A stretch of 64,000 nucleotides of DNA from Candidatus Bathyarchaeota archaeon (GTDB lineage: Archaea > Thermoproteota > Bathyarchaeia > TCS64), in assembly GCA_963771885.1 (NCBI GenBank), contig CAVYVF010000022.1, positions 320,001-384,000 of the forward strand, given 5' to 3'. How positions within the stretch are numbered: the stretch's first letter is position 1; each line of letters opens with the position of its first letter. A model generated the notes under the pieces. It did no database searches. It saw nothing but the letters and a program-made list of their open reading frames with translations, and had not been told where the DNA came from. Positions 1-64,000 of this stretch are shown one piece after another. The translations under genes and the position numbers were made by a program.

Positions 1-232
1 GGCAGAAGAGGCAGGCGCCCAGGTTGACCTTGAGGCCCTCGCATTTGGGGCCGAGACCCTTAAGCTCGATGGCGAAGCTGGGGCAGACGCGACTGCACAT
101 GCCGCACCCCGTGCACTTCGCCTCGTCGTACTCGTGTCTTCCGCGGCTGCCCTTCGGCATCTCCCTCTTCTCGAAGGGGTACGCCAACGTGCAGGGCTTG
201 CTAACCGCGTTCTTTAACAACTCTCTCTCCAT
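1..232 (-). CDS. 4Fe-4S dicluster subunit of the membrane-bound hydrogenase (NuoI/EchF-like); runs off the window edge
   Basis: Not in the ORF track. Manual translation from ATG 232 gives MERELLKNAVSKPCTLAYPFEKREMPKGSRGRHEYDEAKCTGCGMCSRVCP (YPFE and CxxCxxCxxxCP motifs). Directly follows the NuoH-like gene. Confidence 0.9.
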   Translation of the reverse strand, partial: MERELLKNAVSKPCTLAYPFEKREMPKGSRGRHEYDEAKCTGCGMCSRVCPSFAIELKGLGPKCEGLKVNLGACLFC

Positions 233-240
233 AGCCAAAT

Positions 241-1252
241 TTAGATCACTCCGGACAGCGCCACGATCGCCATCACTTGTAGGACGGCGAGGGGGGTAAG
301 GTACTGCCACGCCCAGCGGAGCATCACGTCGATCCTGAATCTTGCAAACAACGCGCTCAGGTTGCTGAGGACGAGGACGCAGAGCGTGGTCTTTATTATG
401 AACCAGACAATCGGGGGAAGGACGGGACCCGCGGGTCCGCCAAGGAACAGCGTCGTCAGTAGAGCCGATGCGAGCACGATCTTGACGTCGCGGCTTAGGG
501 TAAGTAGAGCTAGCTTCTTTCCGCTATACTCGACCTGCCAGCCATGGACGATCTCAGTCTCGGCCTCGGCCATGTCGAATGGTCGCATCTCCGTCTCCGC
601 GAGGAGACTGAGTATGCAGATGGCGAAACCGACGAACATTACGACGCCGAGCATTAAACCCCAGATATTCGGAGCTGCGATGAAGCTCTGGACGCTTGCC
701 ACCTCCCAAGCGACGATGTTGCTTATACTCATACTCCCAGCCATGATGGCAGGGCCAAGGGCGAGGAGAACCAGGGGAATCTCGTATGCGAGAGTCGCGA
801 GCGCGACCCTTGTCGCACCGACTGCGCCGAAGGCGTTGGAGCTACTCCAGCCCGCGAGGAAGATGTTGAGGACTATTAGACTGAGTATGAGAAGGACGAT
901 TACTAAGGTCACCCTCGAAGCTGACTATGGGCGTGTATGCGTAGAGGTTAGTAATTGACTGGATAGGCATGAGGAAGACGGCGGAAAGCGAGAGGGCGAA
1001 GATGATAACAGGTGCCCCGATGAAGAGCGCCCTGTTCGCCGCACTAGGAGTGATATCCTCCTTTGCGAGCAGCTTTACGATGTCAGCGAAGGGCTGTAGT
1101 AGGCCAAAGGCTCCGGTGTGCATCGGGCCCCTCCTGTTCTGAAGGCGCGCAACTGTCTTCCGGCTCAGCCAGTTGCACCAGAGGGCGTAGGCTATGATGA
1201 ATAACGCCCCGGGGAACACCACTATGCTGATTATGTCACTTATTTCGACCAT
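241..1252 (-). CDS. NuoH/HycD/EchB-like membrane subunit, split by a 1-bp frameshift near 906
   Basis: ORF 842..1252 has RKTVARLQNRRGP and LLQPFADIVKLLAKE. ORF 241..912 has YEIP, PFDMAEAETEIVHG..VEYSG and RFRID. Removing one T in GACCTTAGTA joins the two. Confidence 0.9.
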
Positions 1253-2432
1253 CTGCGTACCACCTGATTGAGTATCTCCTAAGTTCGTCGTCCGTCATGT
1301 CCCAGGTCTTCTCCTTGTGCTCATCAACGAAGACCATGCGGTCGGTGCAGCTAAAGCAGGGGTCTATGCCCGCAAGAACGATGGGGATGTCAGCGATGTA
1401 CCCGCCCTTGAGCTTGACCGCTAGGCTGGGGATATTCGCCATTGTCGGAGCCCTGATCTTGTATCGGTAAGGCTTGTTGTCGCCCTTGCTGCAGAGGTAG
1501 TGGATGTCCTCGCCGCGCTGCGCCTCGATCATGTTGACCGCCTCACCCTCGGGGACCTTTTGCAGGGGACTAAACTTCTCCCTGATCGGGCCTTCGGGTA
1601 GGTGATCGAGGACGTACTTGCATATCTTCACACTCTCGACTAACTCGCCGACGCGGACCACGACGTTACCTAGGACGTCACCGCTCTCCGCGGTAATGAC
1701 CTTCCAGTCGGGGATCTCATCGTATGCGAGGTAGGAGTTGTCGCGTCTGGTATCCTTGTTTACGCCGCTGGCACGTGCATGTGGACCGCAACCGCATAGG
1801 CGGATCATGTCCGCCTTGCTACAGTATCCTACACCGCTTGCCCTGTTGATGATTGTTGACTCGGACACGGCGATGTTCGTATAGAATACAGTGCGCTCGG
1901 CAAGTATGTCGAGCATCTTCTGGAACTTTGGGATCTTATCGGCGGGGATATCCCTGCGGACGCCCCCGATAGCGTTCCAAGCGTAGTTGACCCTATTCCC
2001 GCTGATCTCTTCGAGTATGTCGAGGACGACCTCGCGGTCGCGCCAGACGTAGTAGAACAGGGTGTCGAAGCCGATCTCATGAGCGGCGACGCCGACCCAG
2101 AGGAGGTGACTGTGTATTCTCTCAAGCTCGTGGACGAGGGTCCTGAGCCACTTCGCCCTAGGGGGGATGGTTATCCCTGCGACGTCCTCCACGTTTATCG
2201 CGAAGAGCGTCTGGTGGGCGTTACTACAGATACCACATACCCTCTCGGCTAGGTAGAGACCCTGTATGTACGTGCGGGCTTCGAACGCCTTCTCGATGCC
2301 CCTGTGGTTGTAGCCCAAGCGTGGCTCGACGTCGACGACTACTTCGCCGTCGACCTTGAAGAGGAAGCTCGCTGGCTCCTTTAGCGCTGGGTGTTGCGGG
2401 CCGATTGGTATGCTGAATTCTGTTCCGCTCAT
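1236..2432 (-). CDS. Group 4 [NiFe]-hydrogenase large subunit
   Basis: GPQHPALKEP, HRGIEK, L1 motif ERVCGICS and L2 motif DPCFSCTDR followed by a C-terminal extension. ATGA overlap with the upstream gene. Confidence 0.95.
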   Translation of the reverse strand: MSGTEFSIPIGPQHPALKEPASFLFKVDGEVVVDVEPRLGYNHRGIEKAFEARTYIQGLYLAERVCGICSNAHQTLFAINVEDVAGITIPPRAKWLRTLVHELERIHSHLLWVGVAAHEIGFDTLFYYVWRDREVVLDILEEISGNRVNYAWNAIGGVRRDIPADKIPKFQKMLDILAERTVFYTNIAVSESTIINRASGVGYCSKADMIRLCGCGPHARASGVNKDTRRDNSYLAYDEIPDWKVITAESGDVLGNVVVRVGELVESVKICKYVLDHLPEGPIREKFSPLQKVPEGEAVNMIEAQRGEDIHYLCSKGDNKPYRYKIRAPTMANIPSLAVKLKGGYIADIPIVLAGIDPCFSCTDRMVFVDEHKEKTWDMTDDELRRYSIRWYADGRNK

Positions 2433-2920
2433 GTCCATTCCTCCCCGTCAACTGCCTTTCTGAGAGACTTTACATCCCATTTCTTGAGAAGCGGGAAGAC
2501 TCCCTCGGGCCACTCCTCGGTCATGAGGAGCCTCTTCGGGTTGGGGTGACCTTCGGCGACTATGCCGACGAGGTCGTAGATCTCCCTCTCGAAGATTGTT
2601 GCGCCGTTGATTATGGGCGTGATTGATGGGACCACCGGCTTGTCCGCTGGGACTCTCACCTTGATAGTGAAGATGAGGTTGGGGCGGTTGAAGTGATAGT
2701 TTACCTCCCTCTCCTCCCCGTAGTCTACCGCGGTAATCGTGGAGAGATGGAATAGGCCCTCCTTCTCCTTAATGTAGGTGACAGCATCGATCAGTTTATC
2801 GGTCTTTAGGGTGACCCAGTAGCGCTTATCCTTGGGGGCCTTGGAGTTGATTACGTTCTCTGTGCCGATCGCCTCGGTGAACCTCTCAATCGTCTTCTTG
2901 TTATCCTCAACGTAACTCAA
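2429..2920 (-). CDS. NuoC/EchD-like hydrogenase subunit
   Basis: LSTITAVD, ERE..DLVG....GHPN..RLL...WP....PL.K motif; operon context. Confidence 0.92.
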   Translation of the reverse strand: MSYVEDNKKTIERFTEAIGTENVINSKAPKDKRYWVTLKTDKLIDAVTYIKEKEGLFHLSTITAVDYGEEREVNYHFNRPNLIFTIKVRVPADKPVVPSITPIINGATIFEREIYDLVGIVAEGHPNPKRLLMTEEWPEGVFPLLKKWDVKSLRKAVDGEEWT

Positions 2921-2930
2921 TCAATTCACC

Positions 2931-3350
2931 TCAGTACCCCGCACTCGTCAAGAGTTTTACCACGCCGTCGAGGATGGCCTCGGGTTTCGGCGGGCAACCC
3001 ACGACGTATGCGTTGACCGGTATCACCTTGTCGACACCCTCCATTACGTTGTAGCAGTCCTGGAAGGTACCGCCCGTGTTAGCGCAACTTCCTACCGCTA
3101 CGACGAATTTTGGCTCAGGCATCTGGTCGTAAATCCTCTTGAGCCTACTCTTCAGCTTCCGGGAGACAGAGCCCGAGACGACGAGTACGTCCGCGTGTCG
3201 GGGGGTTCCCTTCAGCACACCGCCGAAGCGCTCGACGTCGAATCGAGGCGTCAATACCGCGACGATCTCTATGTCACAGGCGTTGCATGCGGCGCCGTTG
3301 AAGTGTATCAGCCAAGGGGAGCGAGTTCTAGCCCATGTTATAAGGCCCAT
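2931..3350 (-). CDS. [NiFe]-hydrogenase small subunit (NuoB/EchC-like)
   Basis: CNACDIE, PRHADVL, VGSCANTGG and GCPPKPE Fe-S ligand motifs. Confidence 0.95.
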   Translation of the reverse strand: MGLITWARTRSPWLIHFNGAACNACDIEIVAVLTPRFDVERFGGVLKGTPRHADVLVVSGSVSRKLKSRLKRIYDQMPEPKFVVAVGSCANTGGTFQDCYNVMEGVDKVIPVNAYVVGCPPKPEAILDGVVKLLTSAGY

Positions 3351-3352
3351 CT

Positions 3353-3688
3353 CTATTTCCTCCACTTCGCCGAGAGTATGACAATGGACACAAGCGACGC
3401 TGCCGCGTATGTCAGCGGGAGCATCACGTTAGCCGGTCTGGCGAGCGTCGTCGCTAAAACGAAGCCCAATACGTCAAAGATCATAAAGTATACCGCGTAT
3501 ACGAAGAAGTTCTCGACGTTGACCCTAACCTTGGTGGGCGTTACATCCTCACCACAGGCGTAGGGCGCCAGCTTGCCGGGTGTGTCCGGACTCTTGGGTG
3601 CGATGTCGTTGCCTATCGCCATGATGATGAGGGCGATGGCTACGGCTACAACCAAAATCACTGCGAATCCGGTAAGACCTTCAAGCAA
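3353..3688 (-). CDS. NuoA-like membrane subunit
   Basis: Three hydrophobic segments, PYACGE loop and FMIFDV motif of the NuoA/ND3 family. Confidence 0.88.
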   Translation of the reverse strand: MLEGLTGFAVILVVAVAIALIIMAIGNDIAPKSPDTPGKLAPYACGEDVTPTKVRVNVENFFVYAVYFMIFDVLGFVLATTLARPANVMLPLTYAAASLVSIVILSAKWRK

Positions 3689-3720
3689 TTCGGTCCCTCA
3701 AACCTTCGTTTGGTTGCGGG

Positions 3721-3732
3721 ATATAAACTTTC
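3721..3732 (-). promoter_or_regulatory. Archaeal BRE/TATA promoter of the hydrogenase operon
   Basis: Minus strand reads GAAAGTTTATAT about 33 nt upstream of the TTG start at 3688, with GAGGGA RBS in between. Confidence 0.55.
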
Positions 3733-3807
3733 ATGGTTGATAAGAATTGTCATTTCTAACCTATAATATGAAGGAAAATAATCGTTAATTACTCAAAATT
3801 CTTGCAG

Positions 3808-4293
3808 TCACTTGGCTAGCAATTCCTCTAGCATCTTCGCTAATTCTCTAGCACCCTTCTCTACGCTAGGCGTTAATCCCTCACCCATTTCAATATTCGC
3901 ACCTTGTATCCCTACGAGAACGACCTTATCGCATATCGTCTGCTTGACGTACCCGATGAATACGTGGAGAGGTAAGCTATGAGTGGAGACCGAGATGTTA
4001 GCTATCGACTTCGGGGGGACGATACGAGCCTCGCCGGGGGCGCCTCCGAAATTAGCCGCGTCGAGGAGGACCACGTGTGTGGGTTCAAAACTCCTTATGG
4101 ATCCGGTGTAACTCTCAGGCACCGTCTCCGTTGGGAGGAGTAGAACATTTTCGGGCGTCGTCCCAGAGAGCAGTTCTAGCACCCTGAGCCCGACGAAGTC
4201 GTCGCGGCGCATTGGACTCCCGATGCCAACTATGACAACGCGCCTGCCCTCGGCGCTGCCAAGGAAGACACTGAGCTCCCCTCTTAGAGACAA
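3808..4293 (-). CDS. hycI: Hydrogenase maturation endopeptidase (HycI family)
   Basis: GIGSPMRRDDFVG, ETVPES, LLDAANFG, STHSLP motifs; adjacent to a large subunit with a cleavable tail. Confidence 0.92.
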   Translation of the reverse strand: MSLRGELSVFLGSAEGRRVVIVGIGSPMRRDDFVGLRVLELLSGTTPENVLLLPTETVPESYTGSIRSFEPTHVVLLDAANFGGAPGEARIVPPKSIANISVSTHSLPLHVFIGYVKQTICDKVVLVGIQGANIEMGEGLTPSVEKGARELAKMLEELLAK

Positions 4294-4325
4294 TACATTA
4301 TTGAGAGGTGGAATAGGTTTAAAAT

Positions 4326-5378
4326 TTACTCGATTTTAGTGTCAGTTATTTTCTCATAGATTTTCACAGCATCTAACCTAGACTCCGCGCCTTCAAAGAC
4401 TGCTACACCGGTGGCGAAGACGCTCCCCGTCAACCCCTTAGCCCCTTCGAGGGTCAATCCAAGCCGAGTTTTCTGTGTTTTCAGAAGCCTTGAGTCATCG
4501 AGGCGTCGCTCAATCGCGTCGAGGTTGAGACCCGCGAGTGACCTTGGCGTGATTATGAACACTCGCTTACCAGCTCTTCCACATACCTCCTCGACGGCGT
4601 CGCTCTCAGCGTGTCTACGTTCCCCAAATCCACAGACGCCGCAGGATTCTGCCTTAGCGAGGTCAATCCGCTCCATGCTCAAGTCACCTAGGTCGAAGTA
4701 TAGGAGCTTGCCCGCAAGGTTCGGCTTCTTACCGAGGATGAGTCTGACAGCCTCAGAGACTTGTATGCTTGCGATGACGCTTATCGCCGGGGGCATCACA
4801 CCCACCGTGGCGCAAGTCGGGACGTTTGCCTCGTCGACGCCCCCCTGCCAGCACTCGAGACATGGCGTTTCCCCTGGTATTATCGTGGAGACGTTGCCGA
4901 CGTACGTAATGACAGCCCCAAAGATGTAGGGCACGCCTTGCTCAACGCAAGCCCTGTTCAGGGCCATCCTCGGCGTGAACCTGTCCAAGCCATCGACGAC
5001 GATGTCTATATCCTCCACGAGTTTGCCCGCGGTACGCTCGTTGACCGACACGGGGATCGCCTCAACCTCGATGAAAGGATTCACTTTTCTCAGTCGAAGC
5101 TCAGCCGCTTCCACCTTAGGGTAGCCGACAACATCAACTCCGTAAAGGTGCTGTCTCTGTAGGTTACTCATCTCTACAATGTCCCTGTCGGCGAGGCGGA
5201 GGAAGCCGACGCCCATGGAGGCGAGTTGGACGGAGAGTTGGCAGCCGAGGCCGCCGACGCCCGCCACAAGTATGCGTGCGTTCCTCAGCTTACTCTGCCC
5301 ATTAGTCCCGATCTCAGAGAGCACTAGCTGACGCGAATAGTAGGCGAGTTCGTCCTTACTGAAGTCGTGGGGCGCCAT
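4326..5378 (-). CDS. moeB: HesA/MoeB/ThiF family adenylyltransferase (E1-like)
   Basis: YSRQ, GVGGLG, D.VEMSNLQRQ, PKVEAA, PCLEC and C-terminal CGVC zinc motifs. Confidence 0.9.
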   Translation of the reverse strand: MAPHDFSKDELAYYSRQLVLSEIGTNGQSKLRNARILVAGVGGLGCQLSVQLASMGVGFLRLADRDIVEMSNLQRQHLYGVDVVGYPKVEAAELRLRKVNPFIEVEAIPVSVNERTAGKLVEDIDIVVDGLDRFTPRMALNRACVEQGVPYIFGAVITYVGNVSTIIPGETPCLECWQGGVDEANVPTCATVGVMPPAISVIASIQVSEAVRLILGKKPNLAGKLLYFDLGDLSMERIDLAKAESCGVCGFGERRHAESDAVEEVCGRAGKRVFIITPRSLAGLNLDAIERRLDDSRLLKTQKTRLGLTLEGAKGLTGSVFATGVAVFEGAESRLDAVKIYEKITDTKIE

Positions 5379-5415
5379 AGGTAATGCGAGACACCACTAG
5401 CTGAAAAGAATAAGC

Positions 5416-6252
5416 CTAGAGGAGCATGAAAACGATGAGCGGCGTCAAGCCGAGGAATATGGGGGCGGGTAGACCCGCTATTACGCCCCTCCTGTTAAGC
5501 AGCCATAGGTTGAGAGTCATTCCCACCCCGATCAAGGCAAGTGTAGCGAGGAGCACACCGTCGCCGTAGTAAGCCTCAACGTGTGCGGGGAGGAATGAGT
5601 AGAAAACGAGTTCACCCATACCAACCTCAACACGCTCGCCCACGTAGCTTAGACGTGCCGACCCCGAACGTCTCTCACCGAAGCCCCTCACAACATCCAG
5701 CACCCATCGCGTGTTCAGAAGCACTAAGTCGAAGACCGACACGACGACCAACATCACGATCAGCGACACCGTCGGCAGTAGAAGACTGACGAAAGAGCCG
5801 AGAAGCGCCCCGTAGACTATGAATATTGAGTTCCTCACCCGCGGCGAGAAAACGTTTCCAATGATGAATATCATAGAGAAGACGGATACATAGAGGGAGA
5901 CGAGGACGATGATACTCGTCATCCATGATGAGACGGCCTTCGCCACGACCATGAGAACGGTCTGGCTAACGATTATGACGAGTATTGCTGAGGTAGGGGC
6001 GACGACGAGGGCTATGAGCACACGCGCCTCGAACCCCCTACGGCGCCATGCGAGCCAGTAAAGGATAACAACGCCGAGCAGCCCGGCGAGCGTGAGTGAG
6101 ACCGTCCATACAATCTGCTCCCCTACGCCTGGTCCATCGCCCGGTATTGTCAGACCCATGCCACCGATGAGGAAAAGCCGCACAAAACCGAGAGAAATAA
6201 CTAGACAAGACACGATAGGGGAGAGGTAGTCGAGGACGATCCTTCTATCCAA
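5416..6252 (-). CDS. Divergent presenilin-like polytopic membrane protein (GxGD motif reads GMGE)
   Basis: Multiple TM segments; VFD, VGMGELVFYS and AGLPAPI occupy the positions of presenilin YD, LGLGDFIFYS and PALP. Confidence 0.65.
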   Translation of the reverse strand: MDRRIVLDYLSPIVSCLVISLGFVRLFLIGGMGLTIPGDGPGVGEQIVWTVSLTLAGLLGVVILYWLAWRRRGFEARVLIALVVAPTSAILVIIVSQTVLMVVAKAVSSWMTSIIVLVSLYVSVFSMIFIIGNVFSPRVRNSIFIVYGALLGSFVSLLLPTVSLIVMLVVVSVFDLVLLNTRWVLDVVRGFGERRSGSARLSYVGERVEVGMGELVFYSFLPAHVEAYYGDGVLLATLALIGVGMTLNLWLLNRRGVIAGLPAPIFLGLTPLIVFMLL

Positions 6253-6802
6253 GTCTGCTCCTCTCTGCCCTCAAGCCGTACTCATGAACCACACGCCTCC
6301 CCCGCTCATCCTCCGAAACGAGAGCATACCGGGAGACCCTAACACAATTACCCTGCTCCCAGTTACGGATGTAGACTGTAAAGGCGATCTGGAAACCCGA
6401 GAAACCAATGATTATACCGACGAGCGCGCCGATGAAGAACTGGGGAGAGACGAATAGTATAAGCAATGGAGCTGCGAGTAGCACAGTGAGGAGCGAGAAG
6501 AGTGGGAAAAACCTGTCCAGCCCATTCCCCGCCTTCACTTTAACCACACCCTCTCCCGCGAGTATGCGGGCCATCCCTGTAAACTCCGTGTACTGGGGGA
6601 AGATAGTCACGCTGAAGACAAGCGACGCGAAGACTACCGCGACCATCGCCTGCACCGTAACATCCCCCGACGAGAACATTACTAAGATCGCCAGCGCCGT
6701 AAAAAGCAGTCCAGCCGAGAAAAACGGCTGCAAACGAGAACCTGGATACGGCCTCTTCTCTATCCATGTACCGTCTCCAAGCCGTTTCTCAGACAGATCC
6801 AT
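6245..6802 (-). CDS. Hypothetical membrane protein (about 4 TM)
   Basis: 185-aa ORF with hydrophobic helices, overlapping the start of the downstream gene. Confidence 0.7.
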   Translation of the reverse strand: MDLSEKRLGDGTWIEKRPYPGSRLQPFFSAGLLFTALAILVMFSSGDVTVQAMVAVVFASLVFSVTIFPQYTEFTGMARILAGEGVVKVKAGNGLDRFFPLFSLLTVLLAAPLLILFVSPQFFIGALVGIIIGFSGFQIAFTVYIRNWEQGNCVRVSRYALVSEDERGRRVVHEYGLRAERSRLG

Positions 6803-6874
6803 ACACCACCATAGATTGAGGCCCCTAAATTATCAGAGGCAATTGATAAATATATTCGGATTCCCCTCATCTAA

Positions 6875-8971
6875 ATGAGGATTATGAAGAGTACAAATTT
6901 ATCGATCTTGAAATCGTTGGTAATCGCCACGCTAATCCTTTTATCGGTGGTAATCACACCCGCGGCCCAGGCGGGAGTACCATCGAGTGTCGGTGAATTA
7001 CAGGGACCATACTTCCGGGAGCTCCGGTTCAAGATATACGCCACCTCCGAGGCGGAGACGTCGGGCCTCCTCTCAGGTGACGTCGACGTCGTCGACTTCT
7101 TCGAGGCGGAGCAGATACCCGATATCCAGGCGGGTTTGGACTCGGGCGATCTAGCTACAGTTCAGAACGCCGAGCAGGGTATGTGGGGATTCAGTCTCCA
7201 GTGCGAAAGGTACCCACTCGATAAGGTCGAGTTTAGGCGCGCGATAGCCTATCTCTGTGACAAGGAGAAGTACGTCAGGGAGGGCCTGCAAGGCCTCGGC
7301 TATAAGCTTGAGACCTTCCTCGGCTCGCCAGGATACGGCGTCTGGAGTGGGACATCATACACGACATTCGACTTCAACCCCACAGCAGCCGCCGCGCTGC
7401 TCGACAGCATAGGGTTCACTCTCGGCGAGGATGGCAAACGCATCGACCCCCTGACGGGAACGACGATGAGACCTCTTGTGATTCTCGCCCGCACCGAGCA
7501 TCCCCACAGGATATTCGCTGCCCGGGAGCTGGCCGCTCAGTTTGACGCAGTCGGCATCCCCTACAATCTACAGGAGGTACCTCGCTCTGTAGCCTCGCCC
7601 CTCGTCTTTAACGAACAGGATTATGACATCTACACAGCGGGCTGGGGTGGCGGACCTGATGTGGACTGGCTCTACGACCTCTTTTACTCCACCTCGCCTC
7701 CCTCTCAAAACTTCCAGCTATTCAAGAACGCTACGGTCGACGCAGCTCTTGAGCAGCTGAAGTACGGCACGACCAGGGAGGAGGCCCTTGAAGGTGCGCA
7801 GCTCGCACAGCAGTACCTATCCGAACAACTGCCCTTCATACCGCTATACGCGAAGGCCTATCTCTCTCCCTACAATGCGAGGCTGACGGGTGTTGTCGAC
7901 CTCCCCTGGTGGAGCGGCGTAACAAATGCGGTTACTTTCACTGTCGCTACTGACAAGACGACAAAGTTTGGCTCAGTACTGAACATAGGGTGGACCTCCG
8001 ACCCACAGCAGCCCAGTCCCATGTACGAGATCAACTGGTGGTGGGACACGATGCTTAACAACGTCCTCTATGACACCCCGATAACCCTCGACCCGACGAC
8101 CTTCGCAGAGCTCCCATGGCTAGCGTCGAGCTGGGAGACAGAGCCATGGACTGCTCCCAACGGTATATCCGGTACGAAGATCACATTCCATCTCAACTCC
8201 GGTGTGAAGTGGCACGATGGCCGCTCGCTGACGGCGGAGGATGTCGTTTTCACTTGGGATTATGCACAACAGCAGCAGAACCCTGTCTACATCAGCTACC
8301 TGACCAGTTACGTCAACGGCGAGGCACCCGATGCGACGACAGCGGTTGCATACATGAACACTACAAGCTACTGGGCTCTACATTGGGTCGGTACAAACAT
8401 CCCGATAATCCCCAAGCACATCTGGCAGAACATCGAAGACTCTGTTACCTATCAGCCAGTCAGTGAGGGAAACCTCATCGGTAGTGGTCCATACATCTTC
8501 AAGGAGTACAAGCCCGGCGAGTACGTCATAGTAACCGCCAACCCCAACTACTTCCTGAAGCCCTCTGACAGCACTCTGAGCTTCACACAGGTCTCGATGA
8601 CGCAGGGTGAGACCAAAGTATATACCTCCAATCCCGCGATCTACGATGGCACCCCGGTGATCAATGGAACTTACACGATAACCGTCGCCAGTGCTGGAAC
8701 GACCATCAAGACGTTCACAGGCACAGCAAAGCCGGACGGTACGTACACCGCTACTCTCGATACAAAGGACCTAGCACCCGGCACTTATGACATGTTCGTC
8801 GAGCTCGCCGTCAAGGTCGGCGTAGTCGGCATAGGCAGCTTCGACGAGTACAGGCTAACTGTAGCCGAGAAGCCAGTGGACTATGTCCTCTACGGAGGCA
8901 TACTCGCCGCAATTGTGGTGGTCGTCGCCGCTGGCTACATGGTTCTAAGGCGCAGGAAGCCACAGCCGTAA
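6875..8971 (+). CDS. oppA: Peptide/nickel ABC transporter substrate-binding protein (family 5) with C-terminal membrane anchor
   Basis: Signal peptide, FRRAIAY, VKWHDGRSLTAEDVVFT, IGSGPY, C-terminal TM plus RRRK. Confidence 0.92.
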   Translation: MRIMKSTNLSILKSLVIATLILLSVVITPAAQAGVPSSVGELQGPYFRELRFKIYATSEAETSGLLSGDVDVVDFFEAEQIPDIQAGLDSGDLATVQNAEQGMWGFSLQCERYPLDKVEFRRAIAYLCDKEKYVREGLQGLGYKLETFLGSPGYGVWSGTSYTTFDFNPTAAAALLDSIGFTLGEDGKRIDPLTGTTMRPLVILARTEHPHRIFAARELAAQFDAVGIPYNLQEVPRSVASPLVFNEQDYDIYTAGWGGGPDVDWLYDLFYSTSPPSQNFQLFKNATVDAALEQLKYGTTREEALEGAQLAQQYLSEQLPFIPLYAKAYLSPYNARLTGVVDLPWWSGVTNAVTFTVATDKTTKFGSVLNIGWTSDPQQPSPMYEINWWWDTMLNNVLYDTPITLDPTTFAELPWLASSWETEPWTAPNGISGTKITFHLNSGVKWHDGRSLTAEDVVFTWDYAQQQQNPVYISYLTSYVNGEAPDATTAVAYMNTTSYWALHWVGTNIPIIPKHIWQNIEDSVTYQPVSEGNLIGSGPYIFKEYKPGEYVIVTANPNYFLKPSDSTLSFTQVSMTQGETKVYTSNPAIYDGTPVINGTYTITVASAGTTIKTFTGTAKPDGTYTATLDTKDLAPGTYDMFVELAVKVGVVGIGSFDEYRLTVAEKPVDYVLYGGILAAIVVVVAAGYMVLRRRKPQP

Positions 8972-9028
8972 ACCCGCCCCCTTTTTCTACTACGGAGCCC
9001 AGTATCACCCAGTGTCGGGGGTGCAAGT

Positions 9029-10000
9029 ATGGGCTTCCCAACCTTCCTAGCGAAGAAGATAGTCTTCGCAATCGTGACCATCCTGATTATCATGACGCTC
9101 AACTTCGCTATATTCAGGCTCATGCCTGGCGACCCGATAGCGATGCTCGCTGACCAGATTAGGCTCAGACCTGAGCAGGTGGCACGACTCTACGAACTCT
9201 TCGGCCTTGATAAGCCACTCTGGGAGCAGTACATCTCCTACATGAGCCAGACGCTGCAGGGCTTTCTCGGCTACAGTTACTACACGCAGCACCCCGTGAC
9301 ACAGGATATAATGGACAGGCTCCCGAATACGCTTCTCCTAGTCGGTGTATCGACGATAGTCTCGATCGTCATCGGGATGGTTGTGGGAATAGTCGCGGCG
9401 GCGAGAAGGGGCAGCGCCGTAGACATAGGTGCGATCAGCTTCGGTTTCCTCGGCAACTCCGTGCCCACGTTTTGGCTCGGGCTGCTGCTGTTGCTGATAT
9501 TCGGGGTAAACTTGCAGTGGTTCCCGCTCAGGGGTACCACGAGCGTGCCCGCTCCGACTGAGCCGATAGCCCTTGTCGTGGACATACTCTGGCATATGGC
9601 TTTGCCCACGCTAGTGCTCGTCATCATCCAGTTCGGCGGATTCGCCCTCGTCATGAGGGCTGCGATGATGGATGTCCTCACCGAGGACTATATAACACTC
9701 GCAAGGGCGAAAGGAGTCGACGAGCGCAACGTCCTCTACAAGCACGCTCTGAGAAACGCGATGCTTCCGATGGTTACTGTCATCGCGCTCGCCTTCGGTT
9801 TTACTCTTAGTGGCGCACTCCTCACTGAGACGGTCTTCTCATGGTATGGGTTGGGGAGGTATATCTGGGACGCCATAGTTAGACAGGACTTCCCAGCCCT
9901 CCAGGGCATCTTCTTTATTATTTCCGTCATGGTTGTCGCGGCAAACCTCGTCGCCGATATAATCTATGGGTTCCTCGACCCAAGGGTCAAACACGAGTAG
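9029..10000 (+). CDS. oppB: Peptide ABC transporter permease
   Basis: MPGDP, RLPNTLLL, EAA loop EDYITLARAKG, HALRNA, DPRV. Confidence 0.95.
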   Translation: MGFPTFLAKKIVFAIVTILIIMTLNFAIFRLMPGDPIAMLADQIRLRPEQVARLYELFGLDKPLWEQYISYMSQTLQGFLGYSYYTQHPVTQDIMDRLPNTLLLVGVSTIVSIVIGMVVGIVAAARRGSAVDIGAISFGFLGNSVPTFWLGLLLLLIFGVNLQWFPLRGTTSVPAPTEPIALVVDILWHMALPTLVLVIIQFGGFALVMRAAMMDVLTEDYITLARAKGVDERNVLYKHALRNAMLPMVTVIALAFGFTLSGALLTETVFSWYGLGRYIWDAIVRQDFPALQGIFFIISVMVVAANLVADIIYGFLDPRVKHE

Positions 10001-11464
10001 ATGATGTTGATGAGTGAGAATGACAAAACCCTTAGGGGCCTGCGAGAGTTCGCGATTCTCTACAGCAAGAGCAGACTCGGCGTAGCAGGCCTAGCACTGC
10101 TCCTCATCTTCATAGCGATAGGTCTCCTTGCCCCCATAATTACTCCCTACGACCCTCAGACCTCAATGCAGCTGGCGAACTTCAGGGCAAGACCCATCTG
10201 GCTCGACCCATCCATCCCCCCGAACATGTACAACATAGCCTCCCCGGGATTCGACTCGGCGGCGTCGCTGAGTGAGTGGATCATCACGGACATGAGCACA
10301 GCCGTCGAATGGTCACAGGAGGGATTTCCCGGCATTCCGCTTGTAGAGGAGGGGAGCGGCCCGGGCTCAGTACAGATATCGACAACGAGCACGAGCGGCG
10401 AGGGAGTAGCAACCATGGAAAACAGGCTGACGTATGGCTATAACCCGCCCCACAGGTTCTCCGTCCACATCGCTTACAAGGTGGTGGTAACCGGCAACGC
10501 CACTTGGAAGGCACAAGTCATTGTTAAACAAGTACAGGGTACGGAGCTTGTGCTCTGGGACTCTGGCACACAGAGAGGCTCGACGAATTGGGCTCTGCCA
10601 AAGCCCCAGATTGACACGAACGACGCCACGCTCAGGATACGTTTATTCAAGGACATCCTATCCGACGCCTCCAAAATTTTCCCCCAGAAGGGAGAATACT
10701 CACTGATTCTCAGGATTACCACAAACACCCAAGGAGGTAGCGTCAGATTCTACGTCGATGACTTCAGTGAGAGGATCTGGGGCGACGCCTTCGGCTACCT
10801 TGGCACGGACAACTATGGCAGGGACATCTTTACACAGCTCGTCTACGGCAGCAGAATATCCATACTCATCGGCGTCTTCTCAGCAGTCATCGCCGTTGCA
10901 CTAGGCCTCCTCGTCGGACTAACCTCAGGGTACATCGGCGGCTGGGTCGACGAGTTGCTGATGAGGTTCAACGATATACTGCTAACAATCCCCGGGCTCC
11001 CGCTGCTCATCGTCCTCACCGCCGTTATCGGGCCTAGCATCGTCTCGGTCGTCGTCCTAATTGGCTTCCTTGGCTGGATGGGCATAGCGAGGCTGATTAG
11101 GTCGCAGGTGCTCTCGCTTAAGACGAAGGCATTCGTTGAGGCGGCTAGGGCTAGCGGCGGTAGCACAGGACACATCATCAGGAAGCACTTAGTCCCCAAC
11201 GTCATAACGATGGCCTACACGCAGCTGGCGCTCACTGTCCCCGGAGCTATAGTCACGGAGGCCGCTCTCAGCTTCCTCGGCCTCGGCGACCCCTTCCTAC
11301 AGACTTGGGGGAAGATGCTCCACGATGTCCAATACTATGGTGCCGTCTCAGAGTGGTGGTGGGCGATACCCCCCGGCCTCTGTATCGCTCTCCTCTCCAT
11401 GGCTTTCGTCTTCATCGGGTACGCCATGGACGACATACTCAACCCAAAGCTAAGGGGGCGCTGA
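10001..11464 (+). CDS. oppC: Peptide ABC transporter permease with large extracytoplasmic insertion
   Basis: LGTDNYGRDIF, YGSRISI, FVEAARASG, EAALSFLGLG, NPKLR. Confidence 0.93.
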   Translation: MMLMSENDKTLRGLREFAILYSKSRLGVAGLALLLIFIAIGLLAPIITPYDPQTSMQLANFRARPIWLDPSIPPNMYNIASPGFDSAASLSEWIITDMSTAVEWSQEGFPGIPLVEEGSGPGSVQISTTSTSGEGVATMENRLTYGYNPPHRFSVHIAYKVVVTGNATWKAQVIVKQVQGTELVLWDSGTQRGSTNWALPKPQIDTNDATLRIRLFKDILSDASKIFPQKGEYSLILRITTNTQGGSVRFYVDDFSERIWGDAFGYLGTDNYGRDIFTQLVYGSRISILIGVFSAVIAVALGLLVGLTSGYIGGWVDELLMRFNDILLTIPGLPLLIVLTAVIGPSIVSVVVLIGFLGWMGIARLIRSQVLSLKTKAFVEAARASGGSTGHIIRKHLVPNVITMAYTQLALTVPGAIVTEAALSFLGLGDPFLQTWGKMLHDVQYYGAVSEWWWAIPPGLCIALLSMAFVFIGYAMDDILNPKLRGR

Positions 11465-11465
11465 C

Positions 11466-12443
11466 ATGGCCAAGCTTCTCGAAGTTAAAAAGCTGAAGAT
11501 GTATTATTCCACACAAAAGGGGGACGTCAAAGCCGTCGACGACGTCAGCTTCTCCCTCGAGAAAGGCGAGTCCATCGGCCTCGCTGGCGAGTCAGGCTGT
11601 GGCAAAACCAGCGTCGCCCTAGCCTTGATGAAGCTCTATCCCTCGAACGCCAAGATACTCAGCGGCGAGATTCTCCTCGACGGTAAAAACATACTCGACC
11701 TCGACGATGACGAGATACGCCGCGAGGTTAGGTGGAAGCGGATCTCGCTGGTTCCTCAAGCGGCCATGAACGCCCTGAATCCGGTCTTTACGATCAAGGA
11801 CCAGATAATCGAGGCAATACTCACGCACGAGGACGTCCCCGAGGAGGAAGCGGCAAAAAGGGCGGTCGAACTGCTGAGGCGCGTGGGTATAGACCCGATG
11901 CGCGTCAACTGCTATCCCCACGAGTTCAGCGGCGGTATGAAACAGAGGGCTATGATGGCGATGGCCCTGAGCTGCAACCCCGAGCTCGTCATTGCGGACG
12001 AGCCGACGACAGCCCTTGACGTGATAGTCCAGGCTCAGGTTCTCAAGGAGATAAAGAAGCTCCAGAGGGAACTGGGTCTTTCCATGGTTCTCATCTCCCA
12101 CGACCTCTCGGTCGTCGCCGAGACATGCGATAAGACGATAATAATGTATGCCGGCAATATCATAGAGGACGCCACGACTCTCGAAGTATTCCGCCACCCA
12201 CTACACCCCTACTCCATTGGGCTAATAGGAGCCTTCCCGAAATTGAAGGGGGAGAAGAAACGTCTCGAATCAATCAGAGGAAACCCGCCAAACCTCCTCA
12301 ACCCGCCTACCGGCTGCAGGTTCCACCCAAGGTGCCCATATGCCAAGAGTGTATGCATGGATAAACAACCAGACCTCATTGAGTTGCACCCAGACCATAA
12401 GGTGGCATGTCACATGGTCAATCACCACCCGGAGTACAGGTGA
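11466..12443 (+). CDS. oppD: Peptide ABC transporter ATP-binding protein
   Basis: GESGCGKT, FSGGMKQR, IADEPTTALD, C-terminal GCRFHPRCP. Confidence 0.95.
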   Translation: MAKLLEVKKLKMYYSTQKGDVKAVDDVSFSLEKGESIGLAGESGCGKTSVALALMKLYPSNAKILSGEILLDGKNILDLDDDEIRREVRWKRISLVPQAAMNALNPVFTIKDQIIEAILTHEDVPEEEAAKRAVELLRRVGIDPMRVNCYPHEFSGGMKQRAMMAMALSCNPELVIADEPTTALDVIVQAQVLKEIKKLQRELGLSMVLISHDLSVVAETCDKTIIMYAGNIIEDATTLEVFRHPLHPYSIGLIGAFPKLKGEKKRLESIRGNPPNLLNPPTGCRFHPRCPYAKSVCMDKQPDLIELHPDHKVACHMVNHHPEYR

Positions 12444-13486
12444 TGAAGATGACCGAGAGAGAATTCATTCACGTGGAGAACCTTAAGAAGCACTATCCAG
12501 TCAGAACCGGAATACTTGCGAGCCTCAGAACAAAGGAGACTTCGATGGTAAAGGCAGTTGACGGCATCGATTTCACCATCCAACGTGGCTCCACTTTCGG
12601 CGTAGTTGGCGAGAGCGGCTCAGGCAAGACGACGGTGGGAAGGGTTGTACTTAGGCTTGTCGAACCTACTGAGGGAAGCGTCTACTTCAACGGTGAGAAT
12701 GTCTTTAAGGCGGATAAGGAGAAGATGAAAAAGCTCCGCAGGGAGATGCAACTCATCTTCCAAGACCCCTTCGAGTCACTCAACCCCCGCATGACCATCT
12801 ACGAGGCGGTAGTAGAACCCCTCGACATACACAATATAGGTAAAAGCGACGAGGAGAAGAGAAAGGTAGTCGTCGAGGCCCTTGAGGAGGTTCAACTCAT
12901 CCCCCCAGAGGACTTCCTCTTCAGGTACCCCCACGAACTCAGTGGCGGACAAAGGCAGAGGGTCGCCATAGCACGCGCCCTCATACTACGCCCAAAATTC
13001 ATCGTTGCCGACGAACCAGTCTCAATGCTAGACGTCTCAATACGGACAGAGGTCCTCAACCTCATGCTCGACCTCCAGCAGCGCCTCGGCCTAACCTACC
13101 TATTCATCACCCACGACCTAGCGATAGCTCGCTACATGTCGAGCAGAGTCGGCGTCATGTACCTTGGCAAGATAATCGAGATGGGGGAGGTGAGAGATGT
13201 TCTAGACGACCCAGACCATCCCTACACCCAAGCGCTCATGGCGGCCGTTCCGGTGCCCGACGCTGAGAAGAAGAGGGGCGACTTACCAATCAAGGGGGAG
13301 ACACCTCAGCCGATCAACCTCCCCGCCGGATGCAGGTTCAACGCAAGGTGCCCTTACGCCTTCGAGAAGTGCTTCAAGGAAGAACCCGAATTGTTCACAG
13401 TTGAGCCCGGACACGGGGCAGCCTGCTTCCTATACGAGGAATTCCACACAGGCCGCCTAGAAAGGGGCAGAATTCCCGAGGAATAA
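12443..13486 (+). CDS. oppF: Peptide ABC transporter ATP-binding protein
   Basis: [40 protein letters not shown] overlap with oppD. Confidence 0.95.
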
Positions 13487-13699
13487 ATTACACAGCAGAG
13501 TCAAGCTAAAGCCACCACGACCTGCCTAATTTTATCCTTTCAAAAGCCGATGATCTTAACTATCCCTTATATAGAGACGGAGCACCGATTTTTTACCGTT
13601 TTTTGACCCTTTTCGTGCAATCGCAACAAGGCTGGTAACTGAAAATGATTAAATCTCTAAACCGTGAGTCATTATTGTTATCGACTGGATGGTGTTGTT

Positions 13700-14827
13700 A
13701 TGGCGAGCGGAGCTTCTGGCGAAGTCGTACACTGCCCCAATTGTAAGGAGGATGTCCCAAAGACCCTCTACTGCCTGAACTGTGGCTTTCCCCTCTACAA
13801 GGAGGAGCAACCAAAGGATGAGGTGAAGACTGAACCCGAGGCAAGGACGGAGCCCGTGAAGCCGGTTCAACCAGCCGAGGAAGACGCGTTAATAATGGTC
13901 GACGACGAGGAAGAGGAGGTGCAGCCCGAGCCAAAGGTGGAAATGTCTGCAGAACCAAGTGTTAAAATGGAAGTTCCTCCCGTCGAGACAACTCCTTCAC
14001 CTTCCGAGCCAGAGGTAAAGGAACCGGAGCCAGCCCCTACACCAATGCTCGAGGTATCAGAGAAGATCGATGAGCCCGCGCCGGTCGTGGAAATGGAGGA
14101 AGCGCTAGCCCCGGCTGTGGAGGCCGCCACCCCCGAGCCCGTTGAAGCTGTGGCCCCCGTAGATCCAGCGTCTACGCCAGCAGAAGAGCCAAAACCCGTG
14201 GAGACGCCGAGCGAGCTCTTATCTACCGGATCAGAGCCCACAAAGATCGAGGCAGTGGAAGTGGCAGAAGAGTACCAGGCACCAAATACGTTCGTCCCAG
14301 ACCCACTCACAAAGGATCTGATGGAGAACCTCGCAAAGACCATCTCACTCAAGATAAAACTCGTCAAACTCTACAGGGATGGCGTGGTAAAGGAGGAGAC
14401 CTTCACCAAGCTCTTCGAGGGGTACGCCTCCGAGGGCAAGATCTGGGTTAGTCGCCGCGAGGAGCTGCTTAGGAAGCTTTCCGCCGAGATCGAGGAGATG
14501 GAGGAAGCATACGCCACTGCCTCAGACGCGCTAGAGCTTCTCGAGGTGAGGAAGTCGATAGGCGAGGCGTCGGCCGGCGAGTACGATGTAAAGGCACCCG
14601 CCTACAGGTGGGACATAGGCAACTTCGAAACCGTTATCGGGGAGAAGAAGAACAGAACTGCCTACCTTGAAAACGTGTCCAGCGCCCTCACAGACGCCGA
14701 ATTAAAGGAGCTTAAGGAACTCGCCAGCATCCAGTATAACACCCTCGAGTCGCTACAGCTATCGAAAGATGAGGTTCTAGCCCAGATAAAAGACAGCCTC
14801 TACGAGGCTATAAAGACCCTTGGCTGA
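13700..14827 (+). CDS. Zinc-ribbon protein with Pro/Glu-rich linker and C-terminal CdvA-like coiled coil
   Basis: CPNC..CLNC, a long acidic Pro-rich tract, and a helical C-terminus (KLYRDGVVKEETF, LEVRKSIGE). Confidence 0.6.
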   Translation: MASGASGEVVHCPNCKEDVPKTLYCLNCGFPLYKEEQPKDEVKTEPEARTEPVKPVQPAEEDALIMVDDEEEEVQPEPKVEMSAEPSVKMEVPPVETTPSPSEPEVKEPEPAPTPMLEVSEKIDEPAPVVEMEEALAPAVEAATPEPVEAVAPVDPASTPAEEPKPVETPSELLSTGSEPTKIEAVEVAEEYQAPNTFVPDPLTKDLMENLAKTISLKIKLVKLYRDGVVKEETFTKLFEGYASEGKIWVSRREELLRKLSAEIEEMEEAYATASDALELLEVRKSIGEASAGEYDVKAPAYRWDIGNFETVIGEKKNRTAYLENVSSALTDAELKELKELASIQYNTLESLQLSKDEVLAQIKDSLYEAIKTLG

Positions 14828-14829
14828 GG

Positions 14830-16008
14830 CTACTCCTCGACCTTCTTTCTATGCGTCAGGTAGATGAAGACTGCCGTAACCAATGATACACCTGCCATTA
14901 CAGTGAACATGTTGAAGGCACCCTGCCCCGTACCGTCTCCAAGGATTGTTGTAGCCATTATAGGGCCGATTGCCATACCTAGGAATCGGGCGGAGTTCAG
15001 GAACCCCATACCTGTGCCCTTCCTTCCTGACTTCCCCCCGAGGAGGTTTGGCGGTATTCCTGCCTGCAGTCCACCGATGACTATACGGAGGGCTATGAAC
15101 TGGAGTGGGTTAAAGACGAAGGCCGTCATCATTATTGCTGCCGAGGCTCCTACTGAGAGCCATGGCATGATTTTGTTCGTCATTACCTTTGTCATCACCG
15201 GTGTCGCCACGGCAAACGCTATTCCGTTCAACACGGTCGCCGCTGTCGTCCAGAGCAGTAGCTGATCATCAGGCACACCAAGCGAGGAGAGGAACCATGA
15301 CACCGTGGGGAAGAGGAAGCTAATGCACATGTAGACTAGGATGAGCGCCGTGATGTCTGGGAAGAGCGACCTGAAATCGGAGAGGCTGAATGCGCGTGTC
15401 TCCGACTCCTTGGGCGCCGGTGGAGGTAGAGTGATCTTGAGGACAAGGGGCAGTATGAGGACGAAGAGCACCGCTGAGGTGAGCATGGTCATTCGATACC
15501 CGATCACCGCCGCTAGGGCTCCGCCAATACCCGGCGAGACGAGCCCACCCATCGTCATCGCCGCCATCTGATAGCTAAGCGCCTGTCTGAGCTCCTGCGG
15601 ACTAACGGTTGAGGCGACAATCGCGAACATAACCGTGCTAATTCCCCCGAAGCCACCCTGCAGCGCACGGAAGAAAACGATTTGGATGACGTCTCCCGCG
15701 AAAGTCATTCCGGTGTAGACAATGATGTTGCCGATAAGGACGAATAAAAGCACCTTTTTCGTTCCGATGCGGTCACACATCATACCCCAGAAGGGTGCGG
15801 TTATCGCCATGATCGTTGAGGCGATAAAGGAGGATGTCCCCGTCCAGCCTGTCGCCTCGATCAATGTCTGGTTCAGCTCGCTGCTTATGAAAAGGGGCAT
15901 AAAGCTGCCCATCAGGTTAAAGGATATCGAGACGAGGAACTGGACTATGAGGGCGGCAGTCACTGTATCCAAACTTGTAATCGTTCTGAAGCGGGTGGCG
16001 GGCGTCAA
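14830..16008 (-). CDS. MFS transporter (DHA1-like)
   Basis: About 12 TM, motif A (WGMMCDRIGTKK), RALQG. Confidence 0.9.
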   Translation of the reverse strand: MTPATRFRTITSLDTVTAALIVQFLVSISFNLMGSFMPLFISSELNQTLIEATGWTGTSSFIASTIMAITAPFWGMMCDRIGTKKVLLFVLIGNIIVYTGMTFAGDVIQIVFFRALQGGFGGISTVMFAIVASTVSPQELRQALSYQMAAMTMGGLVSPGIGGALAAVIGYRMTMLTSAVLFVLILPLVLKITLPPPAPKESETRAFSLSDFRSLFPDITALILVYMCISFLFPTVSWFLSSLGVPDDQLLLWTTAATVLNGIAFAVATPVMTKVMTNKIMPWLSVGASAAIMMTAFVFNPLQFIALRIVIGGLQAGIPPNLLGGKSGRKGTGMGFLNSARFLGMAIGPIMATTILGDGTGQGAFNMFTVMAGVSLVTAVFIYLTHRKKVEE

Positions 16009-16142
16009 ACTCCAACCAAGTGCATCTCTTCGAGGAATGATTCCCTCGCGTTAGTTGCTGAGATAACATGGAGCCCGATTTAAACGCTCCCCTGATTAGA
16101 ATCGTTATTTACCCCCGACCACCCATCTGAAGTAGACAGCAG

Positions 16143-16628
16143 ATGGGTGACACAGTACAACATATAGGCAGGAACGTCAAACTCGGCCAGAACGTCAGGA
16201 TGTGGCACTTCACATATATAGGCGACAACACGGAGATAGGCGACGACACCAAGATCGGCTCGCTTGTCCACATTGACTATGGAGTCAAGATCGGGAAAAG
16301 GTGCAAGATCGAGGGCTCCGCCTACATACCACCACTTACAGTCATCGGGGACGACGTCTTCGTCGGGCCTGGCGCTATTTTCACAAACGATCCTTACCCA
16401 ATGTCGCCGAAGATGGTTGGGGTCAGAGTGATGGATGGGGCGATCATCTGCGCCGGCTCCATGCTCAAGGCTGGAGTGACTATCGGGAAGAAGGCTGTCG
16501 TTGGCTTCGGCTCAGTAGTCACTCGCGACGTACCACCAAATACAGTAGTCTTCGGAAACCCAGCCAAGCCAAAAATGACTCTCAACGAATACCTCGAGAA
16601 GAAGGCGGAGTGGGAGAAGACACCCTAA
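16143..16628 (+). CDS. Hexapeptide-repeat sugar N-acetyltransferase (WbpD/WlbB-like)
   Basis: Left-handed beta-helix repeats, VFVGPGAIFTND, VVTRDVP..GNPAK. Confidence 0.9.
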   Translation: MGDTVQHIGRNVKLGQNVRMWHFTYIGDNTEIGDDTKIGSLVHIDYGVKIGKRCKIEGSAYIPPLTVIGDDVFVGPGAIFTNDPYPMSPKMVGVRVMDGAIICAGSMLKAGVTIGKKAVVGFGSVVTRDVPPNTVVFGNPAKPKMTLNEYLEKKAEWEKTP

Positions 16629-16844
16629 GCTCATACAATACGTCTACGAAAAGAGCGCCTCTAGTTCATACCTACTGGTAGTTATTAAGACAGCCTTCTT
16701 TCTCCCGCGCGCGCCATTTTTTTCACCACGCGTAATGACGCTTATTGGTCCGTAGTCTTTCTCGATCTCGGTTAATGAGCGGCTATAGTCAAGCAGTTAT
16801 TCACAAGATTAAAAGGTAGTCGAGACGAGGATCTATTAGAATTA

Positions 16845-17997
16845 TCACTTGTGATAACTTGCTGCGACTTTAGAGACACCTTCAACGACTTTGTGTAGGT
16901 CGTTGTCGCTTAGATAGGGGTGCATGGGGAGGCTCATTATCCGCTTTGACAGATCCTCTGAAACCGGACACTGCTTTGGTTTGAGAATCTCCTTAACGAC
17001 GGGCTGCTCGGTCAGAGCTGCGGGGTAGTGGATGCCGCAGTCAATGTTCTCGGCCATTAGAGCCTTCATGAACTCGTCGCGTGTGCAACGGAGCTTCTCC
17101 GTGTCGAGGACTACGCTGAAGTAGCTGTAGCTGGGGTTGGTTCTCGGGGTTATTCTCTGTGGGGTAGACACCGTCAACATTTCTGAGCTCTTTCAGCAAC
17201 ACGTCGGCGTTGTGCCTTCGCTTTTCAAGAAAGTCGTCGAGCTGAGCTAACTGGTTGAGCCCTATTGCCGACAGTATGTCAGTTGTGCGGTAGTTAAGAC
17301 CGAAGAGTACATGATGATATCTGCCATCGTCGCCGTGACTGCGTATGAGTGAGCCGAGGCGGTTCAGCTCGGGGTCATCTGTCGTGACTATACCTCCCTC
17401 GCCGGTGGTCATAGTCTTCGTTGGGTAGAAGCTGTAGCAGCTGAGATTGGGCCAGGAGCCAAGGTCTCTGCCATCGTATTCTGTGCCGTGGGCCTGGGCG
17501 CAGTCGTTGATGATGAGAAGGTTATGATCCTCGGCTATGTCTGTAATTGCCTTCATGTCGCAGCTATTGCCGAAGAGGTGCACGGGGGCGATTGCCTTTG
17601 TTTTCTTTGTAATTTTCTCCTTAACCTTCTCGGGGTCAAGCAGGAAAGTGTCAGGGTCGACGTCGGCGAGTACCGGCCTCGCGTTGCTGTAGAAAATGGT
17701 GCTTATCGTCGCGATGAATGTGAAAGCGGGGGCGATGACCTCGTCGCCTTGTTTTAGCGTTGAGAGATAGGCGCAGTGAAGGGCGGCTGTGCCATTTGAG
17801 ACCGCGTAGGCGTATTTTGCACCCACTCGGGCTGCGAACCGTTCTTCGAACTCTATTGTGTAGGGTCCCGTGCGGACGTAGCCTGACTTCAGAATCTTTG
17901 CGATGTCATCTGCGTCCTTCTGGGTGAACGTCGGTTTTACGAGTGCGATCTTTTTGTCGGAGACGGGTTTGCCGCCTTCAATTGCGAGTTTAGCCAA
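16845..17997 (-). CDS. DegT/DnrJ/EryC1/StrS PLP-dependent sugar aminotransferase, frameshifted near 17162
   Basis: SNGTAALH, DCAQAHG, SFYPTKTMTTGEGG in 17041..17997; C-terminal GIHYP and SLPMHP in 16845..17180. One extra C in a CCCC run. Confidence 0.92.
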
Positions 17998-18122
17998 TGA
18001 GGACTCTCCAGTTTATTATTGTATAACGTTGTTTATTGACTTTCCTGATTCGACTCGAAATACGCCTTTGTATTTAGAAGGTATTATAGCGGGAGAATGC
18101 ATATTAGAGATCAGGGGATTGA

Positions 18123-18347
18123 ATGAATACTGCTTTCGTTTTGATAAACGCGGAGATGGGGGCAAGCCTGGACAAGGATCTGAAGGCGATTCCCGAAGTG
18201 AAGGAGTTCTACGGCGTATACGGTGTGTATGACTACGTTGTTAGACTTGAGGCTGCTACGATGGAGCAGCTCAAAGACGCCATCACGAACAGGATCAGGC
18301 GCATGGAGAACGTAAGATCGACGCTCACCATGATGGTCATTGATTAG
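18123..18347 (+). CDS. Stand-alone Lrp/AsnC ligand-binding domain protein
   Basis: AFVLIN..VYGVYD..IRRMENVRSTLTM pattern. Confidence 0.88.
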   Translation: MNTAFVLINAEMGASLDKDLKAIPEVKEFYGVYGVYDYVVRLEAATMEQLKDAITNRIRRMENVRSTLTMMVID

Positions 18348-18448
18348 GATAAAAAAAGCTGTTTCTCTATCATTCCTGTGTGCCTACTGGGCACTTTGTT
18401 TATATCGGTCTTCGAGGGTATCATTTGTAAAGGAGTTGAGGATACTAC

Positions 18449-19603
18449 TTGAAAGTAGTGATATTGGGTATGGATGGTTACCTAGGATGGCCACTAGCGA
18501 TGCACCTGAGCGCCCGGGGGCACATTGTCTCGGGTGTGGATAATTTTAGTAGGCGTAGGAACGTCGTGGAGGTGCATTCGCAGTCTGCGACGCCGATTAG
18601 GTCGATGGAGGAGAGGCTTGCTGCTTTCAAGAAGGTCACGGGTAGGATGCTTGGCTTTCATGAGGGGGATTTGACGAATGTCGCCTTCGCAGATAAGGTG
18701 GTCGAGGAGGAGCGGCCCGACTGTGTAGTCCACTTAGGCGAGATACCGAGTGCACCTTATAGCATGATGGATGTCGAGCACTGCAACTATACTCAGGTGA
18801 ACAACGTCATCGGCACCAATAATGTACTCTTTGCCATGAAGAAGCATGCTCCTAAATGCCATTTGCTCAAGCTCGGTACTATGGGGGAGTATGGCACTCC
18901 TAATATTGACATTCCGGAGGGCTTTTTTGAGGTAGAGTATAGGGGGCGGAAGGATGTGATGCCCTTTCCCCGTCAGCCTGGGAGCTGGTATCATCTGAGT
19001 AAGGTGCATGACACACACAATATTATGTTCGCCTGCAAGATCTGGGGGCTCCGGAGCACGGACATTATGCAGGGGGTCGTCCACGGCGTCGTCACGGAGG
19101 ATATGGTCAACGACGATCTGTTGACGCGCTTCGACTTTGACGAGGTGTGGGGCACAGCGCTCAACAGGTTCTGCGCCCAGGCGGTTATCGGCCATGAGTT
19201 GACTCCGTATGGGAAAGGTGGCCAGACTCGCGGTTACATAGCCCTCAGGGACAGCATTCAATGTATGACGCTTACGCTCGAGAACCCGCCGAAGGAGGGG
19301 GAGTACCGTGTATTCAATCAGTTCGATGAGACTTTCTCGGTGAACGAGCTCGCGGAGCACGTCGTGAAGGTTGGCGGCGAGTTCGGGCTAAAGGCGAAGG
19401 TCTGGAACATCGAGAACCCTCGGGTCGAGAAGGATGAGCATTACTATAACCCGGATAGGGAGAGGTTGCCGGGGCTTGGCTTCAAGCCGACGAATGACCT
19501 TGACGCGGAGCTCAGGTTGACTATTCCGAAGCTGATGAGGTATAGGGATAGGATACTCGAGAAGAAAGATGCTATCATGCCAAAGATCAAGTGGAGGGCC
19601 TAA
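18449..19603 (+). CDS. sqdB: UDP-sulfoquinovose synthase (SqdB/Agl3)
   Basis: GMDGYLGW, PSAPYSM, KLGTMGEYGTPNIDI.EG, YHLSKVHD, GTALNRFCAQA, NPRVE. Confidence 0.93.
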   Translation: MKVVILGMDGYLGWPLAMHLSARGHIVSGVDNFSRRRNVVEVHSQSATPIRSMEERLAAFKKVTGRMLGFHEGDLTNVAFADKVVEEERPDCVVHLGEIPSAPYSMMDVEHCNYTQVNNVIGTNNVLFAMKKHAPKCHLLKLGTMGEYGTPNIDIPEGFFEVEYRGRKDVMPFPRQPGSWYHLSKVHDTHNIMFACKIWGLRSTDIMQGVVHGVVTEDMVNDDLLTRFDFDEVWGTALNRFCAQAVIGHELTPYGKGGQTRGYIALRDSIQCMTLTLENPPKEGEYRVFNQFDETFSVNELAEHVVKVGGEFGLKAKVWNIENPRVEKDEHYYNPDRERLPGLGFKPTNDLDAELRLTIPKLMRYRDRILEKKDAIMPKIKWRA

Positions 19604-21255
19604 GTTTTCTTTTCGAGTGTGAGTCTGCTGACTCCGTTAGGGCTGGATAGTAGGCCGATGAGTTTTCCTTCAACGGCCTTTAGATCTATTTTGATGTCGG
19701 CGTAGTCGTTTGTTCCCCATCGCGCGTATTCGCGGGGGATCCTTATGGTGGATTGTCCCGTGACGTATCCGAGCTCGGCGCGGAAGTCTCGGAGTGGCGT
19801 GTATTCGCCGTTGGTTCCGTTTACTGTCGCGGTTGTTCGGCTCGTTATCCTGAGGTTTAGGTGGTGGAAGCCGTAGGCGTCGTAGTATTCACCGGACCAG
19901 TATGCGATTAGGTCGGCGCCTAAGTCGACTTTTGGCGTCGTAGGAATATACTTGCGGTGGTAGTTGGTTCCTAAGTCGAACTGTGTGACTGACCCGTCTG
20001 CGGCGTACTCGAATGTCAGCTCTTCGCCATCGCTTGAGGGGCCGTGGACCCTGTACCTCGAGTCGTCGAGCCTCTCGAGGGTGAGGCGGTCGCCGAGTGT
20101 TAGGTAGCCGTTTACGACCCTGATGGTGATCTGGCCCGTCTCGTCGCCGTATGTGCCCGCGATCTTCTCCCAGTTGGATGGCGGTGACTGCATGTATGTT
20201 GGTGCAACTTCCCTTCCGAGGGTGATGCGGAGGACGGTGGGCGCTGGTGGCCTCCACGAGGACCCGTCTTGTAAATTGCTCAGCCAGCAGACACCCAGCT
20301 TCTCCTCGGGGTAGAAGCAGACATGGTTTGTGAAGTCGGGTAGACCGCCTGTGTGGTAGAGCATGACTTTGTCGTCGTGGATGGTTCGGAACCATGTGAG
20401 TCCCATGCCGCTTCGGGACTTGCCGGTCGGCGCCTGGAGGCTTTGCATCGCCGATATTGTCTCCTCCTTCAGGAGGCGTTTTCCCTGGTATGCGCCTCCG
20501 TTCATGTTCATCGCTAGGAACTTTGAGAGGTCGAGCACGGTGGAGTAGAGGCTGCCTGCTGGGTCAGCGGGCTTCATGCCGAGGTAATACGATGGCATCG
20601 GCAGGATCGGGTTCTCCGGCCCACCTGCACGCTTGTAGCCCTGTGCGAGCCTCGCCATGACGGCGGGGCTGAGTTCGAAGTCGCTCGACGTCATTTCGAG
20701 GGGTTTGAGGACGTTTTCCTTGATGTACTCGTCGTATTCAACGCCTGTGAACAGTTTGATGAGTTGACCGAGGATGGTGAAGGAGGTGTTGCAATAGGCC
20801 CATGCTTCACCGCGTGGCCTGACCATTCTGGCTGCGGAGTGTATGTAATCCTTGACATCGGCGGATTTCTCACCGAGTAGGTAGAGCGGGGGCACGCGCG
20901 TCGGCATCCCCGTGTAGTGCGTGAGGAGGTCGCGTATTCTCGGCTCGTCTCCCTTGATGTCTCTTATCTTGACATCCAAGTGCTCGTTGACGTTGTCATC
21001 GAGGGTGAACTTGCCCTTCTCCATCAGTTGGAGGAAGCCAACGGTTATGAACGGCTTTGTGACTGAGGCGCATCCGTAGATGGTCTCTGAAGTGGCTTTG
21101 ACGCCGTTTCTAAGATCGGCGTATCCGAAGCCACTCGACCATACCACCTCGCCATCCTTGACTATTGCGACGGATGATCCGGGATGTCGGCGTCCAGTGA
21201 GCTCGGCTGAGATGAAGCGTTCAACTGCCTCGATGTCAAACATACATTCCACCAA
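19600..21255 (-). CDS. Beta-lactamase-family (AmpC/PBP-like) serine hydrolase
   Basis: SxxK (ASVTK), LLTH, YxN (YCN), HTGG. Confidence 0.9.
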   Translation of the reverse strand: MVECMFDIEAVERFISAELTGRRHPGSSVAIVKDGEVVWSSGFGYADLRNGVKATSETIYGCASVTKPFITVGFLQLMEKGKFTLDDNVNEHLDVKIRDIKGDEPRIRDLLTHYTGMPTRVPPLYLLGEKSADVKDYIHSAARMVRPRGEAWAYCNTSFTILGQLIKLFTGVEYDEYIKENVLKPLEMTSSDFELSPAVMARLAQGYKRAGGPENPILPMPSYYLGMKPADPAGSLYSTVLDLSKFLAMNMNGGAYQGKRLLKEETISAMQSLQAPTGKSRSGMGLTWFRTIHDDKVMLYHTGGLPDFTNHVCFYPEEKLGVCWLSNLQDGSSWRPPAPTVLRITLGREVAPTYMQSPPSNWEKIAGTYGDETGQITIRVVNGYLTLGDRLTLERLDDSRYRVHGPSSDGEELTFEYAADGSVTQFDLGTNYHRKYIPTTPKVDLGADLIAYWSGEYYDAYGFHHLNLRITSRTTATVNGTNGEYTPLRDFRAELGYVTGQSTIRIPREYARWGTNDYADIKIDLKAVEGKLIGLLSSPNGVSRLTLEKKT

Positions 21256-21352
21256 CGGAGTGTATTAGATCGGTTTGGGATAAGTGTGTTCTCGGGAAGT
21301 GGAATGCTTTTTTCCATAGGAAACACATCATGCATCTCTAGGTGTCTCGTCG

Positions 21353-22024
21353 GTGATACGGGTGGAGTCTAAGAGGCTGCTCTACTGCGGTATTGCTCTT
21401 CTAGCCTTGTTTGCCGTAGCTGACCTCGCCGTGAAAACGGGCGTATCCCAGCCCTTTGATGTGACGGGGTTCACCTCAGTAAACTCGCTGAGACCTCCAG
21501 ACTTTGTCGACTCGGTCATGGTGGGGATTACCCTATACGGACGCGAAGTCGTGTGGGGGGGTCTGATAGTGGCTCTGTTCTTCTTCGGAGACGAGCGTGA
21601 GAAGAAGGCTGCGCTGACTATGGGGGTACTCTTCGTGTTGCTAAGCGGAGCAGGGTATGTTGTAAAGGGTCTCGACGGTAGGATTCGCCCATATGACGCC
21701 ATAAATGGCATCAGGCTTCTCGTACCCCCGGAGTCGGACTCCAGTTTCCCCTCGGGCCACACGTTCATAGTGGCGGGAGGAGCGGCTGTTGCATGGCTTT
21801 ACCTAAGGAGGTGGCTGGCGGCGCTGCTCACAATTGAGGCGTTTTTTGTCGCTATTTCGAGGGTTTACGTGGGCGTCCACTACCCGATGGATTTGATCGG
21901 CGGGGTACTGCTTGGGGCGGGTTTCGCTTTGATACTCTGTTCAAGCCCCGGATTTATTGATAGGTTATATGGCAAGATACCTAGAGCGTTGAGTAACTTA
22001 AGCCGAGTCTCACTGCCTGCTTAG
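21353..22024 (+). CDS. PAP2 family membrane phosphatase
   Basis: K..DGRIRP, SFPSGH, SRVYVGVHYPMD. Confidence 0.93.
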   Translation: MIRVESKRLLYCGIALLALFAVADLAVKTGVSQPFDVTGFTSVNSLRPPDFVDSVMVGITLYGREVVWGGLIVALFFFGDEREKKAALTMGVLFVLLSGAGYVVKGLDGRIRPYDAINGIRLLVPPESDSSFPSGHTFIVAGGAAVAWLYLRRWLAALLTIEAFFVAISRVYVGVHYPMDLIGGVLLGAGFALILCSSPGFIDRLYGKIPRALSNLSRVSLPA

Positions 22025-22483
22025 GTAGATGAGTATTGCTGATGCAAGTGTCGTGAAGACGTCCGGTAACAGGTTGAAGAGGTTGAATATATTCGTCCCG
22101 TTGAACCCGTTTATCCAGATCATTATCGGGTTGCTGGTTATAGAGTAGAGGAATAGTGTGGCGGAGAAGAGGACGAGGCAGAGACTGAAGTTGGAGCGCG
22201 TCTCACGGTATATACCGTAGTAGAGGATCATTAGATAGACGAGAAGACAGGAGTTGATCAGAGCCAGCACTGTCCTCCCCTGGATGTAGAAGACGAGAAT
22301 ATTGCTGATCTCCATCAGCTCCTGGGGCGTCATAAGCTCAAGCAATGGACGACCGGGGCGCCCGAATAATGAGTAGAGTGTGTTCAGGGGCCCAAGGAGG
22401 AGCAACAATATCACTGCCAGCACGACGATTATGGCGATTGGCCCCCACTGTGTCTTCTGCATCCGGTTCTCATTTCCGTCCAT
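22010..22483 (-). CDS. Conserved hypothetical membrane protein, co-transcribed with a wHTH regulator
   Basis: 4 TM; pattern Y..TRS.FSL.L..F....ILIYLS as seen in archaeal ArsR-associated membrane proteins. Confidence 0.75.
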   Translation of the reverse strand: MDGNENRMQKTQWGPIAIIVVLAVILLLLLGPLNTLYSLFGRPGRPLLELMTPQELMEISNILVFYIQGRTVLALINSCLLVYLMILYYGIYRETRSNFSLCLVLFSATLFLYSITSNPIMIWINGFNGTNIFNLFNLLPDVFTTLASAILIYLSRQ

Positions 22484-22796
22484 CGTTTTTCAACCTTTTA
22501 CCTATTCTATTCCAAATCTCTTCGAAATCGGTATAGTTTTGCTCGAGGTCCTGACTAACGAAGAAGACCTTCCCGTAGTGTTCCCCAACCGAGGTTATGA
22601 GGCGGTTTTTCTCGAGCACGTCGAGGTGGTGACGGATTGTGCGATAGTCGACTTCGAGGAGGTTGCAGAGTTGGTTGGCGTTGAGGGGTTCCTGTTTGAT
22701 GGCCTCGATTATCCTCCCCCTGTTGACACCTCCCCTGGACCCCTCTATTAGCCAGAGGAGCAGCTGCTTGTAGGAGCGCCGAGAGAGGGACATCAC
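22470..22796 (-). CDS. ArsR-like winged-helix transcriptional regulator
   Basis: LLWLI.GSRGG.NR.RII, NANQL, DYRTIRHHLDVL. Confidence 0.88.
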   Translation of the reverse strand: MMSLSRRSYKQLLLWLIEGSRGGVNRGRIIEAIKQEPLNANQLCNLLEVDYRTIRHHLDVLEKNRLITSVGEHYGKVFFVSQDLEQNYTDFEEIWNRIGKRLKNDGRK

Positions 22797-22938
22797 TTCA
22801 CCGGCTGGTTTCGCTGATTACGTTGTTGAGGATTCCCTTAAAGGTTGACCGGGTTGATCCGGAACGAATTATGGTGTGATCTTGAAAAATTGTTTATGAG
22901 CAGCCGATCTAATCGGTTCGACAGAAGAAAGTTGTCAG

Positions 22939-24303
22939 GTGACGGATTTGACTGAAGAAAACAAGGATGTGCCACAAGAGACAGGTGCCAACGAGGCGAA
23001 AGAAGACGCCATAGCTAATGAACAAGCTCCAAACTTAGAGGAAGAGAAGAGGAGGGAGACGCCGTCATTTTCCCCTGCTCCTGAGCCAAGGGCGGAAGCG
23101 AGTCCGGCCTTCCATGAGAGGCGGAGCGGGCTCAACATGATACTTGCGGCTCTTTTGATTCTCAGCCTCGGGTTCTCGGCGTTCGTATACCTAGACAGCA
23201 GTAGCCGGGTGGATGTTCTGACTGGGCAGGTTTCGACGCTCACGTCGTCGATTCAGACGCTTAGCGACAAGCTTGTGGAGTCGAATTTCAAGATCAACAC
23301 TCTGACTACCAGACTGAACAACATTGGCAATGGAGGGAATGGTTCGGGCTTAACTGACGTGACCGTATTGTACGAGCAGGTGAAGGGCAGCGTCGTGCTG
23401 ATTAGGTCGACGCTTCCGCAGGGTACGGCGACGGGCAGCGGCTTCATCTATGACATGCAGGGGAGGATAGTGACCAACTACCATGTCATCGAGGGGGCTA
23501 ACAGCATCACAGTGACGTTCATCAATGGCACAATAGTGCCTGCGACTGTGGTTGGGACCGACCCCTATTCAGATATCGCGGTCATAGATATTGACGCTCC
23601 GCTTTCACTGCTTAAGCCCCTGGTACTGGGCAACTCCTCTGCCCTAAAGGTAGGCGAATCTGTGCTGGCAATCGGCAACCCCTATGGCCTCGCAGACACC
23701 CTGACGACTGGTATAATCAGTGCCCTCGGGAGGGAGATGGATTCCGCAAGCGGATATCCGATAGTTGACGTGATACAGACAGATGCAGCCATCAACCCGG
23801 GCAACAGTGGCGGGCCACTGCTCAATATGTATGGGGAGGTCGTGGGGATAAACACCGCCATCGCCTCGTCGACATCGACGGGGATCGGATTCGCAGTCCC
23901 AAGCAACACGATAGCGCGTGAGATCGACAGCCTCATCGTAAACGGCACCTATGCTCAAGTGTACATCGGGATACAAGGCGTAGATGTCACTCCGAACATT
24001 GTAGCAGCCATGAATTTGCCCGCGGGTACACATGGGACACTCCTAACAGGGGTTACAAATGGGGGCCCCGCCTCTGTGGCGGGACTCAGGGGCGGCTCGA
24101 CCTTCCGGGTCATCGACGGTGTCAACATGTTAATCGGGGGGGACGTTGTAACGGCCGCAGACGGCACCGAGTTGAAGGGTATATACGACTTCATACTCTA
24201 CATGCAGAGGAACAAGAGACCCGGAGACCCCATCTCCCTTACCATCATAAGAGGTGGATCGACGATGACGGTCAACGTGACGCTTGGGACGAGGACCGGC
24301 TAA
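22939..24303 (+). CDS. htrA: Membrane-anchored HtrA/DegP serine protease with PDZ domain
   Basis: TM helix, TNYHV, SDIAV, IQTDAAINPGNSGGPL, C-terminal PDZ. Confidence 0.93.
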   Translation: MTDLTEENKDVPQETGANEAKEDAIANEQAPNLEEEKRRETPSFSPAPEPRAEASPAFHERRSGLNMILAALLILSLGFSAFVYLDSSSRVDVLTGQVSTLTSSIQTLSDKLVESNFKINTLTTRLNNIGNGGNGSGLTDVTVLYEQVKGSVVLIRSTLPQGTATGSGFIYDMQGRIVTNYHVIEGANSITVTFINGTIVPATVVGTDPYSDIAVIDIDAPLSLLKPLVLGNSSALKVGESVLAIGNPYGLADTLTTGIISALGREMDSASGYPIVDVIQTDAAINPGNSGGPLLNMYGEVVGINTAIASSTSTGIGFAVPSNTIAREIDSLIVNGTYAQVYIGIQGVDVTPNIVAAMNLPAGTHGTLLTGVTNGGPASVAGLRGGSTFRVIDGVNMLIGGDVVTAADGTELKGIYDFILYMQRNKRPGDPISLTIIRGGSTMTVNVTLGTRTG

Positions 24304-25667
24304 TTCTTGGGGGCCTTTTTCGGGAGTCCCACTCCTCTGAAGCTTAATCCCAGCTTTAGGCACTCGTCCTGATCGAAGACGTTTCTGCCATCGACGATTA
24401 CAGGGGTTTTCATGAGTTTTTTAACTTCCTTCGGGGTGAGCTTTTGGTATTCTCTGTGACGCGTTGCTACTATGAGGCAGTCTCTCCCCTTGATCGCATC
24501 GCCGATGTCCGAGGTGATCTTCATGCCCTCATACTCCTTCACGTAGGGGTCGTGTGCGATTAGGCTCTTGCACTCCTTTTTGAGGGCGTTATAGAGGGAT
24601 TCTGTGGGAGTGTTTCGTGTATCGTCGCTGTTCTCGAGGAAGGCAACTCCCAGGATGGCGATCTTTGCGTCCTTCAGGCTGACGCCTTTCTCTGCGAGTG
24701 CCTCCTTGGTTAATTGCACCATGTGCTCTGGCATCGAGTCGTTCAGATACCTGCTCCCCGTGATGATGCGTGGCTCGAATTTAGTGGACCCGTATGTGTC
24801 CAGTCCGTACTTGAGGAGCCAGCTGTCCTTTGGGAGGCAGTGGCCGCCGACACCCGCGCCAGGTGTGTGCATGTTCCTGTAGGGGTTGGCGGATGGGTTG
24901 CTGTTGTCGTTTGGGAGGCTGTTGACGAATCTGCGTACATCGTGTACGTTGATGCCGAGGCTCTCGCAGGCGAGAGCTACCTCGTTCGCGAAGGCGATGT
25001 TTACGTCGCGGTAGGCGTTCTCGGTTACCTTAGCTACTTCCGCTGTGAGGGCGTCAGTAGCGTGCAGGTTAGCTTTGACGATGTGACGATATAGTTCGAT
25101 GCCTCGCCTCGTCGACTCAGCGTCGACTCCTCCGACTATCCTGTCGTACATCGTCAGGTTGTGGAGGAGGCGCCCGACCATTACGCGTTCGTAGCTGAAT
25201 AGGAGCCCAAAGTCGGTACCTGCTTTGAGACCGCTGTGTTTCTCGAGTATGGGCTTAGCGAGGTGCTGCGTCGTGCCGGGTGCAACCGTCGATTCGAGAC
25301 ATATGAGTACGTCTTTCCGCATGTTGTCGCCGATGTCGGCAAGGACTTGCCTTAGGGACTCGTACTGCGGGATATGATTTTCATCGACGGGTGTCTGGAC
25401 GGCGATTATGATTGCATCTGCGTCACTGTAGGTGGCTACGTCGTCGGTGACGTGGAAGGTGCCCTTATCGTGAATCCGCTTGATGAGTTCTGGTAGCCCC
25501 GGTTCATCGGCTTCGATGACCGATCTACCTTGATTTAGGGCGTCAATCTTCCAAGCGGAGCGTGGAGATCGGCGCTGAATACCAGTGACCTTGAAGCCCG
25601 GCACATCTGCGAATAAAGCGGCTACGGGCGTCCCGACATAGCCCATCCCGACCACTACGACGTTCAT
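24300..25667 (-). CDS. Nucleotide-sugar 6-dehydrogenase (WbpA/WecC-like)
   Basis: GMGYVG, ESTVAPGTT, ENAYRDVNIAFANE, GVGGHCLPKD. Confidence 0.92.
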   Translation of the reverse strand: MNVVVVGMGYVGTPVAALFADVPGFKVTGIQRRSPRSAWKIDALNQGRSVIEADEPGLPELIKRIHDKGTFHVTDDVATYSDADAIIIAVQTPVDENHIPQYESLRQVLADIGDNMRKDVLICLESTVAPGTTQHLAKPILEKHSGLKAGTDFGLLFSYERVMVGRLLHNLTMYDRIVGGVDAESTRRGIELYRHIVKANLHATDALTAEVAKVTENAYRDVNIAFANEVALACESLGINVHDVRRFVNSLPNDNSNPSANPYRNMHTPGAGVGGHCLPKDSWLLKYGLDTYGSTKFEPRIITGSRYLNDSMPEHMVQLTKEALAEKGVSLKDAKIAILGVAFLENSDDTRNTPTESLYNALKKECKSLIAHDPYVKEYEGMKITSDIGDAIKGRDCLIVATRHREYQKLTPKEVKKLMKTPVIVDGRNVFDQDECLKLGLSFRGVGLPKKAPKN

Positions 25668-25734
25668 CAGAAATCCTCTGTCTGGGTCTATTAGGATCAT
25701 CGATTATATCTACCTTGTTTATACATTCTCCTCC

Positions 25735-26688
25735 ATGAAGCGCGTTTTCATCGACACCGATGGTGAGTTCGACGACTACATGGCACTTGTGCTCGCATTG
25801 AAGTCCAAGGACCTATTCGTGGAAGGTATAAGCACCCTGAGCGGGATACGAAACCTGAGGGATTCGACCGACGACGTGTTAAATGCCGTCGAGCTCCTCG
25901 GCAGGGGGGACATACCGATTGCGGAGGGACTGGAGGTCTCAATGTCCCAGAACCTTACCGAGGAGAGAAAAAATATCCTCAATATCTGGAAGATGGGTGG
26001 GAGGACGTCGACGAAGGCGATCCGCCGTCCCGGAATAAAGCCTGTGAAGGAGGACGGCGTCAGCCTCATGATCAGGAAGGTTATGGAGGCCCCTGGAGAG
26101 GTGACCCTCATAACCCTCGGGGCACTCACAAACGTTGCCTCTGCGTTGCTCAGGGAGCCACGGTTCTCGAAGAAGGTGAAAGAGGTCTATTCCATGGGCG
26201 GTGCTGTACTCGTGCCTGGTAACACTACCCCTGTCGCCGAGTTCAACATCTGGGGCGACCCCCTCGCCGCCAAGATATTCTTCAACTCAGGCATGCACAT
26301 CACCATGATCGGTCTCGAAACCTACTACCAGCCCGTACTATCAGGCGAGGAGTGGGTCAAAGTCAAGGAGGCGAATGAGGCAACGAAGTATTGCTTCGAT
26401 AATTTTGCCCCATGGTTCAGCTACCTTATCGGACTCCATCCCGACTGGAAGGGGGGACTACAGGTCGGTGACGGTCTCACGGTAGGCGCAGCCATTGATC
26501 CTACTCTCATGAAGTGTAGGCGGTGCTTCATAGACGTCGAGACGAAGGGTGAGTTGACGGTCGGGCAGACGGTCGCCTACGGCCTTTCGAGGAGGCACCT
26601 ACTACCCAAGGAGGCGAACACCGACCTTACCGTCGACTGCGACTGGAAGAGGTTCAACCGTCTCTTCGTCGAGAAGGCCACATCTTAG
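25735..26688 (+). CDS. Inosine/uridine-preferring nucleoside hydrolase family protein
   Basis: DTDGEFDD, LTNVA, MGG..GN.TPVAEFNIWGDP. Confidence 0.9.
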   Translation: MKRVFIDTDGEFDDYMALVLALKSKDLFVEGISTLSGIRNLRDSTDDVLNAVELLGRGDIPIAEGLEVSMSQNLTEERKNILNIWKMGGRTSTKAIRRPGIKPVKEDGVSLMIRKVMEAPGEVTLITLGALTNVASALLREPRFSKKVKEVYSMGGAVLVPGNTTPVAEFNIWGDPLAAKIFFNSGMHITMIGLETYYQPVLSGEEWVKVKEANEATKYCFDNFAPWFSYLIGLHPDWKGGLQVGDGLTVGAAIDPTLMKCRRCFIDVETKGELTVGQTVAYGLSRRHLLPKEANTDLTVDCDWKRFNRLFVEKATS

Positions 26689-26778
26689 GTCCTAGTCTTA
26701 ATAGTGATTCTGTTGGGTACTCGTTATATTCTACCCATATCTCTGTAGCTAGGTATCGTCGTAAAAAGAGGAAGTACA

Positions 26779-28017
26779 ATGGGAGACAGCCTCATCACGA
26801 AAGGGGTACAGTTCCTACGGAAGCAAGAGAGCGCTTTCAACGTCAACATGGTACGTCGATCGGTCGAGAACTTTGCCATCACGCTTGTGCAGCAGTACCA
26901 GTCAATCTACCTGATCGCCCTCGGCGCCGGCTCGGTTCAGGTGGGACTCGTCAATAGCCTCGCCGGGGTGGGTTCCACTCTCACAGCTCTCCCGTCAGGG
27001 TGGGCGATAGACCGTTATGGTTTGAAGAAGACGTTCTATTTTGGCACTATCTTCATGGCGCTCGGGTCGCTCCTCTTTGGCCTCGCGACGAACTGGATCT
27101 TCACAATCCCCGCCATGTTCATCTTCACGATCGCGGCGAGGGTTAACCAGACCTCATGCCCCGTAGTATGCGGCAGCGCCCTCGTTAACGAGGACCGCGC
27201 CGTTGGCATGCAGCTATGCGACAGCCTTGCTGCGATCTCGGGGATAGTCGCCCCCATAGTGGGAGCAGCGATCATCGCCGCGAGCGGCGGAATGACAGCC
27301 GAGGGATTGAGACCGATCTTCTACCTGCAGCTCGCAGTGCTTGCGGTCGAGTTCGTAATAATCGCCTGGAAGTTCAACAATCCAAGCAAGCGCGTCGCGC
27401 CGAGGAGCGGGCTCGGCATGATGGAGGGGGTTAAACAGGTGCTGGAGAAGGGCGTTGCGGTTAAGAGGTTCCTCCTATATCAGAGCATCCAGACCGTGCC
27501 CTTCTACCTGAATGCAATCTACATCCCTCTCTACGCGGCTGAGGTGAAGGGAGCCGACGCCTACACACTCGGGGGTATGGCAACGGCGGCCCTGCTCGTA
27601 CCGCTCATACTCTCGATCCCGAGTGGGAGGCTGGCCGATCGCCTCGGGCGGAAGAGGGTCGTCTACCTCTGTCTCCCCCTCTACTGCCTATCCCTCGTCC
27701 TCCTCGCCGTCGCGCCCGTGGGAGCGTCATGGATCATCATCGCGTCTGGTGTACTGCAGGGATTCTACATGCTTGGGATGGTAACGGGGAACGCGATGAG
27801 GGCGGAGATCGTGCCAATAAGTCTGCTTGGAAGTTGGGGCGGGCTGCTCGGATTATTCGGGGGAATTGTTGGCATCATTGTGCCCATAACTGCGGGTTTC
27901 ATGTGGAACTCGTTGTCACCCGTCTCCGTCCTCCTCCTACTGATCGCTTCGACTCTAGTCGGCGGTGCCGTTCTGACGACGATGCCTGAGACGCTTAAGA
28001 TGAAGAGGGAGATCTAG
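26779..28017 (+). CDS. MFS transporter
   Basis: 12 TM; GWAIDRYG and GRLADRLGRK motif A repeats. Confidence 0.9.
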   Translation: MGDSLITKGVQFLRKQESAFNVNMVRRSVENFAITLVQQYQSIYLIALGAGSVQVGLVNSLAGVGSTLTALPSGWAIDRYGLKKTFYFGTIFMALGSLLFGLATNWIFTIPAMFIFTIAARVNQTSCPVVCGSALVNEDRAVGMQLCDSLAAISGIVAPIVGAAIIAASGGMTAEGLRPIFYLQLAVLAVEFVIIAWKFNNPSKRVAPRSGLGMMEGVKQVLEKGVAVKRFLLYQSIQTVPFYLNAIYIPLYAAEVKGADAYTLGGMATAALLVPLILSIPSGRLADRLGRKRVVYLCLPLYCLSLVLLAVAPVGASWIIIASGVLQGFYMLGMVTGNAMRAEIVPISLLGSWGGLLGLFGGIVGIIVPITAGFMWNSLSPVSVLLLLIASTLVGGAVLTTMPETLKMKREI

Positions 28018-28055
28018 ACCCTCAAGTTCATTAGTTTGTATACTGGTTTAGGGTC

Positions 28056-28961
28056 GTGGCGGTCCAGAGCTCACTTCGGGGGAACTTGGTTCCTTTCCTT
28101 GCGATGGGCGCTCTCTTCATAGTCGTCGATGTAGCGGCTCTCGTCTTCGTCGGGCCATTCGTAGACGTCGGGCTCTTCGCCTTCGGGGACACGGGGGACC
28201 CTGTTAATGTGGCCTATTTCGTCTTGATGATGATTGCCACGACGGCTTTCGTACTGGCTATAAGAAAGTTCAGGGGCGGCGCGTTGGTCAAATGGGTTTT
28301 GAGGGGGGCGATCGGTGTCTCCATCTTTTCGACCTTCTACTCGCTATCCTGGGGCGTACTTGGAGACCCGGCTGCACTCATAACATCGGCCGCCTCGGCC
28401 CTGCTCTGCGTCCTCGCCCTCTCGAAGTGGCCGCGATGGTATGTCATCAACTTCGTGGCGTTGCTGCTGGGAGCTGTTACGACGGCTGTACTCGGAATAT
28501 CCCTGTCTCCGCCCCTCGTTTCAGTCCTGCTTCTGCTTTTATCGGTCTATGACGCCATCGCGGTCTACAAGACCAGACATATGCTCGGCCTTGCGGAGGT
28601 CATCCTCAACTCGGGGTTGCCGCTTGTGCTCATCATACCGAGGCGTGGCGGGTATGTCGACGATCAGAAGGTCGTGATACAGAGTGGGAGTACAACGGGG
28701 GAGCGACGTGCCTTCTATATGGGATTAGGTGACCTGATCATCCCTGGCTGTCTCGTAGTCTCTGTTTACTCGTTGCTCGGCGTTAGTGGCTTGCCGGTTA
28801 TTGCCGTAATCGTATTAGGGACTCTGCTTGGATTTGTGGTATTGGCTACATACGTTGTGAGGGGGAATCCCCAGGCGGGGCTGCCATTTCTGTGCGGTGG
28901 CGCACTTCTGGGGTATCTATTATCTAGTTTCCTGTTTTATGGTAAGCTTATCGGGCTCTGA
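28056..28961 (+). CDS. Presenilin-family intramembrane aspartyl protease (PSH)
   Basis: VYDAIAVYKTRHM, MGLGD and QAGLPFL motifs intact. Confidence 0.93.
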   Translation: MAVQSSLRGNLVPFLAMGALFIVVDVAALVFVGPFVDVGLFAFGDTGDPVNVAYFVLMMIATTAFVLAIRKFRGGALVKWVLRGAIGVSIFSTFYSLSWGVLGDPAALITSAASALLCVLALSKWPRWYVINFVALLLGAVTTAVLGISLSPPLVSVLLLLLSVYDAIAVYKTRHMLGLAEVILNSGLPLVLIIPRRGGYVDDQKVVIQSGSTTGERRAFYMGLGDLIIPGCLVVSVYSLLGVSGLPVIAVIVLGTLLGFVVLATYVVRGNPQAGLPFLCGGALLGYLLSSFLFYGKLIGL

Positions 28962-29190
28962 ATTAGAAGAGTGGAAGAGCGCACGCGCTTGCGGTTCTTT
29001 GCAGAATGGGATGCAGTCTCGCAGATGCTGAGAGCTAAGGCTGTCTTCGCTGCTCACTGGTTTCGATTTATCGTAACGCACCCATAGTGGTGATAAAGGT
29101 ACTAGAATCGTTTCGGCAAATCTTCGCTGCGATACGAAGACGGTCAGCATGCCTATTGTAGGTTAACAATAATAATGCGGATCTTCATAG

Positions 29191-30258
29191 TTGAATGTGG
29201 AAAAAATATCCATCGTCTACGACGAGGGAATCTCGGAGTACGATTTCGGTGAGGAATATTCATTAAGGGGGGATAGGTTTCCCCGCTATCTTCAACTCCT
29301 AAAGTCGGAGAAGGTTTTGGATGACCCTGAGGTTAGTGTTGTCTCACCCAAACCTGCAACGGATGAGGACTTGGCTCTCGTTCATTCTCGGGAGTACATT
29401 GGGAAGGTTAAGCGATTGGCTGAGAGAAGGGAATATCTTTCGGATGATACCCCGTTGAAGCCCGAGATTGTCGAGGCGGTCAGGCTCATCGTTGGCGCTG
29501 CACTCAAGGCGGGGGAGGAAGTAATTGGAAGTAGAGTAAAGATGAGCCAGGGTGTGGGGGGTGGACTTCACCATGCAGGGAGGGATTATGGTGAAGCTTG
29601 GTGTGTCTTCAACGATGTCGCGGTGTGCGCTAGGGCGTTGACTGAGCGACATGGGTTGAATCGCGTGCTCATCTTCGACACGGATGCCCATACGGGGAAC
29701 GGTACAATGGACATCTTCTATAAGGAACCCAAGGTTCTGTACCTTTCCGTGCATCAGGATCCCGACACTATTTACCCTCACACAGGATATGTCGGTCAGA
29801 TCGGTGAGGGAAAGGGCGAGGGGTACACTGTTAATGTGCCCTTGCCGAAGGGAGCCGATGATGCTTGTATAGAATTAGTGTTGAAAGAGGTGTTCAGGCC
29901 GATCGTGAAACAATTCAAGCCCCAGATAATCATTCGGAACGGTGGAGCTGACCCTCACTATCAGGATGAGTTGGCAGACCTTGCTTTAACGTACAGGGGA
30001 CTGTGGTCGATCGGACGAGCAGTTTCTGAGGCCGCGGAGGATGTCGGTTGCGGGGTTGTGGATCTCCTATGTGGAGGCTATAATCCTGGCTTTGAGGAAT
30101 TCGGGCTCTATGCCCTGCTCTCAGGAAGTATGGGAAAGCCACTGACATTTAGTGAGAAGGGGAGAAAGCCAAAACCGGATCCGGAGGTGCTACAGAAGAC
30201 GGTTGAGGTGATCAAGGGTCTTGGCGAGGTGCTCTCCTCTTATTGGAGGATCACTTAG
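29191..30258 (+). CDS. Zn-dependent histone deacetylase family protein (AcuC-like)
   Basis: GGGLHHA, CVFNDVAV, DTDAH.GNG, NVPL, GADPH, GGY. Confidence 0.92.
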   Translation: MNVEKISIVYDEGISEYDFGEEYSLRGDRFPRYLQLLKSEKVLDDPEVSVVSPKPATDEDLALVHSREYIGKVKRLAERREYLSDDTPLKPEIVEAVRLIVGAALKAGEEVIGSRVKMSQGVGGGLHHAGRDYGEAWCVFNDVAVCARALTERHGLNRVLIFDTDAHTGNGTMDIFYKEPKVLYLSVHQDPDTIYPHTGYVGQIGEGKGEGYTVNVPLPKGADDACIELVLKEVFRPIVKQFKPQIIIRNGGADPHYQDELADLALTYRGLWSIGRAVSEAAEDVGCGVVDLLCGGYNPGFEEFGLYALLSGSMGKPLTFSEKGRKPKPDPEVLQKTVEVIKGLGEVLSSYWRIT

Positions 30259-30267
30259 GCTTGATCG

Positions 30268-30747
30268 GTGGTTGGCGTGACGGAAATTGTGTCTGAATTG
30301 AGGGGTTTTTGGGGAACTAGTGACCCCCGGGTTCTAATCATTGGAGTCGGAAGGAGGATAAGAGGCGACGAGTCGGCGGGGCTTCTCGTGGCGGAGTATC
30401 TCAGGGGTAGGGTGGGGGACCACCTGGTTGTGGTCGCTGAGGATAGACCCGAGAACTATACAGATGTGATCAGACGATACAACCCGTCTCGGATCCTCTA
30501 CGTCTTAGCTGCGAGGAGCGGAGGCGCACCTGGTGAGACGAGGTTGGTGCCTTTTGAAGAGCATGAGAGGGTACTGTTGCACGAGTCGCCGCTGACTACG
30601 CTGAACCACTTTCTCTCTTCCCTGATGGGGGTTGAGGTGAGTATGCTGCTCATCGAGCCCTGGACGGTGATGGGTGAGGAGTCACCCGGCATGATACGGA
30701 CAGCTAAGTTGATCGCCGAGGAAATAGTGAACTCTCTGCCAAACTAG
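30268..30747 (+). CDS. Degenerate hydrogenase maturation protease-like protein
   Basis: IIGVG..IRGDESAG, PENY, GGAPGE resemble the HycI at 3808, but the DAA Asp is replaced (VLAA). Confidence 0.7.
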   Translation: MVGVTEIVSELRGFWGTSDPRVLIIGVGRRIRGDESAGLLVAEYLRGRVGDHLVVVAEDRPENYTDVIRRYNPSRILYVLAARSGGAPGETRLVPFEEHERVLLHESPLTTLNHFLSSLMGVEVSMLLIEPWTVMGEESPGMIRTAKLIAEEIVNSLPN

Positions 30748-31358
30748 AATTGAATGCAAAAGTTCTCAAGGAGTTGGCTTGTCTTCACGAGTCTAACACC
30801 CATTCGTCGCCAATCGACGAAGCACTGCTCAGCATTTTCGGCGTCTATCTCCTTAATGGCGTCTTCAACGACTATCGTTTTGTAGCCAAGCTCTACAATG
30901 TATCTGACAGCGAGGTCAACGCAGATATCTGAGGCTACCCCGTAGACCGTGACGAGGCCCGGGGCGATCTTGGTTAGGAATGGCTTAACGTTTGGGTTTG
31001 TGCGAGCGTCGTTGTGCTGCTTCTCGAATAATAGTTGGGCACTGCTCGTGATGGATTCGTTGAGCTGCTCTCCGGTTAGTCTTCTGGAGGGGATATGTAT
31101 AGGTGTTTCCCGTATTGACTCGGGGACCTTGAGTTGGCCGGGTGTGCCGTAAATGCAGTGTGGGGGCCAAGTACCGAACTCGGGGTCTCGAGGTGTGTGG
31201 GCGTCGACAGATCCTGCGTGTATGAGGTCTTTGTGATTGGCGTTTGTGAGTCTCTTGAGGTTGGGGAGGATGGTGGTGGCGCCGGGGGCGGTTAATTTGC
31301 CGTTCGGGTCGATGAAGTCGTGCTGGGTATCGACGTCCCAGAGTAGAGTCTTCGCCAT
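30744..31358 (-). CDS. pncA: Nicotinamidase / isochorismatase-family cysteine hydrolase
   Basis: DVDTQHDF, DAH, WPPHC, EK, GVASDICV; adjacent to pncB. Confidence 0.85.
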   Translation of the reverse strand: MAKTLLWDVDTQHDFIDPNGKLTAPGATTILPNLKRLTNANHKDLIHAGSVDAHTPRDPEFGTWPPHCIYGTPGQLKVPESIRETPIHIPSRRLTGEQLNESITSSAQLLFEKQHNDARTNPNVKPFLTKIAPGLVTVYGVASDICVDLAVRYIVELGYKTIVVEDAIKEIDAENAEQCFVDWRRMGVRLVKTSQLLENFCIQF

Positions 31359-31485
31359 GTTAGGTGTGGCTCATTTCTTAGAATTTAGATTTGTTTGTGT
31401 TACCCCTTAGATTAAATGGGTGTTAGGGGTAGGCGCATGCGTTCGTATCATTTTTTTATCGTTTTGAGAGTGTGTGTTTTGTCAC

Positions 31486-32838
31486 CTAGTTACTTGAGTA
31501 TTCTTTTGTCAGCTTTGTAGTGAGGGCTTGGAGATTTTTACTAATGTGGAGCTCGTAGGGTTGGGGTGCCTTGATCTTCTTACAGGTATCGGGGAGCTTG
31601 GCGACACTCTCGACCGAATAGTCCCGTATCTTGCTTAGGGTGAGGCGTTTCTTCAAGCGGTGGCCGTTTTCCGCAACCTTCCTGAGGAGGGGCGTGCCTA
31701 TGGGCTCTTCCCCGTCGAGTTGGAGCACATCGTGAGTGTAGCGGTTATTCAACTCGATTCGACAAAGTTGCTTGCGTCCGGGGTAAGTCTTCTTGCTATC
31801 GGATAGTTTGATCCTCGGGCCGTAGTTGTCCTCGACGAGCTTGTAGACGCCGCCGAGAGCGGCGATCGGCTTGGCGGTTATCATCTCGGTTCCTACGCCG
31901 TAGCTGTCGACTGGTGCCTCGTGGCGGGTGAAGGCGTCAATCTTGTACTCGTTCAGGTCGCTGCTGACGACTATTTTGACGTATTTTAGGTCCGCTTTGT
32001 CGAGGATTTTACGTATCTTCTTAGAGAGACCCCTCATGTTACCAGAGTCGAGGCGGACAGCCTTCAGGTGGTGGCCTTGGGTCTCCATCTCCTTGGCGAC
32101 AGCCGCTGCCTTTTTTGCGCCTTGAACAGTGTCGTATGTGTCAATTAGGAAGACGGAGTCGTCTGGAAAGGTGTGAGCGTATGCCCGGAAGGCGTCCGTC
32201 TCTTCGGGGAAGCCCATTATGTAGCTGTGGGCCATAGTGCCGCTTGGGGGTATGCCGTAGTCTTTTGCAGCCTCGACGTTGCTTGTGGCGATAACTCCGG
32301 CGATGTAGGCGGCTCTTGCTCCTTTGACACCTGCGTCGAATCCCTGTGCCCTGCGGAGGCCGAAGTCGATGACCTGCGATCGACCGGCGGCGTTTACTAC
32401 CCTGCTGGCTTTGGAGGCGATGAGGGTCTGGAAGTTGACGATGTTGAGGAGAGCGGTCTCGAGTAGCTGTGCCTGTGGACGCTTGGCCGTGACTCGTAGT
32501 ATGGGGGAGTTGTTTGTGACTGGCGTGCCTTCGGCGACGGCGGTTATCTCACCCTCGAAGCGGAAATGGTGGAGGTAATCGAGGTAGTCGTCGCTGAATA
32601 TTCCGAGGCCTTTAAGGTAGGCGATATCATCATCTGTAAAGCGGATGTTGCATGCGTAATCTATCGCCTCGTCGAGACCGACTGCGACGAGATAGCCCCA
32701 GTTCTTCGGCAGTGATCGTACGAACATCTCGAATGAGGCGACCTCATTCGTCTTGTTGTTGTCGAGGTATGATGCGTTCATCGTGAGCTGGTATAGATCG
32801 GTTAGCAGGGCGTTCCTGTGCTCAGCAGTTATGCTCAT
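31486..32838 (-). CDS. pncB: Nicotinate phosphoribosyltransferase
   Basis: LLTDLYQLTM, DFGLRRAQG, GTMAHS, LIDTYD, VRLDSG, GVYKL. Confidence 0.95.
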   Translation of the reverse strand: MSITAEHRNALLTDLYQLTMNASYLDNNKTNEVASFEMFVRSLPKNWGYLVAVGLDEAIDYACNIRFTDDDIAYLKGLGIFSDDYLDYLHHFRFEGEITAVAEGTPVTNNSPILRVTAKRPQAQLLETALLNIVNFQTLIASKASRVVNAAGRSQVIDFGLRRAQGFDAGVKGARAAYIAGVIATSNVEAAKDYGIPPSGTMAHSYIMGFPEETDAFRAYAHTFPDDSVFLIDTYDTVQGAKKAAAVAKEMETQGHHLKAVRLDSGNMRGLSKKIRKILDKADLKYVKIVVSSDLNEYKIDAFTRHEAPVDSYGVGTEMITAKPIAALGGVYKLVEDNYGPRIKLSDSKKTYPGRKQLCRIELNNRYTHDVLQLDGEEPIGTPLLRKVAENGHRLKKRLTLSKIRDYSVESVAKLPDTCKKIKAPQPYELHISKNLQALTTKLTKEYSSN

Positions 32839-32920
32839 TATGTGTTGTGTGTCGATTTGTTGGATATACCTCTATCGAGAGATGAGGGATCGTATAATTG
32901 TCAAATTAGCATGCGCGTTT

Positions 32921-33835
32921 TTATCCGGATGCGTAGATCGGGTTTGACCAAGCGGTCCTGCCCTGGTAGTCGGTAACCTCGACTCTGACGTATTTTTCAC
33001 CTGGTCGGCCGGGGTAGGTGTACTGTGTCAGTGGCTCGTCTCGGGCTGTGAAACGTGCGCCGAGGCTCGGTTGGCTGCTGAAGGTCATGGTTTTAACGGG
33101 ACTGCTTTCGACATGTATGCCCTCCGCCGTAAACTGTATGTTCTTGATGGTCGGGCCATTGCTGGCATAAAAGTGGCCTTTCTCTATCGCTTTGATTATG
33201 TTTAGGAGTGTGTTGTCGGTAGACTTGACCATTATCCATGCGCCGCAAGCGTCGCTGGGCTTTAGGGGTTCTGGGGCGCCGTGGTGGTCGTCTGTCGCGA
33301 AGATTAGGGGGCGCCTACCAGCGACAAGTAGTGCGTCTAAGTGTGGTGCGGAGTAGCCTGTGCCGCGGTAGACATCGCAGCTCGTGTTGTATATTTCGAC
33401 GCCGAGGAAGCCTTTGAGTCTTAGGAGGTCTGCTGTGTGCAGGCCACTCCAGTAAGGGTGGGCGATGATAGTGAATCCCCCCTGCTCGGCGGTGAGACTT
33501 ATCGCTCGCTGTGGGTCGGTTGTCGGGTCAAAGTCTCGTAAAGGCAGGGTCTCTCGGATGTTGACGGCGACGATGTGGGTCGTCGTTCCGGCTTGGCTTG
33601 TGCCGATGCATATCTCCTGGGCGGGGATGAGTGTCATACCCCGACTGTCGAGCTTGGTTGGGTCGACTAGTGTTCCGTGATCGGTAATGGCGAGAAAGTC
33701 GTATCCATTCCTTTTGTAGTGGTCGACGGCCTCCTGTGGAGTTCTGACGCCGTCGGATACGGTCGTATGTGTGTGCAGGTTTCCCTTGAGCCATTGTCCG
33801 GGGGTGGTAAAGGGGTTGGGGAACTCGCTATTCAT
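32921..33835 (-). CDS. PHP-domain (CehA/McbA-like) metallohydrolase
   Basis: KGNLHTHTTVSDG, AITDH, AHPYWS, TDDHH, WSNPI. Confidence 0.88.
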   Translation of the reverse strand: MNSEFPNPFTTPGQWLKGNLHTHTTVSDGVRTPQEAVDHYKRNGYDFLAITDHGTLVDPTKLDSRGMTLIPAQEICIGTSQAGTTTHIVAVNIRETLPLRDFDPTTDPQRAISLTAEQGGFTIIAHPYWSGLHTADLLRLKGFLGVEIYNTSCDVYRGTGYSAPHLDALLVAGRRPLIFATDDHHGAPEPLKPSDACGAWIMVKSTDNTLLNIIKAIEKGHFYASNGPTIKNIQFTAEGIHVESSPVKTMTFSSQPSLGARFTARDEPLTQYTYPGRPGEKYVRVEVTDYQGRTAWSNPIYASG

Positions 33836-33909
33836 AAGTCAAGTTGAGGGGGTTGAGGTTATGAGTCTTGCCGATGTTTATTCGTCTAAAAGTAGTAATA
33901 TGATTCTTT

Positions 33910-34197
33910 TTATTGTTGGGATTCGTTTGCGCATTTTGGGCAGATTAGCACTTCATCAAATCCAGTTGGGTAGCTTATCTGGAATCCATGTGTTTTACAT
34001 TTAATGAGGTAGAAGGGGAGATTTTTCTTCCATCCATTGAAACTAGTATGACCCAGAAGCACAGAGCCACTGATCCCGAGTGTGATGAGTTGGATCAGAT
34101 TGAGGCTGGAGACTAAAGCTAACATAGTCTCTGGGTTTACCTGAGCTAAGCTTAAGGCGCTTGCGAGACTAATCCCAGCCAGCAGTTTGCTCTCCAT
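33910..34197 (-). CDS. Small hypothetical zinc-binding protein
   Basis: CKTHG...YP.G...LICPKC metal-ligand pattern. Confidence 0.65.
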   Translation of the reverse strand: MESKLLAGISLASALSLAQVNPETMLALVSSLNLIQLITLGISGSVLLGHTSFNGWKKNLPFYLIKCKTHGFQISYPTGFDEVLICPKCANESQQ

Positions 34198-34538
34198 TTA
34201 TATTACTCTCACTCAGCTGAGAATAACATATCGTTATTTCTTATATTAATTTTTAGGTGAGGAAAAAGTATCAAATTTTCTATTTTTATTGAGGATCGGA
34301 TTTTTTCCGGTTGTTTGGGGTTTCCTGAGGCTTGTAAGTGTATTCTGTGTCTTGATTTTGGGTTTTTTGACGTTTCTTTGGATTTTTTAGTTGTTTGATG
34401 ATTTTTTGTGGCGAGTTTTTTTTGATTAATTTGTGAGTTGGATTGTGGGTTTTGGGTTCATATTTTGGGTATGTGTGGGGAATCCATAGAGTATAAGTGG
34501 TTAGAATCTCCTCGTTTTTAGCGTAGGTGGGGGATAGA

Positions 34539-34697
34539 TTGGAGAAGAAGTGTGATAAGTGTCTTGAGAAGTTGGGGGTGGCGGTCTCCTATGTTCCTGA
34601 TTTGGGTGAATCGTGTACGGAGTGTTTGATGAGTATCCCTTCTCGAGAGTTTGTTGGGAAAAGTAAGCGAGTTTTTAGTCGTTTGAATGCTCAGTAA
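34539..34697 (+). CDS. 52-aa CxxC/CxxC zinc-finger microprotein (paralog of 49160..49315)
   Basis: TTG start after AGGTGG RBS; MEKKCDKCLEKLGVAVSYVPDLGESCTECLMSIPSREFVGKSKRVFSRLNAQ; below the ORF-track cutoff. Confidence 0.7.
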   Translation: MEKKCDKCLEKLGVAVSYVPDLGESCTECLMSIPSREFVGKSKRVFSRLNAQ

Positions 34698-34710
34698 TCT
34701 TCTTGTTTTG

Positions 34711-35643
34711 TTAGAAGAACTGGGGTAGTATCAGCGCCAAGTTTATTGATCCTATGATTACGAAGATATTCATGACTAGATTGAATATGATGATCAGTCT
34801 CTTTGTTCGGAGTAGGTATTCGTCACTCATCACGGCTACTTTGTCGAAGTGGTTCATTATTGGAAAGGCATATCTCAGGAAGACTAGACAGCTCAATACT
34901 ACGAATATTGGTAGTATCATGTTGAATCCAAAGTTCAGATAGGTGAATGGGGTTAGGGTCATTATTAATAAGATTCCACTCATCATGAGTTGGATTCTTC
35001 TTTTCCAGGATAGTACGCTTGCTAAGGTTTTTACCCCTTGTAGTTTATCTGCGAAGACGTCGGTCGAGTCCATGGCTGCGGGCATGACGGCGAATCCGTA
35101 GATTGCGAAGAATATGGTGCCTATCATTGCCATCCATGAGAAGGAGTTGATTATGGCATAGCTGACGGTTATGTTTACTAGGAATAGTCCTGTGACGATG
35201 ACTGATTCTTTGATTAGGAATTTTTTCTTGAGGTGTATTGGGGGGTAGGAGTATATTAGGAATAGGAGTAAGTAGGCTAGTGTGAAGATGAAGCTGATTA
35301 GGTTTAGGTAATAGCTTAATGCTACTCCGATTATGGCGGAGATGTAGACGAGGTATCGTGCATTTTTTAGGGGAACAGATCCTGAGGGTAGAGGTCGGTC
35401 CTTTTTTACTGAGTTGTTTTTATCTGCTTCCGTGTCGATGATGTCATTGTATATGTAAACGGCTAATACGGTGAAGAATACGCTTAGTAGGGTGAGTATG
35501 GTTGGTATTAATGGGGGGAAGCCTCGTCCGACGAGAAGGGAGAAAACCATTGATGCCCACATCCATAATCCTAGAGCCTCTCGTCTAGATTTGATGAGTG
35601 TTACAATATCCTTTAGGAAGGATGACTTTGAGGCCTGCAACAT
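34711..35643 (-). CDS. UbiA-family prenyltransferase
   Basis: YIYNDIIDTEAD, RPLPSG, YSYPP, DSTD..AD..QGVKTLA; multi-TM. Confidence 0.9.
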   Translation of the reverse strand: MLQASKSSFLKDIVTLIKSRREALGLWMWASMVFSLLVGRGFPPLIPTILTLLSVFFTVLAVYIYNDIIDTEADKNNSVKKDRPLPSGSVPLKNARYLVYISAIIGVALSYYLNLISFIFTLAYLLLFLIYSYPPIHLKKKFLIKESVIVTGLFLVNITVSYAIINSFSWMAMIGTIFFAIYGFAVMPAAMDSTDVFADKLQGVKTLASVLSWKRRIQLMMSGILLIMTLTPFTYLNFGFNMILPIFVVLSCLVFLRYAFPIMNHFDKVAVMSDEYLLRTKRLIIIFNLVMNIFVIIGSINLALILPQFF

Positions 35644-36124
35644 ATACCCCGAACCTAAGGGGGATAATTACTATAATAAGTTTTTTAATTTGTAGATATT
35701 ATTTTTTTTACTGTTATTAAAGAAATATTTATCATGGAAGAAAAAATTACTATCTTTTTACATGATCATTGTGATGAAGTGGTAAAAATCTGTACTATTC
35801 CTAAGGATTGCATGCCTTGGAAACGGTTATACAGGTTTGTCGGTCATGAGTTGTAATATATAGATCTCAAAAGTCGAGTGAAATATGGGGTTGTTACGGG
35901 TGTGTCCTAAAGTGTAAAAGAGAAAAAGGGGGATTGCATATCTTTTTCAAGTTATGCCGCCTTTCGGAGGCGCGAAATGTTTTTGATCTATTTCCACCCC
36001 CAAAAACAATTTTTACTTTCTATGTTTATGAACTTTGCAGATGTTTGGTAATAACTATTGATATGATTTAAAAGTAAGAAGGTTTGATTTTTTTAGTAAC
36101 ACTTGGTAACCTGCTTACAATTGG

Positions 36125-36517
36125 CTACGATGGTATCTTATTGTATACTAGTGTTAGTAAGGAAGTGATGCGTGGCTGGTCTTTTACTCGGTAGAATACC
36201 CATTTTCCTTCTTTTCTGCTAGTTATTAAGTCGGCGTCTTCCAGGATTTTGAGATGGTGGCTCGTGGTTGGCTGGGTCATATCGAAGGCTGTCATTATCT
36301 CACACACGCACATCTCCCTGACTAGGAGGACCGCTATGATGCGCTGTCGCGTCTCGTCGCCTAGTGCCTTGAAGACCTTGCTCCTTAACTTGGCCTGCTC
36401 CTTGCCTCCTTCTGTCGAGCCGAGTTGCCTTAATTTCTCTCGGTATACTCCGGCGTCAATGCAGTCACATCTACCCGAGCAGACAAGCCTCTCAAGGGAG
36501 TCGTCGGTCTTGGACAT
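36125..36517 (-). CDS. ArsR/SmtB metalloregulator
   Basis: FKALGDETRQRI, EMCVCEI, TQPTTSHHLKIL, GKWVFY. Confidence 0.9.
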   Translation of the reverse strand: MSKTDDSLERLVCSGRCDCIDAGVYREKLRQLGSTEGGKEQAKLRSKVFKALGDETRQRIIAVLLVREMCVCEIMTAFDMTQPTTSHHLKILEDADLITSRKEGKWVFYRVKDQPRITSLLTLVYNKIPS

Positions 36518-36637
36518 ACACCTTAACCCTCTTCTTGGTGTGATTAATGGTTTCTCCTTCAAGCAGTGTATTATACTGAATATTAAAGAGGGCTGAATAT
36601 GCATGTAAGTGGGTTATGGGGAACTCGTTCATGGAGC

Positions 36638-37183
36638 TTATCCATGGTGTTGCTCAAGGAGCGTTCGGATTTGCTTGATCGTCTCCTCTTTTACGCGGAG
36701 TTCTTCTTCGAGAGAACTGATGTAGGTGCGTTCTGACTGGAGTAGACTATCTACTCTGACATCTATGTCATTAATGAGCAGACCTTGAGTGACGACGGAT
36801 ACATTTGAGACGTCGCGCATTTCTTGATCAAGGTCAAGATAACCGTTCGCTATCTCTTTTAGATATTTCGTGGCATCAACGTCGAGAATCTTGTGTCGAA
36901 TGCTCTCTTCAATAATTTTTAGGATCATCCTCGTCGATTTCTCGAGTTCCCCTAATGAGCCCAGCTTTTCAGCGAAGATCTTTTTATCGATTACACTTAT
37001 TGCCTTTCGCGAATTCTCTTCGAAGGATAAGATTTGGTTTACTATCGGTTCGAGTTCCTTAAGATGAGATTCGTTAAGTTTAATCGGAGGGTTCTTAGAT
37101 TCGATGTCGATAACGCCTGTTTTTTTGGGTTCTTCTCTTGTTTCATTGTTTTTTTCGAAGTCGTCTTGACTCATGTTTCTCAT
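36638..37183 (-). CDS. Hypothetical coiled-coil protein
   Basis: 181-aa charged helical ORF; no motif recognised. Confidence 0.6.
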   Translation of the reverse strand: MRNMSQDDFEKNNETREEPKKTGVIDIESKNPPIKLNESHLKELEPIVNQILSFEENSRKAISVIDKKIFAEKLGSLGELEKSTRMILKIIEESIRHKILDVDATKYLKEIANGYLDLDQEMRDVSNVSVVTQGLLINDIDVRVDSLLQSERTYISSLEEELRVKEETIKQIRTLLEQHHG

Positions 37184-37415
37184 AGATTTTTCACGTTATT
37201 TAACGGTTCCGAGTTCTATGAGAGATATCCAAGTCTAGAGATTGATCGCGAGACTTCTGAATTTATAAATCAGCATTTTGATTGGAAGAAGGCTATTGGA
37301 TGGTTTGTATTGTTGTGGGAGCTATTGTTGGAGTCGAGAAGCAGGGGATACCTTCCAGCGAAAATTAGTTTTAATTACTTGGTTTGAAAGCTATATTGAT
37401 CATTAGGGATGTTTC

Positions 37416-37715
37416 TTGTCGGGTTTTAGGGACGATGTAAGTTCGACTAACTGTCCTCTGTGTGGTAGAACAATGGAAATAGTCAGCGAGTTACCGAGAT
37501 TCAATATTGAGATATGTAGAGTTCATGGCATCCTTGGCGTCGATAAGCCTACTAAGGATGTATGGATATTGGATGGATTCGACATCAATATGGCTCCGAT
37601 TAAACTAAAATGGTACACGGTTGAGAATCATAAGGCTTTGACATTACCCCGATATAGAGAGATGGTTAAACTGGCAAATTTTCATCGTCTAGAAAAAATG
37701 AATTCTGGGAATTAA
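37416..37715 (+). CDS. Hypothetical protein with CPxC...CxxHG motif
   Basis: 99-aa ORF containing CPLC and CRVHG. Confidence 0.55.
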   Translation: MSGFRDDVSSTNCPLCGRTMEIVSELPRFNIEICRVHGILGVDKPTKDVWILDGFDINMAPIKLKWYTVENHKALTLPRYREMVKLANFHRLEKMNSGN

Positions 37716-38037
37716 GTTAATTTGTTTTTCAGGCATTAAAACAACGGAGATAATTTTTCTTCGAGTCTGATATGAGTATTGCGGGATCTTACACCGGCGC
37801 CTGGCTTAAACAGTGGAGCTGTGGTTCAGTGCTTGGACTCCAGGGCTTTTTTCAGCTTTATGAAGGCTGGAAGAGAAGCGTGTTAACCGGAAAGAATGTA
37901 TGCGTGGAATAATCCAAGGTGTGTTCGACTGATACATTATTGATAGTTGCTAATCCCTTGACTATTTGCTTAGCATAACAGAGTCTCTACGAGGTTAAAT
38001 ATCAAAACAACGCCACTATCCTGCCGAGGCTAATCCC

Positions 38038-39579
38038 CTGCCCGAAGAGTATTCCAAACTCGTCAGACAATCAGCTCATGGTAGCCTCGCACTCCTAATT
38101 GGACAAGTAGCATCAGCCATAATCCTCGCAGTAACAACAATAATAGTCGCTGGAGTAATTGGATCGGTTCACTATGGCGAATACTCAAAGATCTTCGTCC
38201 CCATCAGTATTGCCCTATTGATCCAGGACCCCGGAATCACCGTTGCCCTAACCAGATATGTATCGATTTATCAGCAGCCCAAAGAAGCTGATAAACAGGG
38301 CACATTCATAATCACGGGACTCGCATTAAATCTAGCCACTTCAGTTATTTTGTCATCAATTCTATACTTGTTCGCAGCGCCTATTGCAGAGGGGTTTCTT
38401 CAGCAAAAAGAACTTGAGGATATGCTTAGAGTCGCGTCATTTGCTGTGATCGGTCAAGCACTGATCTACACAACTAACTCAATCTTCATCGGTTATATGA
38501 GAGTACAACTACAAAACCTATCGACTTTACTCTACGCCATCCTCAGAGGCGTTGCGTCAACCATACTCGTCCTCATTGGGTTTGGGTTGCCAGGAGCAAT
38601 TATGAGCCAAGTGGCAGCATTTCTCATCACGGGTGCGGTAGCACTAACCATCACACTTCTAATCGTTCATAAGAAAAGTCGAGCATCACTTTCATCTGAG
38701 GCTCTACGAGAAATGCTACGATTCGGTGCCCCGATCTACCTGAGCAATCTAATCGGAGGTGCCCTCAACCAACTCACAAGTAGCCTTATGGTGCTATACG
38801 TCGTAAGCTCAGAAATTGGTAACTATGGGGTGGCACTCAACTTCACGGTTCTCATATCCTTCCTAATAAGCCCCATCCAGACAACCATCTATCCATTATT
38901 CTCAAAGCTGGGGAGAGGCACCCTTAACCTAAAACACGCATACATTAACTCAGTAAAATACTCCGCGCTCTTAGCTATCCCCGCTTCAATAGCGCTCATA
39001 GTCCTCTCAGGATCGATAATAACAATAATCTACGGAGACAGTTACCCCACCGCATCTCTCTACTTCTCCGTCTACCTACTAACCAGTATTCCAATAGGTC
39101 TTGGAGGAACTTGCCAAGGTACCATCCTCAACAGCCAAGGTGAAACAAGGGCAAATTTGTGGAGAAGTATGCTCACATTAATTACGGGGGCAGCACTCGC
39201 CTTCCTACTTATACCGGTATGGGGTATACTTGGACTTATAATTAGCCTAATAGCGTCAGCTTACCCTGCATTAATTTATGGCCACGTCTTTATCAAAAAC
39301 AAGCTTGGTCTCACCTTCGATCTCAACTCTTCATTGAAAATATATGCTTGCTCGCTCGCCTCACTCGCCACGACTCTTATTATAATATACTTCGTTTCGA
39401 GCCCACTGCTAGAGCTGGCCATAGGTGGCCTAGTCTACCTCGCAAGCTACTTAATAACACTCAAGATAACTAAAACATTAAACGTAGACGATTACCAGAT
39501 GTTTCGTTCCATACTCGGAACCACTGGAGCATTCAGTAAAACATTACTCAATCTACTCGCAATTTACGAGAGATTATAA
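38038..39579 (+). CDS. Oligosaccharide flippase (Wzx/MOP family), probable CTG start
   Basis: Frame stays open upstream of 38218 and encodes a typical flippase N-terminus (LPEEYSKLVRQSAHGSLALLIGQ..YGEY); many TM segments. Confidence 0.85.
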   Translation: MPEEYSKLVRQSAHGSLALLIGQVASAIILAVTTIIVAGVIGSVHYGEYSKIFVPISIALLIQDPGITVALTRYVSIYQQPKEADKQGTFIITGLALNLATSVILSSILYLFAAPIAEGFLQQKELEDMLRVASFAVIGQALIYTTNSIFIGYMRVQLQNLSTLLYAILRGVASTILVLIGFGLPGAIMSQVAAFLITGAVALTITLLIVHKKSRASLSSEALREMLRFGAPIYLSNLIGGALNQLTSSLMVLYVVSSEIGNYGVALNFTVLISFLISPIQTTIYPLFSKLGRGTLNLKHAYINSVKYSALLAIPASIALIVLSGSIITIIYGDSYPTASLYFSVYLLTSIPIGLGGTCQGTILNSQGETRANLWRSMLTLITGAALAFLLIPVWGILGLIISLIASAYPALIYGHVFIKNKLGLTFDLNSSLKIYACSLASLATTLIIIYFVSSPLLELAIGGLVYLASYLITLKITKTLNVDDYQMFRSILGTTGAFSKTLLNLLAIYERL

Positions 39580-39747
39580 CTCAATAAACATTATTAATTA
39601 TCTAACTTATTGATAGTTATCCTCTGAAGCGCGCTTATTTTTCGACGTTTAATGAGAACTGTTGTAGATTATTTGATAATCGGCGAGTATTATTTAAAGT
39701 TTAAATTTGACTAAAATGTATTTAGGTTTCGTCGCGGTGATTGATCT

Positions 39748-40599
39748 ATGAATAATAAATCCAAACTCAACACAAACATTGCTAAATCATTGTTTCAGAC
39801 TTTGGTCGAAAGATCCAATGATGCGATCCTTGTCGTCTCAGGCGAAACTCTAGTCTATGTAAACCAGGTTACAACGGTGCTATGTGGATACGATAAGCCC
39901 GAGGAAATAATTGGGAAAAATGCATTACAATTCATCTCGCCGACATACCGTAAGCATTTCACGGAGCGAGTTAAAAGTAGACAAGCGGGTAACCCTCAAC
40001 TAGTGAGATTTGAGCACGAGATAGTTAGAAAGGATGGATCAATTGTCCCCGTGGAAACTACGGCTTCACTAGTTGAATACGAGGGGAAACCGGCGGTACT
40101 TTTTATAAGCCGAGACATATCTGAAAAGAAGAATTTTATAGCTAAGTTAATCGCCCTTCACAAGTTCACCGTACAGATCGGTAAGGCCCAGTCACTTGTC
40201 GACATATCAGAGCCTACACTCAGTGCAATCACTACAGTGATGGGTTTCAAGCTTGCGAATTTTATGCTAAGGGAAGAAGACCATCTGGGATGTGTCCATG
40301 ATGTTGGGTATGAATCATCCTATTGGCATACCCCAATAGAGGGTAAAGGGGGAATGTCCTCCGCGGCACGCGAGGCACGCACGGTAATTGTTAATGATCC
40401 CAAAAACATTGTTGATCACCTACAACAATATGGCATACAATCCGAAATAGTCACCCCCATAATCGCAAAAGGCAGGGTTGAAGCGGTAATCAGCATAGAG
40501 AGTAAAGAAAAAGAGGCTTTCCTTGATTCCGATGCACAAATATTGGAGATTATTGCGCAATACGCGGGATCTGCACTTGAGCGTATTGATCTGACCTGA
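39748..40599 (+). CDS. PAS-GAF sensor protein without output domain
   Basis: PAS (LVYVN..EEIIGK..KDGS.VPVE..RDISEKK) followed by GAF (SEIVTPI..F...D.QILE). Confidence 0.85.
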   Translation: MNNKSKLNTNIAKSLFQTLVERSNDAILVVSGETLVYVNQVTTVLCGYDKPEEIIGKNALQFISPTYRKHFTERVKSRQAGNPQLVRFEHEIVRKDGSIVPVETTASLVEYEGKPAVLFISRDISEKKNFIAKLIALHKFTVQIGKAQSLVDISEPTLSAITTVMGFKLANFMLREEDHLGCVHDVGYESSYWHTPIEGKGGMSSAAREARTVIVNDPKNIVDHLQQYGIQSEIVTPIIAKGRVEAVISIESKEKEAFLDSDAQILEIIAQYAGSALERIDLT

Positions 40600-40698
40600 C
40601 ATAATACTAGCTCATTTACCAAAGATATGTATTAGAGATATGGATTGTAAAACCTTTAACTATTTATTAAATAAAATATACAATCTTTTCGAAGCATT

Positions 40699-42565
40699 AT
40701 GATGCCATTTCGGCAGCCGTTTAGTCTGATCAAGGTATTACATGTAGACGATGATCAGCTGCAAATCGAAATGGTAAAACAGTTTGTTGGATACTTCGAC
40801 AAAGAAATAGACATTGAGTCCACGACAGATCCACGTGAATTTCAGGACAAGTTAAACAAGAATTATTATGACTGCCTAATTGTGGACTTCCAGATGCCGG
40901 AAATTAGTGGCATCGAGTTAGCCAAGATAATCAGAAAGACAAACAACATCCCAATCATACTATACACAGGGCAAGGAAGCGAGGAAGTCGCCGCCGAGGC
41001 ATACAACGTCGGGATAACTGACTATATCCGTAAAGAAATTACGCCCCCCCACTATCAAATACTCGCCAAACGCGTCAGGGATATTGTAGAGAAGCGCAGA
41101 ATTGAACACATATACAGCAACGTCGTAAAAGATGCTAAAGACGCAATCGCATTAATAGCGCAGGATAAGCTCATTTTCGCAAATAAAACTTTCTTAAACC
41201 TACTTGGAGCCACAGAAAGGGAACTATACAGTGGCGACAACTCGAGACTAGTCAAAGACCTTCAGAAAAATCTCGTCGATGAGGATATACAGAAGCTCCT
41301 CAATGGAGAGAAGAAGTCATACACAACCGAGGTCGAACTGAAAAAGAGAAACAATGAGAAAACACCCGTTGATGTAAAGATCAGTGCAATAAACTACCTC
41401 GGAGGAAAGGTGCTTCTCTTCATTGTAAGAGACATTACTGAAAGGAAGGCTCTGGAGAACGAGATTAAAAGATCTGAAAATAAATACCGTGCCTTGATAG
41501 AACTCGCACCCGATGGGGTTATCACCTTAAGTCTCACAGGGACGGTGACTTGGGTCAACGACGCCTACGTAGCAATAACGGGCTACACCGCCGATGAGAT
41601 CGTTGGGAAGAAAGTGTGGTCTCTAAAAACTGTCAGGCCGACAGACGTTACCAAATTCTTCAAGGCATTCTTCGACGTACTAAGGGGCAAAGACATCCCA
41701 TCCATGCAGTTTCAATGGATTGCTAAGGACGGTACGACGGGGTGGGGAGAGGGACGCGCCAGCCTCATCAAAATTGGAGGCGAGAAGAAAGAGGTACTAC
41801 TCTCCCTACGAGACATCACTGAGAGAAAACAGATGGAGGACGACCTTCTGAGTATACTCGAAGGAAATGCATCGTCTTGCTGAGGAGCGTGCGGAGAAGC
41901 TGCTAGAGTCGGAGAAGATGGTATTAGCTGGCACAATCGCTTCGTCTGTTGCCCATGACCTGAAAGGTCCGCTAAACACGATCCTCAACGCCGTATATCT
42001 TATGGAAACCAAACCGGAGAAAGCCGCTGAGATGAGGGGGCTCATCGTCAAGGCGGTCGGAAACGCAGCGAAGATGCTCGAAGAGGTGCGTGGTAAAACG
42101 GTTTCAGTCGGACTTAACTACGAGGAAGTTGACATCGCCGAATTGATAGAGGACGTCATCGCCGAGTCCCCTAGACCGAGCCATGTCCAGGTACGGACTA
42201 ATCTAAAGCATGTAAACGTCGAGGTCGACAAACTCCGAATAAGGAGAGTCATTGAGAATCTTCTGAGAAACGCGGTTGAAGCCATAGATTCCAAGGGATG
42301 TGTAACCTTCACCAACAGGAGAGATGAAGACAGCGTAGTGATTGAGGTAGAGGATACGGGTAAAGGAATAGAAAAGAGTCGGCTTGACACACTCTTCAAG
42401 CCGTTCCAAACCACAAAAGCATCCGGGACCGGGTTGGGATTAACCTACTGTAAAAATACTCTTGACGAGCATAAAGGTCAGATTAGCGTAAAGTCAAAAA
42501 TCGGGTCGGGCACAACATTCACCTTAAAGATTCCGATGAAGAAATGGTCAATGGAAAAGACGTGA
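40699..42565 (+). CDS. Hybrid REC-PAS-PAS histidine kinase, frameshifted near 41850
   Basis: REC (LHVDDD, DFQMP, YTGQG, YIRK) and 2 PAS in 40699..41883; H box AHDLKGPL, N box NAVEA, DTGKG and GTGLGL in 41867..42565. Confidence 0.9.
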
Positions 42566-42852
42566 TCTCCTCCCCCCCAACCATTAAAAAATGAATGTAT
42601 CGATAACATTATTCTGAATCGTTAATACAGTTCTCCCGTCCATTTTCCTTAAATTAATTCTGAAATATACTCACCTCGTCAATCTCAAAGGTGTGTAATG
42701 ATGGTACAAACTGCAAAAGTAATAAACGAAAAGCTTGCAACAGTCCTCGCTATTAGGAGTCGGGGCGATAACCTGCGCGGCCTTCATGTATTGGATGTAC
42801 GCCCTCTTCATCTAAATACTGAATTCTCTACTGAATCTCAGCTAATCGTTTA

Positions 42853-43768
42853 TCATTTAAAAAATCCGCTTAGGTTGATCGATCCGATAACTAGGCAGAT
42901 CGATAATACGAAGATGAACGTCACTATCGTCTTTCGGCTCTTCATGATCACGCCCATCTCAATAGTGTTACTGCTGGGCTGAGACTCATCATAATCGGAA
43001 TCAGGTTTCTGAGGAAGATCAGGCCACCGAGCAATATGTGATAGGTAGAAGCATGTTGTACCCGAAGTTGATGTAGGTGAATGGGGTGATCGTCATGATG
43101 ATGAACATGCCGGTGATGGCAAGTTGTAGCCTACGCTTCAACGTCGTAACAGAGGCAAGTGACTTGACGCCCTGAATCCTGTCTGCATCAATGTCCGTGG
43201 AGTCAAAACCAGTGGGCATGGAGAAGAATGCAAATATTGAGAACATCATGAAGCCGATGAACACCATCGGTGAAAAGGTGCCTAAGATCGCGTAACATAC
43301 ACTGAGACCAATAACCATAATGCCGCTGCTGATTACGAACTCTTTCACGAGGAACCTCTTCTTCAGATGAATCTTCGGGTAAGAGTATATCAGGAATAAA
43401 ACGTAGTAAAGTAGGCTAAGTAGAAAACTGGGTAAGTTGTTGAGGTAGCTTATCGAAAGCCCGATGATTGATGAAATGTAGACGAGTTTCATGGCGTTGG
43501 ATCTTGACACTAAACCTGATGCGAGAGGTCGGTCACTCTTGAATGTATTATTTTTATCTGCATCCATATCCACGATGTCGTTATAGACGTAAACTGCTGT
43601 CGCTAAGAAGAAGAAGGCCGTCATCGACATTAATGTCGTCGTTATTGGAGGGAATCCTCTACCAACAATCAGACTAGCTACAAGTGCGCACCATATCCAT
43701 AGGCCAAGGGCTTGCGTCCTTGATTTAATCAGTAGCCAGGAAGACTTAATGAAGGATTGTTCAGGCAT
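42853..43768 (-). CDS. UbiA-family prenyltransferase (paralog of 34711), two frameshifts in the 3' end
   Basis: YNDIVDMDAD, RPLASG, DSTD..ADRIQGVK. Downstream frames continue GLIFLRNLIPIM and VIGSINLSGFFK*, matching the paralog C-terminus. Confidence 0.85.
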
Positions 43769-44022
43769 ATACAGTCAGTCCACACTCGTATCATTAGTTC
43801 TAACTATTGGTCTATATAAGAGATTAGATTGAGCCATAATCTAGAAATCGCGGAAAAAAGGTTAAATTCATAATTTTAGACTTATTTTGGCAAGTTTTAT
43901 TTGGTTTAATAATATTCTTGCCGAGGTTTGATAGGACAAAAAATCAGAATTTCATCTCGTATAACCTATACTAATTCCCGACGATCAAAATCTTATGCAT
44001 TACACTTCTACATGGAAACTCT

Positions 44023-44992
44023 TCATTTAAAACTTCGAGCCATCTTAAAGACATCGAGGAAACCCATCCTCATGTCCATTCTCCTACGAGAATTCTCTAA
44101 TAGGACACGGGCATCCAACAAGTTCAGTGGACGACCGTTAGCGAGTTTGTCAACTACCTTTCTCTCTCTATCAAGCCAGCTGAATTCCCTAAGGATTTCA
44201 CCAGTGTAACCTTCGGGATCATCCCAATTATTTAGAAGAATTTGTACGCTTTTCATAGAGGTAACGATGCCGTCGCCGACTAGTGGAGAGACACATCCTA
44301 TTGCCTCTCCTACTCCCCAGATTTGAGGTGCGTCCCTCAACCACAAAGGGTATTGAGGCACCCGGCGCCGACAGGCGAACCACTCCTCTGCAACCGCAGA
44401 CTGGCTCGTTAACCTTCCAGCCTGCCAGCGTTGTGCCATCGTAACTATTCGCAGGGTCATCGTTAATACATCCAAAACCGATGTGAACGTGGTCTCCGAG
44501 TGGAAAATGCCAGGCATACCCGACCCCGCCGAGTTTTATCTTGATCTCATCTGACTCATCCGATTTCTTGACCTTGAATTGGATGCACGACATCAATAGG
44601 TCATTCTGAATCGGGGGTAAGAAAGCTCTCGCCACTCCGGTTGCATCAATAATTCGGTCATAATCAGAGGGGTTAAGGGGGCCATGCTTTACCTTTGCCG
44701 ATTGAGATAACGCCTTGACCCACCGTGGCTTGTCAAAGGTGATGAAGTCAGCCTTAACTTTGAAGTCGTCGAAAATCATGTGGTCATATCTACTGATGAT
44801 GTAGTCCTCGGGGTCAAGACCAGCTTCCTTGACCAGCTCGCGGAAGCCTAGTGATGTACCCCAGGCACATGAGTGAATACCGCAGGCAGTATCATTATGC
44901 CTCTCGTAGACGTCGGGGGAGAATCCCTCCTCTCTGAGGAGCCTGTAAAGATACGCGCCGGCTACGCCGAGGCCTGCGATGGCTATCCTCAG
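44023..44992 (-). CDS. FAD-dependent oxidoreductase (geranylgeranyl reductase-like), CTG start, frameshift near 44335
   Basis: Extension from CTG 44992 gives RIAIAGLGVAGAY (Rossmann GxGxxG) and CAWG, then IIDATG and GYAWHFP; second frame has VGEAIGCVSPLVGDGI. Confidence 0.85.
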
Positions 44993-45271
44993 ATTCTCTA
45001 CCTCCTAGATAGAGGAACCCTCATAGGCAGTATTATAATTATGGTAAAAGTAACCAAATATTTAGCTTTTACGCTCGAAGAGTTTTATAAATTGAGGAGA
45101 ACAGACTTACGGACATAGTATTTAGACCATTTGTGAAAGAGAATAACCAATAATATCTGAAATTGTTCAAAGTGACCTTGAGTAGTAAAGAAACATTAAT
45201 ATGAACTAAAAATAAGAACAATTTGGACGCAATCTTATTAATCACGATTACCGATGCTACTATGCTACATT

Positions 45272-46214
45272 ATGTATCAGGGGTATAGCATTGCAGTCGT
45301 TGTTCCAGCATACAATGAAGAGCTATTAATTGCGCAGACGTTAAAATCGATCCCTGATTATATCGATAAAATTTACGCAGTAGATGATGGTTCAAACGAC
45401 CGGACCCTAGATATAATCGAGGAAATTGCATCAAAAAATAAACAAATAATACCGATAAGTCATGAGGTGAATCGTCGGGGTAGGCGCATCCATTGTATCA
45501 GGCTACAAAAATAGCCTGAGAGACAACATAGACATAACTGTAGTAATGGCTGGCGATGCACAGATGGACCCCATGCACATCCCACAGCTCATACAACCTA
45601 TACTTGAAAACAAGGCAGATTATACTAAGGGAAACCGATTACTCAAAGTATCCCACATGAAGGGTATGAGCCCCTTCAGGAGAATTGGGAACTCGATTCT
45701 AACTATGCTCACAAAGGTATCCTCTGGATACTACGACCTCATGGATCCCCAAAACGGATACACCGCTATAACCAAGAGAGCGCTCGCAACAATCGAGCTC
45801 GAAGAGATCTACCCAAAATACGGTTACTGTAACGATCTTTTATGCAAACTGAACGTTTTCAACTTCTCAGTTGTGGATGTAGCTATACCTGCAAAATACG
45901 GAAGCGAAAAATCAAAGATAAAATACGGTCGCTATATAGTCAAGGTATCCTGGCTGCTCCTCAACAACTTCCTCTATCGGCAGAAAATGAAGTACATTTT
46001 CCAAGATCTAAGCCCTATCCCATTCCTGTTCCTTCTTGGAGTAATATTAACTCCTTATGGGCTATTCACTCTGGTAAATGGCCACTTTAACCCGGCTTTC
46101 GGCATGTCGTTGCCAATAATTATACTGGGGCTACAACTAACGCTAATAGCAACTTTCCTTGACATCAATTATAGCAAATATAACCATAAACCGAAGAAAC
46201 AGAAAAAAATCTGA
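45272..46214 (+). CDS. Glycosyltransferase family 2 (DPM synthase-like), frameshift near 45477
   Basis: VVPAYNEE, VDDGSND; after the shift GVGASIVSGY..MAGDAQMDP, KGNR, DPQNGY; C-terminal TMs. Confidence 0.88.
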
Positions 46215-46274
46215 CGGTTAATAATATTATTTATTGGAAAGCGTTATATCTACATCGTATAGTGGGGAGTAATA

Positions 46275-46955
46275 TTGAATACGTTAAGTATTTTATTAGG
46301 CTTTTTATTATTATTTTTCGGTTTTTCTATAATCTTGGTCGGCTGGAAGATTCATCGGCAAATGATTGGTCTGGCGGGGTTCATCACAGGAGCATTGATT
46401 GGTAACTTTATTTACGTGGAGATTCTTCGCCAAGATTTCTTTGTATTCCAGTTAGTACTTGTTCCACTCGTAGGTGTTGCCTTTCTTATTATTTTTCTCG
46501 TTTACGAAAGGTGGGCGCTATCGATTACGGGAGGCGTCGTCGGTGCATTGGTAATATCTGGTTTCACTTCAACTCGTGTCTTAATTGATTGGGATGCTGA
46601 GACCCCGATATTTGCCCCTCACTACAATTATGTCGCTCTTTTCGCTGCATTTCTCGTGTTTTTTTATCTCAGTCATAAATTCTTCAAATTAGGCTATATT
46701 TTCCTCTCAACGTTCATAGGTTCAATATTTATCGCCTATGGTGGGGTAGGGATAGGCTTTTGGAGTTATGATAATCTTGGTCTTTTCCTCCTCCTTTCAA
46801 TATTAACAGGCATCATTATTCAACTTCACAGCGAAGGTGAGGTGAAAGAGCGTCTGCTGAGGATCAATGATTACAAGTACTGTATATCATGTGGAAATCA
46901 ACTTAAACCTGGGACGTTAAAGTGTCCTCGTTGTGGGAAAAATAACAATTATTGA
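46275..46955 (+). CDS. Multi-pass membrane protein (DUF4203-like) with C-terminal zinc ribbon
   Basis: 6-7 TM; C-terminal YCISCG...CPRCG. Confidence 0.75.
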   Translation: MNTLSILLGFLLLFFGFSIILVGWKIHRQMIGLAGFITGALIGNFIYVEILRQDFFVFQLVLVPLVGVAFLIIFLVYERWALSITGGVVGALVISGFTSTRVLIDWDAETPIFAPHYNYVALFAAFLVFFYLSHKFFKLGYIFLSTFIGSIFIAYGGVGIGFWSYDNLGLFLLLSILTGIIIQLHSEGEVKERLLRINDYKYCISCGNQLKPGTLKCPRCGKNNNY

Positions 46956-47016
46956 AAAATTTGGTTTGTTAGTAGTTTTTTTAGATTAAATGGCTTCTAT
47001 CCTAATTAGGACCTAC

Positions 47017-48915
47017 TTAGCCTTGATTTGAAGTCTCTGCCCCATCCCGGGTTTTAGGTTTTTGTGGTATCTCGTTGTACAGCTGTAGGGGTAGAATTAT
47101 CTTCATCGTTGTGCCAATTCCTAACTCGGATACGATCTCAAGATCTCCCCCATGGGCTTTGATAATCTTACGACTTGAGGCGAGTTCTGGATGATCGCTG
47201 CTGGTTTGTGAGGTTTTAGAGCTCAGCGGTATTCCTATACCCGAGTTTTTGATCTCGATGACCAAATGGTCTCCTTCGTTCGTGGTAGAGATTTTTAGTA
47301 AGCCTTTACTGGGTAACATCTCAACAGCATTTGTGAGGATGTTGATGAGCGCATGACCCATCTTTCCTCGGTCAATTCTTATTATCTGTTTTTCGAGGGC
47401 TAGATGGACATCAATATCTGATGGGACGAGGATCGTTGATACGATTATGTCGATTAGGTTGGCGATGTCAACCTCTTCGAGATCAAGTCTCTCGGGTGTC
47501 GCTGTTTCATGGACTTGGCTCATTAATGTCGAAGCATTTTCAACTGCGTCGAGAATCGTGTGCTTCATTTCCTCACATTTTTCTGGTTTAGCATCCATCA
47601 AGTAGATTGCGTTAACAATTGTGTTTAATGTTCCCTTTAGCTCGTTTATGATTGAGTGTTTGAATGCGTCTTCATCTAGAATCTTTTCGGACTCTAGTAT
47701 TGTCATCGTGTTCTCCTTTTCTAGGAGTTCAACATTTGAAGAGTACTTCTTTATGTCTGTCTCTAACTTCTTCCTCTCGGTGATGTCTCTAACGAAGAGT
47801 AGGATCTCAGTCATTTCGTTTTCTATCTTCACTGCACTTGCACGGCCTTCTCCCCAGCCGGTTTTTCCTTCCTTATGGATCCACTGGAACTCTACGGTTG
47901 GGATTGAGCCACCTCTAAGGAGATCGTAGAACACTCTGACGAATTTGGGTATGTCCAGAGCTCTTATCGTTTTAATTGACCATACTTTTTTTCCTACGAT
48001 TTCTTGAGCCGAATATCCGGTGATCCGTGAGAATTCCTCATTTATCCAGGTAATATCTCCATTACGCGTCACCGTCATTATTCCATCGGGTGCTAATTCG
48101 ACGAGTGTACGGAATTTTATCTCTGATTTCTTAATTTTTGTTTCAAACGCCTTTCTTTCGGTGATGTCTCTTAGGAAGCATAAAATCCCCTTTTCTCCGA
48201 GGAAGTCTATAACACTTGCATTGATTACTACGGGTAGTAGTTTTCCGTTACTCTTTTTGATCTCGAGGTCGAAATCTAGCTGATTTTGTGTTCCATCGAG
48301 GAGGCTCTTGACTGCTTGTTCTGCCTCCCTTTTATCGATGCCGAAGAGAAGATCTATGCCGGTTTTCCCAAGTATTTTGCCATCTGAGGAAGCCTCCAGT
48401 AGGTTGAGTAGTGCATCGTTAACAAACGCTACTTTTCCATCAACGAGAATGGCGATGGAATCTTTCGCGTCTTTTACAATGTGGCTGTATACGTTCTCGA
48501 TTCTCTGCTTCTCTACGATGTTTCGTATCCGCTTTGCAATTACCTGGTAGTGTTGAGGTATCACTTCTTTGCGGAAATAGTCGTTTATCCCTACTGCAAA
48601 CGCTTTCTCGGCTACTTCTTCGCTTCCTTGGCCGGTGTAGATGATGATTGGTATAGAGCTCTCTTTTCTTATTTCTTTGGCGAGGTCTATGCCGTTCATG
48701 TTGGGCATCTGGAAGTCGGTTATGATACAGTCGTAGTCGTTTGAGCGTAGCACTTCGGTTACTTTGAGGGAATCATTTATCGAGTTAACTTCGATTTGGT
48801 TGTCAAAGGTTTGTATTAACTCTTTGAGCATGTTTAGTTGCCACTCGTCATCATCTACGTGAAGCACCTTGATCGGCTTGGATGATTGCCGGAATGGCAT
48901 TGCATCTGAGAGCAC
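47017..48915 (-). CDS. REC-PAS-PAS histidine-kinase-like protein with degenerate H and G boxes (pseudokinase)
   Basis: Colinear paralog of 40699..42565; H box reads INELKGTL, G1 reads NSGIG, G2 absent. Confidence 0.85.
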   Translation of the reverse strand: MLSDAMPFRQSSKPIKVLHVDDDEWQLNMLKELIQTFDNQIEVNSINDSLKVTEVLRSNDYDCIITDFQMPNMNGIDLAKEIRKESSIPIIIYTGQGSEEVAEKAFAVGINDYFRKEVIPQHYQVIAKRIRNIVEKQRIENVYSHIVKDAKDSIAILVDGKVAFVNDALLNLLEASSDGKILGKTGIDLLFGIDKREAEQAVKSLLDGTQNQLDFDLEIKKSNGKLLPVVINASVIDFLGEKGILCFLRDITERKAFETKIKKSEIKFRTLVELAPDGIMTVTRNGDITWINEEFSRITGYSAQEIVGKKVWSIKTIRALDIPKFVRVFYDLLRGGSIPTVEFQWIHKEGKTGWGEGRASAVKIENEMTEILLFVRDITERKKLETDIKKYSSNVELLEKENTMTILESEKILDEDAFKHSIINELKGTLNTIVNAIYLMDAKPEKCEEMKHTILDAVENASTLMSQVHETATPERLDLEEVDIANLIDIIVSTILVPSDIDVHLALEKQIIRIDRGKMGHALINILTNAVEMLPSKGLLKISTTNEGDHLVIEIKNSGIGIPLSSKTSQTSSDHPELASSRKIIKAHGGDLEIVSELGIGTTMKIILPLQLYNEIPQKPKTRDGAETSNQG

Positions 48916-49159
48916 AGTAACTGGTAATAAAACGATTAACTATCTCGAATCTATATTACCACTTCATAATGGGAAGTTGATTTTGTGTACTTCAAGAAGA
49001 TTGTAGCGCCGTACTTGACATTTAATATTTTACATGTTTATAATGTTGATCATAAAACGATTCTATCTAAATAGGATACTGATTATAGGTAAGAAATAGA
49101 TGTCCCGATAGATTATATATAATATCGCTCTATTATCGATTAAGAAAGAGGTATATTTG

Positions 49160-49315
49160 ATGACCACCAACTGTGTGAAATGCCAGGAAAAACTGGTGAA
49201 CTTCATAGCCTATCTGCCCAACCAGGGTGAGGTTTGTATAAGTTGTTACAGGGACTATGCAGTTAAAGAAGAAGCGAAAACGCTTGTGAAGAACCCTCGC
49301 ACTAAGAATCACTAA
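49160..49315 (+). CDS. 51-aa CxxC/CxxC zinc-finger microprotein (paralog of 34539..34697)
   Basis: GAGGT RBS; MTTNCVKCQEKLVNFIAYLPNQGEVCISCYRDYAVKEEAKTLVKNPRTKNH. Confidence 0.75.
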   Translation: MTTNCVKCQEKLVNFIAYLPNQGEVCISCYRDYAVKEEAKTLVKNPRTKNH

Positions 49316-49361
49316 TCCAGAAACCTATTAATTTCTATCGTTGATTCTGTAGGGTGCGAGA

Positions 49362-49436
49362 GCCGGGTTGGCTGAGTAGTTAGGCGACTGCCTGCAAAGC
49401 AGTAGCACGGAGGTTCAATTCCTTCGCCCGGCTCCA
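49362..49436 (+). tRNA. tRNA-Cys (GCA), intronless, CCA encoded
   Basis: Acceptor GCCGGGT/GCCCGGC, anticodon arm ACTGC-CTGCAAA-GCAGT, T arm GGAGG-TTCAATT-CCTTC, U73 discriminator then CCA. Confidence 0.95.
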
Positions 49437-49547
49437 ATTAACACTTCCAATTTAAGCCCTGTTTCATTTGGCGTGCGCGGTAGTGGGTTAATGAAATGAA
49501 GAACTTTTATAATCTCACGGTATTAGCCTCGAAGCAGGGCGGGGTAG

Positions 49548-51203
49548 ATGAGTTTGGGTAAGACTAGTTTGTATTTGGTATTTGGTGTGCTCGCACTATC
49601 TATTGTGCTGAATGGTTGCCTTTCAGAGGCTGTTTATGCCATAGATTCGTATACTTATGATTCAAGCATAAAGGAGGAGAATTTTATTCTTCACTCTCTT
49701 GATAATCCAGTTTTTGTCGGTGGGCAGGAAACGAAGTATGTTATGGATACTAACTTCGTCTATGGCTTTAAGACCCTGGAGCAGGCTAGGCTAGGTTCAT
49801 TATTCAAGCCAATAGGTCTACCGAAGAGCTCGCTGAACTTTTTCCTGTCCGCTCCGCTGACCAAGCCTCTGGAGCTTAGCGGGCAGTGGAAGGCGTCGAT
49901 ATGGGTCAACAGCACAGCGTACAAGCCAGTTGGATTCACTGTTGAGTTGATCGAGATATCTTCGTCTGGGAGCGTGATCTACGATACTGGCCAGCAGTCA
50001 CCCATCGTGATTTCGAGTATTGGAGAGCACCTGGACGTTCAGGTGACTAATTACGTGCTTGTTTCACCGATCAACCACGTCTTCCAGGAGGGGTCGGCAA
50101 TAGAGGTGAGAGTCGAAGTGAACGCGGGTTCAAGCAGCGAGACCCGGATATGGTTTGACTCCCCGATGTATCCGAGCAAAGTGATACTGCCCTGTATGGA
50201 TTACGCTCGACCTGTATCGATGAAGACGTATAATTGGGAGGGTGTAAGGACCGACGCATTCGACGTTGACGCTACATCGGATAAGAGGATTGTTGAGATC
50301 TCTGCTAATGTAACCGACCCCTTTGGCGGTTATGATGTGGCTTCAGTCGAGTTGGAAATTTATTATAATGGTACGCAGCGTGTGGCGGGACCCATGATTA
50401 TGACCCTCGTAGACTCCGAGATAGGTCAACGCCTCTACTCGATAAACTGGACCTATCCATCAAATATGTTGAGGGGTAACTACTCGGCAGTCATATCCGT
50501 AGTTGACAATAATGGGGCCTATTTTGAGAAGCAAAACGGGAGCCCCGACCCATTCATAGAAGAGGCGACGCATCCCTTCAGCCTCGGCCCCATTGTATAC
50601 TACAACCCTCTGATAACCATAAGGGACTCAGATGGGGATCCTGTGCCGGAGGCACAAGTATTTGTGAGTTATCCAAACGTCGCCCGAGACGAGTTGCCGC
50701 TTCTCACGGATATGAATGGAACGATTGTACTTACGAAGGTCGTACCCGCTAATTATACGCTTACAGTGATCTGGAAGAATAGCGTGGTAGCACACTCGGG
50801 AGTATACGTCAACTCTGACGGGCCTTTCAACGTATCAGCGAATGTGTACTCACTTACAGTAAATGTTGTTGATAACGTTGACAAACCCGTTACCGAAGCG
50901 TATGTTTTCGCCTACAGGGATAATCTTGGATACGGTTTTGGGACAACCGATGAAGAAGGCGTTGTGGTCTTCAAGGTTCCTAGTGGCATCTATGACCTTG
51001 AGACTCATTTCTCATCGACCTATCTGCTCAGCCATGTCTCATCGAACTCCACTAAGCCAGATCTTTCTATCGGGGAATCGACACAGATTACCTTAAAGTT
51101 AAACGATTATCCTCCGCCGCTATGGACAACTACAGGGTTTTTGGTCGTGCTAGCGGGAGCAGTTCTGCTAGTGATGATCCTGATGATCATCAGACGTAAT
51201 TAA
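49548..51203 (+). CDS. Secreted/surface protein with carboxypeptidase-regulatory-like (Ig-like) domains and C-terminal TM anchor
   Basis: Signal peptide, D..G.PV..A.V..TD..G repeats, C-terminal TM plus RRN. Confidence 0.8.
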   Translation: MSLGKTSLYLVFGVLALSIVLNGCLSEAVYAIDSYTYDSSIKEENFILHSLDNPVFVGGQETKYVMDTNFVYGFKTLEQARLGSLFKPIGLPKSSLNFFLSAPLTKPLELSGQWKASIWVNSTAYKPVGFTVELIEISSSGSVIYDTGQQSPIVISSIGEHLDVQVTNYVLVSPINHVFQEGSAIEVRVEVNAGSSSETRIWFDSPMYPSKVILPCMDYARPVSMKTYNWEGVRTDAFDVDATSDKRIVEISANVTDPFGGYDVASVELEIYYNGTQRVAGPMIMTLVDSEIGQRLYSINWTYPSNMLRGNYSAVISVVDNNGAYFEKQNGSPDPFIEEATHPFSLGPIVYYNPLITIRDSDGDPVPEAQVFVSYPNVARDELPLLTDMNGTIVLTKVVPANYTLTVIWKNSVVAHSGVYVNSDGPFNVSANVYSLTVNVVDNVDKPVTEAYVFAYRDNLGYGFGTTDEEGVVVFKVPSGIYDLETHFSSTYLLSHVSSNSTKPDLSIGESTQITLKLNDYPPPLWTTTGFLVVLAGAVLLVMILMIIRRN

Positions 51204-51251
51204 GATTAGCTATCAATCACAACTTTTTTTGACCATGTCGTGCGCGCGTAT

Positions 51252-51704
51252 TTATGGGTAGAAGTGGACTATCTTCGTCGGCACGACCCTTAACGTGACT
51301 TGGGTCTCTTCATCGAACTCGGGGTTGTAAGATGGCTCCTTATGATACTTGCCAAAGACCCAGCGTAGATACTCGTCATGGCCCTCCTCGGGCTTAAAGC
51401 CTAGCTCAGCCAGCCCGTAGACCAACGCATACTTGGATGGGATGTCACCTTCGTCCCAGGTCTTTGTGCCCTGCATGAGGAATGAGAGTGAAACGTTCTT
51501 GTTCCGTTTGATGTTTTCCACCCTCTTTGATTTTTTTATGGATACGAAGTAGAAGGCGTCGTCTCTGTAGTTGTACCATATCGGTGCAGCGTGGATGGTG
51601 CCATCCTTGTTATGGCTGCAGAGGATGGTTGTGTAAGATTCCTTGAATAGGTTCTGTATATCATCCTGTGTCATTTTGTTACTACTCAATAGATCCACTT
51701 CCAT
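51252..51704 (-). CDS. Pyridoxamine 5'-phosphate oxidase-like flavin/F420-binding protein
   Basis: DGTIHAAPIWY, SKRVENIKRN.NVSL, G.AEL. Confidence 0.82.
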   Translation of the reverse strand: MEVDLLSSNKMTQDDIQNLFKESYTTILCSHNKDGTIHAAPIWYNYRDDAFYFVSIKKSKRVENIKRNKNVSLSFLMQGTKTWDEGDIPSKYALVYGLAELGFKPEEGHDEYLRWVFGKYHKEPSYNPEFDEETQVTLRVVPTKIVHFYP

Positions 51705-51766
51705 AATGCTATTGCATTTCTCGGCTTTTAAGGGTCATGTGCTCGCTTTTTTGACGTGTGCGCGCA

Positions 51767-51867
51767 ATTCTCGTCCAGCTCAGTCACCGAAGTTCTGTAA
51801 GTATTGTGGTGGCGCCCTTTCGGCTAACAGTGTTTATTGTCCCCAATGTGGGAAAAAAGTAGAATGA
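51767..51867 (+). pseudogene. Orphan 3' fragment encoding a double-CxxC zinc ribbon
   Basis: KFCKYCG.......YCPQCGKKVE* with no plausible own start; begins immediately after the tract at 51754-51766. Confidence 0.6.
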
Positions 51868-51965
51868 GTTCACGTGCTCGCGGGATGAATGTGCATACAT
51901 AGCATTCATTTATATCTGCATTCAATGAAATCTTTACAATACTTTCTCCTAACGATGGTGGTCAA

Positions 51966-54152
51966 GTGAATAAAATTTCTCAACTTTTACTGCTCTCCAT
52001 TGGCGTCTTGCTTTTACTGGTCTCATCTATCTCAACAGCAGCCAAGTCTACAAACCTCTGCAATGAATGCCATACTAGTTACAGCCAATATCTCGATATA
52101 CTCGAAGACAATGCAAATGAAATAATTCCTCAGACAATAGGCGTAGGAGAAACTAAAACCGTTACCATTCAGGTCAATAACCAATGTAACTCAAAAAGCT
52201 ATACAACTCTGACAAATGTGCGCTTAAATCTCTCGTCAAAAAACGGTCTATTTCAGATAACCAACCCAACCTACATAGTTGGCACAATGAGTATAGGATC
52301 AAAAACAGCGACTTGGCAAATAACTGGGTTAACCAGTGGCTCGGATGAATTCGTAATAACTGCACAGGGAACAAACGCCCATAATCAGCTGACTTTTCGC
52401 GACATTTATGGCCCAGTGAAAACCCTCACAATAACAACCCCACAGCCAACACCAAAATACGCCGTATTTGTAACGATCAGGGACACCACAACTTCGAATC
52501 CGCTTCAAGGGGTGATCGTAAGCCTCGGTGGGGCACAGAAAACAACAACTAGTAACGGAACGGTCTCATTCAGCGTCGAAACCGGTAACTATTCTCTAGA
52601 AATATCTAAAGATGGCTATACAACATCTCAGGAGACAATTACACTAAGCGCTACAACAACCATTACACGAACACTTGCCCCAACGTCTCTACCAAGCTAC
52701 ACCTTAAAAGTTAATGTAAGTGACTCAAACGCTCTCCCACTTCAATCAGCCAACGTCACAATAGCGGGAATTCAGAGACTCACCGATCAAAGCGGGCAAG
52801 CCTCATTCAACCTTCAATCTGGTATCTACACTGTAATAATCACTAAAAACGGGTATCTCCCCTATAATGAAGCACTCACAGTATCAGCTAACGCGACTCT
52901 CTCAGCAACACTCACCACCATACTCCCTGAAACAGTTTTAATCAAGATCGTAGTAACCGACTCAATAACTCAGACACCTATCAACGAAGTCGAGGTGAGA
53001 CTCGGCGGAAAAATACAACAAACGAACACAATGGGGTTAACCACATATAGTCGACTTAGCGGAGAATATCTGCTTGAGCTCGTAAAAACTGGCTATATTT
53101 CATACGCAGAAAACGTCACCATTACTGCAAACGCAACAATTGAGAGAGGTCTGGATCCCGAGCAAACGCCCGCAGAATCACTTCCACTGATGGTATACAT
53201 CCACCCCCCAATCGCCATCACTGCTTATCTTTTGACATTCACTCTTACTGCCCTGTTATTTTCCAACCTCGAGTCGAAGAGCATGCTATGGGTTGGATAC
53301 GCGGCCTGGATCATGTCAATACTTGGCATGATCACTGGAATGATATGGGCTGAAAATGCATGGGGATCATATTGGTCGTGGGAGCCGAGGGAATCCGCGA
53401 TGCTAGCGATCACGGTGCTGATTTCCCTCACTATGATAACGCTAATAGAGAAAAGAAGGATCTTCGCCAAACCTCTTGCCTTGGCATCCTGCATCGCAAT
53501 CGTTGTCACTCAGCAGATCTATTTCCTTGTAGCTGGAATTCTCGCCGTCTTGATTGTGGTCGTATTAAGATCTGATCTTCTCCTCGGGATGGAGAAGCCA
53601 AAACGATATGCTGCCCTCATGAGGCTCAATCGGGACATCTCTTGGGTTTTCATCGCTGAATCGGCGGCTACTCTAGGTGCAGGTTATGTTATGACCCGAC
53701 TACAAATCGAGCCGTCAACCACCCTGATTGTTCACACATACCTGGGTTACGGCTTCGTTGCTTTGTTGCTCCTCCACATCATTCTAAGCTTTGCGTATCC
53801 CTATCCGTGGTTAGGGTATCTTCGAGCACTTCGGGGAGGTATAACTTCTAACAAGTTGTTCGCTGTCGCTCAAGAACTCTCGGCAGTTGCGCTGATAATA
53901 ATTGCCTTAGCACAGTTTATCACAGGCTTGAGTTGGCTCAATCCTGTCCTAGCAAATCTAGTGCCACTTAGACTTCACGTTGTTCTTGATAATGCCCTCA
54001 TCTATCTACTCATTGTTCACGGATTGATCGGAGTAAGATCTGTTTTGCTAAGAAGAGGTTTGAGAGTGCCTGGAGCCAACTTGACTTGGGTTATCATTGC
54101 CTTAGTCATTCTCGGGGCTTTCCTTTACATTCAATACACTAACCTGTGGTAA
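51966..54152 (+). CDS. Multidomain membrane protein: CxxCH heme-c motif, 3 Ig/PEGA-like repeats, CcsA/CcmF-like WWD domain, His-rich cytochrome b-like domain
   Basis: Signal peptide, CNECH, three ~78-aa repeats, IHPP, TGMIWAENAWGSYWSWEPRE, four TM histidines near the C-terminus. Confidence 0.8.
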   Translation: MNKISQLLLLSIGVLLLLVSSISTAAKSTNLCNECHTSYSQYLDILEDNANEIIPQTIGVGETKTVTIQVNNQCNSKSYTTLTNVRLNLSSKNGLFQITNPTYIVGTMSIGSKTATWQITGLTSGSDEFVITAQGTNAHNQLTFRDIYGPVKTLTITTPQPTPKYAVFVTIRDTTTSNPLQGVIVSLGGAQKTTTSNGTVSFSVETGNYSLEISKDGYTTSQETITLSATTTITRTLAPTSLPSYTLKVNVSDSNALPLQSANVTIAGIQRLTDQSGQASFNLQSGIYTVIITKNGYLPYNEALTVSANATLSATLTTILPETVLIKIVVTDSITQTPINEVEVRLGGKIQQTNTMGLTTYSRLSGEYLLELVKTGYISYAENVTITANATIERGLDPEQTPAESLPLMVYIHPPIAITAYLLTFTLTALLFSNLESKSMLWVGYAAWIMSILGMITGMIWAENAWGSYWSWEPRESAMLAITVLISLTMITLIEKRRIFAKPLALASCIAIVVTQQIYFLVAGILAVLIVVVLRSDLLLGMEKPKRYAALMRLNRDISWVFIAESAATLGAGYVMTRLQIEPSTTLIVHTYLGYGFVALLLLHIILSFAYPYPWLGYLRALRGGITSNKLFAVAQELSAVALIIIALAQFITGLSWLNPVLANLVPLRLHVVLDNALIYLLIVHGLIGVRSVLLRRGLRVPGANLTWVIIALVILGAFLYIQYTNLW

Positions 54153-54189
54153 TATAATTGCGCATATAGAAGTGCGCGCGAATAGATGT

Positions 54190-56527
54190 TTATTTTCGCT
54201 TTAATAGAATAAGCACGGCGACGCCGAGGATAACACCTGCCACGATTTCCTCATACATATATCCGGGTACCCCCCCCAGGCGAGCCTCCTGTTAATTTTG
54301 CTTGCAGGGTGATCGAGGTTGAGGCGACTGATCCAGCGATAACTGTGGCTGAGCTTGAGCTCGATTCGTAGCCATTATACGATGCTTGGAACGTGTAGCT
54401 GCCCGCTGCGATATTGTTGAATGTGAGTGACCCATCAGATCCTGAGACTCCGCTAAGGGCTGATTGCCCGTTTGGTACATTAGTCGATGATATGTTTGCT
54501 CCGGGAATTGATTTCCCCACCTTGTCGAGGACGGTGAGTTTAACCCCGCCGGTTGTCACCGATGGCTGGGAGATCGTAAAAGACATTGAGTCAGAGCCGT
54601 ATGGCTGGGCTTTGAGGTGGAGGGTATAACTACCAACACTTAGCTTGGATGTATCCACCTTCGCCTCATAGTAACCTCCGTTTAACCCAATATTTCCCTC
54701 GTCCACAACGGTTTGGTTGGCCGAGGTGATGTAATATGTGAAGCCAGGAGATGGATCGTTCAGTAGGGTACCGGCGAAGCTTTTTACGATATATTCCACT
54801 GTTAGGGTTTCGCCTCTGGCAACTAATTGCCTAGTTTCTTCTCTTGCGATTAGTCCAGGCCTCGATGGAGTCCTCAGTAAGTAGATTGGGTTCCATACCA
54901 GCGTAACATCTTGTTTTCCCGGGACGAAGATGAAAGGACCGGTGCCTACGAGTTTCGTCAAACCCTTAACAGTCGGGTTGGCTTCCTCCCAAGGCTTGAA
55001 GTTAAGCGGCTCTGAAATGTCACCCCAGATGCGCTCAGACATAAAGGTAAGCCAGTTGAGGGCGTATATGAGCCTGAAACCGGATTCATTTAGATAGATA
55101 ATAATTGTATTATCGTCGGGTGTCTCAACTTTGGCTACCTTGCTGATGATTTCCTTATAATTTGGTAAATCATGAGTTCTGAGATAATCGATGCAGAAAC
55201 TATAATCCCTGGAAGTGAATTGTGCGCCGTCCTGCCAGAAAATGCCTTGTCTCAGATTGAATTTGACTTTCATGCCCTGAGAACCCGTTGGTGTTGTCCA
55301 TGCCTCTGTTGACCAGCTGCTGGCGAGCATAGGCTCATCCTCCCCCGTCGAGGGGTTGACGTATATCATGGGACTGTAGACAAGTTGTAGTATCCCCCAC
55401 TCCCTGAACGAGTCGGCTGTACATGGGTTTAGTGTTGTCAGGTTCCCAATGATGCTCCCTTGGAGAATACCCCCGTAATTCTGGTTGTCTATGCTGAGGT
55501 TGGTGTAGCTCCAGATGTTATCGACGCCCAGCCCCGGAATGTTGACTACCCCGGAGAGTCCTGAACTCCAAGCTGACTGGGTATACGGCGCGAGAACTGG
55601 AACACAGGGGAGTAACTGTGATACCCTCTCCTGCGCTGCTAGGGCAGCCTGTCTGCACTCGTCTTCCGTGGCGCCTGTCCACATCATCTGAAGACTGGTA
55701 TCGAGGATCTGATCGTGGAGCCCTGAGTAGTTGCCTGTACCGTTTGTATCCTGTGAGGAGTGCAGCATTGCGTAGAGGCCGAAGGGTATCCTCGTGAATG
55801 GGACGTACTGGACTAGCACATCGAAGTCCCTGCTGCTCGTTGTCTCCGCGAGGAGCTGACTCTGGGGTAGCGAAAGCTGCGTGCATTTGATGCCTATGGC
55901 GTTGGCATAGTATGCCGTCGCGTATCCAATATCCCAGAGGGTTCTGCTGCCTACTTGGGTTGGCGTCATCAGCACGATCTCGAGTGTTTTACCTGTGTTC
56001 GGGTTTATTCTCCATCCAGTCTTCGTGTCGAGCTTATAGCCCGCATCCTCAAGCATCATTGCGGCGGCTTTCGAATCGAACTCAGGGACTATCGCCTCCT
56101 CGTTGATCCAGCTGGGCGTTGTCGTTGAATAACTGAGTGTGGGGGTGGCTCCTCCCCTCTCAAGGGTGTCGCAGATGTAGTCTCTGTTTATGAGCCTCGA
56201 GAACGCCTCCCTGAAGGCTTGGTCGTTGCAGGGGTTTCGCCGCGTGTTAAAGAATAGGTAGGCGACCGTTGTGCTTGTCGAGTTGACTATTTTGATGTTC
56301 GTTGATTGTAATTGTTCAGCCTGCGAGCCTGTGAGGAGTGGGATATAGTCGATTTCTCCGTTGGCAAATATTCTAGCCTGATCGTTTTCGCTGAAGCGGG
56401 GGAGAATTCGCAGGTTAATCGAATCGAAATTGGGACCTGTAGGAACAGATGCTGTGGCTAATGGAATTGGGGTTGAGAGTATAGCCAAGAAGAGAAGGGT
56501 GAGTAGTTTTTTCCACATTTTAATCAC
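54190..56527 (-). CDS. Orphan family-5 ABC substrate-binding protein with Ig-like domain; C-terminal anchor frameshifted at a G8 run
   Basis: FREAFSRLINR, WQDGAQFTSRD, VGTGPF. Removing one G at 54270-54277 restores VPGYMYEEIVAGVILGVAVLILLKRK*. Confidence 0.85.
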
Positions 56528-57732
56528 TTTGTCTGTTCTGGAATAAACGCCTCCAGATAGGCGTTCGCTGTCGCCTGCGCCCGGTTATATAGATCGTAGG
56601 CAGATCTTTGGTCATTTACTACGCTGCTGACTCTGTCAGTGTATAAAACGGTCCCGGACCCGTCGGTTATCTTAATCGAGCAAATCTCCACACTGTTGGG
56701 GTTAATTGCTTCACCGCTGACATGCACGCTTATGGTCACGATGTAGCTGATCGGCCAGCCACCGTAGGGGTTGTAGCCGGGGAAAGTCTCAGGGGAAATT
56801 TTCCCCTGCTCATACAATTTAAGCTGAGCCTGCTGAGCAGCCAGGAACTCGGGTGAAGCGTCGAATATGCCGACAGTGGGGTTCTGTCCAACTCCGTTAA
56901 TCAACTCGATTCCAGGCATATCTCCATTGGGGTTGCTAGGTGGGGCTGTGCCAAATGTCCATAGAACCGGCATTTCTAGGATGATCACTGGGTTAGTGCT
57001 GGCTGGGGGTGGGGTTTCCTCTGTTGATTGAGGGGTGGATTCGGACGGTAGCGGTGGGTCAGGTACATCGCCGTCGGGGTAGACCGTATTCGGGTTTGAT
57101 TCTGATGAGGTGTCTGATCCGCCGCCGGTTGACGGAGTGGGGACATACCCTGAGGCGAATGTGTACTTTACCGACCCGCTTGGAGGAGAGATGATTGATA
57201 CGGCGGTCACTCGGGACATCTGGGTATCCGGCTCCGCATAGTTCTTGAGGAGCGCGCTGTTGCAGTAGAGTGCGATCGTGTTCCCTATCTTATGCATCGT
57301 CACCGCTACATTTGCGTTTGCGGCTTCATGGTAGCCATCTAAATGGATGGTATCCACGCCGTCTCTGTAGAAAACGTATTGGCTACGAGACCCGTCCGCC
57401 ACCCAGAGGTAAGAGTGTTTCTCTGTGTAGACCTGGATATTTACATAGCTGTGGCCAAATCCTCCAATCCATGAGCCGGTGGCGTCCACCTTCCAGTCAA
57501 ATATCCCGGTGGGTACGCTGTATACGCCGACCGAAGCTCCACCTCGGAGGATTATACCCGGGCCAGTGAAGGTAATACCTTCGGGGTTTGTAAGAGTCCA
57601 TCCGTTTTCTTTCATATCAGTTTGGTTTTTATAACCGAAGTTAGTAGACCATTGAGTTCCCTTTGCTGTCTTGTAGCCTACAGAAATGAAGAATAAGGTT
57701 ATTAGTAAAATTAAAAAAAAGTATTTCTTCAT
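56524..57732 (-). CDS. Secreted hypothetical protein with beta-rich N-terminal domain and Pro/Ser/Thr linker
   Basis: Signal peptide MKKYFFLILLITL; low-complexity P/S/T/E linker; 4-nt overlap with the downstream gene. Confidence 0.72.
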   Translation of the reverse strand: MKKYFFLILLITLFFISVGYKTAKGTQWSTNFGYKNQTDMKENGWTLTNPEGITFTGPGIILRGGASVGVYSVPTGIFDWKVDATGSWIGGFGHSYVNIQVYTEKHSYLWVADGSRSQYVFYRDGVDTIHLDGYHEAANANVAVTMHKIGNTIALYCNSALLKNYAEPDTQMSRVTAVSIISPPSGSVKYTFASGYVPTPSTGGGSDTSSESNPNTVYPDGDVPDPPLPSESTPQSTEETPPPASTNPVIILEMPVLWTFGTAPPSNPNGDMPGIELINGVGQNPTVGIFDASPEFLAAQQAQLKLYEQGKISPETFPGYNPYGGWPISYIVTISVHVSGEAINPNSVEICSIKITDGSGTVLYTDRVSSVVNDQRSAYDLYNRAQATANAYLEAFIPEQTK

Positions 57733-57948
57733 GTTAAGATATTTGACTCAATCTAAATATAGACTTATTGCAATCTTGCGGGGTATTCTCGCTTCTTATG
57801 ATGGGAGTGATACTCATCTCCGACACTCGCATCGATGCCTGTGCGGATTTATTCAGGAAGTTGTAGAATATTGTGCGTTAATTAATTGTTAATTCGTTTA
57901 TTTTTGAGGCTAAGAGTGCATTTGATATCGAGCCTCGAGCAATAATAT

Positions 57949-59133
57949 TTGATGAAAACCGCTGCTGAAAGACGCAGTCTCCGAGATATTTACCGCGATG
58001 GATTATTGAACGACACCATTCCCTTCTGGTTTCCGAGAGCGGTAGACCGCGAGAATGGGGGATTTTTTACATGCTTTGACCGTGATGGGACTCTGCTACA
58101 GGCTGATAAGGCGGTCTGGTTCCAGGGGAGGTTCACCTGGATGCTGGCGACGCTCTATAATACGGTTGAGCCGAGGGATGAGTGGTTAAGCCTTGCAAGG
58201 CACGGAGTCGAGTTCCTCAGGGAACATTGCTTCGACGCCGATGGCCGAATGTTCTTCAGCTTGACCAGGGAGGGGCGTCCGCTTAGGAAGCGACGGTACG
58301 TGTTTTCGGAGATATTTGCCATCTTGGCTCTGGCAGCGTATGGTCGAGCTGCTGGAGATAGTGGGGCTTCTGGAGAGGCTCTTGACCTCTTTAGAAAAGT
58401 TCAGGAATATCTGAAGACCCCTGGCGTGCTCGTCCCAAAGACTAACCCTGAAGTGAGGCCGATGAAGGGGCTGGCTATCCCCATGTGCATGATCGTGGCA
58501 GCGCAGGAGCTGAGGAAAACTCGACCCAGCCAGCTTCTCGACGACGTAATCGATAAAAACATCGTTGAAGTTGAGCGCGACTTCATGAAGCCAGAGTTCA
58601 AATGCGTCTTGGAGAATGTGGGGCCCAACGGCGAGTTCATCGACAACTTCGATGGACGCCTGATCACTCCGGGCCATGCTATTGAAGTCGGCTGGATGAT
58701 ACTTGAGGAGGCGCGGCTCAGGAATAGGGATCCGCATCTTGTTGAGGTCGGAACCAAGATCATAGACTGGTCCATGGACATCGGGTGGGATACCGAGTAT
58801 GGGGGCTTATACTATTACCGAGACGCCAAGGGGCTTCCCTCGACGGAGTATTGGCATGACATGAAGTTCTGGTGGCCTCATAACGAGGCTATCATCGGCT
58901 CGCTCCTCGCATATCAGTTGACGGGGGACCCTAGGTACGAGAAGATGCATCGAATGGTGCATGATTGGGCTTATGGACACTTTCCCGATTCGAAGTTCGG
59001 GGAGTGGTATGGGTATCTGCACAGAGACGGGTCCCTCTCATCTCCTCTTAAGGGAAACATGTGGAAGGGCTTCTTCCACCTGCCCAGAATGCAGTGGTAT
59101 TGCTGGCAGCGTCTGGAAGAAATGGGAGTGTAG
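57949..59133 (+). CDS. AGE-family N-acylglucosamine 2-epimerase
   Basis: IPFW...D...GGFF, KAVWFQGR, PGHAIE.GW, KFWWPHNEA, EWYGYL, FFHLPR. Confidence 0.92.
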   Translation: MMKTAAERRSLRDIYRDGLLNDTIPFWFPRAVDRENGGFFTCFDRDGTLLQADKAVWFQGRFTWMLATLYNTVEPRDEWLSLARHGVEFLREHCFDADGRMFFSLTREGRPLRKRRYVFSEIFAILALAAYGRAAGDSGASGEALDLFRKVQEYLKTPGVLVPKTNPEVRPMKGLAIPMCMIVAAQELRKTRPSQLLDDVIDKNIVEVERDFMKPEFKCVLENVGPNGEFIDNFDGRLITPGHAIEVGWMILEEARLRNRDPHLVEVGTKIIDWSMDIGWDTEYGGLYYYRDAKGLPSTEYWHDMKFWWPHNEAIIGSLLAYQLTGDPRYEKMHRMVHDWAYGHFPDSKFGEWYGYLHRDGSLSSPLKGNMWKGFFHLPRMQWYCWQRLEEMGV

Positions 59134-59183
59134 TTCACGCGTGCGCACTGAGACACTTGTTTTTTAAAAAGACGCCATTTTCG

Positions 59184-59201
59184 ACGCCGTCAAGTCGGCG
59201 T
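59184..59201. terminator. Possible hairpin between convergent genes
   Basis: ACGCCG-TCAAGT-CGGCGT inverted repeat near T/A runs. Confidence 0.35.
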
Positions 59202-59242
59202 TTACTAGCGGATAAAATACCGATGATGAGTGTGCGAGTTTG

Positions 59243-59746
59243 TCACTTCTTCTTGTAGAAGTTTACTTCGCAGATGGGGTCGCCGGCTGCGATCGTCTTG
59301 CCTAACTTGAAATCGGCGCCGACGGTCTTCGCGATGTTGCGGTCGCCGTCCATGGCTATATCGCAGAGGGTGGGTATCTCCTCCTTGGGGATGCCTGCCT
59401 TGAGCCACGCGGCGACGAGTGGACAGTAGTGGAACTGGATCTCGAGGGCGTCCTTGCTCCTCGTCTTGACCTCCATCTCGAAGGTCTTGATGCCTAGGGG
59501 GATGATGAAGGCGTCGGCGAACTCCTCGATCTTTCCCGGCGTCTTCATCTTGGCCTTGAATCCGGCGCCGTGCATGCAACCGGTCTGAGCGACTGCGGTG
59601 CGGGCGATTTTTTCCGCGTTTGCTCCCGCCTTCTTGCCCTCCATATAGGTAAGGCCCATCCAGGTGGCGCGGTGCTCGATGGCGTTTCTGTTTACGTTGA
59701 TAAGCTCATCGTTCGTGATCTTTGGGTTATTGGTTATCTTTGCCAT
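59243..59746 (-). CDS. L-2-amino-thiazoline-4-carboxylic acid hydrolase family protein
   Basis: AIEHRATW, FHYCPLVAAW, LCDIAMDGD, TIAAGDPIC. Confidence 0.8.
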   Translation of the reverse strand: MAKITNNPKITNDELINVNRNAIEHRATWMGLTYMEGKKAGANAEKIARTAVAQTGCMHGAGFKAKMKTPGKIEEFADAFIIPLGIKTFEMEVKTRSKDALEIQFHYCPLVAAWLKAGIPKEEIPTLCDIAMDGDRNIAKTVGADFKLGKTIAAGDPICEVNFYKKK

Positions 59747-59768
59747 GGGATCTCTCAGCATCCGTAAA

Positions 59769-62700
59769 CTACTGCTTAGTACCGATGAGGTTGGTTATAT
59801 TCTGTTCCAACCTTGCGTCGAGCGCGCGCCTTTTTCTTATCCTCAAAAAGATAACACCCACTAAAACAATACCAATGACAACTGAGATAGATGGATTTGA
59901 AGGAACACCCGTAGGAGTACTCTGTGAGCCAGACGTAACCGTCACGTTGACCTTCATAACATTTGATAAGCCGTCACTCTGATAGGCAGTTACGGTGACG
60001 AGATATGTGCCAGGTTTGGCGTATGTGTGTTGATTTGCGAAGAACTTATCCTCCTCAACCCCGTCTCCCCAGTTCCAGTGGATTTTACTGATAATATGCC
60101 CCGGCATTCACTGGGACTGTGAACCCGTTGATTGAAGCAGTTAAACCTGTGATCTGTGGATCGTAGAGAGTTAACTTTGGCACACCTGTGCTTATCTTCA
60201 ACTTATATTCTGCCCAGCCCTGGGTGGGGGTTACGGTGAGCATAGTTTCATCGTTTAGGGTTACTCTCAGGGTGTTGTTACTCATGAATGGTCTCGCCCT
60301 GAAAAGAATGTATTCGGCGTTTACTGGCTCGGGGATGTTTAAAACGGCGATCTTGCCGGGTCCTCCACTCCAAGCATAATTTGCTGCTTCTCCCCATGAG
60401 CCGGGGTTATCATACCAACCTGATGTTAGATACTGTTTGGCATCCGTTGAACCTATGTCGATTTTTGTTAGGGTGGTGTTACTTCCGTCTAGGAATTCGA
60501 CCCAGTCAAAGGCGACCGCCAAGTCCCTTGTGTCCGTTGAGTTCTTCACTAGTTCGCTTGGCTTCCCGACGCGGTCGAAGACGAACTTCACTACGCTGGG
60601 CACGAGTTGAGTGGGTTTGGTGAATGGAATAGATATCTCATGTGTACTCAGGTGATACTCTACGCAGACGTAGTAGTATGAATCGTCGCTTGTAATTGAT
60701 GATGCTAGTGGTTTTCCATCTATATACACCCTGAGAGCAGTTGTGTTGGTTTTAGGGCAGGTTATCCTAGCGTAGCCCTTCTTACCATCCTCTCCTGTTA
60801 CGGTGAACTTTAGAGTATCAGATACTGCGGCGACTTGAAGGACTGTTGAGGATGTTACAATGGTGACAACCTGCTCCTCCCCATTAACAGAGATAGTGGC
60901 AATTGTTGGTTTTGCCGAGAAACTTGAGAGTGGGAACCCATCCGCCAGAGTGACCTGCTTTTTACGATAAATCGAATCGTATGCGGTAATATCGTAAGGA
61001 TCGTCAAATATTCCATCTCCTCCAAGTTGGTCCTGTTTAGCTCCCGAGTAATCATCTATAGCTTCGTAGTTGCTCCAGTAGTTCCCACCAATAGGATACC
61101 CGTTATCCCAGGCAATGCCGGTGTTCGCGTGCTCGTACACAACTATTGGGTCATCGCGTGAAAAGATCTTATTGTTATAGAATTTATCATTCGTGCAGTT
61201 CGTTACTCTGAAGCAGATTTGATAATGTGCTATAGTGTTATTGTAGACCTGAACACCTGATGATTGGAAAAGACATACTGCATACGAATCCTCTTGATCG
61301 TTACTGAGTCCAATAGAATTGCCGTAAATTGAGTTTCCATCTATATTTCCAATAATTTTATCAGGATCTACGATTTTCATTCCTTTTGCCTCGGACCCTC
61401 CAACGTCAATCGCAACCGGATAATTATCAAGTAAAACGTTGTTCGAAATTCGGTTACCATTATTTTCGAAAAGAAGGTCTATTCCTATTCTGCTGTTTTT
61501 AATGACGTTTCCATTTATGTAGTTATTATTATTCTTGTCTAAAAGGAAGATGCCGATTGTTGTGTCCTCAATATGGTTACCTGCTATAGTGTTCGAGTTT
61601 GAGGAGACGCCTAGATTAATCCCGTCCCCGCATTCATATACATTATTTCCAACTATCTGGGTGTTATTTGAGTAAACGAGTAATAAACCCCCTACTATAT
61701 TATTTTTTAAAGAGTTGTGGTGGATGAAGTTATTATTTGATGCCGATAGTACTATGCCTGGAGTGACTACTTGAGTCACGTTATTGCTGCCAATGTTGTT
61801 GTCATCCGACTCTTCCAAATAGATGCCTCTGCTTCCCGATTCATAGTATTGTTGGAGATGGAGTTGGAGTATGAATTTCTTAGATAAATGTTGGTAAATG
61901 TCGTTAAGTGTTAACTTGTTGTCTGTAATTTTGTTGCCGACAGAGTCAAAGATAGCTAACCCGGATCATGAGCCCTTAGCGAGATTTCGTATGCAAGCCA
62001 TTGTAGTTAGATCTCGTTTTCGGTGACAGTGTGATAATTGGCGCTGTTTTGCAGGACTACTCCACTATCAGTATTGTTGAAGATCTTGTTATGAGTAATT
62101 TTGCAGTCTGTTCCCCCATCAATAATTACGCCGTTGAAAAAGTGGTCAATATGTTAGATTCTCAAGGGTTACTTTTTGAGCCTTTATGTAGACTCCTGTG
62201 TCGTTTACGTTTGAGATGGAGTGTTTGCCTCCGTCAAAGATGCAATTAGTTCGGTAAATCTGTACAGGAACTATTAGTATTGGAAGTCAGTGTGTATGTA
62301 TTTCCCTTGACCGTAACTGGTGCGTCGATTGGGGTGATGGTTCCATCCTCTTTAATGATGATGGAATCAGAGCGAGTAAGGTATGCGATTGAGTTGATAT
62401 GTTCAAATGTGTTCCCAGCGATGACGCAGGGGGGACTGTTTGACCCGTTTATCTTTACAATAGTCGCCTTTTTCAGTAGAAAGGTGGCGGTGAAGGTCAT
62501 CGGGGAACCGTAGCGATATAGTGAGTAGGATCTTAGGGATCATCCGTTATCAAATTCTGGGACGTTAGCAGCCTTTGTAGCTGTAAATCCCCAGTTTATG
62601 ACTGCACCATCTTCCATTTTGTAAATTTGACCTATGTAGGGGTAACCTGTCTCCACTACAGGGCTCATGGATACGATGTCTACATCTCCATAGTATACTC

Positions 62701-63011
62701 GCATTTCGACGCTAGGAGAGCGCGGACATGCCCTCCTTCAAGCATGATATTACTAAGGTTACAGTCAAAGTGCTATTGTTTTTGACTTTATTTGTAGAAA
62801 GACTTAAATCCATCACGGTGCGATATCCATCTGCCACAGTGAACTCTACATGCTTCTTATCATTGAAGAAGCCTGTTCCATCCCAAACGTTACCACTAAC
62901 ATTGATTGTATGTTGAGTGCTTACACCCGATAATAATAGAATTAAGATGACTATCAGAGTGGATACACGCGGGACAAATCCCATAGGATGACCCGTAATA
63001 TCCTCAGACAT
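59769..63011 (-). pseudogene. Large surface protein (NosD/right-handed beta-helix, PKD, TM anchor) broken into several frames
   Basis: Fragments 62712..63011 (signal peptide), 62246..62500 (II.EDGTI.P...P), 60085..61818 (N-rich beta-helix, WDNGYP.GGNYWS.Y) and 59769..60107 (WNWGDG..HTY..PG.Y PKD plus TM). Confidence 0.8.
59783..59820 (+). repeat. 38-bp direct repeat, copy A, with internal inverted repeat
   Basis: CGATGAGGTTGGTTATATTCTGTTCCAACCTTGCGTCG; 34/38 identical to 63163..63200. Confidence 0.9.
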
Positions 63012-63162
63012 CGAACATCCCTTATCAATTACTAATACTAAAATGTCTGATACTATAACATTTTCGCGCGCTAAGTTGTTAAGAAATCAATACAACCTAC
63101 CCCAATCACTCATTGATTACGCGTACAGTTCATGTTGCGTAGGCTAAACACAATCGCACGCG

Positions 63163-63200
63163 CGATGAGGTTGGTTATATTTTGTTCCAATCCTACGTCG
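63163..63200 (+). repeat. 38-bp direct repeat, copy B
   Basis: CGATGAGGTTGGTTATATTTTGTTCCAATCCTACGTCG. Confidence 0.9.
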
Positions 63201-63346
63201 GGAAGTACTTTTGAAAGGCTCCAATCGACTCCAAAAATGATTAGGCCTATGAATTCACCTGCCTTTTTCCAGCGTGTACAATCGGATAATTTGTATAAAT
63301 TTAGGGGGTACGCTTATTTCCTCCATACACATCTAGGGATATTGGT

Positions 63347-63511
63347 ATGGATGAAGCCAACCTAGCTGAAGCGATAGAAATTTTACGCATTCGCGAGGAG
63401 AGGGTTCGCAAGGCTAGGCAGTACCTTGAAGCAAAGTATCGCGTTCATAGGATGAACGAACTGTTAAAGGAATTCAGAGCAGTCCAAGAAATACCCCAAC
63501 CAGCAGCTTAG
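63347..63511 (+). CDS. 54-aa helical hypothetical microprotein
   Basis: MDEANLAEAIEILRIREERVRKARQYLEAKYRVHRMNELLKEFRAVQEIPQPAA; upstream TATA-like TTGTATAAAT. Confidence 0.5.
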   Translation: MDEANLAEAIEILRIREERVRKARQYLEAKYRVHRMNELLKEFRAVQEIPQPAA

Positions 63512-63746
63512 AACTCGGATAACTCACACGATCCATTCTGCGAGTGCAAGTAGAGCAAATAAACAATAGAATCTGAGTTACCGCTCCATAAAAAATATCC
63601 CAACACTTGGCGATGATTATTCGGCGAATTCGGCATCAACGCGTTCGCCGCCTGCAACTAGGGCTCCGAAGAGGGGCCCGAATTTTCAATCATTTTAGGA
63701 AATGGTTTGAGCTGACTTGATTGATCACGTTACTAGTTGTTGAGCA

Positions 63747-64000
63747 TCAGCCCAACTTTTCAAGCGCTGACTCCATCTCGGCGGGGAACTCTTCATTGAT
63801 TCGTGTCAGGATCATGTCGACGATAAACTGCTTATACTGAGGGTCACCCATCCCCGGAAAGTATACCCAGTGATGTCCCCCCTTCCCGGTTTCATCCTCC
63901 CCCCGTAGGATACCCAAGCCCCGTAGGTATTCGAGGAAGTTTATGATGCTTGCGCGTGATATGCTGTTTTGGCCAAGTTTTTTATTGACTGTTATGGTCA
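63747..64000 (-). CDS. Winged-helix DNA-binding protein (BlaI/CopY-like); N-terminus outside the window
   Basis: Manual translation ..SISRASIINFLEYLRGLGIL..EDETGKGGHHWVY..EKLG*. Confidence 0.7.
   Translation of the reverse strand, partial: TITVNKKLGQNSISRASIINFLEYLRGLGILRGEDETGKGGHHWVYFPGMGDPQYKQFIVDMILTRINEEFPAEMESALEKLG

What the first reader, a model, noticed from the sequence alone, without database searches (positions are those of the whole stretch)
49471..63164. Accessory genes after tRNA-Cys are joined at GCGCGC-type tracts: candidate undescribed gene-module recombination system
Seen in sequence: most junctions between unrelated genes carry an alternating purine-pyrimidine tract in otherwise AT-rich spacer. 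These are GCGTGCGCG (49471), CGTGCGCGCGTA (51239, 1 nt from a stop codon), ACGTGTGCGCGCA (51754), CACGTGCTCGCG (51871, just after a stop), TGCGCA and GTGCGCGCG (54159/54172), CACGCGTGCGCAC (59136, just after a stop), GCGCGCGC (59822), CGCGCGC (63065), ACGCGTAC (63119) and CGCACGCGCG (63155). Segments between tracts look like gene-plus-promoter modules in mixed orientation, some are cut exactly at a tract, and pairs share flanks (TTTTTTGAC at ~51225 and ~51747; AGTTCACG at 51867 and 59132). The 57.7-57.9 kb junction has no clear tract. Inference: the tracts may be crossover or insertion scars (HIP1-like hotspots or Z-DNA-prone sites). No integrase or attC structure is present, so it is not a canonical integron.
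Basis: partly seen in the sequence, partly recalled or inferred. Interest (0 to 1): 0.8.

Follow-up and report, generated by a model that had tools for sequence, protein, structure and literature searches.

The report
CG-repeat seams at archaeal DNA joints
The short alternating C-G stretches between these genes of an uncultured archaeon are real and sit where pieces of DNA were joined, including both ends of a 3.4-kb insertion that related strains lack, so they look like seams of an undescribed way of joining DNA.

Summary
Nine of the eleven listed tracts are true alternating purine-pyrimidine runs with a (CG)n core. 6 of 7 spacers in 49.4-63.3 kb carry one, against 246 of 1946 spacers genome-wide. 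(CG) runs of 8 nt or more are 11 times denser in noncoding than in coding DNA, and (CG)4 words stand 31-fold over a first-order Markov expectation. Other dinucleotide repeats do not.

The tracts mark DNA joints. Contigs of two public runs from different studies lack window 59821-63162. The empty site holds one copy of a 38-nt sequence and no tract. The window has repeat, tract, 3.4-kb insert, tract, repeat. Genome-wide, 35 of 1014 self-homology endpoints abut a tract against 8.6 expected. Tracts are not conserved in orthologous spacers of a sister species.

No integrase or attC was found, and the shared-flank claims are weak. Ku/LigD end joining is encoded but does not track the tracts across relatives.

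My reading is that the tracts are stereotyped (CG)4-5 filler made at joining, later reusable as microhomology. The enzyme is unknown.

Four earlier follow-ups of this scan reached the same reading on other pieces of this genome. My four literature searches found no description.

The parts
49362..49436 (+). tRNA-Cys (GCA). The tract-dense stretch begins 35 nt after its 3' end.
   Evidence: ARAGORN and Rfam RF00005. About 28 nt of 3' trailer is shared with a relative, after which homology stops.
49471..49479 (.). Tract GCGTGCGCG
   Evidence: It lies just beyond the end of the homology with G005 (window 49361-49464).
49548..51203 (+). Secreted or surface protein with a CarboxypepD_reg-like domain
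   Evidence: Pfam, below the curated cut-off
51239..51251 (.). Tract CGTGCGCGCGTAT, ending directly before the stop codon (TTA on the + strand, 51252-51254) of the minus-strand PNPOx gene
   Evidence: Contigs of runs X1 and X3 bridge it, so this joint predates the split of these strains.
51252..51704 (-). PNPOx-like gene. With its 49-nt upstream stretch it forms a single-gene piece bounded by two tracts.
   Evidence: Pfam PF01243. Homologues at 71-80% identity in 5 loci of 4 relatives (G007, G012 twice, G013, G016) all have unrelated flanks.
51754..51766 (.). Tract ACGTGTGCGCGCA, variable in length between strains
   Evidence: Two letters are left out at 51758 in one contig each of X1 and X2. 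An X4 contig skips 51762-51811, starting inside the tract.
51767..51867 (+). Orphan 3' remnant of a zinc-ribbon gene (the 42-aa ORF 51739-51867 reads through the tract)
   Evidence: Pfam zinc-ribbon families, below their cut-offs. In G005:C256 the same C-terminus ends an ORF of at least 101 aa.
51966..54152 (+). PEGA/CarboxypepD_reg surface domains fused to a CcsA-like membrane domain
   Evidence: Pfam
54172..54180 (.). Tract GTGCGCGCG between two convergent stop codons (TGCGCA at 54159 is only 6 nt)
   Evidence: An X1 contig (52755-54206) bridges it.
54251..57732 (-). Two overlapping genes: an SBP_bac_5 solute-binding protein with a CarboxypepD_reg tail (54251-56527) and a 402-aa protein with no Pfam family (56524-57732)
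57733..57948 (.). Divergent spacer without a tract
   Evidence: One search lists no run here
57949..59133 (+). GlcNAc 2-epimerase family gene
   Evidence: Pfam PF07221
59136..59148 (.). Tract CACGCGTGCGCAC, 2 nt after the epimerase stop codon
59243..59761 (-). ATC-hydrolase family gene, 87% identical in DNA to G013:C2
   Evidence: Pfam PF14196
59783..59820 (.). Copy 1 of the 38-nt direct repeat, which is the native upstream region of the ATC-hydrolase gene
   Evidence: the repeat finder family D3, 89% identity, spacing 3380. By eye it aligns with the upstream regions of the G013 and G002 orthologues.
59822..59829 (.). Tract GCGCGCGC, the left end of the insertion
59821..63162 (-). Strain-variable insertion of about 3.34 kb (3380 nt counting one repeat copy). 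It carries a decayed NosD/beta-helix plus PKD plus membrane-anchor gene and an inner tract CGCGCGC at 63065.
   Evidence: One X1 contig joins 59778 to 63163 with 5 other letters between. One X3 contig joins 59813 to 63194. X1 depth is 0 over 60216-62751. Frameshifts and stops are seen. Pfam NosD, Beta_helix, PKD.
63155..63164 (.). Tract CGCACGCGCG, the right end of the insertion. Its last CG overlaps repeat copy 2.
63163..63200 (.). Copy 2 of the 38-nt direct repeat
   Evidence: It differs from copy 1 by four changes, all transitions.

Best explanation
The tracts are seams. Shown: the tract is new at the joint and absent from the unrearranged allele. Afterwards it decays by transitions, which keep the purine-pyrimidine alternation.

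Inferred mechanism: a polymerase activity that needs no template, or templates on itself, extends DNA ends with (CG)n. Because (CG)n is self-complementary, any two tailed ends can pair, be filled in and be ligated. The tail acts as a universal sticky end.

Once present, tracts are identical microhomologies in either orientation. They can later mediate loss, inversion or exchange of the piece between two of them. That would give the module-like look without any site-specific recombinase.

Joints that destroy needed genes are lost. The seams that survive therefore lie in spacers and frame gene-plus-promoter pieces. The 14 kb after tRNA-Cys is a stretch where many such joints have piled up.
For: 1. 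Local and direct. One contig each from two runs of different studies lacks the segment between the 38-nt repeats. The empty site has one repeat copy and no tract. In the window both insert ends are tracts. The repeat region resembles the upstream DNA of the orthologous gene in two other species, so the empty state is ancestral (by eye).

2. Of the 4 joints that one search reports over 19 kb, 3 touch a tract. They represent 2 of 3 distinct places. A 2-nt length change lies inside tract 51754.

3. Genome-wide, 35 of 1014 endpoints of self-homology lie within 6 nt of a (CG) run of 6 nt or more. Shifted controls gave 8.6 +/- 2.9, with a maximum of 22 in 300 trials.

4. C10 carries 10 nt of GC repeat where C20 has 2078 more bases and no tract at either edge. 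An ORF of C20 spans one edge, so C10 is the deleted form.

5. Tracts are not conserved. Of 116 spacers with conserved gene adjacency between G000 and G013, 2 have a tract in both, 6 in G000 only, 1 in G013 only and 107 in neither. A tract is present in 5 of 21 spacers where G000 is at least 50 nt longer, 2 of 69 of similar length and 1 of 26 where G013 is longer.

6. There is no flanking consensus, and the length stops at 10 nt: counts for 6, 7, 8, 9 and 10 nt are 114, 79, 65, 42 and 19, then a single run of 15.

7. Flanks fit CpG transitions. T precedes a G-start in 93 of 192 cases and A follows a C-end in 91 of 199, where about a third is expected.

8. A gene remnant abuts tract 51754, and an ORF is fused across tract 59822.
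Against: 1. The gene-order test against G013 is weak. Spacers flanking broken adjacencies carry a tract in 21 of 137 cases against 8 of 146 conserved ones (Fisher 0.0098). The difference is not significant once spacers under 50 nt (19/101 against 7/73, P 0.13) or under 100 nt (15/61 against 6/39, P 0.32) are dropped.

2. By my reading, roughly a third of the larger indels between near-duplicate contigs show no tract.

3. Several events have a single tract in one allele and tract-insert-tract in the other (C5 against C6). That fits recombination at existing tracts as well as it fits seams.

4. The 38-nt target duplication is not explained by simple end joining, and it is the only such case in the genome.

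5. No enzyme is identified. The encoded Ku/LigD system does not track the tracts. It was not found in tract-rich G021 and is present in G001 and G010, where the 11-12.5 kb of noncoding DNA sampled held no tract.

6. Each of the two empty-site joints rests on a single short contig of a public assembly. I could not see raw reads or the contig letters.

7. The other five strong tracts of the window have no allele without them, so their origin is inferred by analogy.
Confidence: 0.6

Rival explanations
1. One reading: gene-sized cassettes are moved by a trans-acting enzyme that recognises (CG)n. The tracts would be the cassette termini or the crossover sites of a new recombination or transposition system.
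For: - The window's insert has a tract at each end and a flanking direct repeat, like a transposon with inverted ends and a target duplication.
- Pieces between tracts are gene plus promoter. An example is PNPOx at 51251-51753, which sits in unrelated contexts in 5 loci of 4 relatives.
- Alleles of tract-insert-tract against a single tract exist.
Against: - The scan for tract pairs flanked by a repeat of 16 nt or more found only this one case.
- There is no conserved sequence beside the tracts.
- A deletion joint carries a tract where the full allele has none.
- No tyrosine or serine recombinase was hit in the 92%-complete genome, and Cas1 is only a 148-aa fragment.
- DDE transposases were not searched.
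Confidence: 0.15
2. The tracts come first. (CG)n runs are fragile, Z-DNA-prone or nuclease-targeted spots where breaks and rearrangements start, so breakpoints coincide with them.
For: - Unit-length polymorphism inside tract 51754, and a 50-nt skip that starts in it.
- Single tract against tract-insert-tract alleles.
- Several tracts cluster within 100 nt of each other (63065, 63119 and 63155; 54159 and 54172).
Against: - In both events whose direction is resolved, the ancestral allele has no tract at the site.
- This view does not say where a 31-fold excess of (CG)4 in spacers comes from in the first place.
Confidence: 0.12
3. The tracts are functional DNA signals, such as binding sites of a regulator, a nucleoid or insulator protein, or a methylation target, kept by selection at gene boundaries.
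For: - Palindromic.
- Confined to spacers.
- Rare within 50 nt of start codons (21 of 187 tract-to-start distances).
Against: - Only 2 of 9 tract-bearing conserved-adjacency spacers have a tract in both species.
- Tracts occur in convergent, tandem and divergent spacers at 0.74, 0.60 and 0.43 per kb, with no fixed distance to genes.
- Length is variable and flanks show no consensus.
- No C5 methyltransferase was hit.
- Tracts appear together with the inserted DNA.
Confidence: 0.08
4. Composition, slippage or assembly artefact.
For: GC-only 8-mers are common in the GC-rich coding DNA. Whole-genome counts of GCGCGCGC are not extreme among words made of 4 G and 4 C.
Against: - The excess over first-order Markov is 31-fold in 46%-GC spacers and is specific to CG repeats.
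- Run length stops at 10 nt, unlike slippage.
- Contigs of four independent runs bridge the tracts.
- Other assemblies (G013, G021) show the same excess.
- The tracts are far shorter than assembly k-mers.
Confidence: 0.03

Closest known systems
Filler or non-templated nucleotides at end-joining junctions (bacterial and archaeal Ku/LigD NHEJ; family-X polymerases such as TdT). Properties recalled, not taken from a call.
   Same: Extra bases that belong to neither partner sit exactly at a joint and are absent from the unrearranged allele. The genome encodes a LigD primase-polymerase, Ku and ligase/phosphoesterase operon and a PolX.
   Different: Here the filler is stereotyped (alternating CG), long (about 8-10 nt) and self-complementary. 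Known fillers are, as I recall, short and mixed, or copied from nearby DNA. Tract enrichment does not follow Ku/LigD across relatives.
Integron gene cassettes with attC sites
   Same: An array of unrelated, mostly single-gene pieces separated by short palindromic sequences.
   Different: No integrase, no attC-sized structured sites, mixed orientation, and each piece has its own upstream region. The tract arises with the insertion and is not a site used by a recombinase.
HIP1, the highly iterated palindrome of cyanobacteria (properties recalled)
   Same: A short GC-rich palindrome far over expectation.
   Different: As I recall, HIP1 is a fixed octamer spread through coding and noncoding DNA. 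Here coding DNA is near expectation (0.036 per kb) and the excess is confined to spacers. Length varies from 6 to 10 nt and positions are not conserved.
Z-DNA-prone (CG)n repeats as hotspots of deletion and rearrangement (recalled from work in bacteria and mammalian cells)
   Same: Same sequence class. Some alleles here differ by loss or gain of DNA right at a tract.
   Different: In the resolved events the tract is created by the rearrangement and does not precede it.
Template-free, sequence-specific DNA synthesis by defence reverse transcriptases (DRT7 preprint, doi 10.64898/2026.04.18.719102; I read the abstract only)
   Same: It is a precedent that an enzyme can make a stereotyped, self-complementary repeat DNA without a nucleic-acid template.
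   Different: That system makes long poly(A)/poly(T) DNA for phage defence in bacteria. In G000 no RVT_1 or Prim-Pol (PF09250) hit was found.

Membership tests
Integron / attC cassette array | IntI-type tyrosine recombinase next to the array | tested here: not met
   None of the 27 ORFs of 33-64 kb matches an integrase. PF00589 has no hit in the whole 92%-complete genome.
Integron / attC cassette array | attC: a structured imperfect inverted repeat of tens of nt at each cassette end (size recalled) | tested here: not met
   Tracts are 6-13 nt and show no consensus in the 30 nt on either side.
Integron / attC cassette array | Promoterless cassettes in one orientation (recalled) | tested here: not met
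   Genes lie on both strands and each has its own upstream spacer.
HIP1-type highly iterated palindrome | A fixed word abundant in coding and noncoding DNA alike (recalled) | tested here: not met
   Runs of 8 nt or more: 0.395 per kb noncoding against 0.036 per kb coding. Lengths range over 6-10 nt.
HIP1-type highly iterated palindrome | A cognate DNA methyltransferase (recalled) | tested here: inconclusive
   No PF00145 hit. Other methyltransferase classes were not searched.
Ku/LigD end-joining filler | Ku and the LigD modules are encoded | tested here: met
   C23:379234-382791 encodes LigD_Prim-Pol, Ku, and ligase plus LigD_N.
Ku/LigD end-joining filler | Extra bases at the joint that are absent from the unrearranged allele | tested here: met
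   The C10 against C20 deletion and the window insertion.
Ku/LigD end-joining filler | The signature depends on Ku/LigD | tested here: not met
   G021 has no Ku or LigD_Prim-Pol hit yet 24 runs of 8 nt or more in 52 kb of noncoding DNA. G001 and G010 have both genes and no run in 12.5 and 10.9 kb. This is co-occurrence only, across few genomes that are related to one another.
Transposon or MITE with inverted ends and target duplication | A target duplication of set length at each copy | tested here: not met
   A scan of all tract pairs up to 12 kb apart for flanking repeats of 16-60 nt at 85% identity or more found 1 case, this window's. Repeats shorter than 16 nt were not tested.
Transposon or MITE with inverted ends and target duplication | Conserved terminal sequence beyond the tract, and a transposase | tested here: inconclusive
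   No flank consensus. No tyrosine or serine recombinase hit. DDE and other transposase families were not searched.
REP/BIME-like intergenic palindromic elements | A conserved imperfect palindrome of some 20-40 nt (recalled) | tested here: not met
   Only the CG core is shared; the flanks are at background frequencies.
Z-DNA-prone fragile (CG)n sites | The tract exists at the site before the rearrangement | tested here: not met
   Not met in the 2 events whose direction is resolved. Compatible with 3 C5/C6 events of unresolved direction. The Z conformation itself cannot be tested here.

The most novel reading that the evidence does not exclude
One family of Bathyarchaeia has a dedicated way of joining DNA. 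An unidentified polymerase, templated by itself, by protein or by RNA, caps free DNA ends with about 8-10 nt of alternating CG. Any two capped ends then pair through this self-complementary linker and are sealed. The linkers that remain act as universal, orientation-free microhomologies. Gene-plus-promoter pieces can then be captured, dropped, inverted and exchanged at them, giving a natural modular cloning scheme that builds the low-GC accessory genome without site-specific recombinases.
Probability: 0.3. Interest if true: 0.9.

Novelty: new variant of a known kind. Interest (0 to 1): 0.75.

Why it matters
If the seams are what they seem, every surviving (CG)n tract records a past DNA joining event. 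The history of gain, loss and shuffling of accessory genes in these abundant but uncultured sediment and groundwater archaea could then be read directly from single genomes.

A stereotyped, self-complementary filler would also point to an end-processing or polymerase activity with no described equivalent. That bears on how archaea repair double-strand breaks and take up foreign genes, and the activity could be of use as a tool for joining DNA.

The finding also warns annotators that these palindromes are probably not regulatory sites.

Tried and rejected
1. Locus alignment with related species. The 40 relatives searched share only single genes with 49-64 kb: PNPOx at 71-80% identity, the ATC hydrolase at 87%, and tRNA-Cys. 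Core genes are only 68-81% identical, so spacers cannot be aligned. I replaced this test with gene-order and spacer-length tests against 718 kb of G013.

2. The metagenome scan with the 402-aa protein gave only relatives at 46-57% identity, which is no use for breakpoints.

3. Target duplications as a general feature. The exact 10-mer scan gave 3 hits against 1-9 in shifted controls. The tolerant scan gave only the window's case. Two of its five shifted controls gave 35 and 37 hits, which I did not trace and which probably come from a repeat region.

4. Whole-genome counts of GCGCGCGC in 41 genomes proved uninformative. The tool's control is the other phase of the same repeat, and GC content ranges from 34 to 58%.

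5. Ku/LigD as the cause: rejected on co-occurrence. PolX is present in all five genomes sampled, tract-free ones included, so it does not discriminate.

6. Not found in G000: reverse transcriptase, Prim-Pol PF09250, C5 methyltransferase, tyrosine recombinases and serine recombinases.

7. GTGCTCGC as a second motif: not enriched.

8. Inter-tract pieces as repeats: none besides the 38-nt repeat.

9. Rfam finds only the tRNA in 48-64 kb.

10. Literature. Four searches found no description of such tracts: Bathyarchaeia with GCGCGC (0 papers); archaea, filler DNA, end joining; CGCGCG, intergenic, archaea; ab initio or template-independent synthesis. For those I saw listings and abstract starts only. 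Subscription journals are not covered.

11. Parts of the stretch without cover in runs X2-X4 are not used as evidence.


Full report
**What is there**

The window is G000:C22:320001-384000 of a 2.46-Mb, 23-contig assembly. I did not check that name.

The first 34 kb are about 55% GC and the rest is about 38-54% GC. A tRNA-Cys lies at 49362-49436. The genes after it are unrelated to one another:
- a CarboxypepD_reg surface protein;
- a PNPOx-like gene;
- a 42-aa zinc-ribbon ORF;
- a PEGA/CcsA-like membrane protein;
- an SBP_bac_5 protein overlapping a 402-aa gene with no family;
- a GlcNAc 2-epimerase;
- an ATC hydrolase;
- a decayed NosD/PKD surface-protein gene.

**The observation**

Seven are alternating purine-pyrimidine runs of 8-13 nt with at least 3 CpG: 49471, 51239, 51754, 54172, 59136, 59822 and 63155. 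One is a pure 7-mer (63065). Three are weak:
- 54159 is 6 nt.
- 63119 has 2 CpG.
- 51871 is not continuous, and its core word is not a spacer motif (8 noncoding against 138 coding copies).

6 of 7 spacers of 20 nt or more in 49.4-63.3 kb hold a strong tract, against 246 of 1946 (12.6%) genome-wide. By hand that gives P of about 2e-5, for a region picked after the fact.

The low-GC stretch before the tRNA (34-49 kb) has almost none.

**The tracts are a genome-wide feature**

Counts:
- (CG) runs of 8 nt or more number 127 in 321 kb of DNA without a long ORF and 77 in 2137 kb with one. That is 0.395 against 0.036 per kb.
- (CG)4 words stand 31-fold over a first-order Markov expectation in spacers. 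TA, CA and GA repeats stand at 2.4, 2.9 and 1.0.
- Run lengths of 6, 7, 8, 9 and 10 nt count 114, 79, 65, 42 and 19. After that comes a single run of 15.

Context:
- The 30 nt on either side show no consensus.
- Tracts occur in convergent, tandem and divergent spacers at 0.74, 0.60 and 0.43 per kb. They are rare within 50 nt of start codons.
- They are about three times denser in the spacers of low-GC 5-kb windows than in those of the core.
- T before a G-start (93 of 192) and A after a C-end (91 of 199) exceed the roughly one third expected.

**The decisive local result**

I laid the contigs of four public runs on 45000-64000.
- One contig of X1 (groundwater) joins 59778 to 63163 with five other letters between.
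- One contig of X3 (freshwater, another study) joins 59813 to 63194.
- X1 has no depth over 60216-62751.

X1's other pieces differ from the window by 0.7 to 6.4%, so it looks like a related strain and not the same one. I cannot exclude that it is the source sample.

The repeat finder shows a 38-nt direct repeat at 59783-59820 and 63163-63200, 89% identical. Its four differences are all transitions.

The other strains thus have one repeat copy and no tract. The window has repeat, GCGCGCGC, 3.3 kb, CGCACGCGCG, repeat.

By eye, the repeat region aligns with the upstream DNA of the ATC-hydrolase orthologues of G013 and G002. It is therefore native target sequence and the empty state is ancestral.

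The inserted gene is full of frameshifts and stops. Its last ORF reads through the left tract into the repeat.

Further variation at tracts:
- X1 and X2 each lack 2 letters inside tract 51754.
- An X4 contig skips 50 nt starting inside it.
- A fourth joint (63512 to 63608) has no tract.
- Contigs bridge tracts 51239, 51754 and 54172, so those joints are older than the split of these strains.

**Other local signs**

- The PNPOx gene with 49 nt of upstream DNA is exactly framed by tracts 51239 and 51754.
- Its homologues in 5 loci of 4 relatives have unrelated flanks. In three of these loci the shared upstream stretch ends at a degenerate alternating run.
- The zinc-ribbon ORF beside tract 51754 is the 3' end of a gene of at least 101 aa that is seen whole in G005.
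- Downstream of tRNA-Cys, homology with G005 stops at 49464, seven bases before tract 49471.

**Genome-wide tests of the seam idea**

- Of 1014 endpoints of self-homology, 35 lie next to a CG run of 6 nt or more. (These are hits of at least 40 nt, with one 64-nt repeat family of contig C1 dropped.) Shifted controls gave 8.6 +/- 2.9, maximum 22 in 300 trials.
- C10 has ten bases of GC repeat where C20 has 2078 further bases and no tract at either edge. A 115-aa ORF of C20 spans one edge, so C10 is the deletion.
- By my reading, about a dozen of some twenty larger indels between near-duplicate contigs have a tract at a joint. About a third have none.
- Three C5/C6 events have one tract in one allele and tract-insert-tract in the other.

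**Comparison with a sister species**

I fetched 718 kb of G013 and found 443 reciprocal best hits with a median protein identity of 80%.
- Of 116 spacers with conserved adjacency, the tract is in both genomes in 2, in G000 only in 6, in G013 only in 1 and in neither in 107.
- It is present in 5 of 21 spacers where G000 is at least 50 nt longer, 2 of 69 of like length and 1 of 26 where G013 is longer.
- The gene-order test is weaker. Spacers beside broken adjacencies carry a tract in 21 of 137 cases against 8 of 146 (Fisher 0.0098). The difference is not significant once short spacers are dropped (P 0.13 and 0.32). ORF calls were crude (greedy longest ORFs), which adds noise.

**Range and enzymes**

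Spacer runs of 8 nt or more, noncoding against coding:

| Genome | Noncoding per kb | Coding per kb | Note |
|---|---|---|---|
| G000 | 0.395 | 0.036 | |
| G013 | 0.171 | 0.031 | |
| G021 | 0.458 | 0.071 | another genus of the family; 24 runs in 52 kb |
| G001 | none in 12.5 kb | none in 58 kb | same genus, 34-35% GC |
| G010 | none in 10.9 kb | 0.01 | same genus, 34-35% GC |

G000 encodes a LigD primase-polymerase, Ku and ligase/phosphoesterase operon. Ku and the LigD polymerase were not found in G021 and are present in G001 and G010. PolX is in all five.

G000 gave no hit for RVT_1, Prim-Pol PF09250, C5 methyltransferase, tyrosine recombinases or serine recombinases. Cas1 is only a 148-aa fragment. 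The genome is 92% complete, so absence is not proven.

**Reading**

Shown:
- The tracts are real, specific to CG, confined to spacers and not conserved.
- They coincide with homology breakpoints.
- In two resolved events they are new at the joint.

Inferred:
- Ends are extended with a self-complementary CG stretch that lets any two ends pair and be sealed.
- Surviving tracts later serve as microhomology. That would explain the single-tract against tract-insert-tract alleles and the modular look without a recombinase.

Not explained:
- The 38-nt target duplication is unique in this genome.
- The enzyme is unknown.
- I cannot say why the low-GC congeners lack tracts.

**Comparison with what is known**

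The closest known kind is filler DNA at end-joining junctions. This case differs in being stereotyped, long, self-complementary and independent of Ku/LigD by co-occurrence.

It fails the tests for integron cassettes, HIP1, REP-like elements and transposons with fixed target duplications (see the membership table).

My four literature searches found no description (listings and abstract starts only).

Four earlier follow-ups of this scan reached the same seam reading on other pieces of this genome. I saw those notes after my enrichment counts, when I still favoured a binding motif, and I then tested the seam idea myself. New here:
- the read-level empty site with both insert ends at tracts;
- the non-conservation and spacer-length tests against G013;
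- the mismatch with Ku/LigD.

Noticed in passing
G000:C23:379234-382791 (outside the window): A complete Ku/LigD-type end-joining operon: LigD primase-polymerase, Ku, and an ATP-dependent ligase fused to the LigD phosphoesterase domain. Among the 40 relatives searched, Ku and the LigD polymerase clear the Pfam cut-off in two genera of this family. The only such hit elsewhere is one much weaker LigD_Prim-Pol match in G029 of another family.
   Followed up: partly
whole genome G000: No Pfam hit for tyrosine recombinases (not even a Xer-type one), serine recombinases, C5 DNA methyltransferase or reverse transcriptase in a 92%-complete genome.
   Followed up: no
window 51735-51746 and 51870-51881: A 12-nt near-repeat (11 of 12 identical, TCAYGTGCTCGC) flanks the 123-nt piece that holds tract 51754 and the zinc-ribbon remnant. 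It may be a small target duplication. Seen by eye, not tested.
   Followed up: no
window 51240-51256 and 54172-54188: Two tracts share their first flank as well (GTGCGCGCG followed by an AT-rich ...ATG stretch; 82% identity over 17 nt, the repeat finder family D19). This is possibly chance.
   Followed up: no
contig pairs C5/C6, C10/C20, C2/C3, C14/C15, C21/C7, C7/C8/C9: The assembly holds near-duplicate contigs, 87-98% identical over kilobases. They are probably two or more strains binned together (contamination 6.7%). They were useful as natural allele pairs.
   Followed up: partly
G000:C1:86305-86813: 708 self-hits of 64 nt between 86305-86370 and 86750-86813 in opposite orientation, indicating a low-complexity inverted repeat. 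I left it out of the endpoint count.
   Followed up: no
relatives G001 and G010: Two genomes placed in the same genus have 34-35% GC in the stretches sampled, against 55% for G000. That is a very wide spread for one genus.
   Followed up: no
G013:C6:593963-595840: In G013 the LigD polymerase match is split in two overlapping pieces and the Ku frame is short (198 aa). The end-joining operon may be decaying there. G013 also has the lowest tract density of the three tract-bearing genomes.
   Followed up: no
window 40699-42565 and 47017-48915: Two paralogous receiver-PAS-histidine kinase genes. The first is split into a 394-aa ORF and a 232-aa ORF that overlap by 17 nt.
   Followed up: no
window 45000-64000 against run X1: Divergence from the X1 strain varies by piece from 0.7% (54799-55944) to 6.4% with 10 gaps (49143-50068). 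This suggests mosaic exchange between strains.
   Followed up: no
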